Of a stretch of 64,000 nucleotides of DNA, positions 1 to 64,000 are shown one piece after another. Source of the DNA: a plasmid. Where the stretch lies: sequence record NZ_CP118102.1. One strand, 5' to 3'. Positions within the stretch are counted from its first letter, which is position 1; each line of letters opens with the position of its first letter. Both the position numbers and the translations under genes were made by a program. Below the pieces are notes generated by a model, which was given only the letters and a program-made list of their open reading frames with translations, was not told where the DNA came from and ran no database searches.

Positions 1-81
1 GTTTTCCTTGGCCGTATGACCTAGTTTCTTCTGGAGTTGTTGAACGTTTTCCTTTGGTGTCGTTAGCCGTTTGGTATTCAC
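1..81 (-). CDS. Group II intron reverse transcriptase/maturase, N-terminal fragment (partial, runs off the window)
   Basis: GTG start at 81..79 with an aggagg RBS. The N-terminal peptide VNTKRLTTPKENVQQLQKKLGHTAKEN is typical of intron-encoded proteins. It is absent from the ORF track because it is truncated. Confidence 0.4.
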   Translation of the reverse strand, partial: MNTKRLTTPKENVQQLQKKLGHTAKEN

Positions 82-478
82 TAATTCGTACCTCCTAAAA
101 AAACATGCACAAAGCAGGGCTCCTTCCCTCCTGCAGGTTGTGTTGTCCTGCAGTTCCTCAGTATTATGAGCCCCTCGGACTCCCTTCCTGCAAGTAGATC
201 ATTTCGTCTTTTGGACTTATAGACCACTTTGCTACGGTTTAGCCGGGGTTCGGCTTCCCCTTGTCCCTCTTGCGAGGCCTCTTTGACGACGCGGCAGGAT
301 TCACTTGATGTTACGGCCTGGTATGTTGCTCGCTCTGTCTCCGACAGATACTTTTGTCGATACGCTTCTACGCACAGTTTTCATCATACGTAGGTATCCT
401 AGCTACACAGGGGCTTGGCCCCTCCCGTGACCGGACTTTCACCGGCTAGAAGATGCGTGCTTGGCTGGGCACGCGCTT
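1..478 (-). mobile_element. Probable group II intron, 5' portion. The structured GC-rich domain I-IV RNA lies upstream of the intron-encoded protein start, and the element continues beyond the window start.
   Basis: Minus-strand 81..1 reads RBS aggagg then GTG-N-T-K-R-L-T-T-P-K-E-N-V-Q-Q-L-Q-K-K-L-G-H-T-A-K-E-N, which resembles N-termini of bacterial group II intron reverse transcriptase/maturases. The preceding ~400 nt is GC-rich and hairpin-dense, unlike the surrounding AT-rich DNA. The exact 5' splice site was not resolved. Confidence 0.35.
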
Positions 479-641
479 AATAGAAGAAAAGCAGCATATC
501 ATGATGATCTGACCTGCTGCTCTTTAATGATGATTTAAATTTATTCTGTTGATAGAGAGGACACTGTGTACGGTGTATGGATTTTCCCCTTACTGTGATC
601 TGCTTTCATTCCATTTAAAACAATTCCTATTTAGAAGGGAA

Positions 642-887
642 TTACTTATGCAGCCGATCACTTATTTCAGTAAGATTCTCAGCAAACCCCACGAATACTC
701 TATCATCTATAACTATAGTTGGAACTATCTGCTTCCCCGTTAGTTTCCGAACCTCTTCTGCATACGTGGCATCCTCTTCGCAATTATATTCAGTAAAGGA
801 TACCTGATGTTCATTGAAAAATCGTTTAGCATAATTGCAATCACTACAAGTTGGAATCGTATAAATCTTAACAGAATTTCTACTCAT
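642..887 (-). CDS. Glutaredoxin-like protein (NrdH/YruB-type thioredoxin fold)
   Basis: 81 aa with N-terminal IYTIPTCSDCNYAKRFF (CxxC redox motif in a beta-alpha-beta context) and a C-terminal VPTIVID motif typical of Grx/NrdH. Confidence 0.6.
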   Translation of the reverse strand: MSRNSVKIYTIPTCSDCNYAKRFFNEHQVSFTEYNCEEDATYAEEVRKLTGKQIVPTIVIDDRVFVGFAENLTEISDRLHK

Positions 888-916
888 CTCATCTCTCTCC
901 TTCTTCTTTGTGTTGA

Positions 917-1537
917 TTATCCAGCTACACGCTTTAGCTCATCAAGCGAGACCCGATTGACAAACTTACTGAACTTTTCTTTTCCTTTGGCATTAGCAAT
1001 GTAATAATGAATAATGGCCTTAATAACCGGAACCAGCTGCTCTGCCACTAGTCCAGTTAGTAACTTAGTTGCAATGGAAGCTTTTAGTCCCTTCGGTTCA
1101 CCACCGACATAAATATCGAATGCACTCTTCATCTTGACTACACTAATATCTTTTAACAATGGCTCACTTGTTCCGAGTCCGCAACCTGCATAACCAATTT
1201 TTATTGGTGTTGGTGTTTCAATTCCAGCTATCGCTTCATTTAACCTTAGTGCTGTATCTAAACCGGCATCTTCTGCTCCTTTGCAAAAATTACAAGCAAT
1301 TAGACTTTTCACCACAAATCCAGACGGATAAACTTCTAATCCAGCTTCCCTTAGCTCTTTTGTAATTCTGTCTCTCTGATTGACCGGTACTTCCATGTAA
1401 AGCTGCTTGAATGGTGTCATTTCTAATTTTGTTTGACTATCTGCCAAAGTACCGATCTTTACTAACTGCTCAGGAGTGAAGAGGCTTCCGCCAACTTGTA
1501 TTGGCGGATTGACAGCAATTTTAATGTTTTCTCCCAT
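917..1537 (-). CDS. Nitrite/sulfite reductase-like ferredoxin-fold, 4Fe-4S domain protein
   Basis: 206 aa with Cys clusters CNFC...GYAGCGLGT resembling the NIR_SIR 4Fe-4S/sirohaem binding half-domain. A small stand-alone form. Confidence 0.35.
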   Translation of the reverse strand: MGENIKIAVNPPIQVGGSLFTPEQLVKIGTLADSQTKLEMTPFKQLYMEVPVNQRDRITKELREAGLEVYPSGFVVKSLIACNFCKGAEDAGLDTALRLNEAIAGIETPTPIKIGYAGCGLGTSEPLLKDISVVKMKSAFDIYVGGEPKGLKASIATKLLTGLVAEQLVPVIKAIIHYYIANAKGKEKFSKFVNRVSLDELKRVAG

Positions 1538-1565
1538 AACTAATCCCCCATGTAGATCATTAATG

Positions 1566-4022
1566 CTAGAGTTTCACACGTTGTAATCGCAAAGCATTTA
1601 GAACAACGGAAACTGAACTCAGTGCCATAGCTGCACCCGCGACCCAAGGCGCCAACAAACCGATAGCTGCGATCGGAATCCCAAGGGTATTGTAACCAAG
1701 AGCCCAGAAAAGATTTTGTTTGATGTTGCTCATTGTCTTACGACTCATATATATAGCGTCCGGAATGCTAGATAGATCCCCTCGCATTAACGTAACGTCC
1801 GCAGCTTCCATAGCAACATCTGTGCCAGTGCCGATTGCCATTCCGATATCAGCTGTAGCGAGTGCCGGAGCATCGTTAATTCCATCCCCCACCATAGCAA
1901 CCTTTTTACCTTCTGTTTGAAGTTTTTTTACTTCCTCTGCTTTACCTTCTGGAAGTACTTCCGCACGAACATGGTCGATGCCGACTTCAGCGGCGATCGC
2001 TTTCGCAGTTCGTTCATTATCCCCAGTGATCATAATGACCTGAATTCCCATATCCTTCAATCGGCTAACCGCAGCTTTTGATGTCTCTTTGATAGTATCC
2101 GCTACTGCCACCATTCCGGCATACTGACCATCAATTGCAACTAGCATTGCAGTTTTTCCAGACTCCTCCAAGGTCGCCATGTTTTCAAAGGCTTCTTTCG
2201 CGCTCACGCTGTATTTATCCATCAGCCTACGTGTTCCGATCAGGACATTCTTTCCTTCTACGGAAGCCTTGATGCCAAAACCGGGAATAGCCTCAAACGC
2301 TTCGGTTGCTGGAATCTCAATATTTCGATCTTGAATACCTGCAACAATTGCTTCTGCAAGCGGGTGCTCTGAATTTTTTTCAGCGGCACCAACAAGTCTT
2401 AGAAACTCCACTTTATCTATATTTGTTATTACATCTGTAAGTTCTGGCTTCCCTTTAGTGACAGTCCCCGTTTTATCCAGAATGATGGTGTCAATTTTAT
2501 GAGTTTGTTCTAGGTGTTCGCCACCTTTGAATAGAATACCGAATTCAGCTGCCCGTCCGGATCCTGCCATAATGGATGTCGGGGTCGCAAGACCAAGTGC
2601 GCAAGGACATGCAATAACAAGAATCGCAATTGCCTTTTCTAAAGATCCGGCAAAATCACTTGGAGTTATAAAGAAGTACCAAATTAAGAAGGCCAACACT
2701 GCGATACCAACAACGATTGGGACGAAAATGCCCGAGATCTTGTCGGCAATTCGTTGAATAGGAGCTTTCGAACCTTGAGCTTCCTCTACGACTTTCACGA
2801 TCTGAGCTAATGCAGTTTCTTTGCCAACTTTCGTTGCTCGAACCCGAAGCATACCCTTTTTGTTAATCGTCGCTCCAATTACCGCATCGCCGGGTTTCTT
2901 TTCGACAGGTATGCTTTCTCCCGTCAACATGGATTCATCTATTGAAGATTCACCTTCAATGACTTCACCATCTACAGGCACTTTGTTTCCAGGACGTACA
3001 AGGATGATATCACCAACCAAAACCTCGTCTACTGGCATTGTTAATTCCTGGCCATCACGAATAACTAGAGCTGTCTTTGCCTGAAGTCCCATCAAGGATT
3101 TAATAGCTTCTGAAGTGCGTCCTTTAGCTTGGGCTTCAAACAATTTACCCATGACAACCAATGTAATGAGAACCGCACTTGTCTCAAAATACAAAGAAGG
3201 ACCATGATGCATATCGCTGCCGCTTAAGTACCAATCCATTGTTAAATATAAACTGTAAAAATAAGCTGCAGAAGTACCTAGCGAGATTAGTACATCCATA
3301 TTCGCACTGCCGTTACGAAGAGCTTTATAGGCGCCAACGTAAAAATGCCAACCTATATAAAATTGCACTGGTGTTGCAAGTATTAATTGAAACCATGGAT
3401 TCATAAAGATCTCCGGCATGTAAATCCAGGATGTGAAGGAGAAATGGGCAACCATACTCCACAACAACGGCAATGATAGGATTGCTGAGATGAGTAACCG
3501 CTGTTTCTGACGCTTAGTTTCTTTTTCCCGGTGATCTTCAGCAGATTCGTTTTCATTCATTAAGATGGCTTTGTAGCCTAGCTGGTTGACTTTGTTTTGC
3601 ATATCAGAAACTGATATTTCATCAGGAGAATACTCAACCCGTGCCGACTCTAAAGCAAAATTGACGGTTGCATTCGTTACGCCGGGCAACTTTCCTAGAC
3701 CTTTCTCTATCCGGTTGGCACAGGCAGCACAGGTCATACCCTCAAGCTGAAATTGAGCGACTTCGCTTACCGTTTCGTAACCCAACTTACGGATGGTTTG
3801 CTCAAAATTCTCAATACTTATTTTAGTAGGATCATAATTAACACTTGCTTTTTCCAAAGCAAAGTTGACGTTTGCTGAAGTCACACCATCAAGTTTGCTC
3901 AATCCTTTTTCAATGCGATTTGCGCAGGCGGCACAAGTCATGCCGCTCACCCGCAAAGTTGTTTGTTTTATTGGAGTTGAACTTGTTTCCAATGTACTCA
4001 CTCTCCGTCCATTAAAATTCAC
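1566..4022 (-). CDS. copA: Copper-translocating P1B-type ATPase CopA
   Basis: 818 aa with two N-terminal HMA domains ([15 protein letters not shown] twice), a CPC transmembrane motif ([11 protein letters not shown]), the DKTGT phosphorylation site, GDGINDAP and HP motifs. Confidence 0.95.
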
Positions 4023-4219
4023 ATAACATCATATCCTTGTTCTTCAATGGTTTCTTTAATTTGATCTAATGTTGTATTATCTTCGTTATAGGTTATCTCC
4101 ACAGTATTGCTGTTCAAATCCACCTTTCCAGATACCCCTATACTTTTCAGTGCACCTTCGATGGAGTTCACACAATGCTGACAGCTCATTCCCTCAACTT
4201 GCAAAGTCATATTTTTCAT
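4019..4219 (-). CDS. copZ: Copper chaperone CopZ (HMA domain)
   Basis: 66 aa with the [14 protein letters not shown] metal-binding motif. The stop overlaps the copA start (ATGA coupling). Confidence 0.9.
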
Positions 4220-4283
4220 TTAAAATTCTCCCTTCAATATCATTTTTTATAGTGTTTCCCTATAGATAAAATTAAATGAGTTT

Positions 4284-4305
4284 ATATACCCCCCCACCGT
4301 ATATA
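4284..4305. promoter_or_regulatory. Second, imperfect CsoR-like site proximal to the copZ start
   Basis: ATATACCCCCCCACCGTATATA, with TATAC...GTATA arms around a poly-C tract. A weaker palindrome than the upstream site. Confidence 0.3.
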
Positions 4306-4373
4306 AAACCCCTTTTTAAAGGGCCTTGTTGAATGGGCCCTATATTACATAAATCACTTCTGTTTCAATTTAC

Positions 4374-4391
4374 TATACCCCCAGGGGGTAT
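4374..4391. promoter_or_regulatory. CsoR-type copper repressor operator upstream of copZA
   Basis: Near-perfect GC-rich inverted repeat TATACCCCC-A-GGGGGTAT(G), a pseudo-palindrome typical of CsoR operators in Bacillus/Listeria/Staphylococcus. Confidence 0.55.
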
Positions 4392-4536
4392 GTCAAGACA
4401 AAAAGTTCAAATTTTCCAAAACTAGGTATCTGTTGATTTTAAGGCTTGAAGTTGTATCATTAGATCCTATAACATAAAAGATACTTCGTTATTTAAACAT
4501 CTATTTCAATACAAAACACGAGGAGTAAATAGAATT

Positions 4537-5229
4537 ATGATTACAGTATTAATAATAGACGATGAACAGAGAATGCTTGATCTATTGTCGCTTTATCTTA
4601 CCCCCCTAGGGTATAAATGTATCAAAGTAAACTCAGCTGTAGATGCATTGATTTATTTGGAATCAAATCAAGTAGACATAATTTTATTAGATATAATGAT
4701 GCCAGATATGAATGGTTGGGAAGCATGCGAAAAAATCAGAAAAACTTCGAACATTCCAATCATTATGCTTACCGCTCGCAGTGAAAAATCTGATATTGTA
4801 AAGGGTTTAAAGATCGGTGCTGACGATTATGTAATGAAGCCATTTGATGATACTGAATTGGTCGCAAGGATAGAAGCCGTACTTCGAAGGGGAAAGACTG
4901 AAGAAGAAATAAATGAGTTATCCTTTAAAGGCTTATCCTTAATAAAAGATTCGTTTGAAGCCCTTTATAAGAATATAAAGATTGAATTAACCCCCAAAGA
5001 GTTCTATATGGTCGATCTCTTCCTCAATAATCAAAACAGAGTTTTCTCAAGAGAACATCTAATCAGTAAGATTTGGGGATATGATGTTTTTATTGATGAT
5101 CGTACCATTGATTCTCACGTTCGAAATATAAGAAAAAAACTTAGAGATGTAGATTTTCCTGCTGATGATTATTTACACACTGTATGGGGGGTAGGGTATA
5201 AATGGACAAGTGATAAAAATCAATCTTAG
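4537..5229 (+). CDS. OmpR/PhoB-family response regulator
   Basis: 230 aa with a receiver domain (DDE...LLDIMMPDMNGW...LTAR...K) and a C-terminal winged-helix (trans_reg_C). An RBS aggag precedes the ATG. Confidence 0.85.
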   Translation: MITVLIIDDEQRMLDLLSLYLTPLGYKCIKVNSAVDALIYLESNQVDIILLDIMMPDMNGWEACEKIRKTSNIPIIMLTARSEKSDIVKGLKIGADDYVMKPFDDTELVARIEAVLRRGKTEEEINELSFKGLSLIKDSFEALYKNIKIELTPKEFYMVDLFLNNQNRVFSREHLISKIWGYDVFIDDRTIDSHVRNIRKKLRDVDFPADDYLHTVWGVGYKWTSDKNQS

Positions 5230-5235
5230 AATATA

Positions 5236-5278
5236 AAAGGCAGAAGAAGGCTTGTACGATGCTCTCTTCTGCTTTTTT
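5236..5278. terminator. Rho-independent terminator, bidirectional context
   Basis: Hairpin gcagaagaagg...cttctgc followed by TTTTTT. It lies between the convergent response-regulator and lipoprotein genes. Confidence 0.5.
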
Positions 5279-5286
5279 AAGACAAA

Positions 5287-5880
5287 TCACTTAGCAGCTG
5301 GTGCTAACTCATTTTCTGTTACCCATTTATGATTCTTAACTTCTTCGCCACCTGTAGTAGGGGTAAAATCAATCATATACACTGTTGTTCTTTCAGCAGA
5401 GTCAATTTTAACAGTCGCCCCCTTCATACCTTCCATATGAGAAGCTTCTGTTTGTACTTCATCCCCAGGCGCTAATGGTTCTTCACCTGCATCAACTAGT
5501 TCTTCATGAATTACCCATTTATGATTTTCTACGGGTTCTCCACCTGTAGTCGGGGTATAAGAAATCGCATAGGCTGTAGTATCATAAGCACCAACAATAG
5601 TTGCTTCAGCGCCTTTCATTCCCTCCATATGCCCTTCTTTAATAATAGCTTTAGTACCGACAGGATACTTAGGATTCTCTGCTTCCTTTAGATTCTCTGG
5701 TACTTCTCCTGAAGTCGAATGATTCATCTCAGAGTGATCCATCCCTGTATTTTCTTCTGTACCTTGATTCATGTCCGCATTTTCATTTTGATTTTCATCA
5801 TTAGCGCCACCACACGCAGAAAGCATAAGCGCTGTGATTAGTGTAATAATACCGATCATCAATTTTTTGTTTTTGAACAT
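5287..5880 (-). CDS. CopL/YdhK-like copper-binding lipoprotein (two DUF1541-type repeats)
   Basis: Lipobox LSAC after the signal peptide. There is an internal duplication (YDTTAYAISYTPTTGGEPVENHKWVIHEEL versus TTVYMIDFTPTTGGEEVKNHKWVTENEL). Each repeat carries Met/His-rich HMEGMKGA motifs. Confidence 0.6.
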   Translation of the reverse strand: MFKNKKLMIGIITLITALMLSACGGANDENQNENADMNQGTEENTGMDHSEMNHSTSGEVPENLKEAENPKYPVGTKAIIKEGHMEGMKGAEATIVGAYDTTAYAISYTPTTGGEPVENHKWVIHEELVDAGEEPLAPGDEVQTEASHMEGMKGATVKIDSAERTTVYMIDFTPTTGGEEVKNHKWVTENELAPAAK

Positions 5881-6104
5881 AATTAATTCCTCCTTTATTT
5901 ACACTCACTATAACCACTAAATTTGCAGAAAATATGGAGCAGTCAGACATATAAACCTTACAGACGACACATTTTAATCGTACAAATTCCAAAGTCATTT
6001 TAAATATTTCCTGGAAGGTGAACTTAATATACATAAAAAGTTATTTTGAAATAAGAATTTGCTTCTCAAAAATTAAGAAAAGAGCACTAGCAAAGTGCTC
6101 TTCT

Positions 6105-7484
6105 CTAATATTCCTTTTCTAAATACACTTCAAATCTTGTTCCTTTCCCTGCCTCACTAGATACACGGATAGATCCATTGTGTAACTCAACCAACATTTT
6201 CGTTATGGCAAGTCCTAGACCGGTTCCTCCATGTTCTCTCGACCTTGATTTCTCGACCCGGTAAAATCTTTCAAATAAGAAGGGGAGTTCTTCTTTTGAA
6301 ATCCCTGATCCCGTATCTGTAACTGAAATACATACCATAGTATTATTAACTTGCTGTGCTGATATTTCTATAGAGCCCTCCTTCGTATACCGAATGGAGT
6401 TATCCAATAAGTTCAAAAAGATTTGTTCAAGTCGACCAGGATCACCATTAACTATCAACGCTAGGTCAATATGTTTTTTAATTGTTATCCCTTTGTTCTC
6501 CGCTCTCATAGACACTTTACTGACAACTTGTTCTATAATTTTATTGATACATACCGCATCTTTATATATTGTCAATTTACCTTCTTCCATCTTGGATAAA
6601 TCGAATAAATCAATAATCAAGCGATTAAGCCGTTTAGCTTCCTGTGATATGATGTCTAAGTATTTTTTCATATCTTCTTCAGTCTCATAAAGTCCCTTTG
6701 ATATTACGTTTGCATAACCTTCAAGGTACATAATTGGCGTTTTAAGTTCGTGTGAGATATTAGCAAAAAACTCAGTACGTGTATCTTGATATCGTTGCAA
6801 GTCTTTTGCAAGATCATTTATTGCAGCTGCTAATGAACCAATTTCATCCCTAGTACTCACTTCTACTCTACTATCAAGATGACCAGCAGCTATTTTTCTA
6901 GTAGCTTTCTCCATCTGAACCAAAGGTCCAGACATCTTTCTTGATAAAAAAAATGAAACACCCACCGCTATGATAAAACCGATCAATCCAGTTAAACATA
7001 AGAGCTGTCTTACCTCCAGTATAGAGGAATTAACGATATCAAGTGAAGAAATCACAAGAACTCCACCCCCAATATCCAACAATGGTTTACCAGAGATTAG
7101 GTAGGATTCTCCATTCTCAGTACTATAGTTTATCATTAATGATTCTCCGTTAAGTAATCTATTGATTTCAGTTGCGGTAATGAAATTTACATGATGATTA
7201 GAGGCCTTACTTGATTTTCCTAATAATTCTCCTTGCCTATCTAAAACAAAGATCTCCACCTTCGAAAATTCTGCCATAGTGGATATCAAATCCGTAGGTA
7301 TGCTCTTACTAGAATGTACCATTTCGACAAAATGGGATGACATTTCGGCCACATCTTGTTCTGATTTTTGATAATACATATTCGAAAAGATTTTATCAAC
7401 GACAAATCCCAAGGAAAGCAGAACCGTTAACAGCAGAGATACGATAATAATTCCTAATTTAAAAGCTATTCGATTCATTCTCAT
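6105..7484 (-). CDS. Membrane sensor histidine kinase (HAMP-HisKA-HATPase)
   Basis: 459 aa with two TM segments flanking an extracytoplasmic loop. Has the H-box ISHELKTPI, N/G-boxes LLDNSIRYT, DTGSGI and GGTGLGL. Confidence 0.85.
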   Translation of the reverse strand: MRMNRIAFKLGIIIVSLLLTVLLSLGFVVDKIFSNMYYQKSEQDVAEMSSHFVEMVHSSKSIPTDLISTMAEFSKVEIFVLDRQGELLGKSSKASNHHVNFITATEINRLLNGESLMINYSTENGESYLISGKPLLDIGGGVLVISSLDIVNSSILEVRQLLCLTGLIGFIIAVGVSFFLSRKMSGPLVQMEKATRKIAAGHLDSRVEVSTRDEIGSLAAAINDLAKDLQRYQDTRTEFFANISHELKTPIMYLEGYANVISKGLYETEEDMKKYLDIISQEAKRLNRLIIDLFDLSKMEEGKLTIYKDAVCINKIIEQVVSKVSMRAENKGITIKKHIDLALIVNGDPGRLEQIFLNLLDNSIRYTKEGSIEISAQQVNNTMVCISVTDTGSGISKEELPFLFERFYRVEKSRSREHGGTGLGLAITKMLVELHNGSIRVSSEAGKGTRFEVYLEKEY

Positions 7485-7943
7485 ATGTGACCACCGTTCT
7501 GTTAGTTATGTCTAAATCTATGACACTTATAATTCTCTGATATATGGAGTAGTGAGTGTCTCAGAAATACTATTGTGACCTCGTAACCAACGATCACCTT
7601 ATAACCCAACATTATTCCTCCATTAGGAGGTTTATATTATTATACGCCTGAAATTTGAATATTTTGTGCATAAACACGACTAATCTATTTAAAGTTCTTA
7701 GTTCCGGCTATGGTAGAGAAATAGCTTTTCAAAGTGATTTTTATGCTTCAAGCTGATCATTAATCATCTTAGCTTTTGAAAAGATATCGAGAATTTTTTT
7801 TATTTTGACTCATTATCTCCATATATTCTGCACATTTTTGGTTTATTGAAATACAAGGCCTTGAGGAATCTGGTATGTATCGAGGACTAATTGTAAATAG
7901 TAATTACGTATGTAAAGAATTAATCACTGAAAGGAGAATGGAA

Positions 7944-8273
7944 ATGTCACATGAACAGTATAAACAATGTATAGAGGAATGCTTACGATGTATGGTGACT
8001 TGTAATCACTGCTATGATGCTTGTTTAAAAGAAGAAGACACTAAAATGATGGCAGAATGTATCCGTTTAGATCGGCTTTGTGCTGACATCTGCTCTTTTG
8101 CTGCAACAGCAATGAGCAGTAATTCACCATTTATCAAAGAAATTTGCTCATTGTGTGCTGAGATTTGCCAAGCATGTGGTGATGAGTGCAAAAAACATAA
8201 TCATGACCATTGTCAAAAATGTGCGGAAGCTTGTTTTAAATGTGCAGATGTATGTCGTAACATGGCTGCATAA
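7944..8273 (+). CDS. Csp3/YhjQ-like four-helix-bundle Cys-rich copper storage protein (DUF326)
   Basis: ~18 Cys in repeated CxxxC spacing (CIEECLRCMVTCNHCYDAC...CADICSFAA...CSLCAEICQACGDECKK...CQKCAEACFKCADVCR). The start is chosen at the ATG with correct aaggag spacing; the ORF track start at 7875 is likely too early. Confidence 0.65.
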   Translation: MSHEQYKQCIEECLRCMVTCNHCYDACLKEEDTKMMAECIRLDRLCADICSFAATAMSSNSPFIKEICSLCAEICQACGDECKKHNHDHCQKCAEACFKCADVCRNMAA

Positions 8274-8290
8274 CATTAAAACTACTTTTA

Positions 8291-8324
8291 TAACCGCTCC
8301 CAGTAACTGGGGCGGTTATTTTTG
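8291..8324 (+). terminator. Rho-independent terminator after the csp3-like gene
   Basis: aaccgctcccagtaactggggcggtt hairpin followed by atttttg. Confidence 0.5.
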
Positions 8325-8559
8325 ATTACAGCTGAAACAGTTTCTGATTATTAAAAAAGACATATCTATTACAAATTTGTTATGGTTATATGTCACAAAA
8401 TTTGATGAACTTTTTTTAGTCTGTCAATTTTTATTTAAAATCTCGATATGTTAGATAAAAATCCTTATCAAATCATAAGAAGCAACAAATTTTAAAGGTT
8501 ATAATTGACAAGTCTCGATTTATACACTACAGTGATTAGTGTTACAATATTTTAATTAT

Positions 8560-8672
8560 TTTGCCGAATTTTAATCTATTAAAAACGGGGGAACCACACT
8601 GGGTGAATTGTTCAAAATAGTGTTATATATAGGTAACCTTCTACCGAACCCTTAAGCTAACTCCGTAGGCAT
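8560..8672 (+). ncRNA. Candidate ydaO-type c-di-AMP riboswitch leader
   Basis: Lies in the leader of an NlpC/P60 hydrolase gene. It contains the elements ACGGGGGAACC, CUGGGUGAAUUG and ACCGAACCC, recalled from ydaO-class RNAs. A CUCC segment could pair with the GGAG RBS. Confidence 0.4.
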
Positions 8673-8691
8673 CGAAGGGAGAATATTATAC

Positions 8692-9171
8692 TTGAAAAAA
8701 ATTATTATGTCTCTATTAGGGGCTGTTATTATTATTTCTTCTGGAACCACAAGTGCATTTGCTAATGACCAATCAAAATTACAATCAGAAGTTAGCCAAG
8801 TGGTAGGAACACCTTATAAATGGGGTGGAACGTCCGTAGCAAGTGGCTTTGATTGCTCCGGCTTCATATTGTACATATTTGATAAATTCAATCAAAAACT
8901 TCCTAGAACTTCGGCTGCTCAAGCCAAAACAGGTACTGCGGTAGCAAAAAGCAACTTAAGAACGGGAGATTTGGTTTTCTTCAATACGAGTGGAAAAGGA
9001 ATATCTCATGCAGGGATCTACATAGGGGATGGACAATTTGCTCATTCCTCGAGCAGTAAAGGAGTAAGAGTAAGTAAACTTTCGGAAACATACTACAAGG
9101 AACGGTACGTTACAGCTAGAAGAACAATTAGTGATAAGAATTTTTCTAAGATGGTTGATGACTCTCATTAA
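8692..9171 (+). CDS. NlpC/P60 (C40) family cell-wall peptidase
   Basis: Signal peptide, then catalytic Cys (GFDCSGFILYIF) and His (ISHAGIYIGDGQFAH). TTG start with a gaagggag RBS. Confidence 0.8.
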   Translation: MKKIIMSLLGAVIIISSGTTSAFANDQSKLQSEVSQVVGTPYKWGGTSVASGFDCSGFILYIFDKFNQKLPRTSAAQAKTGTAVAKSNLRTGDLVFFNTSGKGISHAGIYIGDGQFAHSSSSKGVRVSKLSETYYKERYVTARRTISDKNFSKMVDDSH

Positions 9172-9354
9172 AGAGGGAAGGACAAGCTACTTCACAGCAC
9201 TTTGTTAATGATTCTAAACATCTTCTACTTTGAAGTAGAAGATGTTTTTTTATTTATCTTTCACTGTGGTTTATGTAAGGATTAAAAAAATATATACTCC
9301 TAGGTAACAAGTCCGCCTTATCTGTTGGAAGTTTGACTTAAACTTAAACTATTT

Positions 9355-9387
9355 TTAATTTAATTTTGTTAAACTAATCTGCCCGTT
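9355..9387. repeat. Left part of ~145-bp repeat copy A, interrupted by the IS110 insertion
   Basis: ttaaactaatctgcccgtt matches ttaaacaaacctgcccgtt at 20780..20798. Confidence 0.6.
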
Positions 9388-10964
9388 CGTATTATGAGGT
9401 CACCAGATCTTTCTGGTCGACCTCTTTTTTGTTTGGTCGTAAGATAGCGGTAGCCGGGGATCGAGCGTATCTGCCCGTGGGACTTGGATCCCGAGAGCTA
9501 TTCTGTTCATCCCCCCTACTTGTTCAACCATGGTTAGGCTGGTTGGGACGTTGATCCCGTATCACATGCGATAGTGTGGAAAACAAGAAGGTTAGGGGTT
9601 ACCGGTGAATATACTTTGGGAGTGATGTCATGAATCCAGTCATTGGTTTGGATGTGTCCAAGGGAGAGAGCCATGCACAAGCTTTTTTAGACCGCGGAGA
9701 AGCTCATGGGAAGATCTTTAGATTTAATCATGATCTAGAGGGATTATCGGCTTTTCTTAATTATGTTAGAGCGGTAGAATCAGTTGCAGGCATAAGCCCT
9801 TGTATTGTGATGGAGGCAACAGGTCATTATCATAGCCCTGTTGTTCAGTTTCTGGATGAGCACCAGTATCTATACATCGTCATTAATCCGTTAATCTCAT
9901 ATGAAGCTAAAAAGACTAATTTGAGACGCGTCAAGACGGATGCTGCTGATGCCTATCAACTTGGGGCCCTGTTCTATAAAGAAGAATTCGAACCCATCAA
10001 AAAACGGGGGCAGCATCTCATGAATTTACGCTATCTCACGCGTCAGCATGAATCTTTAACGGGTATGTATGTTCAAGTGAAGCTGCAGTTCCAGGCTATT
10101 CTAGATCAGGTTTTTCCTGAATACCATGGTGTGTTCGGTGACCTCTATTCGAAAGTTTCTCTTCGATTCCTAGCTTTACACCCGACCTCTAAAGAAATCC
10201 TGGAAATGTCGGAGCAGGAAATTTCAACAGAGATACACCACCTGATCGCACGAGGCAAATCCACCTCATGGAGTTTGGAACGTGCTCAAATTCTAATGGC
10301 TGCAGCTAAGCGAAACCCCTTTAAGGAGACGGCATTTCCAAGTCATCTGATCTCCATGCAACTGCTCATTAAATTGCTTCTTCAATACCAGGACCATCTA
10401 GCAGACCTTGATAAATCGATAGAGATCCTGGTTGAAGAGTTACCTGAATATGATTTAATCCAATCGATACCTGGTATCGGTACTAAAATTGCTGCAACAA
10501 TTTTGGCTGAGATTGGGGAAATCGATCGATTCGATCACGCAAAGAAGCTGGTGGCTTTTGCTGGTGTTGATCCCAGTGTATTTGCTTCAGGTAAGTTTGT
10601 GGCAACCCAAAACAGAATCACGAAACACGGCTCCAGAAGGCTTCGTACAGCCCTGTATCAAGCTGTGCAATGTGGTATTCGTAGTAATAGAAACAAGAAA
10701 TTAAGAACTTACTACGACAAAAGCGTGCTGAAGGAAAGCTTTTCAAAGTAGCGGTAATTGCTTGTGTAAACAAACTCATCCACTGGATTTTTGCTATCTT
10801 GACTTCGAAAGAAGCATTTCGGCTAGAATAAGTTGAATGAAATTCAAAGATATGAAATATATTCCTGTGCCGAAGGGGACGGTTATTTATCATGCCCTTT
10901 TTAAAGTATACCACCTCATGAAGTCGCAATTAATAATTAAATATTGACAAGCTATTAGCTGGAA
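9388..10964 (+). mobile_element. IS110-family insertion sequence (~1.58 kb) with a structured 5' non-coding region
   Basis: Boundaries come from alignment of split repeat copy A to intact copy B (20770..20920). There are no terminal inverted repeats, as is usual for IS110. The 5' region contains ATCTGCCCGT, identical to the left target flank. Confidence 0.7.
9630..10751 (+). CDS. IS110-family transposase (DEDD N-domain + Transposase_20 C-domain)
   Basis: GLDVSK, MEATGHYH and IPGIGTKIAATILAEIGEIDRF motifs, plus a C-terminal KHGSRRLRTALYQAV. Confidence 0.9.
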   Translation: MNPVIGLDVSKGESHAQAFLDRGEAHGKIFRFNHDLEGLSAFLNYVRAVESVAGISPCIVMEATGHYHSPVVQFLDEHQYLYIVINPLISYEAKKTNLRRVKTDAADAYQLGALFYKEEFEPIKKRGQHLMNLRYLTRQHESLTGMYVQVKLQFQAILDQVFPEYHGVFGDLYSKVSLRFLALHPTSKEILEMSEQEISTEIHHLIARGKSTSWSLERAQILMAAAKRNPFKETAFPSHLISMQLLIKLLLQYQDHLADLDKSIEILVEELPEYDLIQSIPGIGTKIAATILAEIGEIDRFDHAKKLVAFAGVDPSVFASGKFVATQNRITKHGSRRLRTALYQAVQCGIRSNRNKKLRTYYDKSVLKESFSK

Positions 10965-11095
10965 TAGCTTAATGAAAATGGAGCAGTTGCCGACTGGCAA
11001 TCTGCTCCATGCTATTTGTCTATATAAATAAAATAACTGCTTGGCTGCAAATTTACATTGTTTTATATAATCGGCGAAGTGCATCTCTCATTTCA
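10965..11095. repeat. Right part of ~145-bp repeat copy A (contains a minus-strand terminator hairpin and the last 12 codons of the PTP-like gene)
   Basis: agcttaatgaaaatggagcagttgccgactggcaatctgctccat...acattgttttatataatcggcgaagtgcatctctcat aligns to 20800..20915. Confidence 0.6.
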
Positions 11096-11481
11096 GGCTT
11101 AATATTGATATCGGGTCTCTTAGATTTTGCAGTTAGTTCAGCAGAATCTACATCCTTCTCGTGTCCTAATTCAAGCAGAAGTCCTGTTGAAACCGTTCCT
11201 GTACGATTACGCCCTCCTGAACAGTGAAAGTATACCTTCTTCCCTTCATCCACTGCTTTCTTAACAGCATGAATAGCCCTTTTAATCGATTCGTCTTGAT
11301 GATCTTGATCTTCAACGATAGGGAAATGGTGACGAGTGGTACTCTCACGTAACTCTAAGTTGCCACTTGAACCGTCCCGCAAGTCAAACACATCCGTTAT
11401 CCCTTGCTCCTTTACCGCCTGTTCAATATCATCAGCACCACCTATATAGACTTTATCTTTAATAAGTTCATGATAACTCAT
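11053..11481 (-). CDS. Dual-specificity/tyrosine phosphatase-fold protein (CX5R P-loop)
   Basis: VYFHCSGGRNRTG signature. It is the last gene of the minus-strand ars operon. The C-terminal 12 aa (MRDALRRLYKTM) are encoded inside the repeat. Confidence 0.6.
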   Translation of the reverse strand: MSYHELIKDKVYIGGADDIEQAVKEQGITDVFDLRDGSSGNLELRESTTRHHFPIVEDQDHQDESIKRAIHAVKKAVDEGKKVYFHCSGGRNRTGTVSTGLLLELGHEKDVDSAELTAKSKRPDINIKPEMRDALRRLYKTM

Positions 11482-11561
11482 TGCTGGTTTCCTCCAAATT
11501 CTCTAAGATAACTTCTATCCCTAAAGAAGCCGAGAATTTAATCTCGGCTTACTTTGTACGC

Positions 11562-11981
11562 TTACTGGCCCGTTTTCGCGAACGTTTCGATACGCTGTCC
11601 AATCTCATCACGTACCCGTTGGAATACTGACCATTTTTCTTCGTCTGTTCCTTGGGCTTTCGCTGGATCATCAAATCCCCAGTGTTCACGGCGAACATTT
11701 GGTGGAGTAATTGGACATTTATCAGCTGCATCACCGCAAAGAGTGATGACAAGATCAGCGGAATTCAGAATAGTTGGGTCGATCATATCGGATGTTTGAT
11801 TGGAAATATCAATTCCCACTTCGTTCATTGCTTTTACCGCATTTGGATTTAATCCATGGGCTTCAATTCCTGCACTATACACATTCCATTCGTTCCCAAG
11901 GTGTTTTTTAGCCCAGCCTTCAGCCATTTGACTGCGGCAAGAGTTTCCAGTACACAAGAAATAGATCGTTTTTTCACTCAT
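11562..11981 (-). CDS. arsC: Thioredoxin-coupled arsenate reductase ArsC (LMW-PTP family)
   Basis: [19 protein letters not shown]-loop, with the downstream Cys in [10 protein letters not shown]. Near-identical architecture to Bacillus/Staphylococcus ArsC. Confidence 0.95.
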
Positions 11982-12019
11982 ATTGTTATCTCTCCTTTAA
12001 TAAGTCCAAACTATATTTT

Positions 12020-13315
12020 TTATAAAATGAGGAGCCATAGGTACAAACCTAAGAGTGTAATAAACAGGGTTGGAATCGTAATAATTATCCCTGTCTTAAA
12101 GTAGGTTCCCCATGATATTTTGATGCCTTTCGTTGAAAGTACATGCAGCCATAGAAGCGTTGCTAATGAACCGATTGGAGTAATTTTAGGTCCTAAATCA
12201 GATCCGATGACGTTTGCGTAAACCAAAGCTTCTTTTATGACTCCTGTAGCATGAGTCGCATCAATAGCAAGCGCATTAATCATTACTGTCGGCATGTTAT
12301 TCATAATGGATGAAAGAATAGCTGCAATGAATCCCATTCCCATCGTTGCTACAAATAATCCCTGCTCTGCCACAGATGCAATTGCATCAGCCAAGAGATC
12401 TGTCATGCCTGCATTTCGTAGTCCATATACAACAACGTACATCCCGATTGAAAAGAATACGATATTCCAAGGTGCTCCTTTAACTACTTCTTTCGTTTGT
12501 ACAGCAGGACTTCTTCTTGCCAGCATTAAGAAGGCTAAAGCGATGATTCCAGCAACGATAGAAACTGGAATACCCACGAACTCACTTACAAAGTAACCAA
12601 CAACGAGTATGGCGAGTACGTACCAAGATATCCGAAACATGGCTCTGTCCTTTATCGCTTCACTTGGAGCTTTAAGATCGGAGTCGTCAAATCGCTTAGG
12701 AATACTTCTTCTGAAGAAAATATAAAGAACAAGAATACTTGCCACCAAAGCAAAAATATTTGGAATGATCATCCGACTGGCATACTCGTTGAAGCTGATG
12801 CCAAAGAAATCGGCAGACACGATATTGACCAGGTTACTTACAACCAGCGGAAGCGATGTTGTATCTGCAATAAAACCACTGGCAATGATAAACGGAAACA
12901 CTTTTTTCTCATCAAAATTCAGGGCTCGTACCATAGCAAGCACAATCGGTGTCAGAATGAGTGCGGCTCCGTCATTTGCAAAGAAAGCCGCTACGATTGC
13001 ACCGAGTATACTAATGTACACAAACATTCGAATCCCATTTCCTTTGGCTGCTCGAGCCATATGCAGCGCAGCCCATTCAAAGAATCCAATTCGATCCAAG
13101 ATTAATGAAATTAAGATAATGGCCACAAACGCTAATGTTGCATTCCATACGATCTGGGTAACATCCCAAACATCTTGAAAACTGACAACTCCAACTAACA
13201 GAGCTAGGACAGCACCGCCACATGCAGACCAACCAATGTTTAAATTTTTTGGTTGCCATATGACGAGCACTAGTGTAACTAAAAAAATGATACAAGCTAA
13301 TATTGTCGACACCAC
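12020..13315 (-). CDS. arsB: Arsenite efflux permease ArsB (ArsB/NhaD family)
   Basis: 431 aa polytopic protein with an ArsB-like N-terminus ([23 protein letters not shown]). Confidence 0.9.
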
Positions 13316-13493
13316 TATAAAACCTCCAACTTGACTATCTTCTAAGGTTTAACAAGACATACACAGCATGCTTTGACCTTATTTGTAAGAATTTCACCGT
13401 GCCAGAATATAAGCTCTAGGATTTGTCATACACCGCCTCCTCTATTCCGAGATCATTATATAAGCATATGCTTATATATACAACCCACTTTTT

Positions 13494-13847
13494 TTATTTT
13501 CCTCCGATACAAGAAGATTGTAATCCCTGTTTATTAAGCTCCGTCAGAATTTGCTGAGCATGAGGTAAATTTTGCAGAACAGCCTGAATATACGGTTTGT
13601 CCTCCACATGCAACGAATAGTAAATCCACTGACTTCTTCTCGTTTCTTTTACAAGATCCAGGGATTTCAGCTTCCGGATATGCTGACTTATCGCCGGCTG
13701 AGACATTTCAAAGATATCCACAAATTCGCATACGCACCATTCGCGTTCTTGTAAAAGCAACATCATCGTAAGTCTTGTCTTATCTCCTAGAAGCTTCAAA
13801 CGATCCGCAGCGAGAGATAAATCAGATGTGGTTACAATTCCACTCAT
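13494..13847 (-). CDS. arsR: ArsR/SmtB-family As(III)-responsive repressor
   Basis: CVCEFVDIFEMSQPAISQHIRKL wHTH with the CVC metalloid-binding motif. First gene of arsR-arsB-arsC. Confidence 0.85.
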   Translation of the reverse strand: MSGIVTTSDLSLAADRLKLLGDKTRLTMMLLLQEREWCVCEFVDIFEMSQPAISQHIRKLKSLDLVKETRRSQWIYYSLHVEDKPYIQAVLQNLPHAQQILTELNKQGLQSSCIGGK

Positions 13848-14008
13848 GATCCTACTCCCCTTTCTTACTCTCGATTATTTCTGTTGTATTCATCATACAT
13901 AACATCTATCTATTTATCAAATTATTTTGATGTATTGATACAACACTGACTCTATGTTAATATTTAATTAATCAAAAATATTTGATTATTATAAGGGAGA
14001 ATATTCTC

Positions 14009-14332
14009 ATGACGATAGACGCGACATTCTTGGCCAGTTATGAGGCCAAATTTAAAGCATTAGCGGATCAGAAGCGACTTCTCATTATCAATAAACTTTG
14101 TCAGCATGAAGAAGTTTGCGTTTGTGATCTTGTAGAAAAGATGGAAATACCTCAGTCCAAGCTCTCCTATCACCTTAAGATACTTCTAGATGCCGGATTC
14201 ATACTCAAAGAAACAAGAGGTACTTGGAGCTATTACAGGCTAAATCAAAGTGAAATCAATAAAGTACTGTCTCCGGAATTGTGCTGTATATTTACAAAAC
14301 CGAATCGTACAACCGATCAAACCACATGCTAA
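14009..14332 (+). CDS. Second ArsR/SmtB-family regulator, divergent from arsRBC
   Basis: VCVCDLVEKMEIPQSKLSYHLKIL. Start placed at the ATG with an aagggag RBS (the track ORF starts earlier). Confidence 0.8.
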   Translation: MTIDATFLASYEAKFKALADQKRLLIINKLCQHEEVCVCDLVEKMEIPQSKLSYHLKILLDAGFILKETRGTWSYYRLNQSEINKVLSPELCCIFTKPNRTTDQTTC

Positions 14333-14361
14333 TCTAATTTGTAACGCCAAGGAGGATTCTT

Positions 14362-15315
14362 ATGTATAAATCAGTTATTATTGGTACCGGTCCTGCAGGA
14401 TACACAGCAGCCATTTATCTTGCACGTGCTAATTTGAACCCTCTCATTATTGAAGGACTTCAGCCTGGTGGACAGTTAACCACAACGACCGAAATTGAGA
14501 ACTTCCCGGGTTTTCCTGAAGGGATCATGGGTCCAGAATTAATGGATAACATGCGTAAACAAGCCGAACGTTTTGGAGCTGAGTTTAAATCCGGATTTGT
14601 AAGCGAAGTAGACTTCAGTCAACGACCTTTTAAACTCAAAATTGATGGCCAGCCTGAGATCGAAGCAGAATCCGTTATTATCTCCACTGGAGCATCAGCT
14701 AGATATCTCGGTATACCTAATGAGCAAGAATACGTCGGGCGTGGCGTGAGTACCTGTGCTACATGTGATGGATTCTTCTTCCGCGGTAAGAAAATCATTG
14801 TCGTAGGCGGTGGAGACTCTGCTATGGAGGAAGCTAACTTCTTAACTCGATTTGCTTCTGAAGTCGTATTAGTCCATCGTCGGGATGATTTAAGGGCCTC
14901 TAAAATTATGCAAGACCGGGCAAGATCAAACCCGAAAATAACGTTTGCCTTAAATCGAACACCAGTAGAAGTACTTCCCAAAGAAATGGGGATTCAAGGA
15001 TTAAAAGTCCTTAATAATGAAACGGGACAAGAAGAAGTGATTGAGGCGGACGGATTATTTGTCGCTATTGGACACACGCCCAATACCTCTTTCCTAGGTG
15101 GACAAATCAATACGGACGCTCATGGATACATTGTTGTAAATCCAGGAACGACAGAAACCAATATCCCAGGTGTTTTTGCTTGTGGAGACGTACAGGACTC
15201 TAAGTACCGTCAAGCGATCACCGCTGCAGGATCAGGTTGTATGGCTGCTATGGATTCTGAAAAATTCCTGGAGGGTTCGGCCATACAGGACTGGAGCGGC
15301 ATTCTAGATCAATAA
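14362..15315 (+). CDS. trxB: Thioredoxin-disulfide reductase (TrxB; ArsT-like in ars context)
   Basis: GTGPAGYTAAIY FAD site, CATCDG redox centre and GGGDSAMEEA NADPH site. Confidence 0.9.
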   Translation: MYKSVIIGTGPAGYTAAIYLARANLNPLIIEGLQPGGQLTTTTEIENFPGFPEGIMGPELMDNMRKQAERFGAEFKSGFVSEVDFSQRPFKLKIDGQPEIEAESVIISTGASARYLGIPNEQEYVGRGVSTCATCDGFFFRGKKIIVVGGGDSAMEEANFLTRFASEVVLVHRRDDLRASKIMQDRARSNPKITFALNRTPVEVLPKEMGIQGLKVLNNETGQEEVIEADGLFVAIGHTPNTSFLGGQINTDAHGYIVVNPGTTETNIPGVFACGDVQDSKYRQAITAAGSGCMAAMDSEKFLEGSAIQDWSGILDQ

Positions 15316-15397
15316 TCTCTCTTCAAAAGCTCATCAAACATTACTGATGAGCTTTTGTTTTATATTAAAGAAAATAGTCTACAGTGGAGGCAGCAAA

Positions 15398-15907
15398 ATG
15401 GAGATACGTATTCGACCTGCAATCGAAAGTGATGCTCGAGGTATTATGGAGATCTATAATTACTCAATCGTAGTTGAGAGAAATGCAACCTTTGATACAA
15501 TACCTAAAACGTTAGAAGATCGAACCCAGTGGATACGATCCCAAGGGGATCGGTATCCCATTGTAGTTGCAGAATTGAATGACCAGATTATTGGCTGGGC
15601 CTCTGTGTCCAGTTACCGGACAAGGGAGTGTTATCAAGGGGTTGGAGAATTTTCTGTATATGTACATAAAGACTTTAGAAAGCAAAATTTAGGCTACAAG
15701 CTGCTTGATCAACTTATTAAGGTGTGCAAGGATGCAGGTTATTGGAAGCTGCTCTCTCGTATCTTCACCTTTAATCAAGGAAGCCGTAAACTATGTGAAC
15801 GGTGTGGATTTAGAGAAGTTGGGATATATGAAAAACATGCGAAATTAGGGGATGATTGGCTCGATGTAGTCATAGTAGAGAAAATCATTTCCGAAAATCT
15901 AATCTAG
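15398..15907 (+). CDS. GNAT acetyltransferase of the phosphinothricin acetyltransferase (PAT) family; ArsN1-like
   Basis: Alignable to PAT/YwnH-type enzymes (IYNYSI...PIVVAE...GWASVSSYRTRECYQGVGEFSVYVHKD...GYKLL). Lies in an operon with arsR2-trxB. Confidence 0.6.
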   Translation: MEIRIRPAIESDARGIMEIYNYSIVVERNATFDTIPKTLEDRTQWIRSQGDRYPIVVAELNDQIIGWASVSSYRTRECYQGVGEFSVYVHKDFRKQNLGYKLLDQLIKVCKDAGYWKLLSRIFTFNQGSRKLCERCGFREVGIYEKHAKLGDDWLDVVIVEKIISENLI

Positions 15908-15916
15908 TGGAGATTA

Positions 15917-15946
15917 AAAAGGCCCGTCATCGGCGGGCCCTTTTAA
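15917..15946. terminator. Bidirectional rho-independent terminator
   Basis: aaaaaggcccgtcatcggcgggccctttt; a GC stem flanked by A and T runs between convergent genes. Confidence 0.6.
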
Positions 15947-15961
15947 TTATTTATTTGTAGC

Positions 15962-17356
15962 TTAGCTACAACAAGAAGACACTTTCGCAGCAGGTGTTGG
16001 AGAACAGCAGCTCTCCTCAACTTGATTGGATACATTATTTATACTGCATACACCCGTCTCTGGTAATTCCAACTCCACTTTTTCGGCTCCTTCGTAATCC
16101 CCTGCCAGATATGCAGCAATGGATCTCACCTGCTCATAGCCTGTCGCCATAAGAAAGGTTGGAGCTCGGCCGTAGCTCTTCATGCCCACAATATAGAAGT
16201 TCTTTTCCAAATGCCGAAGTTCTTTTTCCCCGTGTGGACGAACCGTTCCACAGCTGTGTACATTAGGATCAATAAGTGGAGCTAGAGTCTCTACACTTTC
16301 CGTACTTTGATCGATACTCAGTCGCAGCTCGCCTAAGAACGAGAAATCCGGACGACTTCCTGTGTTTACAACAATTTCATCTATGCCCTCAACTTGTTTT
16401 ACTTCACCAAGACTCGTGCCGGTAATGTTGATTTTACCATCCACTTGTTTCAACTGATGAATATGGAATGGTGTAAAGACCTTTATTCTACCTTGATCTA
16501 CAAGTCGATGAATTCGACTTCCGAGTGCTCCTCTAGCCTTCAGTTGGTCATTGTCTTCCCCACCATACGCATTTCCTACTTTACTCTTTCGCATGATCCA
16601 AAAGATTTTTGTATTTGGATCTTTAGACAGTTCCAGCATTGAGTTAATTGCCGAATGCCCTCCTCCAATTACCGCCACTTTCTTACCATTGAATCGTTCA
16701 CCATCTCTGCTATTAATATCAGGGATGCCATAATAAATATGCTCTTTAAGATCTCCTTCTTCCTTCGTCCAAATCCCACTGCTATGGACAGGATTCGCTT
16801 TCCCCCAAGTGCCTGTCGCATCAACCACTGCTTTTGCTTCATACAGGGTTGTCAATTGGTTTTCCTCCACCAGAACAATAAATGGCTGGCTTTCACGCCC
16901 TAAGGTCTTCATTTTGTCCATATCTTTTCTGCTGACTGCTGTTACTTTTGCATTCAGCTTTATGTTGGATTCTATCTCAGGCAAACGGGATAGTGGGTAA
17001 AGATACTGCTCCAAAAGCTCTTTACCAGTTGGTAAAACATCATCATCTGGACGTTCCCAACCCGCTTTCTCGAGTAATCTAGCCGCTGCTTTATCGATGT
17101 TGTATTGCCAAGGGGAAAATACTTGTACATGCCCCCATTCCTTAATATGACTTCCCACCTCAGCTCCAGACTCAAAGATGATAATATTTTCTCCTCTTTC
17201 AATGAGGTGTGCTGCTGCGGCAAGTCCGATTGGTCCGGCACCAATGATGGCTACAGGTAGATTGGATGACGGGTTACCGCCCGTTTTAACGACATCTTTG
17301 TTGGTTTCAGAAGCACAACAATTATTTTGAACTTGTGTAAATTGGATTTCTTTCAT
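15962..17356 (-). CDS. FAD/NAD(P)-binding oxidoreductase with vicinal cysteine pairs at both termini
   Basis: Two Rossmann motifs (IIGAGPIGLAAAAHL and VAVIGGGHSAINSM). N-terminal NNCCAS and C-terminal SCCSPTPAAKVSSCCS. Confidence 0.6.
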   Translation of the reverse strand: MKEIQFTQVQNNCCASETNKDVVKTGGNPSSNLPVAIIGAGPIGLAAAAHLIERGENIIIFESGAEVGSHIKEWGHVQVFSPWQYNIDKAAARLLEKAGWERPDDDVLPTGKELLEQYLYPLSRLPEIESNIKLNAKVTAVSRKDMDKMKTLGRESQPFIVLVEENQLTTLYEAKAVVDATGTWGKANPVHSSGIWTKEEGDLKEHIYYGIPDINSRDGERFNGKKVAVIGGGHSAINSMLELSKDPNTKIFWIMRKSKVGNAYGGEDNDQLKARGALGSRIHRLVDQGRIKVFTPFHIHQLKQVDGKINITGTSLGEVKQVEGIDEIVVNTGSRPDFSFLGELRLSIDQSTESVETLAPLIDPNVHSCGTVRPHGEKELRHLEKNFYIVGMKSYGRAPTFLMATGYEQVRSIAAYLAGDYEGAEKVELELPETGVCSINNVSNQVEESCCSPTPAAKVSSCCS

Positions 17357-17380
17357 TTAACATACCTCTCTTCATGTTTT

Positions 17381-17403
17381 TATTTGCATTTTGCAAGTAT
17401 ATG
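17381..17403. promoter_or_regulatory. MarR-type operator palindrome, site 1 (upstream of the flavoprotein gene)
   Basis: TATTTGCATTTTGCAAGTATAT; inverted repeat TTGCA-TTT-TGCAA with extended ATAT arms. Confidence 0.55.
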
Positions 17404-17429
17404 TTGATTACGTAGGGTGATCTTGAAGA

Positions 17430-17879
17430 TCACCCCATTGGTGTACAGCATTTATCTGATTTAAGCATACTTTCATTTAACAACTTAATGGATCGGAGAA
17501 CCGTTTCTCGCTCAAATTCATTCATAAAAGAGAAAACCTCATTTAAGTAGCTGTTCATATTCTCATCGATCGTCGTAGCCACGAATTTTCCTTCAGTCGT
17601 CAGATGCAGAATATATACTCTACGATCCTCTGGAAGTGTTGTTTTCTTAACTAAGTTCTTTTTAATCAATGTTTGTACCTGACGGCTAAATGTGGTTATA
17701 TCCATGCCAAGCGTATCCGCGATCTGCTGCATAGATGGCTCATGCTGTCGATCAATTTCATAAAGTATATGGCTTTGGATCATGGATATATCATTAGTCC
17801 CTACACTACAACAATTCTTATTCAAAAGGCCGAATCGGCGTGCAGTTACTTGTAGTAGTTCTCTCGGACTTTCTTCCAT
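17430..17879 (-). CDS. MarR-family transcriptional regulator with two vicinal Cys pairs
   Basis: wHTH core (MQQIADTLGMDITTFSRQVQTLIKKNLV), plus CC at residues ~23-24 and KCCTPMG at the C-terminus. Confidence 0.8.
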   Translation of the reverse strand: MEESPRELLQVTARRFGLLNKNCCSVGTNDISMIQSHILYEIDRQHEPSMQQIADTLGMDITTFSRQVQTLIKKNLVKKTTLPEDRRVYILHLTTEGKFVATTIDENMNSYLNEVFSFMNEFERETVLRSIKLLNESMLKSDKCCTPMG

Positions 17880-17910
17880 CTAAGCTCACCTCTTGATTCA
17901 GTTATACTAT

Positions 17911-17935
17911 ATATATTTGCATTTTGCAAGTATAT
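17911..17935. promoter_or_regulatory. MarR-type operator palindrome, site 2 (marR promoter; autoregulation)
   Basis: ATATATTTGCATTTTGCAAGTATAT; identical core to site 1. Confidence 0.55.
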
Positions 17936-18048
17936 GATTTGAATCATCCATGTATATATCCGATCACCAAGTCAATATTCAATATTAAAGGGGCAGAGCG
18001 TTAAAATCTTAAAAACAAATTTAGACTTCTGATTTTAAACTAACCATC

Positions 18049-19098
18049 CTAATTTAAAATTTTTTTGGCTTGATCGATTACATATCGAGCATCGGGTCCA
18101 ACACCACGAAGTGTAGCAGATGAAAAAGACCGCTGTCCAGGTATTCCCACATAATAAAGTCCTTCTACAGCAGTACTTACCCCTTTCTTTTGTAACGGTT
18201 CTTCATTCACATTTAAAGCATCTAACCTCTTTAAATATTCATAATTTGATCGATAACCCGTTGCAAATATGACCTGATCTATCTTCTCTTTCTCACCGTT
18301 TTCCCAAACCACTCCTTCTTCATAAAAGGCACTGAACATCGGTCTTTGTTGTGGTTTTCCTTCCTTTAATCGCTGTCGATAATGATCTAGATCCATTACG
18401 GATGAATTAAGGGCTAACTTTTTACCGATGGGCCAAACGGAATCGATACCAAACCATTTAAACCAATCATGAATATCTCGACCTAAAATACGCTGCGGCA
18501 CCAGAGATACAGGTTCTCTTACTGCGAGTGTAGCATGTGCTACTTCCGCTAATTCCATGCTAATTTGTACTGCTGAATTCCCTCTCCCCACAACAATTAC
18601 CCTTTGATCTTTGTATGCTTCAGGGGATCTATAAAATGCAGAATGAGTTATAGACCTTTTGTAAGTTTGCTCTCCGGTTATTTGAGGAACATAGGGCTTG
18701 TTAAACGATCCGGTAGCACAGATAAGAGTCCGGGATAAGTACCTTTTGCCTGAAGAAGTATGAATTTCAAAAACACCTGTATTATTCCGGAGCACCTCTA
18801 TGACTCGGGTATGAAAAACCAGAGGCAACTCAAAAAATCTCGCGTATTCATTTAAATACGCTATCACTTCATCTCGAAGTGGATAACGCTCCCCCGGAGA
18901 TGCCAAAGGAAGACCCGGTAATGATGAGTACTTAGCCGGTGAAAATAACTTAAGGCTGTCATAATAATAAGGCCAAGATCCTGCAGCCTGCCCCCCAGCT
19001 TCTAAAATCAAAAAAGAACGTCCACTCGTCTTTAAATAATATCCCGAGGCTAAGCCTGCCTGGCCGCCGCCAATAACAATCGTATCCCAAATTTTCAT
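18049..19098 (-). CDS. Flavin-containing monooxygenase-like NAD(P)/FAD oxidoreductase (ArsO/CzcO-like)
   Basis: IVIGGGQAGLASGYYL and VIVVGRGNSAVQI dinucleotide motifs. 349 aa, downstream of the MFS gene in the same operon. Confidence 0.6.
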   Translation of the reverse strand: MKIWDTIVIGGGQAGLASGYYLKTSGRSFLILEAGGQAAGSWPYYYDSLKLFSPAKYSSLPGLPLASPGERYPLRDEVIAYLNEYARFFELPLVFHTRVIEVLRNNTGVFEIHTSSGKRYLSRTLICATGSFNKPYVPQITGEQTYKRSITHSAFYRSPEAYKDQRVIVVGRGNSAVQISMELAEVAHATLAVREPVSLVPQRILGRDIHDWFKWFGIDSVWPIGKKLALNSSVMDLDHYRQRLKEGKPQQRPMFSAFYEEGVVWENGEKEKIDQVIFATGYRSNYEYLKRLDALNVNEEPLQKKGVSTAVEGLYYVGIPGQRSFSSATLRGVGPDARYVIDQAKKILN

Positions 19099-19123
19099 TT
19101 GTACCCTTCCCTTTCCTACATCA

Positions 19124-20377
19124 TTATGAGACTTGATACAAGCGTTTCCGCCGATGATTATAAAATAAAAACAGACTACACAACCATAAAAGCAGAGCGG
19201 CCGCAGTGTTAATCATCGTATCTCCGAACACGGAGAGTAAGGTGAATCCCAAAAAAGGGCCTAATGCTGCTCCCACATCGACAATCATGGAGTAAAAAGA
19301 TACGACATGATGCCGATTGGAGGACGTAGAAGCGTACTGAGCAGCGTCTGCATCAGTAAGGGTTGTCACAATAGAAGAAATAAGAAGTAAGGCGATCAAA
19401 GTAAGTAACCAAGCTAATGTATTGACATTCAAGCCCAAAATGGCAAACATTATTCCTCCGGCTATAAAACTTACGGTTAACCAAACCGTCCTTGATTTGG
19501 ATTTATCGCTAAGCTTACCTGCCCAATAACCTAAGATCGGATCTGAAAACCATTTACATGCAAGCAGAATGCCGGTAATCGTAGCTGCTCCGATAGAGCT
19601 CAATAAAGCTATCTTTGAAAAGTCCTGCAGTTCAATCCAATAACTTAAAGTGGATTTCATATAACCTTGAAATAGGAGGGAAACACTGAATCCAGCAAAA
19701 AGAATGATGAGGAGTTTTGAATCTATTTTTAACATTGCTCGCTGGTCCAATTGTGTTAATTCTTTTTTTGTCATTTCATTACTGCCTGGCTTACGAATAA
19801 AGAACAATAACGGGATGGAGATCAAAGCAAATATACCAAATCCCATAAGTACAAATGAAACCCCGAAATTTTCTGACAACAGAGAGCCAAACACCATACC
19901 CACCACAGCCCCACAGCCTGAGAGCCCATTAAACAGTCCAGTAAGCTTACCCGGCTGGCTGCTTACGGTAACAGCTTCAACGATCGAAAGTTGACCGGCT
20001 TGTCGGATAAATGACCAAGCAATGCCCCAAATACATCTTAATACGAGCAAAAAGGCAAAACCTTGAAAGTATCCGTAGGAAAAAGTAGTAATTATTGTGA
20101 GTATAATTGCAATCATTAATCCACTTTTAATGGAATACCGGGTATAGAACCAGCCAATGAGCGGATGAATTGGAATGCGGATAAAACGATTAATAGATAG
20201 TAGAACCCCTACCTGCCATAAAGCAGTTAGTCCAAAATCCTTGCTATACACAGGTAATACTGCGTAAAGCATTGCATCACCAAATAAACAAATTGCTGTT
20301 ATTATTGCGATAATTCTCAGATTATTTTCAACTTGTGGTGTATTAAGTGGTTGATTCCTCTTCCTTTCAACGAGCAA
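19124..20377 (-). CDS. MFS transporter (candidate arsenical/organoarsenical efflux, ArsK/ArsJ-like by context)
   Basis: 417 aa, ~12 TM. Two MarR-type operator sites lie upstream. Confidence 0.7.
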   Translation of the reverse strand: MLVERKRNQPLNTPQVENNLRIIAIITAICLFGDAMLYAVLPVYSKDFGLTALWQVGVLLSINRFIRIPIHPLIGWFYTRYSIKSGLMIAIILTIITTFSYGYFQGFAFLLVLRCIWGIAWSFIRQAGQLSIVEAVTVSSQPGKLTGLFNGLSGCGAVVGMVFGSLLSENFGVSFVLMGFGIFALISIPLLFFIRKPGSNEMTKKELTQLDQRAMLKIDSKLLIILFAGFSVSLLFQGYMKSTLSYWIELQDFSKIALLSSIGAATITGILLACKWFSDPILGYWAGKLSDKSKSRTVWLTVSFIAGGIMFAILGLNVNTLAWLLTLIALLLISSIVTTLTDADAAQYASTSSNRHHVVSFYSMIVDVGAALGPFLGFTLLSVFGDTMINTAAALLLWLCSLFLFYNHRRKRLYQVS

Positions 20378-20447
20378 CGTTCTTCACACTCCTCTGCTTC
20401 GCTTCTCAATAAATGGTTTTATGAAACATCTTCTTTATACCCTTAAA

Positions 20448-20472
20448 ACTTGTTATTTGCAAGTAATTTTAT
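20448..20472. promoter_or_regulatory. MarR-type operator-like site 3 (upstream of the MFS operon)
   Basis: AACTTGTTATTTGCAAGTAATT with ACTTG...CAAGT arms sharing the TTGCAAGTA half-site. Confidence 0.4.
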
Positions 20473-20543
20473 ATAAAATAAAATAAAGATCTTCTATATT
20501 TTAACTGAATTTAGGGAAATAAAAATAAATATTTAGAATATAA

Positions 20544-20570
20544 TTTACTTGCATTTTACAAATATATAGT
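20544..20570. promoter_or_regulatory. MarR-type operator site 4 (upstream of the MFS operon)
   Basis: TACTTGCATTTTACAAATATAT; one mismatch from the site 1/2 core. Confidence 0.45.
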
Positions 20571-20769
20571 ATATAACTTAATCAAATAAATAGATCAGGG
20601 GGATCATTCCATCTTTAGAGAATTTTATTATTACGAACACACAATGAACCAAGAGAAAAATACAACAGAATGGCTAGATGACAGTATATTCAGAACAATA
20701 GAGACCCTCCTCTCAAGTAATGTAAAAACGACCTTCTATTAAGAAGGTCGTTCTGTATTGACGATTCGG

Positions 20770-20920
20770 CAATTTAGAATTAAACAAACCTGCCCGTTAG
20801 CTTAATAAAAATGGAGCAGATTGCCGACCGGTAATCTGCTCCATTCTATTTGAATAGCTGCAAACTTTACATTGTTTTATACAATCGGCGAGGTGCATCT
20901 CTCATCTCCTTTATGATTTT
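20770..20920. repeat. Intact copy B of the ~145-bp repeat, containing a minus-strand intrinsic terminator
   Basis: Stem atggagcagatt/aatctgctccat (12 bp) with loop gccgaccggt, followed on the minus strand by TTTTTATT. The 3' part overlaps the end of gene 20911..21570. Confidence 0.6.
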
Positions 20921-21570
20921 TCTCCACCTGACATATCTTGATCGAAGGGGATTTTAATCGTTGGAGTCTCATGAGTTTTAAGCTCTTGAGAAATGGAGTG
21001 AACATTTTGGATTAATACTGCAGCATTCTCTTTAAACTCAGTGTAATTTAAAAAAATAGTCAAAAGAACAATGATCAGTCTTACTGTTGGAAAATAGAAA
21101 TATTTAAGGAAAACTTTAAGATCCATTCCTTCAGGTGGTTTGAGATCGGATATCAATTCCTGTACTTGTTCTCTGGTTATATATTCAACTTTTGATTCTT
21201 CATCATTTTCATTTGGTATCGCAATTTTTTCTGGTATTTGTGTTTTTACAAATTTAAGGAGTTTAACATGAAAATCTATTGGGAATGTAAGTGAATTTGA
21301 GTATGTACTTGTAGAAATAATGCTGTTTATTACCTTTGCTGTATCATCTTGATCAAGATCGTAGGTAGTAGATATGGCTTTCGATGCTTTATGCACAGTG
21401 TCCACAAGTTGAGTTAAAGTTTCAGGCAGCGACTTTAGCGAGTCCGGCATTTGAGGTATCATTACATCGCTTAGTGATTTCAGTTTTTTAAGCTGTTCGT
21501 TTATATCTATTTCAGTTCCTTCCAACTCTTTAAGACTTTCCTGAATCAAAATATTTAAATCTCTACCCAT
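20911..21570 (-). CDS. Hypothetical coiled-coil protein with a C-terminal TM helix
   Basis: 219 aa with no recognisable catalytic motifs. It terminates immediately at the repeat copy B boundary. Confidence 0.45.
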   Translation of the reverse strand: MGRDLNILIQESLKELEGTEIDINEQLKKLKSLSDVMIPQMPDSLKSLPETLTQLVDTVHKASKAISTTYDLDQDDTAKVINSIISTSTYSNSLTFPIDFHVKLLKFVKTQIPEKIAIPNENDEESKVEYITREQVQELISDLKPPEGMDLKVFLKYFYFPTVRLIIVLLTIFLNYTEFKENAAVLIQNVHSISQELKTHETPTIKIPFDQDMSGGEKS

Positions 21571-21891
21571 TTTATCGCCTCCATTATTCCTTCAGTTGTT
21601 ACTATTTTGATCAAGATATTTATCCTATCATTCTAATTGATTTTAAGCGAGGGATCATTACAATGTTATCCAATGCCTATTACTCTGATCCCCTTTTAGC
21701 AAAAGTATAGAGACACATTATAAAACGTCCAAACATTAGTTCTAGTCTCTATTTCCGCATGCCCTTTAACGTTATCTAAGACTGCTCTTATCTTTCTTTG
21801 CTTCTTCTCATAATCATGCTCAGGCTGAAATCCTGCGAACTCATGAGTCTGAGTGAGGAAACTGAATCATTTCGAGGGAGTTGAATAAGAA

Positions 21892-22182
21892 TTATATCTT
21901 CATAAAGTAATCAGTAAGCTTCTCATTTTCTTTTTCACGTAATCGTTTATTTTCTTGTTCAAGTTCTTTACCAATAATCAATGAGGCTATAAGTAGAACG
22001 ACTAAAACAATTACAATAATTATAAATGCTATATCAACTTTATCCAATTTAATGACCCTCCTTTCTTCTTCAGCTGCCTTATATCTTGATTTTATTGGAA
22101 TTGTATCACAACTAGTTCTTTTATCGGCTAATTTCGTTTGATAGCACACCCATTCAGCCTTTTTGATGTATGTAAAACTCAC
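21892..22182 (-). CDS. Small membrane protein with a charged coiled-coil tail
   Basis: TM IAFIIIVIVLVVLLIASLII followed by ELEQENKRLREKENEK. Confidence 0.35.
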   Translation of the reverse strand: MSFTYIKKAEWVCYQTKLADKRTSCDTIPIKSRYKAAEEERRVIKLDKVDIAFIIIVIVLVVLLIASLIIGKELEQENKRLREKENEKLTDYFMKI

Positions 22183-22599
22183 TTTTTCTAATAACGGTAA
22201 TGAAGTTGTTCTTTCCCTTTTTCAGTTAATGTGTAAGTTATATAAAGAACAATAGCGTGAGTTCTATAGACTCACGCTATTGGTTTTATTAACGATATTT
22301 AAAACACCAGGAAACATATAGTTTAAGCAAGGCAAGTCAAGATTAGATTTAATGAATTAACAACCAGAAAGTTCAAAGCATAAGTTTGAGGATTACTCAA
22401 CATTTGATAACATCATTGTGTAAGAAGCAGGATAGATGGCGAAAATTATAGCGATACTTAAAACAAAGATCTTACCTTTAGTAGTTAGCACTTATAATAG
22501 AATCCCTTATAAACATGTTGTTAATAGAATATATAATACTTGCATAGGGTATGATCTTCAGAATAATTGAGAATTGATTTCTCACTTCGTCTTTAATAT

Positions 22600-23463
22600 T
22601 CAAAAATTTATGAACTGAACAAATACTGGATCCCTAAGTTTACCTGCCCTTGTCCAATTTCGTATTTTTACCTGGGCATTAATTATAGGTTCTAAGTACA
22701 CAAAATCTTTATTCTCTCCTGTTTTAATTTTATTATTGATTCGGTACAAATCTCGCTTATTATCAGAGTTGACACCAAAACGAATCAGTCCAGCGTACGT
22801 GACCTCACCATTTGGCTTCCTGATCCCGGCTATCCAACCAAACTCACCTTTACGATAGCCCATGATGACTACATCGATATAAGTCCAGTTAATGACCTTC
22901 AGCCAATCTGTAGAGCGGCGGCCAACATAGGTGCTGTCCAAACGTTTGCCGACCATTCCCTCCATCTGCGTAAGCTCCATCTGCTTGAACAGAGCCTCGC
23001 CAGCTCCCTGTACAAATGGAGTTTTACCCATTCTAGTGTTAGGAAATGGTATGGCCTGCAGCAGCTCCTTACGTTCTTGCAACGGAAGTTTACGTGTGTC
23101 TTGTCCGTCATAATGAAGGATATCGAATACTACATAAGTAACTGGCAGGGTCTGAGACATAAAATTAATCTTATCTTCCTTACGAGCTAGGAAACGTTTC
23201 ATAACCAGCTCAAAGTCTACACGTCCCGTTTCTGGATCCGCGACAGCTACCTCACCGTCCAGAACTATGTCTTTATCGAAGGAACTCTCCAGGAGCTCAG
23301 GATACTGTTTAAAGCATTCTGTTCGATGCCTAGTGTATAAATTGGTCCTTCCAGAAAACTGAGAATAAATAAGCCGGTGACCGTCAATCTTTGGTTCAAA
23401 TATATATTTATCGTTACTGAAAGGCTGATACGCTGTTTCAAGTAACATCGGATTTATGAACAT
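22600..23463 (-). CDS. Stand-alone ATP-dependent DNA ligase (LigD ligase-domain-like)
   Basis: Motif I FEPKIDGHR (KxDGxR) near the N-terminus. 287 aa, consistent with the adenylation + OB core only. Confidence 0.55.
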   Translation of the reverse strand: MFINPMLLETAYQPFSNDKYIFEPKIDGHRLIYSQFSGRTNLYTRHRTECFKQYPELLESSFDKDIVLDGEVAVADPETGRVDFELVMKRFLARKEDKINFMSQTLPVTYVVFDILHYDGQDTRKLPLQERKELLQAIPFPNTRMGKTPFVQGAGEALFKQMELTQMEGMVGKRLDSTYVGRRSTDWLKVINWTYIDVVIMGYRKGEFGWIAGIRKPNGEVTYAGLIRFGVNSDNKRDLYRINNKIKTGENKDFVYLEPIINAQVKIRNWTRAGKLRDPVFVQFINF

Positions 23464-23799
23464 ATTAACACCCAGTTCAATTATACAGTTCAGTTTGATT
23501 ATTAGCCTGAGGTAAGTCCTGGCATTTCACTAATGTAAAATCCGACTTAATTTTGTCTACTGTCTAAGTTGGTCGTTATTCCTCCTTTTAAAATTCAACT
23601 CCGATGCTACGCAGGTACTCAACATAACAAATCATTTGAACAATTTCACATACGCCCCTTCTTAAGCCACAAAAAAGAAAGCACCTTGAAAAATAGCAAT
23701 TCAGCCATTTAACAGTTGCTTCCTGTTTTCGCTCTATTGAATTGAAAACAATTTCTAAGCGGATATTCGTCTGGAAAAATGAAGAGTTTACTGTGCATA

Positions 23800-25400
23800 C
23801 TCCAGATTTTTTACAGCATGTTATTCTCCGTTAGCCACCCATGCCCCTTTCGGGGCACCACAGAATAATGAAAATTTTTGGGATACGTTTTATACTATTC
23901 TTACGGCTGGCGAGGGAGGTCGATAAACTATGGTGTCCTGAACCCTTCCGTTAGTCTGACCCCAGCGACCTCGGTGCACCACGGAATGTCGCTCCTTTTT
24001 AGGAAGCACGCAGGGTAGATTAACCCTTTTTGGTTGTTGCACCAGCCCCCAATTTCACTTTGCCGTAGAAAGGTGATTATCATGGATGTTCTCATTGAAC
24101 GAGCATGCGGTTTGGATGTTCACAAGAAGAACATTACTGCATGCATTATTACACCTGAAGGAAAGGAGATTAAAACCTTCCGTACTCACACAGTCTTTAT
24201 CTTGGAACTCATCGATTGGATTAAGGATCATCGCTGCACTCATGTGGCCATGGAGAGCACCGGTGTGTTTTGGAAACCCATCGTGAACCTGCTGGAAGCC
24301 GAAGATATCGAATTCCTAGTCGTCAACGCACAGCACATAAAAGCAGTTCCCGGACGGAAAACCGACGTGAAAGATGCAGAATGGATTTGCTATCTACTTC
24401 GACATGGTCTGCTAAAACCTAGCTATATTCCCGATCGCAACCAACGTGAAATGAGAGAGCTTGTTCGCTATCGCCGGAGTCTGATTCAAGAACGTTCTCG
24501 TGAACATAACCGTGTTCAAAAAGTTTTGGAAGGCGCCAATATTAAGCTCGCTTCTGTCGTATCAGACATTATGGGGCTCTCAAGCCGGGACATGCTTGAG
24601 GCCATGGTCCATGGTGAAACCGATCCGGAAACACTGGCTGGCTTTGCACGCAGATCCATGAAGAGAAAGAAAGAAGAACTCGAGCTCGCGCTGAAAGGCA
24701 ACATGAGTTCACATCAACGGATGATGTTAAAAACCATGCTTACCCATATCGACTTCCTGAACGAACAAATCATCGAGCTGGATATGGAGGTAGCCAAACG
24801 GCTCGCCCCTTTCCAAAAAGACCTGGATCGACTGGATAGCATTCCGGGAATCGCAGCCCGAACGGCAGAACAAATCCTCGCCGAGATTGGCACGGACATT
24901 GCTTCTCGTTTCCCGAGTTCAGCCCATTTATGCTCATGGGTTGGTCTTGTTCCAGGTCACAATGAAAGTGCAGGCAAACGCAAGTCCTCCAAAACACGTA
25001 AAGGCAACAAATATCTCCGATCCGCACTCATCGAAGCTTCTCATTCCATACGGGGATCTGATAATTATCTCGGTGCCCAGTACAGGCGAATTGCAGCTCG
25101 CAAAGGAAGGCACCGCGCAGCTGTTGCTGTAGCCCATTCCATCATGACCATTGCTTACCATTTACTAACCAGGCAAGAAGATTATAAAGACTTAGGCTCC
25201 GATTATTTTGAGAAACGACACCAAGATGCGATCGTCAAACAAACCGTTCGAAAGCTAGAAAACCTTGGATTTACCGTAACCCTGGCCACATCTGAAGTAT
25301 CCTAATTAACCTGCTCAAACCAAGCGACGCAGCCTTTTTAAAAATCTTGCAAGCTGCGCCTAGTTTCGTATTGTCTTTTTTAGAGTTACGCTATGAATTA
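23800..25400 (+). mobile_element. Second IS110-family element (ends approximate)
   Basis: Transposase ORF plus a ~280-bp structured 5' leader. The leader has two similar stem-loop modules (23826..23870 and 23945..23992) sharing TCCGTTAG and GCACCACrGAAT. Confidence 0.55.
24082..25305 (+). CDS. IS110-family transposase
   Basis: GLDVHKK, VAMESTG and IPGIAARTAEQILAEIG motifs. Start at the ATG with a gaaaggtg RBS. Confidence 0.9.
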   Translation: MDVLIERACGLDVHKKNITACIITPEGKEIKTFRTHTVFILELIDWIKDHRCTHVAMESTGVFWKPIVNLLEAEDIEFLVVNAQHIKAVPGRKTDVKDAEWICYLLRHGLLKPSYIPDRNQREMRELVRYRRSLIQERSREHNRVQKVLEGANIKLASVVSDIMGLSSRDMLEAMVHGETDPETLAGFARRSMKRKKEELELALKGNMSSHQRMMLKTMLTHIDFLNEQIIELDMEVAKRLAPFQKDLDRLDSIPGIAARTAEQILAEIGTDIASRFPSSAHLCSWVGLVPGHNESAGKRKSSKTRKGNKYLRSALIEASHSIRGSDNYLGAQYRRIAARKGRHRAAVAVAHSIMTIAYHLLTRQEDYKDLGSDYFEKRHQDAIVKQTVRKLENLGFTVTLATSEVS

Positions 25401-25495
25401 ATTTTCAGGGTAGTTTAAAGGGAAAGGTACAAACTTTTTGAAATTCAAAACATGGTATAAGCAAAGGGCAAGCCATCTGAACTCCAAAAGGCAAA

Positions 25496-25702
25496 TTAAA
25501 ATTCTTCATCCTTTTTCACTAAAGGCACTTCATATAATTGTCCATCCTTTTCTACTAAAGCCACTTCATGATAATTACCTCTTTCTTTAACATCATCCCA
25601 ATCCATCAAATAATCACACGGTTCACACCAAAACTCTCTAATTGGAGGTGGCTGCCATGACATTCTCCGACCACAATCAGGACAATTCACAATAATACTC
25701 AT
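25496..25702 (-). CDS. Small zinc-ribbon protein
   Basis: CPDCGRR...CEPCDY (two CxxC pairs). Confidence 0.4.
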   Translation of the reverse strand: MSIIVNCPDCGRRMSWQPPPIREFWCEPCDYLMDWDDVKERGNYHEVALVEKDGQLYEVPLVKKDEEF

Positions 25703-25947
25703 CGTCTTTTCCCCACTTGGGCTAGATGTACCAACCTAAAATACTCCGTCACGATTCCATTGACATTCTTGTCGATACTATCAATGGAATCATTTTTATT
25801 TACACTTGTAGAATCACGTTCAATACTTTTTGTTAAACCGAGTGATTCGTTTATTTCATCAGGATTCACATTTTCGAATGTATCAATAATTTCATTCCCC
25901 TTTACAGTATAAGTATACTGGATTTTTTGCCTTATCTTACAGGACAT
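25699..25947 (-). CDS. Hypothetical small protein
   Basis: 82-aa ORF, 4-nt overlap with the downstream zinc-ribbon gene. Confidence 0.3.
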   Translation of the reverse strand: MSCKIRQKIQYTYTVKGNEIIDTFENVNPDEINESLGLTKSIERDSTSVNKNDSIDSIDKNVNGIVTEYFRLVHLAQVGKRR

Positions 25948-26003
25948 TCTTGTTATCCGATTTTATTTAGAAGAGGGCGATAAACACCCTCTTCTAAATT
26001 CAA

Positions 26004-29000
26004 CTAAATTCCTGAAGTTAATGTAAAGGTGAATACAGATCGATAAGTACCAGCCATCAAACCTGTTTCCTCTCCTGGTACATACTTACTTCCAGTTCCT
26101 GACGATTCAATATTTACTTTATCCGGTATACTAAGGGTGAAGTCTAGAGGTATTTCATAATATCCCATGCCTTCAAATTCCTTGGCTGATGCCAAAACTT
26201 CGGATTGAGTTCCTGTAAATATTTTCTTTCCAACATTGGACAGCTGGGCTTCAGGTCCTGACAACGTATTACTGCCTTTAACATCTACAGATAGTGAGCT
26301 AGCTGGAATACTCACTACTAAATCCATTGTATTTAATGAGTTATCTGTTATTGGATCGGAGACAAAATCCTTTACATCGAGACTGTACTGCCATCCCTTC
26401 GCATTACCTCTGTAATCCTCGATAAGTGCCCTACTCACAGAATTAATCTGTTGGTAAGGTCTCGTGCTATCGATGATAATGGTTGAAAGATCTGCTCCTT
26501 CAAATCGAGAGTTTAATCCCCCACCATGAACCGTGAAGTCTACATCTTCGGTAGTAATGGTTTCCAGTGGTCCCCCAGGATTCGGTGTTGGATCAGGATT
26601 CGGGTCAGTCCCTTCACCGGGAACTACGATGGTAAATGGGCCTCCAGAGTAAACCACATTACCTGAATTCACTTCTCGTATTTCCACATAAATTTGATAC
26701 GTACCAGGGGCATAAGCTACCGGACCTGCATACTCAGTCCACATTTCATCTTGGCCGTCTTTGTAATATACCTCAAGATCCGGAGAAGAGATACCTGGAT
26801 CAACGGTAAGTTGTCCATCTTCTACCATAACTTTAGGGTCTACCTTTGTAGTAACAAAACTTACGATCTCACTTTCTATTCCATCAGTAGCCACCACTTT
26901 TGCTCTTACAGTGTGTACGTCATTAGATACTGTAATAACGCCTGTGGTTTTATTCCACTCACCACCCCCTACAGAATAGTAAGCGTCTCCTTCCGTTGGA
27001 TCAAACTGAACCTCAAGATCTAATCCATACTGAGTGTTTAATCCTTTCTGTACGACTACCGGTTTGTTAACTATTACAGGTTCACTTGGGCTTTCTGCTG
27101 TGAGATTAAACGATTTACTAATCAATACTTCATCTCTTGAATTCAACATTCTTACTTCAACCGTATGATCTCCCGGTTGCAGTAACAGGTTGTTATCTAC
27201 ATTGAATTCTTGCCAATCTCCACCATCTACCTTCACCTGTACTTTGGTACTTCCTGTAGCCGAAGCACGTACTTTGAATTCATCCTTCGAGAGTTTTTCC
27301 ACCGTAGGATGACCTTCTGTGATTACGATTGGATTACTCGTGATTGTGAGCTCTCCAACTTCGCTGATATTGCCGTTACTGTCTGCAGATCTTGCTTCGA
27401 TGGTTACATTACCAGAGTCAGTAATGACGATCTCACCATTGTAATCCAGCCATCCCCCACCATTGATTTGATATTGTTTTGTTGCAATATCTCCTGTAGT
27501 ACCAAAATTGATTGACACTACGGACTGATCAAACTTGTCTTGCGAAGCAATCGATAGTATAGGTTTATCAGGAGCAGTTTCTGGTACAACATAATCGGCT
27601 GGGTAAACCACCGGAGCATTACTCACCACTTGCCAGTTACCCCATTGGTCAAAAAAGCCTAAGATACCATCTTCGTCTATAGCATACACATGAGTCTGCA
27701 TGGATATTTCAGGTCTCAAACTAAAGAGCGAAAGATACTTTTTTGGTAGGACGGTTATAACACCGTCACCTTCCCACTTGAGAACTGTGTTGTCATCCTT
27801 CAAGGCGAACATACGTGGAATTGTCAGCATTCCATTTGTTCCATTTCCTTGTATTGCAAAGTCTTTAATATTTTCAATTTCATTGCCAGGACCAGTTAGA
27901 CGAACAGGAGAAGTAATGTTCCGATCCTTTGTACCAAACATTCCATCACTGTTAGTGCCCCAACCGTACAAATAACCGTTAGGCTTCGCGAATATTACGG
28001 TACCAGCGCGAGTTCCCCACACCTTTGATACTCCTGTAGCTATTTGTGTTCTTGTTGAAGAGAAACTGGCTTCTGAAGCATTCCAACTATTGATAGGAGT
28101 ACCCCAGTATTCAAGGTTACCATTATCAAGATTAAGGTACCCGGTTGAGATGTTCTTACTAGTTGAGTTAGTCTTCTCCCCCGCAGACGCCATCTTTCTA
28201 AGGTTCTCTACTTTCACATCTGCTGGGAAAGGATACAGTGTGTTACTGTATTTTGATTCGCCCACACCATATAAGCTTTCTCTAGAATCATATGCCAAGA
28301 AATTAGTCAGTGAGAAAGACTGACCTTTCACTGTAAACACACGTCTAGATGCTTCAAGACTGGTTGTTGTACCAGGGTTGTTATAATCATGAATATAATT
28401 GAAGCCTTCTACAGCTTTCATCTCAAACTCAGAAGCGTCAGTGAAAGCAGGGAAGCGATCGGTTATGTCTACGGGTTTTGCATTGGTACGAGAGTTTTGA
28501 TTAAATCCTGCACCTACAAGATAGACTTTATTATTCGTAACGAGCAAAACACTATCTACTGCTAAGCTATAGATCTTCTGCACTCCTTGTAAAGGGTCGC
28601 CAGTAACTGGATCAACAACTTCTGTAGGCACAGTTTTGTCTACTTTACTACCAATACCCAACTGCCCCTCTGTTCCTCTACCCCAGGCCATAACTGTCGT
28701 GTCTTCCATCACAGCAAAGTAGCTCAAAAATTTACTCCATTTTCCAGCCTGGTTAATAACCTCGAAATCCTTCACTCCATCCAGCATTTTAACTGCTGGG
28801 GTTCCTTGGTAGAGTTCTCCGGATTGTGTAATATAAACACTATTACCTCCGGTATAACTTCTCACTTTCTTCATGCCACTATCAAACCCAGTAACTTCAT
28901 ACGGTGAATTCATATTTAGGTGAAGACTTTTACCATCATCTAGCTTAAATTCATAACCCACAGTAGGCCTGCTAGAGTAATCTGAAACGTAGGGCTCTAC

Positions 29001-29162
29001 ACTAAGAATCTTTGAGTATTCCGCAGCCTGAGCTTTAGGTTCCAGTTCTGCAAACGAGTAGGTACCAACCAATAGTGCAACCACCAACGTTCCGATAAGA
29101 CTCCTCTTCCATCCAATCCGGATCTTATTCTTTTTCTGATTAATTTCCAAGTCACTCACCAC
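26004..29162 (-). CDS. Giant WxL-domain cell-surface protein with RCC1-like beta-propeller repeats and Ig-like domains
   Basis: Signal/anchor at the N-terminus. RCC1-like repeats (WGRGTEGQLGIGSK; YLYGWGTNSDGMFG). The C-terminal WxL module (GWQYSL...TYRSVFTFTLTSGI) is shared with the adjacent small WxL protein. Confidence 0.65.
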   Translation of the reverse strand: MVSDLEINQKKNKIRIGWKRSLIGTLVVALLVGTYSFAELEPKAQAAEYSKILSVEPYVSDYSSRPTVGYEFKLDDGKSLHLNMNSPYEVTGFDSGMKKVRSYTGGNSVYITQSGELYQGTPAVKMLDGVKDFEVINQAGKWSKFLSYFAVMEDTTVMAWGRGTEGQLGIGSKVDKTVPTEVVDPVTGDPLQGVQKIYSLAVDSVLLVTNNKVYLVGAGFNQNSRTNAKPVDITDRFPAFTDASEFEMKAVEGFNYIHDYNNPGTTTSLEASRRVFTVKGQSFSLTNFLAYDSRESLYGVGESKYSNTLYPFPADVKVENLRKMASAGEKTNSTSKNISTGYLNLDNGNLEYWGTPINSWNASEASFSSTRTQIATGVSKVWGTRAGTVIFAKPNGYLYGWGTNSDGMFGTKDRNITSPVRLTGPGNEIENIKDFAIQGNGTNGMLTIPRMFALKDDNTVLKWEGDGVITVLPKKYLSLFSLRPEISMQTHVYAIDEDGILGFFDQWGNWQVVSNAPVVYPADYVVPETAPDKPILSIASQDKFDQSVVSINFGTTGDIATKQYQINGGGWLDYNGEIVITDSGNVTIEARSADSNGNISEVGELTITSNPIVITEGHPTVEKLSKDEFKVRASATGSTKVQVKVDGGDWQEFNVDNNLLLQPGDHTVEVRMLNSRDEVLISKSFNLTAESPSEPVIVNKPVVVQKGLNTQYGLDLEVQFDPTEGDAYYSVGGGEWNKTTGVITVSNDVHTVRAKVVATDGIESEIVSFVTTKVDPKVMVEDGQLTVDPGISSPDLEVYYKDGQDEMWTEYAGPVAYAPGTYQIYVEIREVNSGNVVYSGGPFTIVVPGEGTDPNPDPTPNPGGPLETITTEDVDFTVHGGGLNSRFEGADLSTIIIDSTRPYQQINSVSRALIEDYRGNAKGWQYSLDVKDFVSDPITDNSLNTMDLVVSIPASSLSVDVKGSNTLSGPEAQLSNVGKKIFTGTQSEVLASAKEFEGMGYYEIPLDFTLSIPDKVNIESSGTGSKYVPGEETGLMAGTYRSVFTFTLTSGI

Positions 29163-29165
29163 CCC

Positions 29166-29735
29166 TTAAATACCTGAAGTCGCTGTATATGTAAATACAG
29201 ACTTATATGTTCCAGCGATAACCCCGATTTCTGCACCTTCACTATTTGTCATAGTCTTTGGCAAGCTCAGAATGTAATTCACCTCAAAATCATACGCTCC
29301 TTGACCTTTACCTACATCTGCGGAAACGATGGTGCTAGGAACTGAGGAGAGTACTTTGTTCTGTGCAAGCTCTCCACCTTGCGTAAAATCAATCGGTACA
29401 CCGGAAATGGTATTTTTCAGAGTGGTAGTAAATTGTACGATACTAGCAGGAAGCTTAAATTCCTGGCCGTCCATAGTAGTTACAAAATCTGTAGCTGCGA
29501 CACTATATGCCCAGCCAGCCCCATTGCCTCTATCATCAATTGCTCTAAGGAACGAATCCGCTTGTGATTTTAGATTATCCCTTGATGAGAGAGTAATGTC
29601 GTTAAAGCTTAGACGGGTTTGGGCGAACTGCAGACTTCCGCCTGTGACTGCAATCTCTTTCTCAATTTCTTGTGCAGAAGCTGCTAGAGGGAAAGCTATT
29701 ACCATTACTAGCATACTTGCCAAGACTTTCTTCAT
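29166..29735 (-). CDS. Small WxL-domain surface protein
   Basis: Signal peptide, GWAYSV and a C-terminal TYKSVFTYTATSGI. Confidence 0.65.
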   Translation of the reverse strand: MKKVLASMLVMVIAFPLAASAQEIEKEIAVTGGSLQFAQTRLSFNDITLSSRDNLKSQADSFLRAIDDRGNGAGWAYSVAATDFVTTMDGQEFKLPASIVQFTTTLKNTISGVPIDFTQGGELAQNKVLSSVPSTIVSADVGKGQGAYDFEVNYILSLPKTMTNSEGAEIGVIAGTYKSVFTYTATSGI

Positions 29736-29817
29736 CTCCTGTTCACTCCTTCAGATGTATTAGTTCTAATAGATCCTAAACTTACACCTTGCTCACCTCC
29801 TTTCAGGTCAGTTTTTT

Positions 29818-30936
29818 CTAGTGAGTCCCCTTAAACTGATGTGAGGCAAGCTTAGATTTAAGAGACTTCTCATCTCTTTCTTTCTTTTTCTTCTTAAGCA
29901 GGAGGAAAAGCAAGAGGAAGAAACCAATAATAAATACAAGAATTAAGATCCCTATTACAATTACTAAGGCCAGATTATTTTTTACCCAATCCCAGATATC
30001 TGTTTTTTGTAATATTCCTGCATAGTTCAATGCGTCTTGAGACTTCTGTGCTTCCGCTTCGGTTATCGTAAAGTTAAATGTTCTACTTACTTTGTCATCG
30101 CTATAATTAGCTTCAAAAATTGCGGAGTATTCTCCAGGAAGCAAAACTTTATCTTGTACCGTATAGACCATATCTGCTGTCGTACCCGCATAGATAGACT
30201 TTTCTGACGGTTGATTATTAAAACTTTCACTAAAAATACCATTACCCTTAGAGTCTCTTACTTGGAGGACACCGTGAGGCCTTTCTAAAATAGTACCTTT
30301 GTTAGTAAGCTTTACAGTAAATTGAGAAAAACCGTTAGCTATGTACTCATGTTTGAAATTGTCGATGCTCATTTCGTGCTTAGACTGTTCAACTTGATTT
30401 TCAAGAACGATCTGTACTCCTATTCTTTGAGCCTTCTCAATCAACATGACAGCATGAGTCGAATTCACCTCAGGTGTTCTCCTTTCAGAATTATCTAAAG
30501 ACTCCTCTGCGGCCACTACTCCTACATGCTGTCCAGGGACGATATTCTTTGGAACATTCACTTTGAAACTTAACTTCTTCTTCTCTTTCGCTTTTAGAGA
30601 TACTTTAAAGGGTTCTGCAGGTTGTATCCACGAACCAACTGATGCTAATTCCTCATCTTTACCTGAGAACAATTTGCCGCCATTAACACCTGGTTTAGCA
30701 TCTGCTGGATAAACCCAGACTTCTAACGGTTCTTCTTTTAAGTTCTGTAGATAGAAATCATAGGTCTTTGATTCTCCTCCACTTACAGTATCTCTGTAAA
30801 AACCCGTAGATTGTTCTATCTCTTTAACTGGAGACAAAAGGAACTTAACATCCTCTTGTGCTTCGACATGAGTATTTCCTATAACCATAAAGAAAAAAAA
30901 GCATAAGATTCCTAACATCCAGCTAGATTTTTTCAC
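29818..30936 (-). CDS. DUF916/DUF3324-type cell-surface protein with a C-terminal TM anchor (csc/WxL cluster partner)
   Basis: Signal peptide, then a C-terminal hydrophobic helix followed by KKKKKERDEK. Architecture typical of WxL-locus companion proteins. Confidence 0.55.
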   Translation of the reverse strand: MKKSSWMLGILCFFFFMVIGNTHVEAQEDVKFLLSPVKEIEQSTGFYRDTVSGGESKTYDFYLQNLKEEPLEVWVYPADAKPGVNGGKLFSGKDEELASVGSWIQPAEPFKVSLKAKEKKKLSFKVNVPKNIVPGQHVGVVAAEESLDNSERRTPEVNSTHAVMLIEKAQRIGVQIVLENQVEQSKHEMSIDNFKHEYIANGFSQFTVKLTNKGTILERPHGVLQVRDSKGNGIFSESFNNQPSEKSIYAGTTADMVYTVQDKVLLPGEYSAIFEANYSDDKVSRTFNFTITEAEAQKSQDALNYAGILQKTDIWDWVKNNLALVIVIGILILVFIIGFFLLLFLLLKKKKKERDEKSLKSKLASHQFKGTH

Positions 30937-30983
30937 TTCGTCATCTCCTCTACTCTTCTGCTACCTTTTGATGGAGTAAGCCC

Positions 30984-31634
30984 CTAACTACCTGTATTTA
31001 ACAGCGTCTCATCTTCTTTTGTAGTTAGCATGTTGAGCCAATTTGTTACTTTATCTAATTGTTCAATATTAATAGTGTTTCTAGGTTGATAATCGCGAAT
31101 GAAACTATCCAGTTCCTCAGTGGTTAGCACAGCTGTATTTGAATTTCTTTTTAAACTTACCTCTAATTCAACTTGGGGATGAGTAAATACAACGATCCCT
31201 TGTACCCACATTGGCAAACCGATGCTTTCAAGGTTCTTGGCAAGCACAAAAGTATGTATTCTGGTCATTGCCATAGGATTTCTAAGCGTCTTGGGTTCCG
31301 TGGTGTTATTTCCTGTCTGCTTGTACTGACACCAAACCTTATCTTCCTCAGATCCCACAATGCGGCCTGAACGATTCTTTCTGACGATGATAAAAACACC
31401 TTGATCTTGGACACGAATTTCCTCGATCTTCACTTTAATATCCTCATGAAACAGCTCAATATTTTTGTATATCTGGTTAGGGCTATCATGACTAAGAGTA
31501 TTTACTGGTTTTTTTCCTGTGGATTTTATTTCATGTCGAAATTTATTCTCCCTTAAAGTTTTGAATAGCAAGAAACATACAATTGCTAGGGACAATACAA
31601 TTAAAATGGTTGTTATTAAATTTTGTAACTCCAA
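30984..31634 (-). CDS. NERD (nuclease-related) domain membrane-anchored protein
   Basis: N-terminal TM followed by a GVFIIVRKNRSGRIVGSEEDKVW...VVFTHPQV core. Confidence 0.5.
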   Translation of the reverse strand: MELQNLITTILIVLSLAIVCFLLFKTLRENKFRHEIKSTGKKPVNTLSHDSPNQIYKNIELFHEDIKVKIEEIRVQDQGVFIIVRKNRSGRIVGSEEDKVWCQYKQTGNNTTEPKTLRNPMAMTRIHTFVLAKNLESIGLPMWVQGIVVFTHPQVELEVSLKRNSNTAVLTTEELDSFIRDYQPRNTINIEQLDKVTNWLNMLTTKEDETLLNTGS

Positions 31635-31658
31635 TTAATCCACCTACATATTTTGTAT

Positions 31659-31931
31659 TTAGTTAAATATGACTTTCGTTGAAAGTATTAAGAGTAATAT
31701 GAGATTCATGATAATAAGTAACGGGATACCTAACTTAAAAAGAAGGTGCTTTGTTTTATGTCTAAAAAGGTACATCCCCATCCATACGCCTGTTGCCCCA
31801 CCCAAGGCCGCGATTGCGAATAATCGCTTTTCTGGAACTCTCCGTGCTCTTATAATTGCCTGACTCTTGTCGTACCACATGATGAACAAGCCAGCAGTGT
31901 TAATAAGTGCAAAATAGCCGAATATTAGCAT
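31659..31931 (-). CDS. DUF1294 small membrane protein
   Basis: MWYDKSQA...RRVPEKRLFAIAALGGATG pattern. Confidence 0.5.
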   Translation of the reverse strand: MLIFGYFALINTAGLFIMWYDKSQAIIRARRVPEKRLFAIAALGGATGVWMGMYLFRHKTKHLLFKLGIPLLIIMNLILLLILSTKVIFN

Positions 31932-32102
31932 GCTTTTTCCCCTTAAAAATTTTAAAGAAATCTAATTAATCTAAATTACAAGACAAATAATATTACTCTC
32001 GATCAAAGCTGATACTTCACCCCTTTTAATTGTATGTATGTTAGTTAATATACTAATATACATATATACTAGTATCAATTATTTTCTTCTGAAAAGTACT
32101 AT

Positions 32103-32768
32103 TTAATTCTTAGGATTTATGGAAAGTTGACTCCAGGGAATTTTTACTGTAGAAACAGATTGATTATACTCGGTTTCCTGTTCTACTAGTTCGATGAGAG
32201 ATCGGAGGATGGCAGCATCAAAAAGAAAAGATTCTTCCTCCATTATTTTAATTGCACTAACAGCACTTAATGGAGATTGGTATGGCCTGCCTCCAATGAT
32301 CGTGGAAAATGTATCGCTTATAGCAGCTATCCGTCCACTTAAGGGGATCTGTTTACCCTTTAATCCTTTTAAGTATCCACTTCCATCAAAGCGTTCATGG
32401 TGGTACTCAACTATATTATTAATCACTGATGGGAGTTCAAAGCTTTCTATTAGCTTAATTCCCTTTTGTACGTGTTCAGATAAACATGCCTTATCCTTGG
32501 TCGAAAGGACTCCGTTTCCTTTTAAAATATCGTCCCCCATGGCGATCTTCCCTAAATCATGAATTAAAGAACCGGCATAGTATAGCATTGATTGTTTAGG
32601 GTCATGGATCTGAGCGAGTTTATATGAATAATGAGCCATCAAGACAGAATGGTTAGCGGTTTGTTCATCTCTCAATTTTATACAGTAGAAAAGTGCATCA
32701 ATGATCATCAAGTAGCTCTTTAAAGCCTGTTCATTCATCTTAGGCGATGGGTTCACTACGTTAACCAT
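32103..32768 (-). CDS. HD-GYP domain c-di-GMP phosphodiesterase
   Basis: IHDLGKIAM (HD) and HHERFDGSGYLKG (HD-GYP signature). Confidence 0.7.
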   Translation of the reverse strand: MVNVVNPSPKMNEQALKSYLMIIDALFYCIKLRDEQTANHSVLMAHYSYKLAQIHDPKQSMLYYAGSLIHDLGKIAMGDDILKGNGVLSTKDKACLSEHVQKGIKLIESFELPSVINNIVEYHHERFDGSGYLKGLKGKQIPLSGRIAAISDTFSTIIGGRPYQSPLSAVSAIKIMEEESFLFDAAILRSLIELVEQETEYNQSVSTVKIPWSQLSINPKN

Positions 32769-33883
32769 TAACTTACACCTACTTTTGGATTAATTTCACT
32801 GACATCTCTTGATGCCAAGGCTTCATGATCTCCGTATTCGACTACTCTGTTTTTCCCTGTCTTTTTTGCAACATACATAGCGTCATCAGCTCGTTTGATT
32901 AATTCGTCTGCAGATAGACCTTCAACAAATGTACTAAACCCTATACTTACAGTGATTGAGTAGATCCCCTCTTTCGTATCAAACGATGCCTCATTTTCCA
33001 CCCTAGAACGGATGGTTTCTGTTAGCTCGGAAATATTCAGATTCGACTCTATAATTAAAGCGACGAATTCTTCTCCCCCGTATCTTCCTCCAACACCTAC
33101 TCCTTCTAATTCCTCAATAAGGATTGATGAAACTTTCTTTAAAACAACATCACCTTTTTTATGTCCGAACGTATCATTTAACAGTTTGAAATTATCAATA
33201 TCTAGAAAAATTAAATGTGCATCAACTTTTTTGTCTACGCTTCTAGTGACAAATGTCGTGAACTGTTTACGATTGTATAGTCCGGTTAAGGGATCCTGTA
33301 TAGATGATTCATATGTATCACGAATTAATTGAATCAAGTAATCGACGATATACGAAATGATTACTGTGTAAGAAGAAATATATAGAAGAATGATAATTAT
33401 CTCTAAAGGTGGACTATTTCCTATAAACAAACCAAGGATTACGACTATCTTAGAGAGTATAAATAAGATAATTGAAGACTTTGCTTTGTTATGCATAGCT
33501 GCAGCTAGGTAATACCATGCAGCTGTCGCTAACACAATTGATAACATAGGCTGAATCGCAGGAAACGGAATCAGTAGACCAGTTAGTCCAATTGACCCAC
33601 ATCCTAGATAAACCACCGACCGCTCCCATCGCAGTACCGTGTTAGATAACTGGTAAAAGCTAAACAAGGTACAAATGAATAGTACGTCACCTAAGATTTG
33701 TGCTCTCAATGTCTGGTCATCAAATGCACCAAAAAGGGATAAAATATGATACACACTAGTTACAACTACAATAATGGTCAATTGAATATTGGTACTTGAG
33801 TTCTTACGTTTAGGCATTCTTCTAGTTAGATTCCACATTATATACAAAAGCGGAAGCATTATAACTGATTGTGAGAGTGACAC
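32768..33883 (-). CDS. Membrane-anchored diguanylate cyclase (GGDEF)
   Basis: ~6 TM N-domain, then RYGGEEF active site and a KKVDAHLIFLDIDNFK A-site. The stop overlaps the HD-GYP start. Confidence 0.8.
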   Translation of the reverse strand: MSLSQSVIMLPLLYIMWNLTRRMPKRKNSSTNIQLTIIVVVTSVYHILSLFGAFDDQTLRAQILGDVLFICTLFSFYQLSNTVLRWERSVVYLGCGSIGLTGLLIPFPAIQPMLSIVLATAAWYYLAAAMHNKAKSSIILFILSKIVVILGLFIGNSPPLEIIIILLYISSYTVIISYIVDYLIQLIRDTYESSIQDPLTGLYNRKQFTTFVTRSVDKKVDAHLIFLDIDNFKLLNDTFGHKKGDVVLKKVSSILIEELEGVGVGGRYGGEEFVALIIESNLNISELTETIRSRVENEASFDTKEGIYSITVSIGFSTFVEGLSADELIKRADDAMYVAKKTGKNRVVEYGDHEALASRDVSEINPKVGVS

Positions 33884-33953
33884 TTAATCCCTCCTAAATG
33901 AAAGAGTTTTAGGGAAGGGGGCTACCCTTCCCTGTATAACCATTTTTGAAATG

Positions 33954-36900
33954 TTAGAATGGAACCTGCGGACTAAAGTCATCTCGACTTGATAAATCGG
34001 CATGATAGAATACAACGTCTCCATCCTGTAAAGTAAATCTGTTACCAAAGGAGTCAAACTTAATTCGCTGAGATCCTTCTAATTGCCATTGATTCATTAA
34101 CGGCGCATTGATGTATTGCAAATGTGGTTTGTTTAGATCACCGTTACGAATGGTTTCGATATCAAAGTTCACGATGATATAGCCATTCTTAAAGAAAATT
34201 GGAGAATTATCATCGAGCCCTCCGTGTGTACGTCCATACTCAGCAATATCTGTCCCAACTTCTACCACATAAGGCTCTGCAGGTAAACTGTATTCCCCAT
34301 ACCAATTCTGAACAGCTGCATTCGCACGTTGGACATTCACAGAAGCTGGCAAGTTTGTTTTAGGACCTATAAAGGTACGTAGTTGCTCTGGAAGCAGCAG
34401 GAGATTATAGCCACCAACTGGAGTTTTTTGCTTGGTATCTTTACTTATAAACTGTTCCGTGTACTCCTGCTTCGTCATCGATCCGAGTTGCCCCGTTGTA
34501 TAGTAATTATCGAACTTAAAACTGGCCGTATCGATCATTTCTTCTGTAGGCACATTCCGAAGTCGATCATTCATAATGACATAGCGCTGTACCTTATCTT
34601 CTTCTGATCCAATCTTCACAAAATTACTCTCATTGGTTTTGTAATAAAGATCTACTGGAAAGCGATACTGACCATCTTTTGATACAAAGTGGAACGTCGG
34701 AGTAATTCGTATTCCATCTTCTTTGCCGAACATATTTCCTTTAGTTTTAAAGTCGAATTTGAAGTGATAACCGGTTTTCACAGCTACATTTTTATAACCC
34801 TCTGCAGGATGACTACCAGGAAGAATTGGCAAAGTATATTGCTCGGAGTTTCCACGAGGAGCACCATCTATGCCGTTCATTCCAACCCAATATGATAAAC
34901 CTGTAGGTAGTGTACTACCTATTTGCGTACGGAAAACGGACTCCCAATTGTAATCAGCTATATCAGTTACTTGAAAATCGTACAGCCGGCCAATCACTTC
35001 GATGGAAACTTCATCGACAGCTACGTGGTTCACTAAGTCAAGATTTGCATCATACTGATATGGTAACTCTGGAGGAGCGTTCTCAGCTATGTTCCTGAAA
35101 TACACCTGATAATCACCTTCATCAACCCATACTGGAAGGAAGAACTCTGTATCAAGCTGATTTACAGGAATATCAATCCAGGTATTCTTTGGATAAAATT
35201 GTGTTCGGCTACTGTTATAAACATCGAATGGAAACTGGACTTGTTTGGTTCTGAAATACTTTGCGTAATCACGATTACCGTAACCTGGATAATTCGTATG
35301 TTGTCCATTCGTCGGTATCCGAACTGTAAATGGTCGATCCAATATGAATGCAGCACGATTATAGTTCGGGTTCGTCTTCTGATTATGTTCGCGGTCATCC
35401 GTTACCGAGGAGTAGTTCACAACGGGCGTATGAACGGTTACGGTATTTATCCCGTATATCGGGAAATTCTTATTACTACCACCGTTAATATTACCTTCCA
35501 TGAGACCATAGTAAATTGTCCCAGAACTTGTTGTATTTGCTCGGTTAGTCTTACTACTACTGATAATGTTCCCAGGCTTATACAACACGTTTTCATTAAT
35601 TTGAGGCGGCTCAGGAATTGTACTCGGCGTTGGTCCGCTTTCATCAACACGGCTGCCACTCATGATAGTAGCTCCGTTAAATACAAGCGAGTCATTCGTC
35701 ACTTCTACCTTCTTAACACCTTCTTCAGCAACGCTCTGCAAGTTTTCACTTGGTGGTGATGGTGGACTCGAATAAGAGCTTCCACCGAAAGATCCTGGCG
35801 GTGCAATAATTGGATTTGGCGGTGATGGCGGATAGAAGGCGCCCGTTTGATCCACTGTAAATTCTGGTGGCTTATACCCCTGTGGGGTGATGCTTATCTG
35901 ATCACCTGGTAATGCGTAATTTTTGAGCTGCCCTTCATCAATTTTGTATACTTCTAAGTTATCAATCACCCAATATGAATAAGGCCGTTCAACTGTATAC
36001 TGTTGCACTACCGTTTCAGGAGTCTGTTGAGGATCCGGAATTGTTGTTGGTTCTCCATTCGGTCCAGGTGGACCTGGTTGACCAGGATCCCAGTGCAATG
36101 TCCAAGTCTTTTCTACATTAACTGTAAAAGTACATACCCCAGACATCTGGACGAAAGAATGTTGAGCAAGGTAGTTTCGAGCCAGGATATTTCCATATAA
36201 GCTCTCTGATGTTGGAATACCTTGTAACACGTCAAATTGTTCACTGCCTCGTTGATCAGCCAAGATTTTAGCTGTTACGACTGGATCCATGTATCGTCCA
36301 TCAATAGTAGTTCCAGGAGTTGGTGCTGTACAACTAGCTTCAGGAATTTCCGGATCAGGCGGCGGTGGATTCCCCTCTTTCTTATAGTAAAAGTTCACAT
36401 AGTAAATAGGGAAGGTAGCATCATACTTAAAGCCACTCGGATCTCCGGGCGTAATTTCTCCACCGCTTGGAGGTGCAACCGTACTTTTTTTATGGCCAAC
36501 GTATGTATATTCCTCGGTGCCTGGTGTGTGGGTGAATCTATAGTCTACGTTTTTCTCAAGCTTCTCTTCCCGATCCTGAAATCCATCTATGTTATTTAGT
36601 CTTTGCCCCGTCGTCGTCCAGTGTTGGACGATGGCTTTTCCTTCTTCTGGTTCAAGTTCAATCGTGAACAGTGTAGGAAAGAAATAACGCCAACCTTCTA
36701 CATTCTCTCCGAAAACTTGGCCGTTTTCAGTTTCTTCTTCAAGCCTCCTATCGACCTGCTTTACAGCTTCCAAAGTCCCATTCAACACGAAAACTTCCTT
36801 CTGCCCGACATTTGTTCCTTTGCCTACAACAGGCGTGTTTCTATAATTATTGTAATTCCTTGTTGAAGTGGCATCTTGATAGTATTGTTTGCGATTTACA

Positions 36901-37277
36901 GCCAATTCTCCCGTTCTCGAAGTTTCAAATGTCTCATCTGCAAGCTCCCAGTTAAAATCAAAAGGTTTAATTCTAATGTCTTTAATCTTACGGCTCGAAC
37001 CAAACGTAAATTCATATGTTCCACCATCTACAACTGCGACTGTATCTCCTGGTTTATGGCCGCCGCCAGTCCATTGCCCCGAATTGTTTTTCCAAACCTC
37101 GTAATATACCATCCCTACGAAGTAGTATAGATTCGGATTGTCCTCGTCCTGAAGAAGGCGATTTGAGCTAATTGGAAAAACTGCTGCCTCGGCCTTCCCT
37201 GGATGAAGTGTAAACACGACGAGAATAGAAGATAGAATAAGTACCGCACTGAGTAAGGAGCTCATCATCTTTTTCAT
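33954..37277 (-). CDS. Large secreted Pro-rich surface protein (1107 aa)
   Basis: Signal peptide. Pro-rich tracts (PGQPGPPGPNGEP; PPSPPNPIIAPPGS...SPPSPPS). No enzymatic motifs recognised. Confidence 0.55.
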   Translation of the reverse strand: MKKMMSSLLSAVLILSSILVVFTLHPGKAEAAVFPISSNRLLQDEDNPNLYYFVGMVYYEVWKNNSGQWTGGGHKPGDTVAVVDGGTYEFTFGSSRKIKDIRIKPFDFNWELADETFETSRTGELAVNRKQYYQDATSTRNYNNYRNTPVVGKGTNVGQKEVFVLNGTLEAVKQVDRRLEEETENGQVFGENVEGWRYFFPTLFTIELEPEEGKAIVQHWTTTGQRLNNIDGFQDREEKLEKNVDYRFTHTPGTEEYTYVGHKKSTVAPPSGGEITPGDPSGFKYDATFPIYYVNFYYKKEGNPPPPDPEIPEASCTAPTPGTTIDGRYMDPVVTAKILADQRGSEQFDVLQGIPTSESLYGNILARNYLAQHSFVQMSGVCTFTVNVEKTWTLHWDPGQPGPPGPNGEPTTIPDPQQTPETVVQQYTVERPYSYWVIDNLEVYKIDEGQLKNYALPGDQISITPQGYKPPEFTVDQTGAFYPPSPPNPIIAPPGSFGGSSYSSPPSPPSENLQSVAEEGVKKVEVTNDSLVFNGATIMSGSRVDESGPTPSTIPEPPQINENVLYKPGNIISSSKTNRANTTSSGTIYYGLMEGNINGGSNKNFPIYGINTVTVHTPVVNYSSVTDDREHNQKTNPNYNRAAFILDRPFTVRIPTNGQHTNYPGYGNRDYAKYFRTKQVQFPFDVYNSSRTQFYPKNTWIDIPVNQLDTEFFLPVWVDEGDYQVYFRNIAENAPPELPYQYDANLDLVNHVAVDEVSIEVIGRLYDFQVTDIADYNWESVFRTQIGSTLPTGLSYWVGMNGIDGAPRGNSEQYTLPILPGSHPAEGYKNVAVKTGYHFKFDFKTKGNMFGKEDGIRITPTFHFVSKDGQYRFPVDLYYKTNESNFVKIGSEEDKVQRYVIMNDRLRNVPTEEMIDTASFKFDNYYTTGQLGSMTKQEYTEQFISKDTKQKTPVGGYNLLLLPEQLRTFIGPKTNLPASVNVQRANAAVQNWYGEYSLPAEPYVVEVGTDIAEYGRTHGGLDDNSPIFFKNGYIIVNFDIETIRNGDLNKPHLQYINAPLMNQWQLEGSQRIKFDSFGNRFTLQDGDVVFYHADLSSRDDFSPQVPF

Positions 37278-37294
37278 TCGGCTCGTTGTGCTCC

Positions 37295-38242
37295 TTACTT
37301 GAATGGATTAACAATGACAACTGCATAATTCTCTAAGTCGCCATCTTCCAGCAAAATATAATCCGCCTGATTAATTTTGAAGTTTCTCCAACCCTCATAG
37401 CTTTCAATGTATTTTCCAGTTTGGAACTTATCTGACCGACTTACCACAGGATAATGATTCATGGCCGTTTTATCACCGTTATTAATAAAAGCCGCATCTA
37501 AAACTTGACGACCTTTCGCATAATCGTTCTTAACAAGGAATGAAACTGGATTTCCTCTTTGACTGCTTCTAATCTGAACCAAATCATCTCCTGTTACTTG
37601 GTTCTTAACAATATTTAAACTGTAGACTACTTGACTATTTCCCAACTGAATTGGAAGGTCACTTTCCTTAATGATCTTTACTCCTGAATATGCTTTATCA
37701 TTCAAGTTTGTAAATGCACTCTTTGTTTTCGTATACGCCTTGAACTCGCTCAATTTCGTAAGCTTGAATTCCTTATCGTCTGTGCTTCGGAAATCTTTCT
37801 CCCCGATCCAGACCCAGCGGCTGATTTTGTCCCATTCTACTTTTTGACCGAGTCCTTCACTTACGAGACGAATCGGAACAAACGTCCGGTTCTGCTTCAG
37901 GATGATTTTTGTACCATAGTCCTTTTTCTTTCCGTTGACTAAAGCTGTCGTTCGGCCAACTGTCATCTTCACCGTGTGATCCTTACTTGTAATACCTACA
38001 GTTTGAACCTTTCCTGTTTTGGAATAGCTAACTTTAGCTCCGAGTGATTCCGAAACGAAACGGATCGGCACCATCACGCTGCCTTGAGCATCTTGAAATG
38101 GTTTTGCATCTGGAAAACTCATTTTGTTGGTGTTAAGAAGAACTTCTACTTGTTGAGAACTAGCTAAAGCGGACCCGGAAGTGAATCCTAACATTCCAAA
38201 CGCTAGCACACCCGTCATGATAGTTAAAACTGTCTTTTTCAT
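37295..38242 (-). CDS. Secreted protein with copper-amine-oxidase N-terminal-like (stalk) repeats
   Basis: Signal peptide. Repeated VPIRFVSESLG / VPIRLVSEGLG beta-sandwich motifs typical of Cu_amine_oxidN1 domains. Confidence 0.55.
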   Translation of the reverse strand: MKKTVLTIMTGVLAFGMLGFTSGSALASSQQVEVLLNTNKMSFPDAKPFQDAQGSVMVPIRFVSESLGAKVSYSKTGKVQTVGITSKDHTVKMTVGRTTALVNGKKKDYGTKIILKQNRTFVPIRLVSEGLGQKVEWDKISRWVWIGEKDFRSTDDKEFKLTKLSEFKAYTKTKSAFTNLNDKAYSGVKIIKESDLPIQLGNSQVVYSLNIVKNQVTGDDLVQIRSSQRGNPVSFLVKNDYAKGRQVLDAAFINNGDKTAMNHYPVVSRSDKFQTGKYIESYEGWRNFKINQADYILLEDGDLENYAVVIVNPFK

Positions 38243-38409
38243 ATCTTTTACTCCTTATCTAAATTATTTAATTTCTTGTCCTTAATGAGCCTATAAAGGG
38301 TATGAGGAAACAATTGTTAGCGATGAGCTATCAATGGAGACAAAGATATAATAAATTTCAAATGCTCACTTCCCTTCAAGAAATGTCTTCATTATTATTG
38401 TATTAAATA

Positions 38410-38425
38410 TTGTGTTATAACACAA
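38410..38425. promoter_or_regulatory. Perfect 16-bp palindrome in the intergenic region between the Tad-like operon and downstream secreted-protein genes
   Basis: TTGTGTTATAACACAA equals its own reverse complement. Confidence 0.35.
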
Positions 38426-38446
38426 CACAATACAGACTTTTTATTA

Positions 38447-39457
38447 TTATTTATTGTTTTGATTTGTACACACCTTCGGGAAATATCCTTTCATTGCAGC
38501 TTCTTTTTCACTCGAAAACGCTTGTTCTATTCGATATCGAAAGCTACAAGATTCTCTGTAGTAATATTTCAATCCGGTTGAAGGATCCACTGCTGCATAA
38601 ATTACCGGCGCTTTAACCAACCTCCCTCCTCCAAACGCATAATTGTTGTAAAATTGATCACCTATTGGAATCCCCTGGATAAAGGCCATAATTCCGATAT
38701 CATCCACGGTATTGACCCAATCCTCTTGGGATATTGTAGGAAGTGTAAAAGTGTAGCTGATACCACTACGGGTCATAACTTCATTGTGTTTATTGATGAA
38801 ATAAGCTAGGTCTTTTTGAACATTGCTGACAATCCAACTTTTTCTTGCTTCTTCAAACTGAACCGTACTGTTCAGGATCTGAATATCTGTTTTGTTTTGT
38901 AATTCCCATTGGTACCCCTCTATCCATTTTCGGTCAGAAGCGTCAAATGCATAAACGTAACTATCCAGAGTAAAATTCAAACTGTTGCCCTGTGAATCTG
39001 TGTAAGCATATGGTTTTTTAGGACGCCACATATGTTTCATTTCAGTTGTTCCATCAGCATTTTTGTACTCGCTAAGGGTATACAACCAGTACCCATCATA
39101 ATCTAGCACGACTACAGCTGGTATGTAGGAAGCAAGGGTACTTTGTCCAACTGGATCATTCTGTACTTCAAAATTCAAATATAGTGTTTTAAAAAAAGTA
39201 TCGATTGCCTGTTCTTTGTTTGCTTTAAAGTATTTTGAAGACTGATAACCAGCTTCGTATTCTTGCATTTCATTGATGTTTAGCATAAATCCAGCATCTT
39301 GCGCTGCTGTCTTAAGAGCTGCATCATATTTGTCTTCTAGCTGCGCTACGAGCATAAGGTCATTTGTACGCAGATCCAAAACATAGTAGAAAGGGAAAAA
39401 GAAAAGGACAAAGACGATGGCCAGGTTAGTAATCCTCATTGAGTACCATCCCTCCAT
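38447..39457 (-). CDS. N-terminally anchored extracytoplasmic protein (candidate TadE/pseudopilin-like accessory)
   Basis: A single N-terminal hydrophobic helix (ITNLAIVFVLFFFPFYYV); the remainder is soluble. Confidence 0.3.
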   Translation of the reverse strand: MEGWYSMRITNLAIVFVLFFFPFYYVLDLRTNDLMLVAQLEDKYDAALKTAAQDAGFMLNINEMQEYEAGYQSSKYFKANKEQAIDTFFKTLYLNFEVQNDPVGQSTLASYIPAVVVLDYDGYWLYTLSEYKNADGTTEMKHMWRPKKPYAYTDSQGNSLNFTLDSYVYAFDASDRKWIEGYQWELQNKTDIQILNSTVQFEEARKSWIVSNVQKDLAYFINKHNEVMTRSGISYTFTLPTISQEDWVNTVDDIGIMAFIQGIPIGDQFYNNYAFGGGRLVKAPVIYAAVDPSTGLKYYYRESCSFRYRIEQAFSSEKEAAMKGYFPKVCTNQNNK

Positions 39458-39980
39458 AATTCATATAGATCTTTGGCACATCCCCGCTGTTACCTACCAA
39501 TATAAAATCTTGCATTATAGTTGACATCGTTCGATTTTTATTTTTGACAGAAACGGTAATAAAATCATTTAGTGCGAGCTTATATTTTCTTGAATCGTTG
39601 TCTGCAGGAATATTAGTTTCTGGAAAAAGAACCTTCATGATTTCTTCGGTATAATGACCTTCATAATATGTATCAAAAGAGTTTTGGAATGTTGCTGGAT
39701 TTGCTGGGTCTGAATAGACAGGATTATACTTTTTGTGCATGTGCTCTAACGTTACGTCGTACACATTCCCTGTCTCCCCAAGTTTCTTATTAAACTGCAG
39801 ATACATCTCAGGTGAGATATATCCTTTCGTTCTTACTGCGTCTACAAATTCGGTAACTGTCTGATGGACTACAGTTTGAATCTGGTTATCATGACGTACC
39901 GTGGACTGATACAATGGATACAACATCATTAATATCAGAGCAATAAATCCAGCTACAAGTTTAGAAAATATGTCCATCAA
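39426..39980 (-). CDS. N-terminally anchored small protein (pilin-like accessory)
   Basis: MMDIFSKLVAGFIALILMMLYPLY anchor; overlaps the neighbouring genes. Confidence 0.3.
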   Translation of the reverse strand: MMDIFSKLVAGFIALILMMLYPLYQSTVRHDNQIQTVVHQTVTEFVDAVRTKGYISPEMYLQFNKKLGETGNVYDVTLEHMHKKYNPVYSDPANPATFQNSFDTYYEGHYTEEIMKVLFPETNIPADNDSRKYKLALNDFITVSVKNKNRTMSTIMQDFILVGNSGDVPKIYMNYGGMVLNEDY

Positions 39981-39988
39981 TTCATCCC

Positions 39989-40411
39989 CTAGTTAAAAAT
40001 GATCTTTGTTAATTCGCCTTTAGTATTTCTCTCATACACAACGCTATATGATTTATTGGGATCGATGTGAGAAACATCGGTATTATCAATAGTCAAATTT
40101 TTAGTAAAAAGTATGTCTTCAACTTCAATGTCTGCGTTGATTTCTTGAATTCGAAAGATACTGTAAATGACTTGTGCTCCAGAATATAATTCCTCGCCAA
40201 CCTCTTGAATTGTACTGAATACGCGATGATCTTCATTGGCTCGGACCTGAGGCAAATTGTTTGTACTTTGTTCTTGCGAAACTAGTCCCCAGAGTGCAAA
40301 AGATGCTGCAGATATAAAGATTAATATTGCAGTTGCTAAAGAAATGGAAGTTTCGGTATTCTCATTCATGAACAAGATCTCCCTTAATTTTATGGGAGGG
40401 ATTCCCTTCAA
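39989..40411 (-). CDS. Pilin-like small protein with an N-terminal hydrophobic segment
   Basis: A charged leader, then SISLATAILIFISAASFALWGLV. Confidence 0.3.
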   Translation of the reverse strand: MKGIPPIKLREILFMNENTETSISLATAILIFISAASFALWGLVSQEQSTNNLPQVRANEDHRVFSTIQEVGEELYSGAQVIYSIFRIQEINADIEVEDILFTKNLTIDNTDVSHIDPNKSYSVVYERNTKGELTKIIFN

Positions 40412-40442
40412 GAGCCTAGGAATCCCATGTAATATCTTTTAA

Positions 40443-40901
40443 TCATCCTTGAGTAAAAATGATTCCGCGTACGACATTGTTCTTATCGTAAACAACTTTA
40501 GAGTAGAACTTTCCGGATGGGTTGATATAGTTGCTGCTTGTTTGATCTTGTGCAGTGGTAATACTAATATTTTTTGTATCTCCTACGATTTCACCAGCAG
40601 CATTAAATGCATTTCCGTAAGTCATACTTCCACCTTTACCTGTAACTACTGTTAATCCAAATTGATCTTGGTTCATATACTGACGCACAGCATTCAATAC
40701 TTGGCTACCAGTCATGGACGAATTATCGTAGTTGTTGTACTCCGATTGTGATAATGTTTGTTGAATTCCTGTCATTTTTTCTTGGCCAGTTTTCGCTCCT
40801 GCTTGGAAGACACCGAAAAGTAAAACTACCAATGTAATTAGTGCGATTGTCAGCATTATACCTCCGGATAATCGCAATCCGGTATTTGTTGATTCTTCCA
40901 T
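40443..40901 (-). CDS. Pilin-like protein (candidate major subunit of the Tad-like filament)
   Basis: Leader MEESTNTGLRLSGG, then a 20-aa hydrophobic helix. Located immediately downstream of the TadBC-like gene. Confidence 0.35.
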   Translation of the reverse strand: MEESTNTGLRLSGGIMLTIALITLVVLLFGVFQAGAKTGQEKMTGIQQTLSQSEYNNYDNSSMTGSQVLNAVRQYMNQDQFGLTVVTGKGGSMTYGNAFNAAGEIVGDTKNISITTAQDQTSSNYINPSGKFYSKVVYDKNNVVRGIIFTQG

Positions 40902-40919
40902 TTTCTCTCTTCCCTTCGG

Positions 40920-42962
40920 CTAAATATTCATTATTTGTTGCATCGTCTGATCCATTTGTCCAATGGATACATAAATCATAGGAAACAATAGGTATAAAAA
41001 GATCAGCAGATATGCAGGTGCCCAACCACAAATTCTTCCCCACACAACTTTTTTACTAATGAGTCGATTCATGCGATCAATCTTTTGTTCCCTATGAAAC
41101 TCTTGCTCCATTTCCAAATCATCAAAAGCCTCAATAAGTGGTATCTTTTCAAGTGCCAGCTGCAGTCGATTAACGATTCTCACAAATGAGATAAACGGTG
41201 CATCATCTTTAAGTTCTTCAAGTGCCCTTTCTGGACCACTGTCAAAGTTAGCGATGCACTTCCGTAGTGTGGGCTTAAATATTATGCTATATCTCTCCAT
41301 CCATTCGAGGATTGACTGCACATTCATTCGTTCAAATTGACTAAGAATAGAAATCACCACATGGAATTGATCTACTTCATTTTGAATTTCCATGATTCTC
41401 ATCTTTCTCTGGAATTGAGTCAACCATAGTGGAATGAAGAATCCGATACAGGCACCACCGATAGCAATGAGCAGCTCCCACCACCTAAAGTACTGATTGT
41501 TGAGAACTTCTATTTTCTCAATGATCCTGGTCACGGTATTATTTAAAGCAGCGCTTTCTGATGGAGCATCTGGCATTAATATTACCCTTTCTAAAACTGC
41601 TTCCCTGGTAAGAGTATCAGCCCCTTTCAAGTCACGAATTAGTGCATTATCAAAGTCTGTAAGTTCTTTTCCTCTTAATTTTTCTTCATCCGTCATGTAG
41701 CCCATCAAGTGTGATGCCTCTGTTGTTAGATTGGTATAAATTTGATGACTTGTATTCCAATGAAGAAAAAAGGAAAGCACGATGACCCCGATAAAGCAGG
41801 TCAAACTCACAACTATTCGTTGTATATAGAACCACTCAATCGTAAGTGGTGAGTTTGATTCTTTTAATAAAAGCGTTACTTCATAATGTTTTCTTGTTCT
41901 TTTAGAAGGTACAACACGGTCAATAATCCAACTTACACCAGGCCATTCATATACATGCTTCTCCCAATTTCGTCTAGATGTGGTCGTCATGTATCTTGAT
42001 TCCTCAATCTCACTAATCTTGCGGACAAGCAAATAGAAAATAATGCACGCTGAATAAATGATTATCCGCAAAATATAGCCAATATTTCCGGAGTAAAATT
42101 GATTCATAATCGGGAAGTAAGTTGTTGCCCAGGTTTCAATCGGAAAAGTGAGGAGAATCGGTAATAATGCGAACAAAGACAAGTTACTAAGCTTATAACT
42201 TAGACGTCTTCTTCTTAGGACATCATCCCTGATCTCTCGAACCAGCTTGCTTAGAGCATTAAGAAACATAGATCCCTTAGAAACCAAACGGTCACCGTAC
42301 TCCATTACTAAAAATGAGACACCAGCGAACATTTTTAAGTACCTATTAGGAACTACTGTATAGAAAGCTTCAAGGTCTTTCTTAGGATCTTTTGCAGTGA
42401 GTATCTCATGAATACGCTCCGCCTGAAGTTTCATATCATGAGGGGAACGTTGTGCCCCTTGGTAAATCGCTTCATCAACCAATTTCAATTCTTGATAGTC
42501 ATGACGAACTTCTTCAAGATAATTTACTAACTGTACAAGGAGCCGATCTTCAACACGCTTGACAAAAACATTAATGAGTAAAGTATTAAGAACGATAACA
42601 CCCATGATTGAAAAGAGGACCATTACAAGGTTTTTACTGAAGATAGCCATAAGCGCAATTACAAGAAAGGAAATGGCAAGAACCTTCAGTGTAATCCGCA
42701 TTGTCTCTCTTCTCAGTGTAAGCTCGTCATAAGGATTAATGGTTGCGAGACGAAACCGAACCTGTCTGATGAGTTTACCTAGAACAGGTAATTTCGATAA
42801 CTCAACGTAAGACTTCTGATAGAACACGAGAAGTCTCTTATTGCTCTCCTTCTTAGACCCAAATGTCGATGTCTTATTTTTTCGAACTGAGACATAGTGG
42901 TAAACGCTTGATAAGACTAAAGCTATCAAACAAATAATCAACAATATTTGGATGTTAATCAT
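40920..42962 (-). CDS. Polytopic membrane protein, probable fused TadB-TadC (two T2SS-F-like modules)
   Basis: 680 aa, about twice TadB length, with two TM clusters separated by cytoplasmic helical domains. Overlaps the upstream ATPase gene by 8 nt. Confidence 0.45.
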   Translation of the reverse strand: MINIQILLIICLIALVLSSVYHYVSVRKNKTSTFGSKKESNKRLLVFYQKSYVELSKLPVLGKLIRQVRFRLATINPYDELTLRRETMRITLKVLAISFLVIALMAIFSKNLVMVLFSIMGVIVLNTLLINVFVKRVEDRLLVQLVNYLEEVRHDYQELKLVDEAIYQGAQRSPHDMKLQAERIHEILTAKDPKKDLEAFYTVVPNRYLKMFAGVSFLVMEYGDRLVSKGSMFLNALSKLVREIRDDVLRRRRLSYKLSNLSLFALLPILLTFPIETWATTYFPIMNQFYSGNIGYILRIIIYSACIIFYLLVRKISEIEESRYMTTTSRRNWEKHVYEWPGVSWIIDRVVPSKRTRKHYEVTLLLKESNSPLTIEWFYIQRIVVSLTCFIGVIVLSFFLHWNTSHQIYTNLTTEASHLMGYMTDEEKLRGKELTDFDNALIRDLKGADTLTREAVLERVILMPDAPSESAALNNTVTRIIEKIEVLNNQYFRWWELLIAIGGACIGFFIPLWLTQFQRKMRIMEIQNEVDQFHVVISILSQFERMNVQSILEWMERYSIIFKPTLRKCIANFDSGPERALEELKDDAPFISFVRIVNRLQLALEKIPLIEAFDDLEMEQEFHREQKIDRMNRLISKKVVWGRICGWAPAYLLIFLYLLFPMIYVSIGQMDQTMQQIMNI

Positions 42963-44856
42963 AACTTACATGCCCCCAATGTTTGTTTAGGAAGGCTTTG
43001 AAATCACTTGCATCCTTAGGAGGCATAATCGCAAGCATTTGCTGTACTTTTTCCTTGGATAGAGGCTCACCAGCTACATATTTACCGTCCAGGTACTCTA
43101 CAATGTTACGATCTTTCCATACGCGTCCTGTTTTCCGCAGGAGTTCCTCTTTTTTAATTGCTATAAGTGCATCCATCTTGGACTCGAGAGTATCTCCGGA
43201 CTTGATCTCTAGAAGTTCTGAGTCATCATGCTCTTGATAAATACATTCAGTTATACGTTCAATATAACGGTGACCAGTGTTGCTTCTTTCAACATGGACA
43301 TCCAACTCAATGACTTTAGCCACCTGCTCTTCAGCAGTTTTTTGATCCGTAGCTGCTTGAGTGTTAATTAATGAATTTCGCAATGACCACATAAGGTCTC
43401 TAAAAGTTTTGGCATGGTGAGTAAAAACCGTAAATAAACTTGCGACTTGTCCCATCTTAATCATCCATGCAGCCACCTCATCAGTAGCGACTTCTCCTAA
43501 TAGATTGACGGTTCCATCTGTTTTCTTCTGCAAATCAAGGCCTTGTTGACCAGTTATATAGTCCGTTTCACGAAATGCGATTGTATTCCGCTGTGGATAC
43601 AGTTTCCGCAGGTTAAGTTCAAAAGCCATTTCTTGAATGCGTAAGTTATATACTGCTGGGATATACTTGACTGCTGCCATCATAAGAGACGTTTTACCAG
43701 AACCTTGTGGTCCAGTAATAGCAGTAATGCGAGCACCTTTCATTAGAAACTTCATCAACTCTCTAGGGAGCTCTGCATTTTCTGCTGTTTCATCTGATAT
43801 CAGATTTTCTAAAGACATGTTTGGAAGGTCAAATTTTCGAACCCAGAATGCCCAGCTTTCTGAAAAAGGCGGTCGGACTACAACAACCCGCGAACCATCT
43901 TTCAACTCATTTACTTTGAAACCTGTCTGTTCTGTCATTTGACTCGGATTGTCATATTTATAGATGTTGTTGACGATTCTCTTTAGCTCCAACTCAGAAT
44001 TAAAACTGAGAAAAGATAAATGAATTGATTTTCCTTTATAGAAAATCCATACACTTTCGTATCCGTGGTGTTTAATTTTTTTCATAGAGTTCATCAAATC
44101 CACTTCATCATCAAGCAGCTGCATTGAGCTAGGCACACCGGAAACCCCACCAGAAACGCCATCAACTCTCATGTTAAGGATGTCATCAATAACACCATAT
44201 CCTTTGTACTGTGAGTACACTCTCTGAACCACAACACTCAATCTATCCTGGAAATCCAGTTTAGTGTTCGCAAGTTCTGTCTTAAAGACCTTATTGATTT
44301 CTTCACTTGTGATAATGTAAGATTCTGTCGTTCCGTCTTCAATTTCTGATTTTAATTCATCGAGTTGATACTGACTTATCAGCTGCTCCAGTCCCTTAAA
44401 TCCGAACTTCTTTTTATATAAATGAAGAAGGATATCAAACTTATCTTGATCACTTAATTTTTTGGGATCATTAAATGGGATGATCCAGTTAATATTCTCT
44501 TCATTGATCCCATACTTCCGTTCAAGTAGATCGTATATGTATTGCTTGAGATATACTTTCTCTTGAATATCACCGGTATTCGCGTTTTTAAGGGCTTTTT
44601 CCAGTTCCACTACTATTGCTTTTCGTCGTTCATACTCTTCATCAGATAAACCTAAATCCAGTAAATTCGTATTGATAAAATCACTTATCGTCCTTTTTAC
44701 AAAGCCGAGTATCTGATCGATTTCATATCGTTTCCTGTCCATTTCATCTTTTTTAGATACTTGCTGGACGGGTTTGCGTCGTAATTTTAAAGTCAAAAAC
44801 AATATAAGACCGATCAAAATGAGGACGATAATCAGATAGTTTAAAGTCGTCCCCAT
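42955..44856 (-). CDS. CpaF/TadA-type (VirB11 superfamily) secretion ATPase with an N-terminal membrane anchor
   Basis: Walker A ITGPQGSGKTS, RIQEMAFEL (Asp box-like), and LGEVATDE...TVFTHHAKT (Walker B/His box). N-terminal TM LIIVLILIGLILFLTL. Confidence 0.65.
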   Translation of the reverse strand: MGTTLNYLIIVLILIGLILFLTLKLRRKPVQQVSKKDEMDRKRYEIDQILGFVKRTISDFINTNLLDLGLSDEEYERRKAIVVELEKALKNANTGDIQEKVYLKQYIYDLLERKYGINEENINWIIPFNDPKKLSDQDKFDILLHLYKKKFGFKGLEQLISQYQLDELKSEIEDGTTESYIITSEEINKVFKTELANTKLDFQDRLSVVVQRVYSQYKGYGVIDDILNMRVDGVSGGVSGVPSSMQLLDDEVDLMNSMKKIKHHGYESVWIFYKGKSIHLSFLSFNSELELKRIVNNIYKYDNPSQMTEQTGFKVNELKDGSRVVVVRPPFSESWAFWVRKFDLPNMSLENLISDETAENAELPRELMKFLMKGARITAITGPQGSGKTSLMMAAVKYIPAVYNLRIQEMAFELNLRKLYPQRNTIAFRETDYITGQQGLDLQKKTDGTVNLLGEVATDEVAAWMIKMGQVASLFTVFTHHAKTFRDLMWSLRNSLINTQAATDQKTAEEQVAKVIELDVHVERSNTGHRYIERITECIYQEHDDSELLEIKSGDTLESKMDALIAIKKEELLRKTGRVWKDRNIVEYLDGKYVAGEPLSKEKVQQMLAIMPPKDASDFKAFLNKHWGHVSYD

Positions 44857-45698
44857 TAAGACACTCCTTTCTCAATACTTTTAATCTTTGTGTTGACTCC
44901 TACTTCCGTAAGAATGAATTCCGCTGCTCTACGTACTTCCTGCATGAAGTAATAATTATCATGATTTCTTGTGATGTATCGATTTTTCATGAAGAATCCC
45001 TTTATATCTCCATCATTGTAGTGATCTCTGAAATTAGTATTGTAAGGAATTGAGAGAATTGGACCTTTGTAACGGTATTTATTGGCTATGTTTTTAATTT
45101 TGTATTTTGATTCAACGTCATACTGACCAACCATCAAAACGTGAGGCTTGTTATGCAGTTCCTCAGGCCAGTAGGTTTTACTTTCAAAGTACTTTTCTAA
45201 AACATTTATGTTCTGGTTAACACATACAACTATTAGATCCGAACTCTGAAGCATGGCTTTTCCTACTTCGCTATTCGTTCCACTATGAAGATCTAGCAGC
45301 ATGGCATCATAATAAGTGCTTGCCTTCTCATATATAATTTTCAATACATCCGTCGATTCTTCAAATTGTGTTTGGTTAGGTTTTCCACTATTCTTCAAGA
45401 AATCAAGGCGATCCCTTTCAATGAATAACGAGTTGTTCCTGATGGAATCATTTTGTAACTTGCCTGAACGGACAGCTCGCTCTAAAGCATCAATACCAAT
45501 TCCTGTGAAATCAAAAAATTCTGGATTAGATTGTTGCAAAGCCTTTCGGAAAGCCTGTTCTAAGGTGACGTCGGACCATTGAGGCTGCGAACAAAGAGTT
45601 CGGATCTGATATTCCATTCCAACCAGTGCTGCTATCGCAGCGGTATTACTTGTAACTCCTAAGCCATGCTGGTATCCCCAAAATACAATTTGCCCCAT
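44856..45698 (-). CDS. Degenerate ParA/MinD-like NTPase-fold protein
   Basis: VFWGYQHGLGVTSNTAAIAAL resembles a decayed deviant Walker A. DLHSG is Walker B-like. Confidence 0.35.
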   Translation of the reverse strand: MGQIVFWGYQHGLGVTSNTAAIAALVGMEYQIRTLCSQPQWSDVTLEQAFRKALQQSNPEFFDFTGIGIDALERAVRSGKLQNDSIRNNSLFIERDRLDFLKNSGKPNQTQFEESTDVLKIIYEKASTYYDAMLLDLHSGTNSEVGKAMLQSSDLIVVCVNQNINVLEKYFESKTYWPEELHNKPHVLMVGQYDVESKYKIKNIANKYRYKGPILSIPYNTNFRDHYNDGDIKGFFMKNRYITRNHDNYYFMQEVRRAAEFILTEVGVNTKIKSIEKGVS

Positions 45699-45700
45699 CC

Positions 45701-46381
45701 TTAACCTCTCCTTTCAGTTTGCTTCCATAGATTTAAAGTTTCTTTTGGGCTCTGCTCAAGAATTCGTGATACGATTGACCTGATCACATCTTTGTATGGT
45801 CCTGAAATCCCCTTAAGTTTTACCGTACTGGAGAATTGATTATTGGTTTTTCTTGTTAAGTCACGCTCGTCCGGATAGTAAGTCAAAGTATCCTCCCAAT
45901 GGATAGGGTGTCTTTCTAAGAGATCATTAAGATAGGACTCGTTATGAGTACCATTGACCTCAAATAATACTTTAGTAAAAGGGTAGAGCTCAGAAATCAT
46001 CTTTTCTTGGAAGTATGATTGAAGGAGCTTTGCATTACTCTGCATAACCGGATTCTCAAATGAAGAGACCAAGTAGTACATGTCGGCTAACGGCCAATTT
46101 CTCAGGGCCTCTTCATTTTCTGCATCTATTAGTACGATATCGTACTCACCTTTTTTTAGATGCACTTCCAAATCACTGTAGCTTTTTAATCCTTCAGCAA
46201 CATCAAAGTGATCATACTCCTGAAGAGTAGTATTCATCTCCACTTTCGGATAGGCATGCATATATCTACTAGTTAATGTGCAGTCAGCTATCAAAACTCT
46301 CTTCACTTGTGATACTAGCTTGGCAATGTAAAACAACAGATCAGTTTTATCGTAATTTCCTACAAAGAGAATATGCTTCAT
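45701..46381 (-). CDS. Hypothetical protein in the Tad-like operon
   Basis: 226 aa. Weak ParA-like N-terminus (ILFVGNYDKTDLLFYIA). No confident motif. Confidence 0.3.
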   Translation of the reverse strand: MKHILFVGNYDKTDLLFYIAKLVSQVKRVLIADCTLTSRYMHAYPKVEMNTTLQEYDHFDVAEGLKSYSDLEVHLKKGEYDIVLIDAENEEALRNWPLADMYYLVSSFENPVMQSNAKLLQSYFQEKMISELYPFTKVLFEVNGTHNESYLNDLLERHPIHWEDTLTYYPDERDLTRKTNNQFSSTVKLKGISGPYKDVIRSIVSRILEQSPKETLNLWKQTERRG

Positions 46382-46390
46382 AACTGCCTC

Positions 46391-47374
46391 CTACTCTGTT
46401 ACCGTAGCATCAACTGGGACACTCACATTGTTATCTGTGAAAACAGCTTCTGAGTTTTGGGGAGTTTGCTGCTGATCGAGCAATGAATTCCCCGTAACTG
46501 TTGAGGTCTCAGCTACCTCTTCAGTTTCCTTCTTGGTTCCGTTCTTGCCGTTACTATAATCCTGTCTTTGCTTCTCAGTCATAGATTGCAAATCACTTTC
46601 AAGCTTCTGACGATATCTTCGTTCTAGCTCCGTTGTTGCAACATCTATAATATTGGGATCAGAATCGATCAAATCTAAGACCTTTTCATTAGCAGGGTAC
46701 GTAATAGCAGCCTCATTTTGCATGTGTGGATCCACATAGGTTAATGCGTAAATTGTGGCATCATTGATATAAGCGTCCACAATGGCACTAGACATTGTTA
46801 AGATTTCTTGCTCGTCCATCTCATACCAAATGGTTCCATTGGCTAAGTCTTTAACTTTTTTCTTGGATAGTACTATGTAGTCTTGGCCTGTTGGAAACTT
46901 AACGCGGACATCGACAAATTCATCCTTCTCCAGTTTGCTTGGAAGCTCGATAAGGCGAAACTCTTGGTTTCTCAAATCATCAGGTGTTATTCCATCTTCA
47001 TAAAGCATCGAGTCGGTGATAGGTGTATTCTTTTTCAAATTAATCTTTGTGTACTTTCCTACAATATCATTAGCATGCATAACGTTTTCTGGTACTGCTC
47101 TTTTCGGAACATTTATGGTTACAAGGTCCGATTCATGTAGAATATCACCAGCCTCGTAATCGTCTGCAGCTACCTGAACGGCTATTGTTTCTTCTTCTAA
47201 CTGCATTTGTGCAAAGTCACGTTGCTCCTCAAGAATGTTTCTTTCAGTTTCGTTTTTACCCTCGATGTGTTTGAAATAGAAGTAGCCGATTGTAACACAA
47301 ATCAGTAGTACAACAATTCCGCCGATGGAGCCGGCTAAAATCAATTGTTTTTGGCGAAATCTTATTTTTGACAT
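46391..47374 (-). CDS. CpaB/RcpC-like pilus assembly protein (SAF domain) with an N-terminal TM
   Basis: TM anchor, then a SAF-like segment (AGDILHESDLVTINVPKRAVPENVMHANDIVGKYTKINLKKNTPI). Confidence 0.45.
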   Translation of the reverse strand: MSKIRFRQKQLILAGSIGGIVVLLICVTIGYFYFKHIEGKNETERNILEEQRDFAQMQLEEETIAVQVAADDYEAGDILHESDLVTINVPKRAVPENVMHANDIVGKYTKINLKKNTPITDSMLYEDGITPDDLRNQEFRLIELPSKLEKDEFVDVRVKFPTGQDYIVLSKKKVKDLANGTIWYEMDEQEILTMSSAIVDAYINDATIYALTYVDPHMQNEAAITYPANEKVLDLIDSDPNIIDVATTELERRYRQKLESDLQSMTEKQRQDYSNGKNGTKKETEEVAETSTVTGNSLLDQQQTPQNSEAVFTDNNVSVPVDATVTE

Positions 47375-47411
47375 GAATTTTCTCCCTTCATCTCATAACT
47401 GCCGTTCAAAA

Positions 47412-48797
47412 TTAGTCCTGAAAGAATGTCTGCATCTTCTTTTTAAGTAGTGAGAGTCGTTGATGTTGGTGCAGCTTCAATATTTCCTCTAATGTTGAGT
47501 TAACTACCTTATCCTTCTGATATGGATCTGTTTGAAACGGCAAAGAATGTATTTTCCTCTTTGGTAATTTTTTTCTTATATCATCAACCGTCTGTTTTGA
47601 AGCCATAGGAACGCACAATTTCCACCTGCTTTGATCAAGGTCAATTTGTTCCTCAAAGAAGTTCATAATGTCTTTCTGTTTCCATTCACTTCCTGACCCA
47701 ACGACGATGGATATATTTGCTCGTAAAAATTCTTCATAGCAATAACTTTCTTGATAGGCTCCCATATCAATAATGATGAAAGCGTAATTTCCTGAGTGAT
47801 AATGATAAAGTTTAAGATCCTTGACGGACTTAGCATATCTAACTCCGTCAATTGTAAATGTTGGATTTTTGAGTATTGTTGGATTATCTATACCTTCATA
47901 GGCAGCTTCAATTTCTACAAAATCGTTTGAATCGTTTGCTTCTATTAAAAGAACAGGATAATTTTCACTCGCTAGATAGTTAGCTAGCATAATGGCAGTA
48001 TGAGTACAACCGACACCACTTTTTACACCAGTTACTGCAATTACAGCTGTTCCAACAAACCTTTCTTTTTTACGCTTAACATTTTTTTGTAGTACAGGAG
48101 CAAAATCAAGTTCCTCTGTACGAATAACATCTAGATTTTTTTGCTTTTTTCCTTCGATAATCGCCTTTTTCTTCTCATCTATCTTTTCAAATAACTTGGC
48201 ACTTGTTTCAGAGATTTGACGACTAAATTCTTTTGCAGATTCACTAAATCGGGAAACTGGTTGATTGTCTAAAGAAGCATTCTCAAGAGATCCATCTTCC
48301 TTCTCAGTTGTTTCATCAGAGATTATTTCAACTTCAGTAGTGAATGTCTCTTCCTGGTATTCTTCCTTGCCTTCATCAAGTTTCTCACCAAAGCAATTCT
48401 CCTGAGGGTTCTTTAGTACAGGAACTCGAACGCTATGTCCTAAGGCTTCAAGGATTCTTACTTCAACAATTCCGGGTTCAAGATCCATATAATTAAGGCA
48501 AGTAATACCTTCATCCATTAAGCTTGAAATCAATTCATCATCTTCTCGATGGTAAATCAGCATAATTGTTGAACCAGGACGCTCAATTCGTATCTTCGCT
48601 ACGAGTCGCTTAAATGCATCGTCAGACCGTATAACATTCTCCATGAAGACAACAATATTTGATTCAATTGACTCCCACTGAGGAACAAAGAAATCTAAAG
48701 AATCAATTGTTCTGACTATTCTCCCAATATCACTAAGCTCATCAGCAAACCATTCTGCTTCATCCCTATCCGGGGTAGCTAAGAATATTCGATTCAT
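47412..48797 (-). CDS. CpaE/TadZ-like ParA-family ATPase with an N-terminal receiver-like domain
   Basis: A pseudo-receiver N-domain, then AVTGVKSGVGCTHTAIMLANYLA (deviant Walker A) and IIDMGA (Walker B). Confidence 0.5.
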   Translation of the reverse strand: MNRIFLATPDRDEAEWFADELSDIGRIVRTIDSLDFFVPQWESIESNIVVFMENVIRSDDAFKRLVAKIRIERPGSTIMLIYHREDDELISSLMDEGITCLNYMDLEPGIVEVRILEALGHSVRVPVLKNPQENCFGEKLDEGKEEYQEETFTTEVEIISDETTEKEDGSLENASLDNQPVSRFSESAKEFSRQISETSAKLFEKIDEKKKAIIEGKKQKNLDVIRTEELDFAPVLQKNVKRKKERFVGTAVIAVTGVKSGVGCTHTAIMLANYLASENYPVLLIEANDSNDFVEIEAAYEGIDNPTILKNPTFTIDGVRYAKSVKDLKLYHYHSGNYAFIIIDMGAYQESYCYEEFLRANISIVVGSGSEWKQKDIMNFFEEQIDLDQSRWKLCVPMASKQTVDDIRKKLPKRKIHSLPFQTDPYQKDKVVNSTLEEILKLHQHQRLSLLKKKMQTFFQD

Positions 48798-48863
48798 TTA
48801 CAACCCCCTGTATTCCTGTATATATATCAATTTATTAATATACAAACATGAAATGAAAGCTTG

Positions 48864-49772
48864 TTAGCTAAGATTATAGTATTGCTTCTCCTCATTCTGA
48901 AATATGAAAAAGCTTGTTTTGAGATTTTTCTGATGGTTGTACAGATCATTATCAGTTAGAAACCAAACATAATCTGAAATACCTTCTTGCATGATAAGCT
49001 TTTGTGCTAAAGTGGCCTTCTCTTCAGTAGAGAGAAGTAAGATGAGTATGCCACCACCTTCAGTACTTTTAAGAAAGTTTTTGTAGAACTGAGCTTGATA
49101 TCTTAAGGTTTTCAACCATTTCTCGTCTTCGCGATGAACAACCAAGTAGAATGAAAGCATTTTCCCCTTTGGAGTTCGAAGTATATAACGAGCCATGGGT
49201 ATTTGTTGTTCTTCTTCAATTTTTAAAATAGGATGAAATTCAAAGTGTGTCATTTTGAAATTCTCTCGAAGTTGAATATACAACTCGTTAGTCACTGAAT
49301 ATTTCATTCGATATAGCATGGTCATAGGCCGTGTAGCCCTCGGATCTCTATTACCTAACACTAAGCCGTATCGATATTTCAATACATCAGCACCGCTAGC
49401 ACCTAACTCATAAAAACTCTGACGATTCTCACTCGGACTTGAATAAGTTTTCCATTGAATGCGCCGAATCATTCCATATTTCAACAGCTTACGAACTCTC
49501 TTTTTAACTGTTTCCTCTCTCTCTGCTTCAGGAAAGAAAATTCTTTGTAATTGAGATAGCGTAATCCAGCGGTGTACAAAAAGAAATCTTACAATTTCAA
49601 TATCCCTGTCTGTGATCCAACCATTTTTTATTTTTTCTTCGATGTAATAAAACTCATGTCTTGTTAGCTGATCCATCCCTGTAACGTACGCATATGGATC
49701 ATCCCAAATCGGTTTTGGTTGGAGTGTCGGTTCTTCCGCTGAATCTAACAACGGAGACACTTGAAATTCCAT
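48864..49772 (-). CDS. Replication-relaxation family protein (Replic_Relax-like wHTH)
   Basis: LTRHEFYYIEEKIKNGWITDRDIEIVRFLFVHRWITLSQLQRIFF...KKRVRKLLKYGMIRR, the pattern of plasmid replication-relaxation proteins. Confidence 0.5.
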   Translation of the reverse strand: MEFQVSPLLDSAEEPTLQPKPIWDDPYAYVTGMDQLTRHEFYYIEEKIKNGWITDRDIEIVRFLFVHRWITLSQLQRIFFPEAEREETVKKRVRKLLKYGMIRRIQWKTYSSPSENRQSFYELGASGADVLKYRYGLVLGNRDPRATRPMTMLYRMKYSVTNELYIQLRENFKMTHFEFHPILKIEEEQQIPMARYILRTPKGKMLSFYLVVHREDEKWLKTLRYQAQFYKNFLKSTEGGGILILLLSTEEKATLAQKLIMQEGISDYVWFLTDNDLYNHQKNLKTSFFIFQNEEKQYYNLS

Positions 49773-49784
49773 ATTACACTCCCC

Positions 49785-50633
49785 TTAATAAATTTCATGA
49801 GGAAATTTGCAAATTCTTGATTTAATACGCCTTCTCTCCACATCAATGTTTCTTATTTTCACACTCACTCGTTTTCCAATAAGTGAACCATGAGAGGGAA
49901 GCTTTGGTGGAAACCAAGCAAGAGTCTCAACGCCAGGTGTCAGCTTAACGAAAATCCCAACATTTTCAACGACACGTGTTATTTCCCCGGGATAAAAATT
50001 GCCCACGCCAAAATTCTCTCGGACACGATTCCATGGGTCTTCTAACAACTCTTTACGGGATACTCGTACTTGCTGTTTCTCCCTATCAATTTTCTTGATT
50101 TTAACAGTAAGCGTAGTGCCGAGTGGTACAAGGTTCTTAGCTGAATGCGTCCAATCATATTCATAATCTTGAATGGCTAGCACACATGAAACCCCTTTTA
50201 CTAAAACATACAAACGTTCCTCTTCCCATCCGGAAACTGTTCCTGTAACAACATGTCCTTCTTCAGCAGTCTCCCAAAATTCCTCCTGAAGTTCATCAAT
50301 TGCTTGCACACGAGAAAGCAAGACAATTCCCTTTTCTTCATCAAAGACCTGAAATTGTTCAGGGTCTAGCCCCATTTTCTGTACATCCAAAACCATAAAA
50401 TCAATTCGATGATCAATAAAACCTACAAGAGAACGGAATTTATGTTTATCAAATTGATCCTCATAAATTAACCCTTTAAGACCATTATTTAAATGAACAA
50501 GCACGCACTCCATTTTCTTGCCATGAGGTTCGTGTACCTCTACACCGCTCACTAAACCTTGGTGAATTTGTTTTCGACGTAAAGACGTCCTGTATTCCTG
50601 CATTGGATTTGATGAAAGTGATTGAAAACTCAC
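49785..50633 (-). CDS. Protein with tandem S1-like nucleic-acid-binding domains
   Basis: GHVVTGTVSGWEEERLYVLVKGVSCVLAI and GEITRVVENVGIFVKLTPGVETLAWFP resemble S1/OB folds. Confidence 0.35.
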   Translation of the reverse strand: MSFQSLSSNPMQEYRTSLRRKQIHQGLVSGVEVHEPHGKKMECVLVHLNNGLKGLIYEDQFDKHKFRSLVGFIDHRIDFMVLDVQKMGLDPEQFQVFDEEKGIVLLSRVQAIDELQEEFWETAEEGHVVTGTVSGWEEERLYVLVKGVSCVLAIQDYEYDWTHSAKNLVPLGTTLTVKIKKIDREKQQVRVSRKELLEDPWNRVRENFGVGNFYPGEITRVVENVGIFVKLTPGVETLAWFPPKLPSHGSLIGKRVSVKIRNIDVERRRIKSRICKFPHEIY

Positions 50634-51112
50634 GCTGATTCCTCCTTAACTTTTATGTAAAGTGCGTATTTACGATCTGTCACGAAACGAAAACCAACCA
50701 GATCCAAATCCCTACGTTTTCGATCAATTACTCTAATCGCTTTTCTTTTGAACATCTTATTAATAAATTCCTCTCCAAGCTCCGAGGACCATATTACTTT
50801 GTAATACCCTTTTGTTGGTAAATGTCCGGCTAAGTCAATGCTTATCTGAAGAGCTGAGTCACTAGCATTAATGTCATTATCTTTTTCGTTTAATTCTAAA
50901 TCTTGTGTAGCTGTTAAAATCATTTTGTTTTTACTAGACCATTCAATGAGTAAACTTGGATTTATTCTCTTTATAGCTGTAACGAATGCGTATATAGGCA
51001 CATACTCGTTCATGAGGAGACAGTTGTTATAAAAGTTCTCAAGCCTATCCACATTACAATCAGGATGGGTTAGCACAAACTCCAGTTCTTCAAGTAGATG
51101 TTTATCAATCAA
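50630..51112 (-). CDS. Hypothetical protein
   Basis: 160-aa ORF, translationally coupled to the upstream gene. Confidence 0.3.
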   Translation of the reverse strand: MIDKHLLEELEFVLTHPDCNVDRLENFYNNCLLMNEYVPIYAFVTAIKRINPSLLIEWSSKNKMILTATQDLELNEKDNDINASDSALQISIDLAGHLPTKGYYKVIWSSELGEEFINKMFKRKAIRVIDRKRRDLDLVGFRFVTDRKYALYIKVKEESA

Positions 51113-51216
51113 ACTATTGCTCCTCTCTAAATTTTCTCCTTTCCATGTATTATAATCAATTAGTTAGTTTATATATATATTAATATACAACTATATTTGA
51201 AAAAAATGAAGGGTTA

Positions 51217-51849
51217 TTATTTAACCCTTTTAAGTTGACCTCTTTTTATTGTTTTTGGCAGCAGCTCTGTTGTATCCAACTGCCTTATTTCTAAGTAAGC
51301 ATTACCAAACCGATCGGTAGTTCTCTCGATATAATATTCTTGATCCTCAAACAGTATATACGACTCATCATCGTAGTACTCTCCCTTTCGAATCTCATCT
51401 ATAGCAAATTTAAGTATCTCCTTCGAATGTAGAATACTTGCTGATATCTTAATTTCAGGATGATTGTATACACTTTCAGTTCCAGTCGTCATCAATTTGT
51501 ATGGTTGTTGAGTCAAAGGATTGTTCATAGTAACAATATTAACTTCATCATCATGAGATATTTTTATTTTTGCAAGATTATCTTGTGGAATCATTTCAAA
51601 ACTTAACAACGAACCATTAAAATACCAAGCATGGTTTATGTCAAAATCGAGGGTGTAAATCTTATCCAAGATACCATGAAACAATTCCTCATAATTATTT
51701 ATTGATTCTTCTATATATAGATCTGGGTAACCATAATGTTGGAGTCCGTATGTTCTAACATACTTGATGTTGCCATCTAAGTCAGTCGTCACAACTGGTT
51801 TTATTGAAGGATCAAAAAATTGATGCATATACATCGCATCCCTTCTCAA
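51217..51849 (-). CDS. Hypothetical protein (first gene of the long minus-strand operon)
   Basis: 210-aa ORF preceded by an AT-rich promoter region. Confidence 0.3.
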   Translation of the reverse strand: MRRDAMYMHQFFDPSIKPVVTTDLDGNIKYVRTYGLQHYGYPDLYIEESINNYEELFHGILDKIYTLDFDINHAWYFNGSLLSFEMIPQDNLAKIKISHDDEVNIVTMNNPLTQQPYKLMTTGTESVYNHPEIKISASILHSKEILKFAIDEIRKGEYYDDESYILFEDQEYYIERTTDRFGNAYLEIRQLDTTELLPKTIKRGQLKRVK

Positions 51850-52087
51850 AAGTTTCCGATATAGATTATTATATTACTCTTTTTCAATTCAACAAAATTT
51901 TTTAACCTCCCCCTGTAATTTTTCCTGCAAGTTGGGTAAAATGTACTAGAAAGTAATTAATGAAAACATATTTTAATGCTTTTAAATATGAGTTTTTATG
52001 ATATATATACGCTAATCGATATATGTTATTTACTTATATTGTGTGTTAATATATATGATAGTAACCTGAAAGGCTCGGTGAAATAAT

Positions 52088-52393
52088 ATGACCTTTTCTT
52101 TTGATTTATCGTCAGAGTTAAGAGATTACTTAGAAAAAATGATTACAAATCTGCCAAACGCTCCAAAACTCGTTATGCAATCCCTATCAAAAAAGGATTA
52201 TAACAAGGAAGATTTATCCCTAGAAAGCAGAGTACGTCGTGGTGAACTTAATTACGCAGTTATTTGGATTGAAGCTCTCGGCTTTGTACAATATAATACG
52301 AGTGGTCGCCAAAAACTCTACAGTCTCACACCACTTGGTATCAAAGTTTATGAAGAATTTAATGAATTGTTCCATACTTTGAATGAAGAATAA
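52088..52393 (+). CDS. Small hypothetical protein
   Basis: 101 aa, followed by a strong terminator. Confidence 0.35.
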   Translation: MTFSFDLSSELRDYLEKMITNLPNAPKLVMQSLSKKDYNKEDLSLESRVRRGELNYAVIWIEALGFVQYNTSGRQKLYSLTPLGIKVYEEFNELFHTLNEE

Positions 52394-52395
52394 AA

Positions 52396-52440
52396 AGAGT
52401 AGCATGACGGATTACTCCGTCGCGCTACTCTTTTTTTCCT
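52396..52440. terminator. Bidirectional rho-independent terminator
   Basis: aaaagagtagcatgacggattactccgtcgcgctactcttttttt. Confidence 0.55.
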
Positions 52441-54862
52441 TTCTGGAGATTTGTGCATCGTTCTTGATTTGCTGTGCTAACTTAAGTGCCTTATCATCTA
52501 TACTTGCCGGTTTGAAGGTTACCCCACTAGGAGATACAACACTCTCATTTACCTTCAGCTTCGATTTATCATCATCAATACTTCGAGCCAATGGTTCTGG
52601 GTCATCCCAAATCGAATTTCGGATTATCTCTGGCTCAGTGTCTTCAGTATGGAGTTCAGCCTCAACTTTAGTGGAATGAAGTTCTTTACTAAGTTGTGCG
52701 TTCCTTTTTATTCTTTCCAGTTGATCAATACTATTATCTTTTCTTTTCCCTCCTACATCCCCCCTATTTGGAGATTCCGTATTTAATATCTCCTGGTCTT
52801 CAATAATCTCATCATCTTTTAAAACTTCTTTAAGGGGAGTGAACAGGATCTTCGGCAGCGGATAGATAAGCCCTATTACCGGATCCAGTCTAACATTATT
52901 ATGTACTCCTCTGAATAGACATTCCGCGGGATCCCCAGTTTCAGGATTGTATCCTTTCAGACTAAGTATTTCTTTTGGCATCACAGTATACCTTTTTTCT
53001 TCTTTTATCTGAGTTTTGAAACCAGTAGCAGACATTTCATCAGTCCCACTACTTTGTCCAATTTTGTATTCTTCACCTATCATTTCTGAATAGTACTTAG
53101 CATCATTAGGATCCAAACCAGCCATTATGAATTTCTGAACAGCATTTTGTTTTACCATAGCTCCTAATCTTTTACTCACATCGTCTAATTGTTCATTCCC
53201 TTGATGAATCACATTAACAAACACTTCGAATTCTCTGGCCATTTCCATAAATGTTGAGAATTCTTCATCCGCAAACATTTCCACTTCATCGATAGTTAAT
53301 TGATGTGGGCGTACATTCCCATCCATATTTCTCCGGAATGTGCTCGCCCTTGCAAGGTTCAAAAATAAACGACCAGCAGTGTACGTTAAAGTTTGTAATG
53401 TACCGTAAGCTCCATTAAAAAGAATAATTTCGCCATTCTTCATAGCTTCATCAATGCTAAATGTTGATTTACCACAAAACATCTTTTGAATATATTTGTT
53501 AGACGTCAATTCAGAAAGGTAATCATACAAGTTAGAGTAAGTTTGCATCGCATGCTCCTGCATTTTAGGTGAACCCGCCATATTTCGTGTATATTCAATC
53601 AGCAACGGTACCTGACTTTCTTTTCCAAGAAGTGTAATTTGGTGCAACACTTCAACTCTAAATTCATCATTAATTGGTTGAATCAACTTATCTAACTCAT
53701 TGTAAGTGGCTTCGTTTCCGTAAACTAGTTTTAACGCTTTAACACCTACTCGAAAAAGCTGTGTAGATCGACTTTTAAAGTAAATTTGTGCATCTGGTCC
53801 AAGATAAGCATGAAACGCTGCTACATTCCTCTCGATCATTGGTTCAATATCTTCACTTTCAGGAACATAAAAAGGATTTAAACAATCAGAGTTCTCAACC
53901 AAAGGATCAAGTCTGTAATACTTCCTCCCAATTCGATCCAAAAAATTAGCCATTCGTTTTATCAAACTTCCCTTAGGATCAATAATCGTACTTCCAATGT
54001 AGTCATTCAACAAATCCTGAGTAATCAAGTTAGTTGCGAAAAGAGTTTTACCAGCTCCTGTTCCTGCAATGATTTGACCATGCTGTGCTCTATCTGATCG
54101 ATTAAGCTTCATGAGCTGACTTTGTCTTTCTCTAGTTGGATTCGTGTAAAACAGTTCCAATTCACATAACTCAGAGTAGTATCTTAAATGGCTTAAACAA
54201 CCTGGTGTATTTATATCTATATCCTCTAATTTAACTAGTCCATCTCTAATAAAAGTAGTATTCTCCTCCCCCTCTCCCTCTCCCTCGCTCTCACTAAAAG
54301 TCATTATTGTATTTTTTGACTTACTTTTGTTAGAAGTATTTATTCCCTCAGCTGCCACAGAGAGTTTATTAAAAATTGTAGAATTCGCCCGTATACGCAA
54401 TGTGTAATATAAAGTCAAGATGATTGTAGATACGAATAAAAGAATTGTAATTACAAATCCAATTTTATTGTCTGTAAAATAAATTATCAGTTGGCCTACT
54501 GCTAGCACACTAAGTGCATTCAAAAAAGTCTGAATTACAGGCTTTGCATAATGATTTCTATGTAATGCAGGACATGAATATATCGAGTGTCCTAAAAAGC
54601 AGACTAAAATAATAGGAACTGCTCTAAATACAATCGGATCATCTATTCCGAGTATTACGTCTTGATATTTTGTGACCAACCATAGAAAAATGATAATTAA
54701 TAAAACTAACAATAAAAAAGCTTGAGAATTCCAGATGGTATTCTTATTTACTGGATCAAGAGAAAATCTTCGAACAGCAATATACACATTCTTAAATATA
54801 AATGCTATCATATGACCGATGGCTGAAATTATTCCTCCGATAACCATTCCAATATATTTCAA
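52412..54862 (-). CDS. Type IV secretion coupling protein (VirD4/TraG/TcpA family)
   Basis: N-terminal TM helices, Walker A IIAGTGAGKT, IIDPKGS, and a Walker B-like LTIDEVEMFADEEF. 816 aa with an acidic/lysine-rich C-tail. Confidence 0.7.
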   Translation of the reverse strand: MKYIGMVIGGIISAIGHMIAFIFKNVYIAVRRFSLDPVNKNTIWNSQAFLLLVLLIIIFLWLVTKYQDVILGIDDPIVFRAVPIILVCFLGHSIYSCPALHRNHYAKPVIQTFLNALSVLAVGQLIIYFTDNKIGFVITILLFVSTIILTLYYTLRIRANSTIFNKLSVAAEGINTSNKSKSKNTIMTFSESEGEGEGEENTTFIRDGLVKLEDIDINTPGCLSHLRYYSELCELELFYTNPTRERQSQLMKLNRSDRAQHGQIIAGTGAGKTLFATNLITQDLLNDYIGSTIIDPKGSLIKRMANFLDRIGRKYYRLDPLVENSDCLNPFYVPESEDIEPMIERNVAAFHAYLGPDAQIYFKSRSTQLFRVGVKALKLVYGNEATYNELDKLIQPINDEFRVEVLHQITLLGKESQVPLLIEYTRNMAGSPKMQEHAMQTYSNLYDYLSELTSNKYIQKMFCGKSTFSIDEAMKNGEIILFNGAYGTLQTLTYTAGRLFLNLARASTFRRNMDGNVRPHQLTIDEVEMFADEEFSTFMEMAREFEVFVNVIHQGNEQLDDVSKRLGAMVKQNAVQKFIMAGLDPNDAKYYSEMIGEEYKIGQSSGTDEMSATGFKTQIKEEKRYTVMPKEILSLKGYNPETGDPAECLFRGVHNNVRLDPVIGLIYPLPKILFTPLKEVLKDDEIIEDQEILNTESPNRGDVGGKRKDNSIDQLERIKRNAQLSKELHSTKVEAELHTEDTEPEIIRNSIWDDPEPLARSIDDDKSKLKVNESVVSPSGVTFKPASIDDKALKLAQQIKNDAQISRKEKKSSATE

Positions 54863-55009
54863 AAAGCTGCACCTCTCATATTAGTATATTAGTTAATTAA
54901 TATATTACAATAAAATCCTCTAAAATCTACTACCTATTGAATATTTCTTACTGAACGAAACGGCAATTGAACAGACTTAGATTACAAATATACATTTCTC
55001 CCATGCACA

Positions 55010-55090
55010 TGGAGCCCCCTCCATCTAACTTAAACGTCTCCCACACTCATGTAGACCCCCTCCCACACCGAAAATACCCCCTCCAATTAT
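55010..55090. repeat. CCCCCTCC direct-repeat iterons (3 copies; spacing 41 and 21 bp)
   Basis: Copies at 55015, 55056 and 55077. A related ggggggagggg run occurs at 56341..56354. Confidence 0.5.
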
Positions 55091-55159
55091 GTAGGAGATC
55101 GTCTCCCAGTCCAAAATTATACTCTTACACTTTAACTTGCAACAGTATTTATGGTATAT

Positions 55160-55380
55160 GTATACATCTCTCATAGTATTAGTATCTATCTATCTTATTT
55201 GATATATATATCTCTCTTAGTATGTATATATATCTCTCTCAATGAATTGGAGATATATACATGTGCCTTGTTTGCTCTTCCCGATTCAATGGGAGTCGTA
55301 TATAATTCTATTAAGAGAACCGTATTACATCGGGTAGATACATCTCTCAATCATTTTGGAGAGGGTCTCCAATACGAAGG
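55160..55380. repeat. AT-rich iteron field with ATATCTCTC motifs and inverted copies (ATATCTC...GAGATAT)
   Basis: gtatacatctctc, tatatatctctctt and atatctctctcaatgaattggagatatat, plus catctctcaatcattttggagag. Confidence 0.5.
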
Positions 55381-55390
55381 GAGGGTTATC

Positions 55391-56200
55391 ATGAACGAAA
55401 CTATGTTTGAAAAGGCCTATACAATTAAGGAATTTAGTGATGCTACAGGAGTTCCGCAAAATACTCTCCGTAACTGGGAGGAAAAATTGGGGGAAGCTTT
55501 TGTAGTCCCAAGGGATCCACACGAGAATCGTTACTATACTGAGAGGCATTTAGAATTAATCCGGCTAATTCAGAAATGGCGCGATTCCGAGTATGAGTTG
55601 AGCTTTACCCAGATAAAGCAGATGCTTCTCCATATGAATATGGCAGGGCCTAAAAATGAGATGTATTCAGCTCCAAGTGGGGAAGAAGGGGGCTCCAACT
55701 CACTTGTATCCCTCTCCCAACAGAATTCACAATCCTTACAGCTACAAGAGGTTCAACAACTTGTAGTTAATATGGAAGAGCGTATGCAGCAGTTTTTTGG
55801 TCACCTTGATCAAGTGCTGCAAACACACGCTGAAACTACCCACGCGTTCGTTAGGCAAGAAATTGAGACTCTAAAATCATCTCAATCTAGTAGAGACGAG
55901 AACTTAATTCAGAAAATAGAATCAAAATTCCATGACAAAATTCAAGAAGAACACAGAGAGTTTCTATCTAGCATCAATTCAATGAAAGATGAGTTTAGAT
56001 CTCAGGTTGAGACAACTACAGAAACAAACAAAAGACACTTAGATGACCTTATGGCAAACACTAAGAGCGAGTTCCAACAACAGTTAGAGGACAATATGAA
56101 GAACTGGGCAGTTATCTCCCGAGAAGATTTAGAAAGAGAAGAGAATGCACGTAAGAAAAAGAAAAAAGGATTCTTCGGGTTATTCGGTGGGGGAGAGTAA
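55391..56200 (+). CDS. MerR-like HTH protein with a long coiled coil and a Lys/Gly-rich tail
   Basis: The start is placed at MNETMF with a gaagggaggg RBS, so the upstream part of the track ORF is likely non-coding iterons. YTIKEFSDATGVPQNTLRNWEEKLG is a MerR-type HTH. Confidence 0.5.
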   Translation: MNETMFEKAYTIKEFSDATGVPQNTLRNWEEKLGEAFVVPRDPHENRYYTERHLELIRLIQKWRDSEYELSFTQIKQMLLHMNMAGPKNEMYSAPSGEEGGSNSLVSLSQQNSQSLQLQEVQQLVVNMEERMQQFFGHLDQVLQTHAETTHAFVRQEIETLKSSQSSRDENLIQKIESKFHDKIQEEHREFLSSINSMKDEFRSQVETTTETNKRHLDDLMANTKSEFQQQLEDNMKNWAVISREDLEREENARKKKKKGFFGLFGGGE

Positions 56201-56203
56201 CAA

Positions 56204-56236
56204 AAAAAGCGCTGCTTTACGCGGCGCTTTTTTTGT
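56204..56236. terminator. Rho-independent terminator
   Basis: caaaaaaagcgctgctttacgcggcgcttttttt. Confidence 0.5.
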
Positions 56237-56269
56237 TACTCTTTTCAGTAATAAGAAGGGAAGTACACT

Positions 56270-56315
56270 CAGATTAAATTAACGACGCGTAATGTTACGT
56301 AACGCATCGTTATTA
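56270..56315. repeat. ACG...GCGTAACG-type iteron downstream of tubZ (tubC-like)
   Basis: aacgacgcgtaatgttacgtaacgcatcgttattatt. It is related to three motifs at 58060..58240, including a shared cgttattatt tail. Confidence 0.45.
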
Positions 56316-56355
56316 TTGGATAACAACCCACCCCTATAAAGGGGGGGAGGGGAGC

Positions 56356-57687
56356 CTACAGTAAAAAGTCATCATCATCAGATGATTTAGTCTTTTTGCT
56401 TGTATCTCCAAATAAATCAAACTCACTATTTACCGGTTCCTTTGATGCTGCCACTTCATTTTTTGTGATTGTTTTGAATGCAGACAAATCCAATGTTGTC
56501 TTGTTCTTTCTCTCATTCTTTTTAATTTCTAACTCTTGCTCTTCGCGGTCAATTTCCTCCAACATTTTAACGATTCTATCAGGTAATTGGGAGCATACTA
56601 CACCAGTATAGAGAATTGCTTTATTGGTTTCATTTTCGCTGTGTTTTCCTCGACTAGTAGTTGTTCCCCAGATATTGTTTTCAATCAATCCGGAATGAGG
56701 TTTCTCAGCATTAGCAATAAAGCGGCCAAATCTTTCTTCCAGTGTTCTAAACTCTGAATCAGTTATAATCGGGTTCTTATGCTTAGGATGAATTACTGCA
56801 ACAAATCCATTTACTGCATCCAGTTCGTAGTCATAGTCATTGGCAGTAGGAGATTCTCTGAAGCTCTTTTCAATGATAGAAGTGAGGCTATTTACTTCAA
56901 GAGAGTCATTCTCATGAATATAGCATTTTCCCGACGAATAGTAGCCAGGAGTACTCAGTACATCAAGTAATTCATCTTCGTCAAAAGTCTTGCTAGAAGG
57001 GAGTGAAGTCATAAAAGATATCTCTGTGAGCAATGAAGCGAGAGTACTGTTACCATAGTCAGTCCATTCTAGTTTAGTTTCTGTGTTACTAAAAATCCCT
57101 TCTGTCATCGTGTATAGCTTTTCATTATCAATGATTGTAACTGATCCACAAGCGTTTTTCTTAATCAATTCATCAATATGTGATAAACCCCATCGAGCGT
57201 TCTTTTTGATACCACGTTTTTCCCATGATCCTGGTACTGAGACGATTGCGCCAAATGACGGTTTTCCGTTGAATGGCTTTCTTACTCTGCTTAAGTTACT
57301 TAAGATGATAGGAGCAGCTGCATTACCTGTGCCTCCACCCATACCTGCGATAACAAAAACAAAGTCAGCATCTACAACATCGGGATTGCTTAAAAGAGAG
57401 AGGACCATTTCACGGTTATCTTTAATAGCAGCTTGGCCACGCTCTATATCCTTGACTGCTCCATTGTAACCCTCTAATTTGATAATATTCTGGACAACTT
57501 TGAGGTCCGAAAGGTCTGATTCAGAGGTGTTTAGAGCGTAAACTGTATGTCCTAACCGGGCTAGTTCGTCACCTTGACGTCCACCGAATTGTCCGCAAGC
57601 TATAAAACAAAACTTAAGTTTTTTCTGGTTACCATCAGTCCGACGCATAAAGCCCTCAAGTGTGATAAATCCAAGATTCATTTCCAT
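56356..57687 (-). CDS. tubZ: TubZ-like tubulin/FtsZ-superfamily GTPase (plasmid/phage partition)
   Basis: T1 loop FIACGQFGGRQGDEL (cf. TubZ GAGQKGNKEADL) and the tubulin signature GMGGGTGNAAAP. It lacks FtsZ-like C-terminal features. Confidence 0.65.
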   Translation of the reverse strand: MEMNLGFITLEGFMRRTDGNQKKLKFCFIACGQFGGRQGDELARLGHTVYALNTSESDLSDLKVVQNIIKLEGYNGAVKDIERGQAAIKDNREMVLSLLSNPDVVDADFVFVIAGMGGGTGNAAAPIILSNLSRVRKPFNGKPSFGAIVSVPGSWEKRGIKKNARWGLSHIDELIKKNACGSVTIIDNEKLYTMTEGIFSNTETKLEWTDYGNSTLASLLTEISFMTSLPSSKTFDEDELLDVLSTPGYYSSGKCYIHENDSLEVNSLTSIIEKSFRESPTANDYDYELDAVNGFVAVIHPKHKNPIITDSEFRTLEERFGRFIANAEKPHSGLIENNIWGTTTSRGKHSENETNKAILYTGVVCSQLPDRIVKMLEEIDREEQELEIKKNERKNKTTLDLSAFKTITKNEVAASKEPVNSEFDLFGDTSKKTKSSDDDDFLL

Positions 57688-57709
57688 TAGTTTTACCTCC
57701 TATTATTGT

Positions 57710-58012
57710 TTAAGCCTTACTATCACGTAAGTAAAGAGCTAATTGTTTTCCTCTTATTTCGTCTGGAATATACTTCTTCTGTCTCCGATCGAGTGGGGAG
57801 GGGTCTACATTAACAAAACCATTGGTCTCTAATAGAAGAAGAGCCTTCTCTACTAAATAACGATCCCCAATTTTACTAACCAGAAGTGTCCAGGTAACTC
57901 CTCCTTCAGAACGGTGATTCCAAATCTCAGCAAATACGCTGATCATTTCTTGTGGAATTCTACGAGCTATAAAGTCTAATACTTCTGGAGGGTATTCAAC
58001 GTGACCATTCAA
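57710..58012 (-). CDS. tubR: TubR-like small DNA-binding protein upstream of tubZ
   Basis: 100 aa, immediately upstream and co-oriented with the tubZ-like gene. Size and position match TubR. Confidence 0.4.
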   Translation of the reverse strand: MNGHVEYPPEVLDFIARRIPQEMISVFAEIWNHRSEGGVTWTLLVSKIGDRYLVEKALLLLETNGFVNVDPSPLDRRQKKYIPDEIRGKQLALYLRDSKA

Positions 58013-58059
58013 TTCTCAATCACTCCCTTTCACATAAGATATTACGATTTGAAATAAAC

Positions 58060-58240
58060 TAAAACACACGACGCCTTACGACGCACTAAATATGATTTAA
58101 CAAAAATAATTAACGTTACTTAACGCAGCGTCATTTTATGTAATTTGACACTTTAGCCTTAGAATCCTGCATATTATCTACAATTTTAATAATTTAAAAT
58201 CCAGAATTTCACGTTGCGTAACGTGTCGTTATTATTATTC
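58060..58240. repeat. Cluster of three TTACGTAACG-like motifs upstream of tubR (candidate tubC centromere)
   Basis: cacgacgccttacgacgcac; taacgttacttaacgcagcgtc; cacgttgcgtaacgtgtcgttattatt. Confidence 0.45.
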
Positions 58241-58651
58241 CGCAGGATATTGTTTCCTGTCAAGTTCTTGGAGCCTTAATTTCATTTTTTTTAGTGCTTC
58301 TATGATTAGTTGGAACTAAATCCAGTTCAAAATTTTGGTCTTATTAAGTTCAAACGAAGCTTTTTGAGTAGAGTAATATATTTAGAAAGTTTGCAATTAC
58401 GCTGTTGCTTCCCATTAATAAATTTGGTTACCGTTTATCTTTATAGGAATTTGTTCATCCATTGACTCCTTATTTGTCCATTCATTGATCTTTTTATCTA
58501 TCTGCCTAATTGTTTTTTAATTTCATGATACAAAGCCAATGATTTTGTTATACTTCCTTGTATGGCGTGGGTTCTTAATCATAAAGAATTCCCGACTAAT
58601 ACCCTAAAAGAGGGTGTATCAACCTAAGCCCACTCATGGGTAGCAAAGGAG

Positions 58652-59653
58652 ATGAATGAATTGGCTGACCAAGTGAAGTTTGAACGGATTGATCCAAGTG
58701 AAGAGGGAGGCAAAAAACGAAAGAAGGGAGTTAGCGACTACTCCATAGGCGAAGCGATAGATCTCCTAACAGAGAGGGAGTGGCGTCTATTGATAGACCT
58801 CTACAAGTGTAGATGTATCCCACAAACAGAAGTCGTAGACACGTACTTTATTGATTCACCAGAAATGCATTATGAGGAATATGTAACTGCAGGTAAGGTA
58901 GAAAAAAACAAACTGGAAGAAAAAAATAGGAACAGAGCAGTCTTGAAAGCACGCCGGACATTTAAGCGGTTAAAGGATCGCGGTCTAGTAGAAAGTACTT
59001 CCATCATTCCAGATGCTATTGATTTACCAAGCAAACGAAGGGGGAGAGTTACAGGAGAAACATGGTATTACCTATCTAACAGAGGACTGAGGATAGTTGA
59101 GAAACGATTAGAAATACCTGATGATTCTAAGTTGTCTAAAGTTGAAGTAGACATGGAACGAGCGAAAAAAGACCATTATTGGGAACTCGGAAAGATATAT
59201 CTCGATTTAAGATATCAGTGGATGGCGAGATTTAATGATTTAAGACAATTCATTGATTGGGATTGGTATCCCTCTGAAATAGTGTGGGGAGACAATAGGG
59301 TAAAAGAGGTACGCCCCGATGCAATATTGCGAATTGGAGAACAGCTCTTTTGTATTGAGTTAGATCGATCTACTGAACCAATTCAGAGATCCCCTTTCTA
59401 CACGGAACAGGTTTCCATACAAAAGAAGCTGGAACGGTATAGAGATGTTATAAAAGCTTCTACGAATCCAATAATTCGAAATTCAATCATTGCTTTTGTA
59501 ATTCCAGATGCTGTTTATCGGACAAGGCTTCAAAATATAGGTAATGCTGCCGATAAAGTTTTTGGCAAAAAACATCGAGTGCTGATTGGTCGGAAAATAG
59601 AAGATATTCTTATTGCTTATTCCGATCTTGCAGGCACATCCCACTACAATTAG
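58652..59653 (+). CDS. Replication-relaxation family protein (second paralog)
   Basis: LTEREWRLLIDLYKCRCIPQTEVVDTYF ... RRTFKRLKDRGLVES, the Replic_Relax wHTH pattern. Confidence 0.5.
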   Translation: MNELADQVKFERIDPSEEGGKKRKKGVSDYSIGEAIDLLTEREWRLLIDLYKCRCIPQTEVVDTYFIDSPEMHYEEYVTAGKVEKNKLEEKNRNRAVLKARRTFKRLKDRGLVESTSIIPDAIDLPSKRRGRVTGETWYYLSNRGLRIVEKRLEIPDDSKLSKVEVDMERAKKDHYWELGKIYLDLRYQWMARFNDLRQFIDWDWYPSEIVWGDNRVKEVRPDAILRIGEQLFCIELDRSTEPIQRSPFYTEQVSIQKKLERYRDVIKASTNPIIRNSIIAFVIPDAVYRTRLQNIGNAADKVFGKKHRVLIGRKIEDILIAYSDLAGTSHYN

Positions 59654-59780
59654 AGCGGGAGACCTTTACAATTTGTGCTGAAACCCACTCTAATTGTTGT
59701 ATATTAATATATATACTTGTGTGTTATTATGTTAGTTAGTTAATTGATATATATGTATATATGAAATTGGGGGTGAGTAT

Positions 59781-60164
59781 TTGAGCAAGAACAAAAAAGT
59801 TGTTTTGGTAAGTGTAGGAGCATTACTGCTTCTAATTGCTTCGGTTATTTTTTTTCGGAGCCCCACAAAAGAATTGCAGCCTGAGCCAAGCCCATCACTT
59901 GTACATACAGAAGAAAGCCAAGAATCTCATGGTATCTCTTCAGAGGAATACAGCGATTCTCACGACAGAGTGGCTAAGGTAATCGATGACGCAACAAACG
60001 CAATAGCGGAACGAGCTCCTGGTTGGTGGGACAAAATCGAATCATGGTGGGATTGGTTCCTCGGGTTTAAAACGCATCATGCCATTATTTTAGCTATAGT
60101 TGCATTGTTCATTATTGGTGTCGTCTTCAATCCGAAAAACCGTGATCAGTCTCGAAATCGATAG
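59781..60164 (+). CDS. Small membrane protein (T4SS accessory candidate)
   Basis: N-terminal TM, acidic Ser-rich middle, W-rich segment and a second TM. Confidence 0.35.
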   Translation: MSKNKKVVLVSVGALLLLIASVIFFRSPTKELQPEPSPSLVHTEESQESHGISSEEYSDSHDRVAKVIDDATNAIAERAPGWWDKIESWWDWFLGFKTHHAIILAIVALFIIGVVFNPKNRDQSRNR

Positions 60165-60177
60165 GGGGTGATAATCT

Positions 60178-61302
60178 TTGGGACTATTCAGAAAAAGCAA
60201 AATAATAGATACAGATGAACCAGTAGCAACTACGGATTCTGTAAAGAAGACAGCTGAGAGGTTGAAGTCTGACAAGGCAATAAAGGAACGAGCTCCAAAA
60301 TCAAGGACTGGAATGAAATTACTTAGAACGTGCGTTTGGATATTCGTCGGTTTTATCCTCATCAAAGGGTGCATGTCATTTGTTCAAGGTACACGTGTGG
60401 TAAACCAGACCATCATTAATGGAGAAACCGCTCCTGTAATTGAAGAAAGAGTTAAAGGATTCGCCGCGGATTATGCTTCAGAATACTTCACCTGGAATAT
60501 GAATAACTTCTCTGAGCGTTCAACACGATTGGCTGCTTTTGTGTCGGGCATTGATTCAGATGCAGGAATAAAATCTCTAGACGTTAAAGGATCAAGTCGT
60601 GTCCTGACAACAGAAGTATTTGATGCAAAACAACTAAACGAAAATCAAGTGGAAGTAACAGTGATGGTAAGAAGAGAAGTTGAAATTCCTACTGAACCAT
60701 CAAGCACAACACCTACGAATAATATTGAGAGTACTGAAAGAGCAGTATCAATAAACAAAGTCTACATGGTTGTACCAGTGACTGTAGCAGAAGAGGGGTT
60801 GGTAATCCGGTCGTATCCTCGGTTTGTTACCGAATTACCAAAAGGGGAAGCAACAACTACCTCGATAGGCCCATCAGTCTCCGACACAAATACGCTTGCT
60901 TTAGCGAAAGAATTAACCGGCAGCTTCCTTAGTGCTTGGTACGAAGGAAATGCTAGTCAGTTGCGTTATTTCTACTCAATTGCGGATGATGCTCCAAAAT
61001 CTCTGATCAAATCTTCATTCGTATTTGACCGAGTTGAAAGCCTCAATATGTACCGTATCGAAGATCAAAGTGAAACAATGAGAATTCAAGCGACAGTCAT
61101 CTTAAAAAGCGACATTGGCGAGTCATTTACTAACGCATGGTCACTCGACGTAACTGAGAAAGATGGCCGATTATATGTTCTTAAATCCTCCCAGGAAACC
61201 GAAAAAAATGATTCTGCCGTAGAGGAACAATTGACTGAAGAGCCACAACCGAATGTAGAAGAAACAACTCAGGTGCTGCCTGAGCCCAATAATGCAAATT
61301 AA
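60178..61302 (+). CDS. VirB8/ConB-like bitopic T4SS protein (candidate)
   Basis: Cytoplasmic N-terminus, a single TM (LLRTCVWIFVGFILI), and a ~300-aa extracytoplasmic domain. Position is upstream of the VirB3/VirB4-like genes. Confidence 0.4.
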   Translation: MGLFRKSKIIDTDEPVATTDSVKKTAERLKSDKAIKERAPKSRTGMKLLRTCVWIFVGFILIKGCMSFVQGTRVVNQTIINGETAPVIEERVKGFAADYASEYFTWNMNNFSERSTRLAAFVSGIDSDAGIKSLDVKGSSRVLTTEVFDAKQLNENQVEVTVMVRREVEIPTEPSSTTPTNNIESTERAVSINKVYMVVPVTVAEEGLVIRSYPRFVTELPKGEATTTSIGPSVSDTNTLALAKELTGSFLSAWYEGNASQLRYFYSIADDAPKSLIKSSFVFDRVESLNMYRIEDQSETMRIQATVILKSDIGESFTNAWSLDVTEKDGRLYVLKSSQETEKNDSAVEEQLTEEPQPNVEETTQVLPEPNNAN

Positions 61303-61320
61303 TGAAAGGATGTTAACTAA

Positions 61321-61626
61321 ATGAAGATGTTTAAAAAGGATTTAATGATCCGTACTACATTAATGTCAAGTGCTCTTATGCTGATAGCTACTCCTGCTTT
61401 TGCAAGTGGTCCAGGAGTAAAGTTAGGTGATTGGCTTGAAACTAATATTGGTGGAGTTGTACCAGGAATCCTGATTGCTATCGGTGTTTATCATCTAATC
61501 AAACGCGATTGGATGAAACTAATCAGTTTTGTTGCAATTGCACTTGTAGTAGCTATCCTGATGAACTGGTCTGATGTACAAAAGCTAGCTAAGTACTTCT
61601 TTGACCAAATCTTCGGAGGCATCTAA
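61321..61626 (+). CDS. Small secreted/membrane protein (signal peptide + 2 TM; pilin/VirB2-like or holin-like candidate)
   Basis: AFASGP signal peptide, then two hydrophobic helices. Confidence 0.35.
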   Translation: MKMFKKDLMIRTTLMSSALMLIATPAFASGPGVKLGDWLETNIGGVVPGILIAIGVYHLIKRDWMKLISFVAIALVVAILMNWSDVQKLAKYFFDQIFGGI

Positions 61627-62031
61627 ATGAGTGATAGACAATCAGAATCCCCACGAGTAACCGTATCTAATTACTCAAAGATATGGACCTGGGATTGGGT
61701 TATTTACGCTTTTGAAGGCAAGAAGTTACCGGTGCCTGCGAATGTTCGAGCTATCGGCACATTCTTCGCTTGTCTAGTATTTTGGTCGATTTTCGGTAAA
61801 ATATTATTTTTCCTGCCAGATGCTTATATTTATGTAGTCCTCCCATTTGTCTCTGCCTGGTTAATCATGAAACAAAAACTTGATGGGAAAGCGCCACATA
61901 AATGGCTACTTTCAATGATATTTCACTGGATAAGACCAAAACATCTTCGAAGATATCGACCGATTCAACACAATAAGCGATATACCTACGGCAGCAAAGT
62001 GGTTTATCGTACTCACCGGGAGCGTGCTTAA
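61627..62031 (+). CDS. VirB3/ConD-like small membrane protein (candidate)
   Basis: Two TM helices. Immediately precedes the VirB4-like ATPase gene, the canonical VirB3-VirB4 order. Confidence 0.4.
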   Translation: MSDRQSESPRVTVSNYSKIWTWDWVIYAFEGKKLPVPANVRAIGTFFACLVFWSIFGKILFFLPDAYIYVVLPFVSAWLIMKQKLDGKAPHKWLLSMIFHWIRPKHLRRYRPIQHNKRYTYGSKVVYRTHRERA

Positions 62032-62067
62032 TACGCGCTCCTCTTTTTTAATAAGGAGGGTAGAACT

Positions 62068-64000
62068 ATGGGTGTGGAAGTGACTAAGCGACCAAATAAA
62101 ATAAACGTTGAGTTCCCTATTGCTTACTTTGAAGGAAACTTAATATTTAATCATAACAAGCAGGTGTGGGCCGTATATGAGCTAGATCCTTTCATATATG
62201 ACCATCAGAGTGACCAACAAAAAATAGATCGTCTGATTGCCCAAACCTCTTTCCTAAGCATGTTAACGGACCAATTCCAAATCCTATGGTTACCTAAAGC
62301 CCATGACATTGCTAAGCACCATGAAAAGCTTAGACAACGAAATACTGGACCGCTTAAAAGTTGGGGGAACAGGTATATCTCCGGAATGGAAGATTATCTA
62401 GGCGAAGCATACAACACATCGGATGGATCCAATAATGCGGAATATCGTCCCTATGTTGTTGTATACATCCCCAAGAGTGATGATAAGGATCTGGTAGAAC
62501 AAATAGAGAACGTATATACCGAAATGAAGAAAATGATTCTTCATCCTAAACGTTTTATTGAACATATTTCAGGTCTTAATGAACCAGAAATTTTCGAACA
62601 TGAATACCAGGCTTATATGGTAAAGGAGCGGCAAATATACGATCGTATTTCCCGCAGAATCAAAGTAAAACGAGGAACTCCTGCAACAACAGAGTGGCTA
62701 ATCAAGCGTAACTTCTGGTGGGGGATATCGGATCCAGTTCTCCGTTCGACGAAAGACAAACCATGGACTCCAAAGAAAAGAAAAGGAAACCGCGGCGGTC
62801 TTGATACATTCTTATATGACTCAAGACAAATTATCACTTTGACTGAGGCTGAAATTGATGGATCGCATCCTCGTAGATTGCAGATTAATCAGCCCCATGA
62901 AGGCCAGGACGATTACATCTACCATACGTATCTTACCGTTTCTGAACTTCCAGATAATATGGATATGCCGGGAAGTGAGTGGCTTTACAGTGCAGCTACA
63001 TTGCCATTTCCAGTTCAAATGAGCATTAAAGTGGAAGTGATAGAAGCACCTGAAGCAATTAAGAAACTAGCAAAGAAAAAAACTGACATCGACAACCAGG
63101 TAAAGAACGTGCATGAAGCTGGTGCAACCGTACCTCTTGAACTTGCTGAAAAGCAAGAAAGGGCATTACTGCTCGAAGACGAGTATAAGAAAAGAAAGAA
63201 CCAAACCTTCATTACACATATTACCTTTGGGCTGTACCATACGGATATTAATCTCTTAAAAAGTAATGCCAAGATATTGCAGGATCATTTCAGAGATTTC
63301 GGAAACATACATGTTGAATTACCTGCAGGTGATCAATGGTTACTCTTTAATGATTTTATCCCTGGATCCCCCCGCTATGTTTCAGACTATATTCAAAGAA
63401 TCCCTCCTGAAACATTGGCTTCCGGAATGTTTGGGGCAACTCAACAGTTAGGAGATAACATTGGGGTCTATATAGGCACAACGGGGTCATTACAACAACC
63501 TGTATTTGTTGATCTTAGGCACGCTAGCCAAATCAATAGATCACCGTCTTTTACCATAAGCGGAACACTCGGAGGCGGTAAATCCGTCCTGCTAAACTTG
63601 TTAGGATATATTAACGCAGTATGCGGAGGAAAAACTCTAATATTCGACCCTAAGGGTGAACGTTCTCATTGGCCGGATATGCTGCCTGAGCTAAAAGGAC
63701 AAATTCAAGTGGCTACCTTATCTGCTTCTCATGAGGATCAAGGGAAGCTGGATCCTTTTGTGATGCTACAAAATATTGAAGATGCTAAAGAAGCAGCGAT
63801 GGACATTTTATCATACTTAGCATCTGTACAGAGTGATCGGGTAGAGTACAGTTACATATCTCAAGCGGTCACAAGAGTAGCTTCCGAACCGAAACCTTAC
63901 TTAAAAAAATGTATTGATGTCCTGCGACAAATGGGTGAGACTAGACAACCGGCTGCTGTGGTAGCTGAAGTACTCGACAGTTTCAGTAACTTATCATTTG
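62068..64000 (+). CDS. VirB4/ConE/TcpF-family conjugative ATPase (partial, runs off the window end)
   Basis: ATG with an aaggagg RBS. The open frame runs to the window end. P-loop ISGTLGGGKSVLLN followed by LIFDPKGE, as in VirB4-type ATPases. Confidence 0.55.
   Translation, partial: MGVEVTKRPNKINVEFPIAYFEGNLIFNHNKQVWAVYELDPFIYDHQSDQQKIDRLIAQTSFLSMLTDQFQILWLPKAHDIAKHHEKLRQRNTGPLKSWGNRYISGMEDYLGEAYNTSDGSNNAEYRPYVVVYIPKSDDKDLVEQIENVYTEMKKMILHPKRFIEHISGLNEPEIFEHEYQAYMVKERQIYDRISRRIKVKRGTPATTEWLIKRNFWWGISDPVLRSTKDKPWTPKKRKGNRGGLDTFLYDSRQIITLTEAEIDGSHPRRLQINQPHEGQDDYIYHTYLTVSELPDNMDMPGSEWLYSAATLPFPVQMSIKVEVIEAPEAIKKLAKKKTDIDNQVKNVHEAGATVPLELAEKQERALLLEDEYKKRKNQTFITHITFGLYHTDINLLKSNAKILQDHFRDFGNIHVELPAGDQWLLFNDFIPGSPRYVSDYIQRIPPETLASGMFGATQQLGDNIGVYIGTTGSLQQPVFVDLRHASQINRSPSFTISGTLGGGKSVLLNLLGYINAVCGGKTLIFDPKGERSHWPDMLPELKGQIQVATLSASHEDQGKLDPFVMLQNIEDAKEAAMDILSYLASVQSDRVEYSYISQAVTRVASEPKPYLKKCIDVLRQMGETRQPAAVVAEVLDSFSNLSF

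What the first reader, a model, noticed from the sequence alone, without database searches (positions are those of the whole stretch)
9355..11095. IS110-family element inserted precisely into a ~145-bp terminator-bearing repeat; its structured 5' leader carries a 10-nt copy of the target flank (bridge-RNA-like guide)
Aligning the split copy (9355..9387 + 10965..11095) to the intact copy (20770..20920) places the IS at 9388..10964, inserted between ...CTGCCCGTT and AGCTTAAT.... The GC-rich, hairpin-rich 240-bp leader upstream of the transposase contains ATCTGCCCGT (9469..9478), identical to the left target flank at 9377..9386. This fits an IS110 bridge RNA programmed to this repeat.
Basis: seen in the sequence. 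Interest (0 to 1): 0.7.

Follow-up and report, generated by a model that had tools for sequence, protein, structure and literature searches.

The report
Dead IS110 element with bridge RNA
This is an ordinary IS110-family insertion sequence on a Paenibacillus urinalis plasmid: its leader encodes a bridge-type guide RNA that matches the insertion site, as expected since 2024, and this copy's recombinase gene is broken by a frameshift.

Summary
The 10-mer ATCTGCCCGT in the leader (9469..9478) equals the left flank (9377..9386).

I fetched 80 related copies, mostly from Paenibacillus. They all insert at the same position of the same motif, ..CTGCCCG[T/A]T|AGYT... The 10-mer lies on the 5' strand of the first internal loop of a conserved RNA fold, and it changes together with the flank in diverged copies. 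The 3' strand of that loop pairs with the right junction. A second loop pairs with the RE-LE (donor) junction. That junction rebuilds a TTGACA/TATTAT promoter.

Corrections:
- The real target is a ~27-nt palindromic, REP-like motif that flanks terminators. It is abundant in Paenibacillus genomes.
- The "145-bp repeat" is that motif plus a terminator plus a duplicated gene tail.
- This copy has a 1-nt deletion that truncates the recombinase. It is single-copy and fixed in every assembly examined, so it is probably dead.

The parts
9388..10965 (+). IS110-family (IS110 group) insertion sequence, 1578 bp; there is a 1-nt ambiguity (T) at the ends
   Evidence: Empty-site reconstruction against 20771..20908. 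The ends are the same in about 70 related copies. The closest relative is 91.8% identical in DNA over the full length (L004).
9369..9387 (+). Left half of the target motif (TTAAACTAATCTGCCCGTT). The left target that matches the guide is 9377..9386; the two bases next to the IS are 9386..9387 (TT).
   Evidence: Identical to 9469..9478. The flank consensus across related loci is ..AACTATCCTGCCCGTT.
9390..9395 (+). TATTAT, the -10 half of the promoter rebuilt at the RE-LE (circle) junction
   Evidence: A natural RE-LE junction in L048 scores TTGACA-17-TATTAT, 11 of 12. IS621 has the same TATTAT at the same place in its left end.
9396..9430 (+). 5' stem-loop (9396..9424) followed by a run of six T (9425..9430). 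It is terminator-like for read-through from outside.
   Evidence: MFE fold. Helix 1 is 98.6% paired in 31 sequences. The insulating role is inference.
9453..9606 (+). Core of the bridge RNA: closing helix P0 (9453-57 / 9602-06) enclosing the target-binding and donor-binding arms
   Evidence: Consensus fold and pair counts. Covariance model R1 scores 186 bits here and 136-191 bits upstream of the recombinase gene in every related copy that retains its 5' end.
9458..9512 (+). Target-binding loop arm: basal stems 9458-61/9509-12 and 9463-66/9505-08, inner hairpin 9478-82/9489-93
   Evidence: A compensatory indel and AU-to-GC changes occur in the basal stem.
9469..9478 (+). Left target guide (LTG) AUCUGCCCGU, same sense as the top strand of the left flank
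   Evidence: 10 of 10 identity to 9377..9386. It co-varies with the flank in L054, L055, L059, L067, L068, L072, L077, L024, L039 and L017.
9496..9503 (+). Right target guide AGCU (9496-99), core-binding AU (9500-01) and handshake guide UC (9502-03)
   Evidence: It is the reverse complement of the right junction GAAT|AGCT at 10962..10969. It co-varies with the RE tip (UAUUC, UAUAC, UAAAC against GAAT, GTAT, GTTT) and with the right flank (L060, L068, L055, L077).
9519..9587 (+). Donor-binding loop arm: stems 9519-24/9582-87 and 9529-32/9575-78, inner hairpin 9544-48/9555-59
   Evidence: Helix 6 has 4 pairs with compensatory changes.
9537..9544 (+). Left donor guide GGCUGGUU. It matches the RE tip AGCTGGAA only in GCTGG; there are 2 mismatches next to the core in this copy.
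   Evidence: The variant GGCUAGUU goes with RE ..GCTAGAAT in L040, L041, L042 and L056. The match is perfect (GCUGGUU = GCTGGTT) in copies whose RE ends GGTTT.
9566..9572 (+). Right donor guide AUGCG plus core-binding AU. It pairs with the top strand AT|CGTAT of the RE-LE junction, with one G:T wobble.
   Evidence: GCGAU goes with an AT donor core and GCGAA with a TT donor core, except in L055, L076 and L077.
9630..10751 (+). Recombinase ORF as it stands (373 aa), cut short by a 1-nt deletion in an A run at about 10718..10722. D8, E62, D104, D107 and S320 are present.
   Evidence: Pfam. PDB matches to IS621 and ISCro4. The deletion shows against 8 relatives, and the residues were read off the translation. 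The same 373-aa product occurs in all assemblies found.
10723..10832 (+). Out-of-frame remainder of the recombinase gene (KRAEGKLFKVAVIACVNKLIHWIFAILTSKEAFRLE*)
   Evidence: tblastn segment 10694..10828 in another frame; alignment to intact relatives.
10833..10965 (+). Right end (133 bp): -35 box TTGACA at 10944..10949, left donor ..AGCTGGA, core AT at 10964..10965
10966..11010 (+). Right half of the target motif (AGCTTAAT..), then the terminator hairpin (10980..11008) of the minus-strand phosphatase gene
   Evidence: The same motif-then-hairpin arrangement is seen in many related loci.
20771..20908 (+). Intact paralogue of the insertion site. The unoccupied target AACAAACCTGCCCGTT|AGCTTAAT is at 20783..20806.
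   Evidence: It would pair with the LTG at 10 positions (one U:G wobble) and with the RTG at 4 of 4.

Best explanation
Positions 9388..10965 are an IS110-group insertion sequence. It is carried on a roughly 190-206 kb Paenibacillus urinalis plasmid.

Its 242-nt left end encodes an IS621-type bridge RNA. The RNA has a 5' stem-loop, a target-binding loop and a donor-binding loop, closed by a common helix. [quoted passage not shown] The donor-binding loop does the same for the RE-LE junction of the excised circle. That junction also rebuilds a TTGACA/TATTAT promoter that would drive the RNA.

The DEDD/Ser recombinase would exchange strands next to the invariant T of an [A/T]T core. This placed the element between CTGCCCGTT and AGCTTAAT. 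That spot is in the 3' arm of a short palindromic, REP-like motif next to the terminator of the phosphatase gene.

What is shown: the element's ends, the fold, guide/flank and guide/donor co-variation, the promoter halves and the catalytic residues. What is inferred: expression of the RNA, RNA-guided catalysis, and the chemistry, all by analogy with IS621.

This copy is most likely a dead relic. A 1-nt deletion removes the last ~37 residues of the recombinase. The copy is single and fixed in one context. A fully matching target 9.8 kb away is empty.
For: - Recombinase family: Pfam, PDB matches to IS621 and ISCro4, catalytic residues.
- Precise insertion.
- Same insertion position in about 60 independent copies from about 45 genomes.
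- LTG/flank co-variation: observed mean identity 8.28 of 12 against 7.04 +/- 0.13 in permutations; 0 of 10000 reach the observed value.
- Co-variation of the RTG and handshake guide with the right flank and the RE tip, and of the LDG and RDG with the donor.
- Conserved fold with compensatory changes: 15 pairs against 3.9 in shuffles, 0 of 500; versions with partners slid by 1-3 columns are 33-47% paired against 98.5%.
- The covariance model finds the RNA upstream of the recombinase gene in every copy that retains its 5' end.
- Junction promoter: 11 of 12 in a natural RE-LE junction.
- Guide strand rules and the handshake as published: PMC11208160 and PMC11208158.
- Inactivity: frameshift relative to 8 relatives; the same 373-aa ORF and the same context in all assemblies found; one IS copy per plasmid; an empty matching site at 20783.
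Against: - There are no expression or activity data for this element.
- The left donor guide of this copy mismatches the RE tip at the two positions next to the cleavage site (GGCUGGUU against AGCTGGAA).
- The base after the LTG is G where the second core base is T, so the 5' guides appear to read only the first core position, unlike IS621.
- The donor core (AT) and target core (TT) differ at the first position.
- Neither Rfam nor my family model links this RNA to the IS621 RNA by sequence or structure score. The similarity is architectural.
- The truncated protein keeps all catalytic residues, so residual activity is not excluded.
Confidence: 0.85

Rival explanations
1. The 10-nt identity between leader and flank is a coincidence. 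The leader is only a structured 5' UTR (for example a translational or read-through control element), and target choice is made by the protein recognising the palindromic motif.
For: A single 10-mer match has a chance rate of about 0.65% for this leader and flank, which is not negligible in a whole-genome scan. The target is a palindrome that a protein could recognise. The 5' stem-loop with its U run looks regulatory.
Against: In diverged copies the same loop positions change together with the flank. Examples: CGCACCUGU with CGCACCTGT (L067), AGCACCCGU with AGCACCCGT (L059), UGGCCCGU with TGGCCCGT (L077). No permutation of 10000 reaches the observed match. The opposite loop strand tracks the right flank and the RE tip. 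Both are exactly what the published bridge RNA rules predict.
Confidence: 0.05
2. The element is still mobile. Either the truncated 373-aa protein works, or a recombinase supplied in trans by a related chromosomal copy uses this copy's intact RNA and ends.
For: All five catalytic residues lie upstream of the frameshift. The RNA, both ends and the promoter halves are intact. One metagenomic contig (L089) breaks 20 nt inside the IS, as happens at repeated or polymorphic sequence.
Against: The lost C-terminal ~37 residues are conserved in all relatives and align to IS621. The exact 373-aa product is found in one genomic context only. There is one copy per plasmid. No close copy turned up from any P. 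urinalis genome among the 80 best loci. A matching target 9.8 kb away is unoccupied.
Confidence: 0.1
3. The 145-bp repeat is itself a small mobile or recombinogenic element, and the IS recognises the repeat as a whole.
For: Two copies in the window share about 92% identity over about 135 nt. There are 3-4 places per plasmid.
Against: In related genomes only the ~27-nt motif around the insertion point is shared between sites; sequence further out differs. The right part of the repeat is the coding tail of the phosphatase gene. The guides cover only about 10 + 5 nt.
Confidence: 0.05

Closest known systems
IS621 of Escherichia coli and its bridge RNA (Durrant et al. 2024, PMC11208160; Hiraizumi et al. 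2024, PMC11208158)
   Same: - The recombinase is of the same type (DEDD/RuvC-like domain plus Tnp domain with a catalytic Ser; E=2e-26 to PDB 8wt6).
- The RNA lies in the longer left end.
- The order is 5' stem-loop, then target-binding loop, then donor-binding loop, each an internal loop with an inner hairpin.
- The 5' strand of each loop has the same sense as the top strand of the left arm; the 3' strand is complementary to the core plus the right arm.
- A handshake guide follows the RTG.
- The second core base is an invariant T.
- The promoter is split across the RE-LE junction, and the left end even begins the same way (YGTATTAT).
- The target is a repeated extragenic palindrome.
   Different: - Protein identity is low and confined to conserved blocks.
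- No RNA model cross-detects the two RNAs.
- Here a closing helix (P0) encloses both arms.
- The core is [A/T]T rather than CT.
- The 5' guides seem to read only the first core base.
- Donor and target cores differ at the first position in most copies.
- The left end is 242 nt against 191 nt.
- The host is a Gram-positive Paenibacillus.
- The target is a different palindromic motif that flanks terminators.
ISCro4 bridge recombinase (PDB 9t56)
   Same: It is the second-best solved relative of the recombinase (E=8e-26) and belongs to the same IS110 group.
   Different: I compared protein sequence only. Its RNA and target were not examined here.
REP-targeting IS110-family elements such as ISPpu9/ISPpu10 and ISPa11 (named in PMC11208160; their REP preference is from my own knowledge)
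   Same: They insert site-specifically and in one orientation at a fixed position of an abundant intergenic palindrome, so no genes are disrupted.
   Different: Those are proteobacterial REPs. Here the motif is AACTAWC-N5-7-GTTAGTT. It is about 100-fold enriched in the Paenibacillus loci (183 hits against about 2 in shuffles) and usually lies on either side of a G+C-rich hairpin.
IS1111-group elements with seekRNA or a right-end bridge RNA
   Same: Same recombinase family and the same principle of a bispecific guide.
   Different: Those carry the RNA in a long right end and have longer sub-terminal inverted repeats (PMC11208160). Here the left end (242 nt) is longer than the right end (133 nt), the RNA is in the left end, and no terminal inverted repeat is present.

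Membership tests
IS110 family, IS110 group | Recombinase with an N-terminal DEDD (RuvC-like) domain and a C-terminal Tnp domain carrying a catalytic serine | tested here: met
   Pfam PF01548 and PF02371. IS621 8wt6 E=2e-26. D8, E62, D104, D107 and S320 are present.
IS110 family, IS110 group | No terminal inverted repeats and no target duplication beyond the shared core | tested here: met
   The longest inverted match between the first and last 60 nt is a sub-terminal 7-mer, not at the tips. The junctions share only the T of the core.
IS110 family, IS110 group | Non-coding left end longer than the right end, with the structured RNA in the left end | tested here: met
   Left end 242 nt (9388..9629), right end 133 nt (10833..10965). 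The conserved fold lies in the left end.
IS110 family, IS110 group | Site- and orientation-specific insertion | tested here: met
   About 60 independent copies sit at ..CTGCCCG[T/A]T | AGYT...
IS110 family, IS110 group | Intact recombinase reading frame (needed for an autonomous copy, not for family membership) | tested here: not met
   A 1-nt deletion relative to 8 relatives truncates the protein at 373 of 400 aa. It is identical in other assemblies.
Bridge RNA (IS621 type) | Two internal loops, each closed by a stem and carrying an inner hairpin, conserved with compensatory changes | tested here: met
   45 pairs are 98.5% paired. Fifteen pairs have compensatory changes against 3.9 in shuffles, 0 of 500.
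Bridge RNA (IS621 type) | The 5' strand of the first loop has the same sense as the top strand of the left target (8-9 nt) and co-varies with it | tested here: met
   10 of 10 in this copy. 0 of 10000 permutations reach the observed match over 51 distinct pairs.
Bridge RNA (IS621 type) | The 3' strand of the first loop is complementary to the core plus the right target (4-7 nt), followed by a handshake guide that pairs with the donor | tested here: met
   AGCUAUUC is the reverse complement of GAAT|AGCT. It co-varies with the RE tip and with the right flank.
Bridge RNA (IS621 type) | The second loop pairs with the RE-LE donor junction (LDG and RDG) | tested here: inconclusive
   The RDG AUGCGAU pairs with AT|CGTAT (one wobble) and tracks the donor core. 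The LDG matches only GCTGG in this copy, with 2 mismatches next to the core. It is perfect in GGTTT-type copies, and a G-to-A change co-varies in 4 loci.
Bridge RNA (IS621 type) | A sigma-70 promoter is rebuilt at the RE-LE junction | tested here: met
   TTGACA (10944-49) and TATTAT (9390-95) would be 18 nt apart in this copy's junction. A natural junction in L048 gives TTGACA-17-TATTAT, 11 of 12.
Bridge RNA (IS621 type) | The RNA is expressed, binds the recombinase and directs recombination | not testable with these tools
   This needs RNA-seq and recombination assays.
   Rfam 15 has no such family: the canonical IS621 left end itself gives no hit. Model R1 does not hit IS621 at E<=10.

The most novel reading that the evidence does not exclude
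In this Paenibacillus lineage the first 'core' position may not be shared between donor and target. Most copies have donor A and target T at that position. All 51 right junctions of AT-type copies keep the donor A, and 43 of 51 left junctions keep the target T. The 3' guides (RTG, RDG) read the donor base, while the 5' guides (LTG, LDG) keep U. This would mean that the crossover is confined to the single invariant T, or that the heteroduplex is resolved in one direction, with guides tuned to the product state. Either would be a mechanistic variant of the IS621 scheme.
Probability: 0.25. Interest if true: 0.45.

Novelty: new member of a known kind. Interest (0 to 1): 0.3.

Why it matters
The finding adds little that is new in principle. 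Bridge RNAs were described in 2024 and predicted for most IS110 elements.

It does give a well-documented Gram-positive family. There are about 80 copies with natural retargeting of the left and right target guides, plus a covariance model. The family shows the guide rules holding outside the Proteobacteria, and it could serve as a source of orthogonal bridge recombinases.

It also points to an abundant palindromic intergenic motif in Paenibacillus that acts as a landing pad next to terminators.

For annotating this plasmid, the region should be labelled as an IS110-family pseudogene copy with an intact bridge RNA gene.

Tried and rejected
- Rfam scan of the region: no relevant hit. This is uninformative, because the canonical IS621 bridge RNA also gives no hit.
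- Family covariance model R1 against IS621 and against the second IS110-family gene in the window: no hit. RNA-level homology to IS621 could not be shown.
- Search for an empty site by exact-protein look-ups of both neighbouring genes and of the IS product: every assembly carries the IS in the same place.
- Host identification through assembly accessions in papers and through tRNA genes: nothing. It was solved instead by a plasmid BLAST: 100% identity to P. urinalis plasmids.
- Literature search for a described Paenibacillus IS110 bridge RNA or REP-like motif: nothing relevant.
- Rfam scan of a locus rich in the target motif: only chance-level hits.
- A strict regular expression for motif-hairpin-motif units was too narrow and found a single unit. 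The fuzzy search is the one to rely on.
- One mis-typed DNA pattern returned nothing.
- Programmed frameshifting as a rescue of the recombinase was considered and rejected. The site (GAC AAA AGC) is not a slippery heptamer and the A run has only 4 bases. This rests on sequence inspection.
- A core of GT (which would let the LTG read both core bases) was considered and rejected, because it does not reproduce the observed junctions.
Full report
**1. What is in the sequence**

ORF 9630..10751 (+) encodes a 373-aa protein. It has the two Pfam domains of IS110-family recombinases: DEDD_Tnp_IS110 (E=1e-30) and Transposase_20 (E=4e-27). Its best solved relatives are the IS621 and ISCro4 recombinases (E=2e-26 and 8e-26). 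The residues equivalent to the IS621 catalytic set are present: D8, E62, D104, D107 and S320.

The gene is damaged. Compared with eight relatives, one A is missing from an A run at about 10718..10722. The last ~37 conserved residues (KRAEGKLFKVAV..RLE*) are therefore read in another frame, up to 10832. The same 373-aa product, and an IS with 0-1 mismatches to this one, occur in every other assembly that carries this locus. The deletion is therefore real and not a sequencing error.

**2. The insertion**

Joining 9362..9387 to 10966..11094 gives a sequence that aligns to 20771..20908 with 124 of 134 aligned bases identical. The alignment runs straight across the join..CTGCCCGTT|AGCTTAAT...

The occupied site has one extra T, so the element is 9388..10965 (1578 bp). 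Relatives measure 1575-1584 bp. The tips carry no inverted repeats.

The "145-bp repeat" is composite. From left to right it contains:
- a short motif holding the insertion point;
- a hairpin (10980..11008) that is the intrinsic terminator of the minus-strand dual-specificity phosphatase gene 11053..11481;
- the last 13 codons of that gene.

The window has only these two copies, and the plasmids have 3-4.

**3. Host**

The IS and the repeat are 100% identical to two Paenibacillus urinalis plasmids of 190 and 206 kb. Each plasmid has one IS copy. The IS lies between a C40 peptidase gene and the phosphatase-arsC-arsB-arsR cluster.

**4. Related copies**

A scan of one genome per species returned 80 loci with 54-91% protein identity. 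Most are from Paenibacillus; others are from Neobacillus, Peribacillus, Sporosarcina, Virgibacillus, Alicyclobacillus and further Bacillales.

All left ends begin CGTATTATGAGGTC. All right ends finish TTGACAAGCTATTAGCTGG[A/T][A/T]T. The flanks outside the element differ from locus to locus except for a short motif..AACTAWCCTGCCCG[T/A]T on the left and AGYT.AA.. on the right. So every copy sits at the same position of the same motif.

**5. The guide**

The published rules say the left target guide (LTG) has the same sense as the top strand of the left target plus core (8-9 nt). The right target guide (RTG) is complementary to the top strand of the core plus the right target (4-7 nt) (PMC11208160).

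The window's 10-mer (9469..9478) fits the LTG rule. It lies on the 5' strand of the first internal loop. In diverged copies the same positions change together with the flank:

| Locus | Guide | Flank |
|---|---|---|
| L067 | CGCACCUGU | CGCACCTGT |
| L059 | AGCACCCGU | AGCACCTGT should read AGCACCCGT |
| L077 | UGGCCCGU | TGGCCCGT |
| L068 | CGCCCCC | CGCCCCC |
| L054 | AACGGG.GC | AACGGG.GC |
| L039 | AACUGCCCGU | AACTGCCCGT |
| L024 | UCGUGCCCGU | TCGTACCCGT (one G:T wobble) |

For L059 the guide AGCACCCGU matches the flank AGCACCCGT exactly.

Over 51 distinct guide/flank pairs the mean identity is 8.28 of 12. Shuffled pairings give 7.04 +/- 0.13, and 0 of 10000 reach the observed value.

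The 3' strand of the same loop, AGCUAUUC (9496..9503), is the reverse complement of the right junction GAAT|AGCT (10962..10969). It divides as follows:
- AGCU pairs with the right target.
- AU pairs with the core.
- UC pairs with the last bases of the right end.

The last segment is what Hiraizumi et al. call the handshake guide (PMC11208158).

This strand also co-varies. UAUUC, UAUAC and UAAAC go with right-end tips GAAT, GTAT and GTTT. The right-target part changes with the flank in L060 (AAGU with ACTT), L068 (GCGCU with AGCGC), and L055 and L077 (CA with TG).

**6. The donor loop and the promoter**

The second internal loop carries GGCUGGUU (9537..9544) on its 5' strand and AUGCGAU (9566..9572) on its 3' strand.

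AUGCGAU pairs with AT|CGTAT of the RE-LE junction, with one wobble. It reads GCGAU in copies with an AT donor core and GCGAA in most copies with a TT core.

GGCUGGUU matches the right-end tip fully in GGTTT-type copies. It changes to GGCUAGUU in the four loci whose right end reads GCTAGAAT. In the window copy it mismatches the two bases next to the core, so I rate this guide as only partly verified here.

The right end carries TTGACA (10944..10949) and the left end TATTAT (9390..9395). In a circle junction they would be 18 nt apart. A natural RE-LE junction in L048 scores TTGACA-17-TATTAT, 11 of 12. IS621 has TATTAT at the same place in its left end.

**7. The fold**

On 31 diverse leaders, RNAalifold and a hand-refined structure give these helices:
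- a 5' stem-loop;
- a closing helix, 9453-57 with 9602-06;
- a target-binding arm, 9458..9512;
- a three-pair CCC/GGG helix;
- a donor-binding arm, 9519..9587.

The 45 pairs are 98.5% paired. Fifteen pairs show compensatory changes, against 3.9 +/- 1.4 in shuffles (0 of 500). Versions with partners slid by 1-3 columns are only 33-47% paired.

A covariance model of the core scores 186 bits in the window. It scores 136-191 bits upstream of the recombinase gene in every related copy that retains its 5' end.

The model does not detect IS621. Rfam has no bridge RNA family at all: the canonical IS621 left end gives no hit. The link to IS621 therefore rests on architecture and on the guide rules, not on RNA sequence similarity.

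The 5' stem-loop (9396..9424) is followed by six U. By analogy with IS621, the junction promoter would start transcription at about 9402. The full hairpin would then form only in read-through transcripts coming from outside. I infer that it insulates the element, but this is untested.

**8. The target**

The reconstructed site is an imperfect palindrome, TTAAACTAA-TCTGCCCG-TTAGCTTAA. The IS entered its 3' arm.

A fuzzy search for the motif finds 183 hits in the 614 kb of fetched loci, against about 2 in shuffles. The hits often lie on both sides of a G+C-rich hairpin. Left-type copies (..CCTGCCCGTTAG..) and right-type copies (..CGTNCCCGTTAG..) can be told apart.

It therefore behaves like a REP-like intergenic repeat. 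Preference for such repeats is known for IS110-family elements. Rfam does not know the motif.

**9. State of this copy**

Four lines of evidence suggest this copy is a relic:
- the frameshift in the recombinase gene;
- a single genomic context in about 20 assemblies;
- one copy per plasmid;
- an empty site at 20783..20806 that would pair with the LTG at 10 positions (one wobble) and with the RTG at 4 of 4.

Its RNA gene and both ends are intact, so mobilisation in trans cannot be excluded.

**10. An unexplained detail**

Among copies whose right end finishes in AT, all 51 right junctions keep AT. Of their left junctions, 43 read TT and 8 read AT.

The 5' guides have U at the first core position, which matches the target T. 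The 3' guides have U opposite the donor A. In three loci (L055, L076, L077) the RTG reads the donor base while the RDG reads the target base.

This differs from the IS621 picture of an identical two-base core read by all four guides. It may mean a one-base crossover or product-state tuning. I could not test this.

**11. Verdict**

The element is a new member of a known kind: an IS110-group element with an IS621-type bridge RNA. It is of modest interest.

Noticed in passing
window 24034..25305 (+); upstream 23825..23990: A second IS110-family recombinase gene with an intact ORF (423 aa as listed; about 25% identical to the first). Its upstream region holds two similar modules containing TCTCCGTTAGCC and CTTCCGTTAGTC, which resemble the right-type copy of the same palindromic motif (..CCGTTAG..). 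It may carry its own bridge RNA aimed at the sister motif. My model R1 does not hit it.
   Followed up: partly
window 20863..20908 and 11053..11094: The repeat includes the last 13 codons of the phosphatase gene (MRDALRRLYKTM*). At 20863..20908 the same tail (MRDAPRRLYKTM*) follows directly after the stop of an unrelated 219-aa ORF (20911..21570, minus strand) and is preceded by AGGAG. It is a duplicated gene tail or a mini-ORF of unknown meaning.
   Followed up: partly
L001-L080 (e.g. L006 239..330, L017 5849..5940, L019 3380..3470): An abundant palindromic intergenic motif, AACTAWC-N5-7-GTTAGTT (183 fuzzy hits in 614 kb against about 2 in shuffles). It usually occurs as a left-type and a right-type copy on either side of a G+C-rich terminator-like hairpin. 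It is not in Rfam, and I found no description of it in the paper library.
   Followed up: partly
L048 5316..5360; L069 and L070 about 3740..3758: Natural RE-LE junctions in chromosomes. In L048 a full copy is followed directly by the start of another left end (..GCGGAAT|CGTATTAT..). In L069 and L070 the left flank is a degenerate right end (CTATTAACTGTAT|CGTATTAT). These are tandem or partial dimers that preserve the donor form.
   Followed up: partly
L095 1585..1680 (E. coli BS15R-A, IS621): The IS621 left end is partly duplicated. A first copy stops exactly after the DNA that encodes its left target guide (..CCGTATCGGGCCT), and a complete left end follows (TGTATTATCC..). It looks as if one IS621 inserted into the guide-encoding DNA of another, that is, the guide sequence acted as a target mimic.
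   Followed up: no
related loci, junction bases (table): The first core position is asymmetric: donor A against target T. The right junction is AT in 51 of 51 AT-type copies. The left junction is TT in 43 and AT in 8. The 5' guides and 3' guides read different bases at this position.
   Followed up: partly
L089 (SRR5240396 contig) end, equivalent to window about 9408: A metagenomic contig carrying the C40 peptidase gene ends 20 nt inside the IS. This is typical of an assembly break at a repeated or polymorphic sequence. The IS might be multi-copy or absent in part of that population.
   Followed up: no
L027 6747..6909, L043 2467..2628, L039 2749..2904, L069 1357..1523: Model R1 finds further bridge RNA copies in some loci (120-128 bits), so additional IS copies lie within a few kb of the first. 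It also gives one weak hit (23.5 bits, E=0.0016) in L069 that could be a diverged relative.
   Followed up: no

Follow-up and report, generated by a model that had tools for sequence, protein, structure and literature searches.

Does a MarR-type regulator, encoded beside a flavoprotein in a plasmid-borne arsenic island, sense trivalent metalloids, and is such a sensor new? Here we analyse this locus in a window of 64,000 nucleotides (the whole stretch of DNA that was analysed) from a Paenibacillus urinalis plasmid, drawing on sequence features, conservation, synteny and the conservation of operators across genomes. The locus is very probably a MarR_ars/ArsV module for resistance to organoarsenicals and metalloids. 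The module is real, well conserved and of a kind already described experimentally in 2021. A preliminary description had proposed that MarR-type metalloid sensing is coupled here to a flavoprotein acting on arsenicals, and this is supported by the conservation of vicinal cysteine (CC) pairs, the co-occurrence with ars genes and the likeness to MarR_ars. Its claim that a MarR-type arsenic sensor would be undescribed does not hold, since Yu et al. (2021) described the kind by experiment, with examples from Paenibacillus and Brevibacillus.

The MarR_ars subfamily was characterized using EMSA, deletion, reporter and Cys-to-Ser experiments, and its named members include those of Paenibacillus sp. 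NC1 and Brevibacillus OK042 (Yu et al. 2021; bioRxiv 10.1101/2021.08.12.456183). [quoted passage not shown] Its As(III)/Sb(III) site comprises Cys36, Cys37 and Cys157; the C36S, C37S and C157S variants lose the response, and deletion of marR renders arsV constitutive. In the same study, arsV was found to encode a flavin oxidoreductase that gives resistance to MAs(III) and to roxarsone(III) (Rox(III)). ArsV is reported to oxidize trivalent organoarsenicals, with conversion of MAs(III) to MAs(V), as well as Sb(III), in a flavin-dependent reaction (Zhang et al. 2022, Chen et al. 2021, Environ Microbiol). The gene order in Achromobacter As-55 is arsV (annotated as 'FAD-dependent oxidoreductase'), marR and aioR. 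A known layout of ArsV genes is arsR-arsV-arsW. The MarR_ars work of Yu and colleagues reportedly appeared later in Appl Environ Microbiol.

Table 1. Features of the arsenic island and predicted operators (positions in the window)
Feature	Position	Strand	Basis
Rest of arsenic island: arsC, arsB, arsR (minus); arsR2, trxB, arsN1a (plus)	11562-15907		profile matches
ArsV-family NAD(P)H/FAD flavoprotein (putative), 464 aa	15962-17356	minus	PF13738; 48% identity to L094 flavoprotein; cysteine motifs
Predicted operator 1, core TTGCATTTTGCAA at 17384-17396	17379-17401		exact core and exact 22-mer; matrix 28.5 bits
MarR_ars-type repressor (predicted), 149 aa	17430-17879	minus	Pfam MarR 44.5 bits; CC pairs; hhalign to AdMarR-type profile
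Predicted operator 2, core at 17917-17929	17912-17934		exact 22-mer; matrix 28.0 bits
ArsO-like flavin monooxygenase, 349 aa, one cysteine	18049-19098	minus	NCBIfam ArsO NF040505 261.8 bits; Pfam FMO-like, Pyr_redox_3
MFS transporter, 417 aa	19124-20377	minus	Pfam MFS_1 116 bits
Operator-like site 4, core TTGTTATTTGCAA at 20450-20462, 2 core mismatches	20445-20467		matrix 17.7 bits, fourth best in window
Operator-like site 3, core TTGCATTTTACAA at 20549-20561, 1 core mismatch	20544-20566		matrix 21.2 bits

The MarR-type repressor

The regulator belongs to the winged helix-turn-helix MarR proteins (PF01047, 44.5 bits against a cut-off of 24.6; PF12802, 42.6 bits). It contains four cysteines in all, arranged in the two vicinal pairs that had been noticed at its termini: C23/C24 (LLNKNCCS), kept in 120 of 120 close homologues, and C144/C145 (KCCTPMG), kept in 118 of 120.

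BLASTP returned no alignment between this protein and the AdMarR-type MarR, and the two appear to be only distantly related. Profile comparison by hhalign of the Bacillales MarR with the AdMarR-type profile gave a probability of 98.3% (E 2e-14, 29% identity) and placed CC on CC, with NKNCC of the window protein on RDRICC, so that the N-terminal vicinal cysteines of the two winged-helix repressors, which precede the DNA-binding domain, share the same alignment columns. The C-terminal cysteines align in MAFFT, and both proteins carry them close to the end (C144/C145 at 5 and 4 residues in the 149-residue window protein, Cys157 at 6 in the 163-residue AdMarRars); because C144/C145 lie outside the hhalign local alignment, their equivalence to Cys157 is positional. 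A role of the window protein as a MarR-type, thiol-based sensor of trivalent metalloids is supported. The two vicinal pairs of the Bacillales clade make four cysteines, against three in AdMarRars, and the ligand range of the clade may therefore differ.

ArsR/SmtB repressors (of the AfArsR type with CC near the C terminus, and the MAs(III)-selective ArsR) likewise are winged-helix proteins freed from DNA by thiolate-bound trivalent arsenic. However, they belong to another family with another dimer architecture, and MarR uses residues of both termini; the vicinal cysteines of MarR and ArsR represent convergent placement.

Operators and regulon

A weight matrix was built only from the 22 exact sites found in other Bacillales genomes (291 kb of 15 related loci), all of which lie beside marR or MarR-associated genes, and was used to scan the 64 kb. 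The four window sites are its top four hits (Table 1), the fifth-best reaching 6.7 bits. The palindromic 22-mer TATTTGCATTTTGCAAGTATAT occurs exactly at 17381-17402 and 17914-17935 only, with a chance expectation of 0. Operator 1 lies in the marR-arsV spacer, 28 nt upstream of the flavoprotein start codon, and has conserved counterparts in other Bacillales loci; no convincing -35 element for a separate arsV promoter was found. Operator 2, upstream of marR, abuts a -10-like TATACT (17934-17929, minus strand), and related Bacillales loci also have a site about 40-50 nt upstream of marR. Site 3 (22-mer 20546-20567) is located about 170 nt upstream of the MFS start and site 4 is proximal to the MFS gene. 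The palindrome had initially been counted four times: two copies are exact, but the others are degenerate (3 and, by count, about 7 mismatches in 22). The compact, operator-defined regulon that had been placed inside the ars island is nonetheless borne out by the matrix ranking and by conservation, and all four sites appear to be real.

Sites 3 and 4 could instead be remnants without function, MarR targeting only marR and the flavoprotein gene through two sites. Both carry core mismatches, core matches with two mismatches are not by themselves above chance (27 seen against 39 expected), and the regulation observed in Achromobacter was confined to marR and arsV (bioRxiv 10.1101/2021.08.12.456183). 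We consider this rather unlikely, because their matrix scores (21.2 and 17.7 bits) far exceed that of the runner-up and because exact operators precede ArsO-like or MFS orthologues at three other loci (the same operator lies upstream of the ArsO-like gene in L007 and L010, and an operator-like site precedes the MFS gene in L002). We thus favour the four-site regulon, which probably takes in the MFS/ArsO-like operon as well, an increment over the AdMarRars system. The predicted Bacillales operator TTGCA-N3-TGCAA, defined by comparative genomics, is a second increment; the text of Yu et al. (2021), as far as accessible, gives no operator sequence.

The gene that comes second in the MFS operon lies in an ars island, and its protein aligns from end to end with the ArsO model; the protein is not an ArsO equivalog, as its 261.8 bits fall below the cut-off of 425 (NF040505). 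The 464-residue flavoprotein scores 48.8 bits with the same model, and the two flavoproteins are 22% identical over about 210 residues. The MFS protein matches no NCBIfam equivalog, including ArsK (NF033733), at E<=1e-3, and is a probable efflux partner. Elsewhere in the island we found genes for ArsC, ArsB, two ArsR proteins, TrxB and ArsN1a, in agreement with its initial designation as an arsenic island. The 11562-15907 segment has no match to the MarR-operator matrix; this part runs from its own ArsR regulators.

The probable ArsV-family flavoprotein

The 464-residue protein (PF13738, 75.7 bits) is a two-domain FAD/NAD(P)H flavoprotein whose GAGPIG and GGGHSA motifs are invariant among homologues. 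All eight of its cysteines fall in conserved motifs: C13/C14 (NNCCAS), HSC369GT, PETGVC437, and the pairs C450/451 and C462/463 of the C-terminal sequence SCCSPTPAAKVSSCCS. The C-terminal CC tail is present in 59 of 70 homologues, and the N-terminal CC extension occurs at 18 of 70 loci, all in Bacillales. Both tails are predicted to be disordered (pLDDT <50), and the model is equally poor (pLDDT <50) across the conserved 345-400 region. The terminal pairs had been recognized in the preliminary description, but the two conserved internal cysteines (HSCGT, PETGVC) had been missed.

Assignment to ArsV draws on one further locus, L094. It encodes a 163-residue MarR with Cys36/37/157 exactly as published, adjoining an AioR-like regulator, and directly downstream of this MarR a 425-residue flavoprotein with HSCGT, PETGVC and a C-terminal CC; L094 reproduces the published arsV-marR-aioR order. 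The window flavoprotein is 48% identical to that of L094 over 423 residues (full length), an indirect link, by way of L094, to the arsV beside AdMarRars. The predicted ArsV identity rests on synteny with a MarR of AdMarR signature and on the gene order and annotation in As-55. Like ArsV, the window protein lies by an ArsR or MarR_ars regulator in an arrangement in which an MFS gene often follows, in keeping with the arsR-arsV-arsW layout. Unlike ArsV, the Bacillales proteins add the N-terminal CC extension, and the downstream MFS gene of the window forms a separate operon and is not of the proteobacterial type.

The cysteine-bearing tails had invited an analogy with MerA, which has a C-terminal CC tail and an NmerA domain. 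The analogy is partial. Both are NAD(P)H flavoproteins with flexible, cysteine-bearing termini whose target is a toxic, thiophilic element, but they differ in other respects: the fold is TrxR-like/FMO-like and not class I, there is no CxxxxC redox-active disulfide, and the published chemistry of ArsV is oxidation. The protein has neither the CxxxxC active site of a MerA-type mercuric reductase nor a CxxC, and no MerA model was among the NCBIfam matches listed.

The fold resembles Bdr, TrxR-like FNR and PvdA. As the nearest solved folds comprise a disulfide reductase (Bdr/YpdA) and monooxygenases, fold alone does not establish oxidase chemistry. The protein might be a thiol-dependent NAD(P)H reductase and not a monooxygenase. 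It would then reduce (organo)arsenicals in the pentavalent state or an adduct of arsenic with a thiol, or regenerate a thiol of low molecular weight such as bacillithiol, with Cys369/Cys437 as redox centre and the CC tails as relay. The best structural and profile matches (bacillithiol disulfide reductase Bdr/YpdA and TrxR-like enzymes), the two invariant internal cysteines, the cysteine-rich tails and the thioredoxin reductase gene in the same island would fit such an enzyme. We nevertheless judge it improbable: the close folds include N-hydroxylating monooxygenases too, members of the family are found in phyla without bacillithiol, production of trivalent species would raise toxicity, and ArsV is reported to oxidize MAs(III) to MAs(V).

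Synteny across genomes

The comparative check proposed at the outset, whether MarR and the CC-flavoprotein co-occur, sit in ars islands and conserve their CC pairs, gave a positive answer. Flavoprotein homologues lie beside MarR or ArsR regulators and arsB, acr3, arsC, arsN or arsP across phyla (Bacillota, Proteobacteria, Actinobacteria, Chloroflexota and Bacteroidota), and ars genes adjoin flavoprotein/MarR homologues on both plasmids and chromosomes. The upstream neighbour of the flavoprotein is MarR in 21 of 67 cases and ArsR in about 19 of 67, and the downstream neighbour is an MFS gene in 16 of 64. In many phyla the place of a missing MarR is taken by an ArsR whose C terminus bears a CC. 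As in the AdMarRars system, MarR is encoded immediately upstream of an arsV-type gene or, in relatives, of arsN or arsP, in an ars island; this context was found in the window, in 13 Bacillales loci and in three MarR-centred look-ups. MarR partners also include arsM.

A general thiol- or oxidant-stress module (an OhrR/MhqR-like cysteine MarR with a detoxifying oxidoreductase, serving against electrophiles, reactive sulfur or soft metals such as Hg, Cd and Cu, the arsenic context being incidental on a metal-resistance plasmid) is highly improbable, for although many cysteine-containing MarR proteins sense oxidants (OhrR and MarR-Cu(II) are established examples of cysteine-based sensing) and the plasmid also carries a copper cluster, the breadth of the ars association, the CC-bearing ArsR that replaces MarR, the arsP, arsN and arsM partners, the absence of mer genes and the poor suitability of vicinal CC pairs as disulfide switches all speak against it.

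Proposed mechanism and implications

In the MarR_ars/ArsV module proposed here, a MarR_ars dimer would repress transcription by binding the palindromes at three places: the marR promoter, where the site abuts the -10, the spacer between marR and arsV, and the region ahead of the MFS/ArsO-like operon, which holds two. A trivalent metalloid (As(III), Sb(III) and probably also MAs(III)) would bind to the thiolates of Cys23/Cys24 and Cys144/Cys145 and thereby release the repressor; experiments by others on an orthologue have shown that As(III)/Sb(III) cause derepression, that the cysteines are required and that ArsV confers resistance. Once derepressed, the ArsV-family protein would draw on NAD(P)H, FAD and O2 to oxidize toxic trivalent species, such as MAs(III) and roxarsone(III), to pentavalent ones of much lower toxicity. 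Its conserved cysteines, at HSC369, at GVC437 and in the flexible CC tails, probably serve to catch this thiophilic substrate and keep it by the flavin, and the co-regulated MFS and ArsO-like proteins probably export or further process the products. We infer these cysteine roles, the substrates of the MFS and ArsO-like proteins and the ligand range of the Bacillales clade.

More tentatively, and with the whole less probable than its opposite, the cysteines may form a thiol relay. The flexible vicinal-dithiol arms (the near-universal C-terminal CC tail and the Bacillales-only N-terminal CC) would capture trivalent (organo)arsenicals and pass them to the Cys369/Cys437 pair at the flavin; oxidation there to As(V) would break the As-S bonds and free the product. 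The four-cysteine MarR_ars would respond both to two-coordinate organoarsenicals and to three-coordinate As(III), and would also control an uncharacterized MFS/ArsO-like detoxification pair. If true, this would represent the swinging-arm logic of MerA in a monooxygenase-type scaffold. In the accessible literature we found nothing on a thiol relay or a role of the cysteine-rich tail in ArsV, nor on the ligand range of a four-cysteine MarR_ars with MFS/ArsO-like control.

The existing picture is unchanged and the system of 2021 is extended, the cysteine-rich ArsV tails being a further increment. The conserved cysteines of ArsV offer concrete residues for learning how a flavoprotein selects thiophilic As(III) substrates, and the sharply defined operator with its compact repressor is a possible arsenic biosensor chassis for Gram-positive hosts. 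The module illustrates a mobile defence against organoarsenicals (methylarsenite, roxarsone and arsinothricin, so-called arsenic antibiotics) in Bacillales of clinical source.

The region matches P. urinalis plasmids at 100% identity. The host of the plasmid was isolated from human blood, and Tn7-like elements carry related copies.

Organization of the arsenic island

The gene content of the island, established from ORFs together with Pfam, NCBIfam and RefSeq annotation, is listed in the table below. Two Paenibacillus urinalis plasmids from a human blood isolate match it at 100% identity. It encodes three separate metalloid regulators: ArsR1, ArsR2 and a MarR_ars protein. The ArsR-headed operons lack a preceding MarR operator. 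Two candidate assignments, ArsO equivalog (score below cut-off) and ArsK (no match), were ruled out. An IS110 transposase gene (24034–25305) lies just past the island. Copper-resistance genes are clustered on this plasmid at window position about 640–9200, among them those for a copper-binding protein, a P-type ATPase, YdhK, a two-component system and a copper-binding protein of the four-helix-bundle type. On the 5′ side of this cluster lie ltrA, which encodes a group II intron reverse transcriptase, a gene of the glutaredoxin family and one with a nitrite reductase annotation.

Genes of the arsenic island, in window coordinates
Gene or product	Position	Strand	Remarks
arsC	about 11562–11981	minus	
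arsB	12020–13315	minus	
arsR (ArsR1)	13494–13847	minus	CVC site; goes with arsB–arsC
Second arsR (ArsR2)	13982–14332	plus	CVC and C-terminal vicinal CC at 101/102; heads trxB–arsN1a
trxB	14362–15315	plus	
arsN1a	15347–15907	plus	197 bits (cut-off 170)
464-aa flavoprotein	15962–17356	minus	
149-aa MarR	17430–17879	minus	
349-aa ArsO-like flavin monooxygenase	18049–19098	minus	ArsO model 261.8 bits (cut-off 425)
417-aa MFS transporter	19124–20377	minus	

The MarR protein and flavoprotein probably belong to a published system

The preliminary description read the function of the MarR–flavoprotein module correctly, and the module is real and well conserved. Its central novelty claim, that a MarR-type arsenic sensor with vicinal cysteines was undescribed, is superseded by Yu et al. 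2021 (bioRxiv 10.1101/2021.08.12.456183), since such a sensor is already known from their findings on AdMarRars. This 163-aa protein of Achromobacter As-55 represses marR and the neighbouring arsV; in EMSA, it bound both promoters and As(III) and Sb(III) dislodged it, and replacement of Cys36, Cys37 or Cys157 by serine abolished the As(III) response. In Paenibacillus sp. NC1, among other species, the same work places marR_ars 5′ of arsV, and in further species 5′ of arsN; it includes Brevibacillus OK042 among the depicted ars operons, and describes ArsV as a flavin-dependent oxidoreductase that confers MAs(III) and roxarsone resistance. The present analysis adds an operator consensus, a four-cysteine variant of the regulator, an extended regulon and the conserved cysteine architecture of ArsV. 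No functional account of this architecture was found in the literature accessible to the analysis.

When the betaproteobacterial MarR of one compared locus (L065) served as the query in a protein search, neither the Achromobacter AdMarRars nor its RICCYDV motif was retrieved. The published mutagenic primers were translated (RDRDRICCYDVSV and VASTCAAD), and the first peptide (motif RDRDRICCYDV), scanned as a degenerate DNA pattern over metagenome contigs, yielded 79 loci. One of these loci, L094, encodes a MarR that closely resembles the published one: it is 163 aa long, has cysteines at exactly positions 36, 37 and 157 (…GVASTCAVEFEP) and has a sigma-54 AioR-like regulator as a neighbour. Immediately downstream is a flavoprotein of 425 aa that contains HSCGT, PETGVC and, at its C-terminus, KCCT; the window flavoprotein is 48% identical to it over 423 residues. 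This order reproduces that of As-55: arsV (HLG70_07515, ‘FAD-dependent oxidoreductase’), marR and aioR. The possibility that ‘arsV’ denotes the 349-aa ArsO-like gene was ruled out: in the 79 loci, MarR is followed by a cysteine-tailed flavoprotein (425–490 aa), ArsN1 (often then the flavoprotein) or ArsM, and ArsO-like genes in these loci pair with ArsR. We therefore read ‘arsV’ as denoting the cysteine-tailed flavoproteins and count the 464-aa window protein among them.

The two regulators are more distant. BLASTP found no match between the window MarR and that of L094; comparison of the Bacillales MarR profile with the AdMarR-type profile gave 98.3% probability (E 2e-14) and placed CC pair on CC pair, and their C-terminal cysteines occupy an equivalent position.

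The Achromobacter-like L094 locus clusters several organoarsenical oxidation and efflux genes; its 1980–3999 interval encodes ArsH (415 bits, cut-off 292) and an MFS protein that matches ArsK below the cut-off (154 bits versus 400).

Conserved cysteines of the two proteins

A full cysteine inventory bore out the terminal CC pairs previously described in both proteins. The MarR has no cysteines outside two vicinal pairs (residues 23/24 and 144/145). Those of the flavoprotein number eight, at 13/14, 369, 437, 450/451 and 462/463, including two overlooked internal residues, in the motifs HSCGTVRPHG and LPETGVC, that are invariant in a 22-sequence alignment. Close MarR relatives (70–83% identity) occur in many Bacillales genera and retain the N-terminal pair in 120/120 cases and the C-terminal pair in 118/120.

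Relatives of the flavoprotein number more than 8,000 in the protein collection, with at least 599 confirmed in one-genome-per-species contigs. Among the matches listed, they share about 47–62% identity and span Bacillota, Bacteroidota, Chloroflexota, Actinomycetota, Acidobacteriota, and Alpha- and Betaproteobacteria. Across 70 parsable loci, HSCGT is kept in 63, PETGVC in 61 and a C-terminal-tail CC in 59; 18 loci, every one from Bacillales, have the N-terminal CC. Some ArsV homologues have an elaborate, conserved and cysteine-rich C-terminal tail, GCCGGPAPxxxDACCxxDxxAKxxGxxGCGC, compared with which the Bacillales tail (SCC...SCC) is much simpler. The loci concerned (L036, L037, L042, L048, L049, L051–L053, L055, L058, L060, L075 and L077–L079) are mostly proteobacterial, L052 and L079 being from other phyla.

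Flavoprotein fold and proposed mechanism

No close solved relative of the flavoprotein was found; Bdr/YpdA, TrxR-like ferredoxin reductases and the PvdA/SidA N-hydroxylases come nearest in fold. An AlphaFold model computed with 22 Bacillales sequences was of mediocre quality (pLDDT 66.5, and below 50 in the conserved 345–400 segment) and is therefore no guide to where Cys369 and Cys437 lie with respect to the flavin. The tails (residues 1–29 and 432–464) are predicted to be disordered (pLDDT < 50). This would fit mobile capture arms. Substrate binding is the probable role of the conserved cysteines.

The published mechanism most likely applies in the window: a trivalent metalloid would be captured by thiolates, releasing the MarR repressor, and the flavoprotein would oxidize trivalent organoarsenicals and Sb(III). 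The two vicinal pairs of the Bacillales MarR clade could serve for either three-fold coordination of As(III) or two-fold coordination of MAs(III). Reductases are among the nearest folds of the flavoprotein, and that it instead performs thiol-dependent reductase chemistry seems to us quite improbable. Its active site, unlike that of MerA, has no CxxxxC, and a MerA-like reductase was ruled out by this absence.

Operator sites and the extended regulon

The palindrome TTGCA-N3-TGCAA had been reported four times in the window. Its 22-mer form, TATTTGCATTTTGCAAGTATAT, is exact only at 17381 and 17914 (chance expectation, none); the copy at 20546 has three mismatches to the 22-mer, and the fourth site, with its core at 20450, has two core mismatches. 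As a bare pattern, the two-mismatch core shows no excess over chance (27 seen versus 39 expected). A weight matrix built only from 22 exact sites in 15 other Bacillales loci, scanned over the 64 kb, ranks exactly these four positions highest (28.5, 28.0, 21.2 and 17.7 bits; the fifth scores 6.7). The four operator sites thus stand, whereas a literal fourfold repeat does not.

Wherever a Bacillales locus encodes a close homologue of this MarR, TTGCA-N3-TGCAA lies about 40–50 nt 5′ of marR, and most such loci have a second copy between marR and the gene that follows. The sites share the consensus tAAtA(C/G)TTGCA-www-TGCAA(A/G)TAAt. Copies also precede ArsO-like genes (loci L007 and L010), an MFS gene (L002), ArsN1 (L007) and ArsP (L085). 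We infer, as a new element, that the MFS/ArsO-like operon of the window is part of the MarR regulon.

In the window, the marR operator abuts a −10-like TATACT, with a −35 TATACA at 16-nt spacing, an arrangement typical of repression through promoter occlusion. The same 22-mer, TATACT included, recurs 28 nt before the flavoprotein start, where no good −35 was found, so this gene may be read from a weak promoter of its own or via marR read-through. A perfect 8-bp hairpin (GGGTGATC-TTGAA-GATCACCC, window 17415–17435) overlaps the marR stop codon and sits a short way 5′ of the operator preceding the flavoprotein gene; it is not followed by a T-tract and is therefore no canonical terminator. It might attenuate marR read-through.

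Gene neighbourhoods of the homologues

The preliminary description would have been refuted by homologues that are common outside arsenic contexts and devoid of the CC pairs, which is not what the survey found. In a survey of 80 flavoprotein-centred loci, the typical Bacillales order is MarR–flavoprotein, a few kb at most separating the pair from ArsR–ArsB, ArsN1 or ArsO-like genes. Across all phyla, the immediate upstream neighbour of the flavoprotein gene is MarR in 21 of 67 cases and an ArsR-type regulator in about 19, and the downstream neighbour is an MFS gene in at least 16 of 64. Among annotated plasmids, Hydrogenophaga pBPS33-1 carries a clean ArsR–flavoprotein–MFS module, as does Shinella pShin-06, there adjoining arsC–arsC–acr3. 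A Tn7-like element on a Bacillus paranthracis plasmid has the order ArsR–flavoprotein–ArsN1–ArsR–Acr3–ArsC–ArsD–ArsA. MarR-centred look-ups gave MarR–ArsP–GNAT–ArsR–Acr3–ArsC in an Anoxybacillus Tn7-like element, MarR–flavoprotein–ArsR–ArsB–ArsC–GNAT in Peribacillus and MarR–flavoprotein–MFS–ArsR–ArsB–ArsC in other Bacillaceae.

In L084 (B. paranthracis plasmid NZ_CP085414.1) and L085 (Anoxybacillus sp. PDR2 chromosome), organoarsenical genes headed by ArsR or MarR lie directly downstream of Tn7-like transposition genes (TnsA/TnsB/TniB/TniQ-TnsD), which suggests that they spread as Tn7-like cargo.

In 10 of 10 sampled metagenome loci (L090, L096, L106, L113, L129, L136, L138, L145, L159 and L165), the RDRDRICCYDV-motif marR adjoins a gene for the arsenite methyltransferase ArsM, directly downstream in nine and upstream in L090. 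All ten neighbours match Methyltransf_31, and the three checked against NF008823 score 366–378 bits (cut-off 263). The targets named in the 2021 text for MarR_ars are arsV, arsP and arsN (bioRxiv 10.1101/2021.08.12.456183), so arsM may be a further common one.

Follow-up and report, generated by a model that had tools for sequence, protein, structure and literature searches.

A direct repeat around an ars gene block in Paenibacillus urinalis combines a phosphatase gene end, a predicted terminator and a dispersed palindromic box

What is the ~145-bp repeat that stands on either side of an ars gene block, and what might it do for that block? The repeat lies on a 190-kb plasmid of Paenibacillus urinalis (NZ_CP118102.1), of which we analysed a stretch of 64 kb (the window; positions are those of the window unless given as plasmid positions). 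Two records from blood isolates, NZ_CP118110.1 and NZ_CP118105.1, match the window at 100% identity. The original prediction had described a ~145-bp direct repeat around the ars genes, and its features were found at, or a few bases from, the places it had given (Table 1). The genes from 11053 to 20377, which it had called an ars/organoarsenical block, do sit between two copies in direct orientation.

The copies, A and B, are ~91-94% identical in ungapped blocks (blocks of 32 and 46 nt at 91% each, a 55-nt block at 90.9% and a 49-nt block at 93.9%) and also differ by two indels of 13 and 8 nt. BLASTN aligned the right piece of copy A to copy B at E=3e-24, with 102/132 identities and 23 gap positions, and the left piece matched copy B (20771-20798) at 23/28 positions. 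Joining 9387 to 10966 yields a box like the uninterrupted one of copy B. The left ~75 nt of the repeat comprise this box and a hairpin, and the right third is the 3' end of a phosphatase gene. On the gene (minus) strand, each copy runs from the last 13-14 phosphatase codons through a 20-40-nt spacer and the hairpin to the 27-nt box. The repeat is a composite of a phosphatase gene tail, a terminator and a palindromic box.

Table 1. Features of the repeat, its surroundings and the bracketed genes, in window positions
Feature	Position	Strand	Description
Third family member	475..525	+	Box right half GCTTAAT at 475-481, hairpin at ~488-525
Copy A	9362-9387 and 10966-11094		Split by the IS110 element at 9388-10965
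Copy A, left piece	9362..9387	+	Short flank, box left half and spacer; TTAAACTAATCTGCCCGTT = 9369-9387
IS110-family element	9388..10965	+	1578 bp; transposase 9630-10751, 373 aa; Pfam PF01548/PF02371
Copy A, box right half	10966..10973	+	AGCTTAAT
Copy A hairpin	10978..11010	-	Predicted intrinsic terminator of the arsR-arsB-arsC-phosphatase operon; fold -22.7 kcal/mol, z = -5.9
DSP/PTP-like phosphatase gene	11053..11481	-	142 aa; Pfam DSPc/PTP-SAK; last gene of the ars operon
Bracketed cargo overall	11562..20377	both
arsC	11562-11981	-
arsB	12020-13315	-
arsR	13494-13847	-
arsR2	13982-14332	+
trxB	14362-15315	+
ArsN1 acetyltransferase	15347-15907	+
NAD(P)-binding oxidoreductase	15962-17356	-	464 aa
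MarR	17430-17879	-
Flavin monooxygenase-like oxidoreductase	18049-19098	-
MFS transporter	19124-20377	-
Small GC hairpin	20729..20752	.	ACGACCTTCT-ATTA-AGAAGGTCGT; separate, between copy B and the MFS operon, outside the repeat
Copy B	20771-20908		Uninterrupted
Copy B box	20780..20806	+	TTAAACAAAC CTGCCC GTTAGCTTAAT; intact, 27 nt; box HMM score 35.6, E=1e-9
Copy B hairpin	20811..20844	-	Predicted terminator with U-tract on the minus strand; fold -24.1 kcal/mol, z = -5.7
Mini-ORF in copy B	20867..20905	-	MRDAPRRLYKTM*; relic of the last 13 phosphatase codons; tblastn 12/13 identical
219-aa ORF	20911-21570	-	Unrelated; stops 2 nt upstream of the mini-ORF relic region

The right end of copy A consists of the last 14 codons of the phosphatase gene (11053-11094). 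Copy A is the operon's live 3' end, and the IS110 element split its box later. Similarity between the copies stops at ~20908; copy B is truncated there, 14 codons before the stop, and an unrelated gene now adjoins it. A C-terminal motif, IKPEM(K/R)xxL(K/R)RLY, is present in all phosphatase homologues compared (49-64% identity; Bacillus, Paenibacillus and related genera). Given this family-wide conservation, the codons belong by origin to the phosphatase gene, and position B received its copy from there. Within the plasmid the 3' part of the gene occurs only in copies A and B, which marks the mini-ORF of copy B as a relic, and its frame differs from that of copy A by one Leu-to-Pro change.

The mini-ORF had been predicted to be free-standing, with its own ribosome-binding site, and to share its codons with the C-terminus of a phosphatase-like gene. 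The second part stood, the codons being those that end the gene at 11053-11481. The first did not: an AGGAG (20906-20910) abuts the ATG at a spacing of 0 and is hence not a well-placed ribosome-binding site. A functional small gene for a leader or micro-peptide could be argued from the intact ATG...TAA frame and the adjacent AGGAG. We give that reading almost no credence, since the spacing is zero, the frame is a conserved phosphatase gene end with a single Leu-to-Pro change, and no independent copy was found in the plasmid or in a metagenome scan. Judged by its sequence, the mini-ORF is a leftover rather than a gene. In annotation, the 12-codon ORF should not be named as a gene, and the entry for the repeat should combine a phosphatase-gene relic with a junction element.

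Copy B as a whole is a relic of the same gene-terminator-box junction that has diverged by ~6-9% in substitutions and by two indels. The phosphatase likewise closes ars operons in other Paenibacillus genomes. At four other loci (L151-L154) the phosphatase gene is followed by a terminator of its own and no box was found there, which argues that the junction of gene, terminator and box arose once and that copies A and B descend from it. Most economically, copy B would be a second or earlier copy of the operon end, cut within the phosphatase gene when a later rearrangement introduced the 219-aa ORF.

The hairpin of the repeat had been described as a T-tailed terminator on the minus strand, and both copies bear this out with strong folds and a U-tract. 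Each has a GC-rich stem of 13-14 bp with one bulge or mismatch, and is followed on the minus strand by UUUUCAUU in copy A and UUUUUAUU in copy B. A simple terminator scanner called neither window hairpin, probably because the stem is interrupted; thermodynamic RNA folding was used for these hairpins in its place. With a GC-rich stem-loop, a U-tract and a position directly after a gene, both are predicted to be intrinsic terminators.

Beyond the hairpin lies the box, two 10-nt inverted arms about a 6-nt spacer (10-6-10). Its plus-strand consensus is TTAAAC(T/A)AA(T/C) CTGCCC GTTAGCTTAAT, which reads TTAAGCTAAC GGGCAG GTTAGTTTAA on the gene (minus) strand. Partial matches to the repeat occur in two other Paenibacillus plasmids. 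In a scan of one genome per species, a 21-nt box pattern, WAAYMTGCCCGTTAGCTTRAT, was found at at least 116 loci, almost all in Paenibacillaceae, where our own information-content estimate gives ~9 loci by chance. Hosts among the matches listed are almost all Paenibacillus, and the others include Cohnella, Brevibacillus, Neobacillus, Lederbergia and Halalkalibacter; among the same matches, exact boxes number 1-8 per genome, with additional degenerate copies. A family of terminator and box is thus spread throughout the Paenibacillaceae and some Bacillaceae.

This distribution separates the parts of the repeat. No further copy of the whole unit was detected in the 64-kb window or the 190-kb plasmid, so the original count of two holds for the unit; a box HMM found ~10 further full or partial copies of the box on the plasmid, clustered at 130-142 kb. 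Likewise, the alternative that had been offered, a similarity confined to two loci, is true of the phosphatase part within the plasmid but not of the box and hairpin, which are dispersed.

Family members take the form of a box, a box and hairpin, or a box, hairpin and second box. Their left boundary is sharp, with conservation ending ~9 nt before the pattern. On the right, a first class carries a hairpin and a second, degenerate box (~100 nt in total), a second carries a structured element of ~190 nt and a third carries tandem 20-mers; the remaining right flanks are unique sequence. In window copies A and B, no second box was detectable between hairpin and stop codon. A core of 21-25 nt is identical across genera, and the spacer is as conserved as the arms. 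The class-1 hairpins vary in sequence yet keep their pairing. As RNA, the hairpin folds better on the gene strand in 17/21 family members, and in these 21 members an A-run precedes the hairpin on the box strand, which corresponds to a U-tract on the gene strand. Neither the window region nor 18 box loci gave a relevant Rfam match, and our literature search found no paper describing the box sequence, its complement, or an integron-like, cassette or MITE element of this kind in Paenibacillus; the box sequence met only chance partial matches in unrelated work.

The original prediction had proposed that the ~145-bp unit is MITE-like, that is, a non-autonomous transposon at both ends of the island that would mobilise it as a composite. 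Two direct copies do bracket the island, and part of the unit is multi-copy. One third of it, however, is a native, family-conserved gene end, and terminal inverted repeats are lacking; a second box, in those elements that have one, stands in direct orientation to the first. Looking through the left and right flanks of ~120 copies, we noticed no target-site duplication, and the centres of the elements vary in sequence and length. Nor was an autonomous IS sharing the box ends found: an IS200/IS605 element shares its ends with the class-2 element and lands beside the box. We rejected a MITE identity on the non-uniform centre, the lack of inverted ends and the termination of the window copies inside a gene, and we regard such a transposon as very improbable.

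We then considered where boxes sit relative to genes. Flanking genes and box are on opposite strands in 86/109 cases on the left and 87/109 on the right. The family element begins within tens of bases of the upstream stop codon, which the box often directly abuts, and in most loci the next gene starts 50-190 nt from the box. Genes near boxes are often oxidoreductases, acetyltransferases and MerR/TetR regulators. Such a setting invites the reading that a transcription factor binds the box as its operator and so regulates the gene downstream, the dispersal of boxes outlining an accessory or detoxification regulon; the distance to the next gene, the 10-6-10 inverted repeat and the kinds of neighbour would all suit it. 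We found no promoter elements conserved at a fixed distance, however, and the flank is unconserved beyond ~9 nt to the left of the box. The spacer is conserved as much as the arms, the box often adjoins the stop codon of the gene before it, and an operator leaves unexplained the homology breakpoints, arrays and box-to-box modules described next. It is therefore a rather improbable account.

Conditional on loci picked by an exact 21-nt match, and among the matches listed, the 116 loci hold 208 boxes, which are co-oriented in 50/52 multi-box loci; the median interval between boxes is 1.39 kb, and 41/89 intervals contain exactly one ORF. For these counts ORFs were called mechanically and chromosomal loci were read as 8-kb windows. 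Boxes and single ORFs alternate strictly at L086+L080, L044, L024 and L097 (including Bacillus sp. FJAT-28004, P. eucommiae and Lederbergia citri), and dense arrays reach 7-8 boxes in 8 kb. Complete arrays are found, for example, at 2.70-2.80 Mb of Bacillus sp. FJAT-28004. The ORFs are miscellaneous accessory genes (GNAT, NUDIX, VanZ, acetamidase).

Boxes also mark where homology between loci ends. P. xylanivorans (L076) and P. vandeheii (L101) have in common a 2.3-kb segment that extends exactly from box to box, with unrelated DNA outside, and P. xylanivorans and P. pabuli (L123) have in common only the other side of the same box. For the loci picked in this way, among the matches listed, 33/176 internal endpoints of inter-locus homology fall within 40 nt of a box, compared with ~2.5% expected (~7-fold) by our own estimate from box density. 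Single-gene segments that are 96-99% identical recur in different species.

Another plasmid, pJ45TS6, carries a related ars block, with arsC-arsB-arsR, arsR2-trxB-arsN1 at 83.5% identity and other accessory genes, and this block is bracketed by direct copies of box and hairpin at 295-340 and 8054-8125. A search of pJ45TS6 for the phosphatase gene or a relic of it found neither. The original prediction that the repeat marks the island gains support from this independent case and from the between-species homology breaks at boxes. The ars block is one box-bounded module, as is its relative on pJ45TS6; unlike the one-gene units of the arrays, it comprises 10 genes on both strands with regulators of its own.

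Has the island moved by way of its repeats? Exact-protein look-ups with the phosphatase, the IS110 transposase, the 219-aa ORF and a C40 peptidase (18-24 contigs each) returned the same arrangement throughout, including the IS. A tblastn search with the 219-aa ORF matched only two P. urinalis plasmids, and metagenomes scanned for a copy A lacking the IS and, separately, for the 3' segment of the phosphatase gene yielded 0 matches. The check that had been proposed, whether the repeat marks an empty site in related strains, drew a blank: the contigs and the two scans contained no empty site, no IS-free copy A and no ars block at another junction. With no variation found among strains or contigs, mobilisation of the ars island is at present putative.

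We next searched for a recombinase. The tyrosine recombinase of the plasmid is Xer-like, matched in two pieces and scored below the cut-off for integron integrases; its homologues at four chromosomal loci had no box within 10 kb. A second Xer-like type, seen close to boxes at 3 loci, is similar to recombinase genes carried by Bacillus and Peribacillus plasmids and is possibly a plasmid resolution enzyme. Across the 116 loci, no protein family was enriched next to boxes.

These results give weight to a plainer account, in which copy B is a relic with no role in mobility, left when an unrelated rearrangement cut an older or second copy of the operon's 3' end, the box is a REP-like intergenic repeat associated with terminators and the mosaic junctions arise by ordinary homologous recombination. 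The phosphatase part is indeed limited to two loci, the copies have diverged by ~6-9% plus indels, so that the event is not recent, the island is without polymorphism in contigs and metagenome scans, and no recombinase was found linked to boxes. What this account leaves unexplained is the strict co-orientation, the single-ORF periodicity, the arrays of 7-8 boxes in 8 kb, the ~7-fold enrichment of endpoints at boxes and the near-identical single-gene modules in different species, together with the identity across genera of 21-25 nt past the terminator. Homologous recombination on conserved sequence is a live alternative for the mosaic junctions themselves, and it would leave box conservation and array structure to be explained. 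We consider the plainer account unlikely, though it deserves more weight than the others set against it.

The reading that we favour is that the repeat is a composite of phosphatase gene end, terminator and box, that boxes bound modules, and that the box serves as a recombination site for their exchange; taken together, we hold this to be probable, with considerable room for error. The hairpin would terminate the transcript of each unit. The box lies directly beyond the terminator, which argues for a role at the level of DNA, and there it would work as the recombination site at which modules are exchanged. Its 10-6-10 inverted arms have the layout of a tyrosine-recombinase core site, and exchange might proceed in the manner of an integron attC or dif-type core site by way of a putative recombinase.

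Among known systems, the box family resembles integron attC sites most closely in its genomic organisation. Box arrays, like integron cassette arrays (including CALINs, arrays without an integrase), are co-oriented and consist mostly of single ORFs, each followed by a site of 60-100 nt. Conserved outer half-sites enclose a variable central stem-loop, a layout that may correspond to that of attC. The integron R''/R' consensus is RYYYAAC/GTTRRRY, and the box half-site AACTAAC/GTTAGTT fits 6/7 positions of it, in a comparison with the established consensus. The layout of box, hairpin and box parallels R''-L''...L'-R', but all four arms are the same palindromic half-site. The cargo, as in integron cassettes, consists of miscellaneous accessory enzymes, and the same unit stands in different contexts in different species. 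IS1111-attC elements target attC sites, and boxes are likewise hit by IS110-family elements and group II introns. Group IIC-attC introns, too, have attC sites as targets (PMC3001079).

The differences are equally plain. Box hosts are Bacillota, whereas complete integrons have not been found in Firmicutes or other Gram-positives (PMC4889954). We saw no IntI-type integrase, and the tyrosine recombinases nearby are Xer-like and not associated with boxes. Conservation of the box extends to its sequence (21-25 nt are identical from genus to genus) and not to structure alone, and every box forms a palindrome of its own, as a double-strand core site does. With an RNA terminator as the central hairpin, box units would be separately terminated, unlike attC cassettes. 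Some box modules, such as the ars block, hold several genes with their own regulators.

A further step would be to regard the box, with or without hairpin and second box, as the recombination site of a new cassette system in the Paenibacillaceae and neighbouring Bacillaceae, analogous in function to integrons but with a sequence-conserved 25-nt palindromic core, a terminator for each cassette and a non-IntI recombinase, in which plasmid resistance blocks of the ars island type are multi-gene cassettes. We offer this tentatively, as a possibility that at present looks rather less likely than its negation. If real, a cassette-array system native to spore-forming Paenibacillus from soil and clinic would give a new view of accessory-gene flow in Bacillota and would explain how metal-resistance plasmids, such as this one from a blood isolate, are assembled from modules.

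Two other systems invite comparison. Like REP and BIME elements, the box is a short imperfect palindrome, intergenic and just after genes, which joins other motifs in modular combinations and is a specific target of an IS110-family element; REPs are targeted by the IS110-family elements ISPpu9/ISPpu10 and ISPa11. REPs are high-copy and genome-wide, whereas exact boxes are few per genome (1-8 among the matches listed), and no RAYT transposase was seen at the 116 box loci. We know of no REPs that delimit one-gene arrays or sit at mosaic breakpoints. The pdif modules of Acinetobacter plasmids are resistance modules bounded by Xer sites. As there, plasmid resistance blocks are bracketed by short boxes with inverted arms and a 6-bp spacer, and one and the same module recurs on different backbones, as the ars block does in the window and in pJ45TS6. 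pdif sites, however, resemble chromosomal dif and flank modules in alternating orientation, whereas boxes are direct and also form long chromosomal arrays; to our knowledge, the box bears no resemblance to the Bacillus dif sequence.

The repeat had also been proposed as a docking site for insertion sequences, and the insertions in and beside boxes confirm this directly: boxes are preferred targets of mobile elements. The IS110-family element lies in the copy A box between CCCGTT and AGCTTAAT. It has the DEDD transposase (PF01548) and PF02371 domains of its family, a precise insertion and no terminal inverted repeats, and related IS in other plasmids align from its first base. Its 5' non-coding region holds ATCTGCCCGT (9469-9478), in the same sense as, and identical to, the left half of the target; this 10-nt guide-like match was equalled in 27/2000 shuffles and concerns a single insertion. 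The element is single-copy in every contig with that exact transposase, so its target specificity rests on one insertion. Elements of the IS110 family reportedly choose targets guided by a bridge RNA (Durrant et al. and Hiraizumi et al., both 2024, are said to describe this). The window element resembles them in its DEDD transposase with a Transposase_20 domain, its precise insertion and the 10-nt target copy in its 5' region; the comparison is by sequence and concerns one insertion, and no Rfam family matched.

Two group II introns occupy boxes of the same plasmid, at the junction of CCCGTTA and GCTTAAT, one base from the IS110 position. One of them accounts for the third family member in the window, which sits downstream of a glutaredoxin-family gene (plasmid 165431-165676, window 642-887): the left half of its box is 1.8 kb away, outside the window, because the intron (5' end ~474) lies inside the box. 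An IS200/IS605-type element or its miniature derivatives directly follow the box in about one third of copies. Mobile elements of three kinds (IS110, IS200/IS605 and group II introns) thus naturally converge on this one site. The ~190-nt class-2 element is itself a miniature derivative of an IS200/IS605-family element: at plasmid 131969-132909, its two halves flank the tnpA gene of such an element.

Two group II introns each interrupt a box, the 27-nt palindrome that lies beyond a terminator hairpin. The intron at the window edge splits a box at CCCGTTA / GCTTAAT, and a second copy, 99% identical, sits within another box on the same plasmid, directly after the terminator hairpin. Class C introns habitually land after terminators, and a position just past the hairpin matches this habit.

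The box also adjoins an IS200/IS605-family element. This element has a miniature derivative of ~190 nt, which corresponds to the structured right flanks of the class 2 boxes (L025, L026, L028, L031, L114, L116 and others); it carries repeated ATGTTCTTGTCC motifs and the terminal sequence ...TTGTCCCCCGACA. In about one third of the sampled box copies, the element or its derivative lies directly 3′ of the box, at times in tandem. Separately, a 20-mer, CAGTCTAATACTTTATTTT, occurs in one to four tandem copies to the right of the box in 8–13 loci.

Features of the window and of plasmid NZ_CP118110.1
Feature	Position	Strand or orientation
ATCTGCCCGT	window 9469-9478	
NAD(P)-binding oxidoreductase gene	window 15962-17356	minus
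MarR regulator gene	window 17430-17879	minus
GC hairpin	window 20729-20752	T-run on minus
Second IS110-family transposase gene	window 24082-25305	plus
Xer-like recombinase gene near box arrays	plasmid 127519-128466	divergent
IS200/IS605-family element (L149)	plasmid 131969-132909	
Second group II intron copy	plasmid 138552-140486	
Group II intron, 5′ part	window 1-474, extending upstream of window; plasmid ~163478-165263	minus
ltrA of window-edge intron	plasmid 163579-164748	
Tandem CAGTCTAATACTTTATTTT right of box	L017, L035, L052, L066, L094, L111	

The IS110 element that splits the box of copy A carries ATCTGCCCGT in its 5′ non-coding region. This decamer equals the left half of the element's own insertion site in both sense and sequence, as would be expected of a bridge-RNA target guide; a match of this length also arose in 27 of 2,000 shuffles. 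The second IS110-family transposase (407 aa) has no nucleotide similarity to the first.

Beyond the window, at 129–142 kb of the plasmid, two small box arrays in opposite orientations carry accessory genes (NPCBM, GNAT, sugar O-acetyltransferase and DUF4367). With the divergent Xer-like tyrosine recombinase gene nearby, their layout looks similar to that of an integron. Yet homologues of this recombinase at other loci are without boxes. Just 5′ of these homologues (L155, L156, L157 and L159; ~9930-9965), a 30-bp palindrome, AATTGCATTAAAT-N4-ATTTAATGCAATT, is conserved. It is unrelated to the box and may be a recombination or regulatory site of the recombinase homologues themselves.

Within the ars island, the 464-aa oxidoreductase has a cysteine-rich C-terminal tail (...EESCCSPTPAAKVSSCCS), and the adjoining MarR regulator ends in ...DKCCTPMG. 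Both could be cysteine motifs that bind arsenic. Between box B and the minus-strand MFS operon of the island lies a small, separate GC hairpin, ACGACCTTCT-ATTA-AGAAGGTCGT. The MFS operon is therefore preceded by two terminator-like structures.
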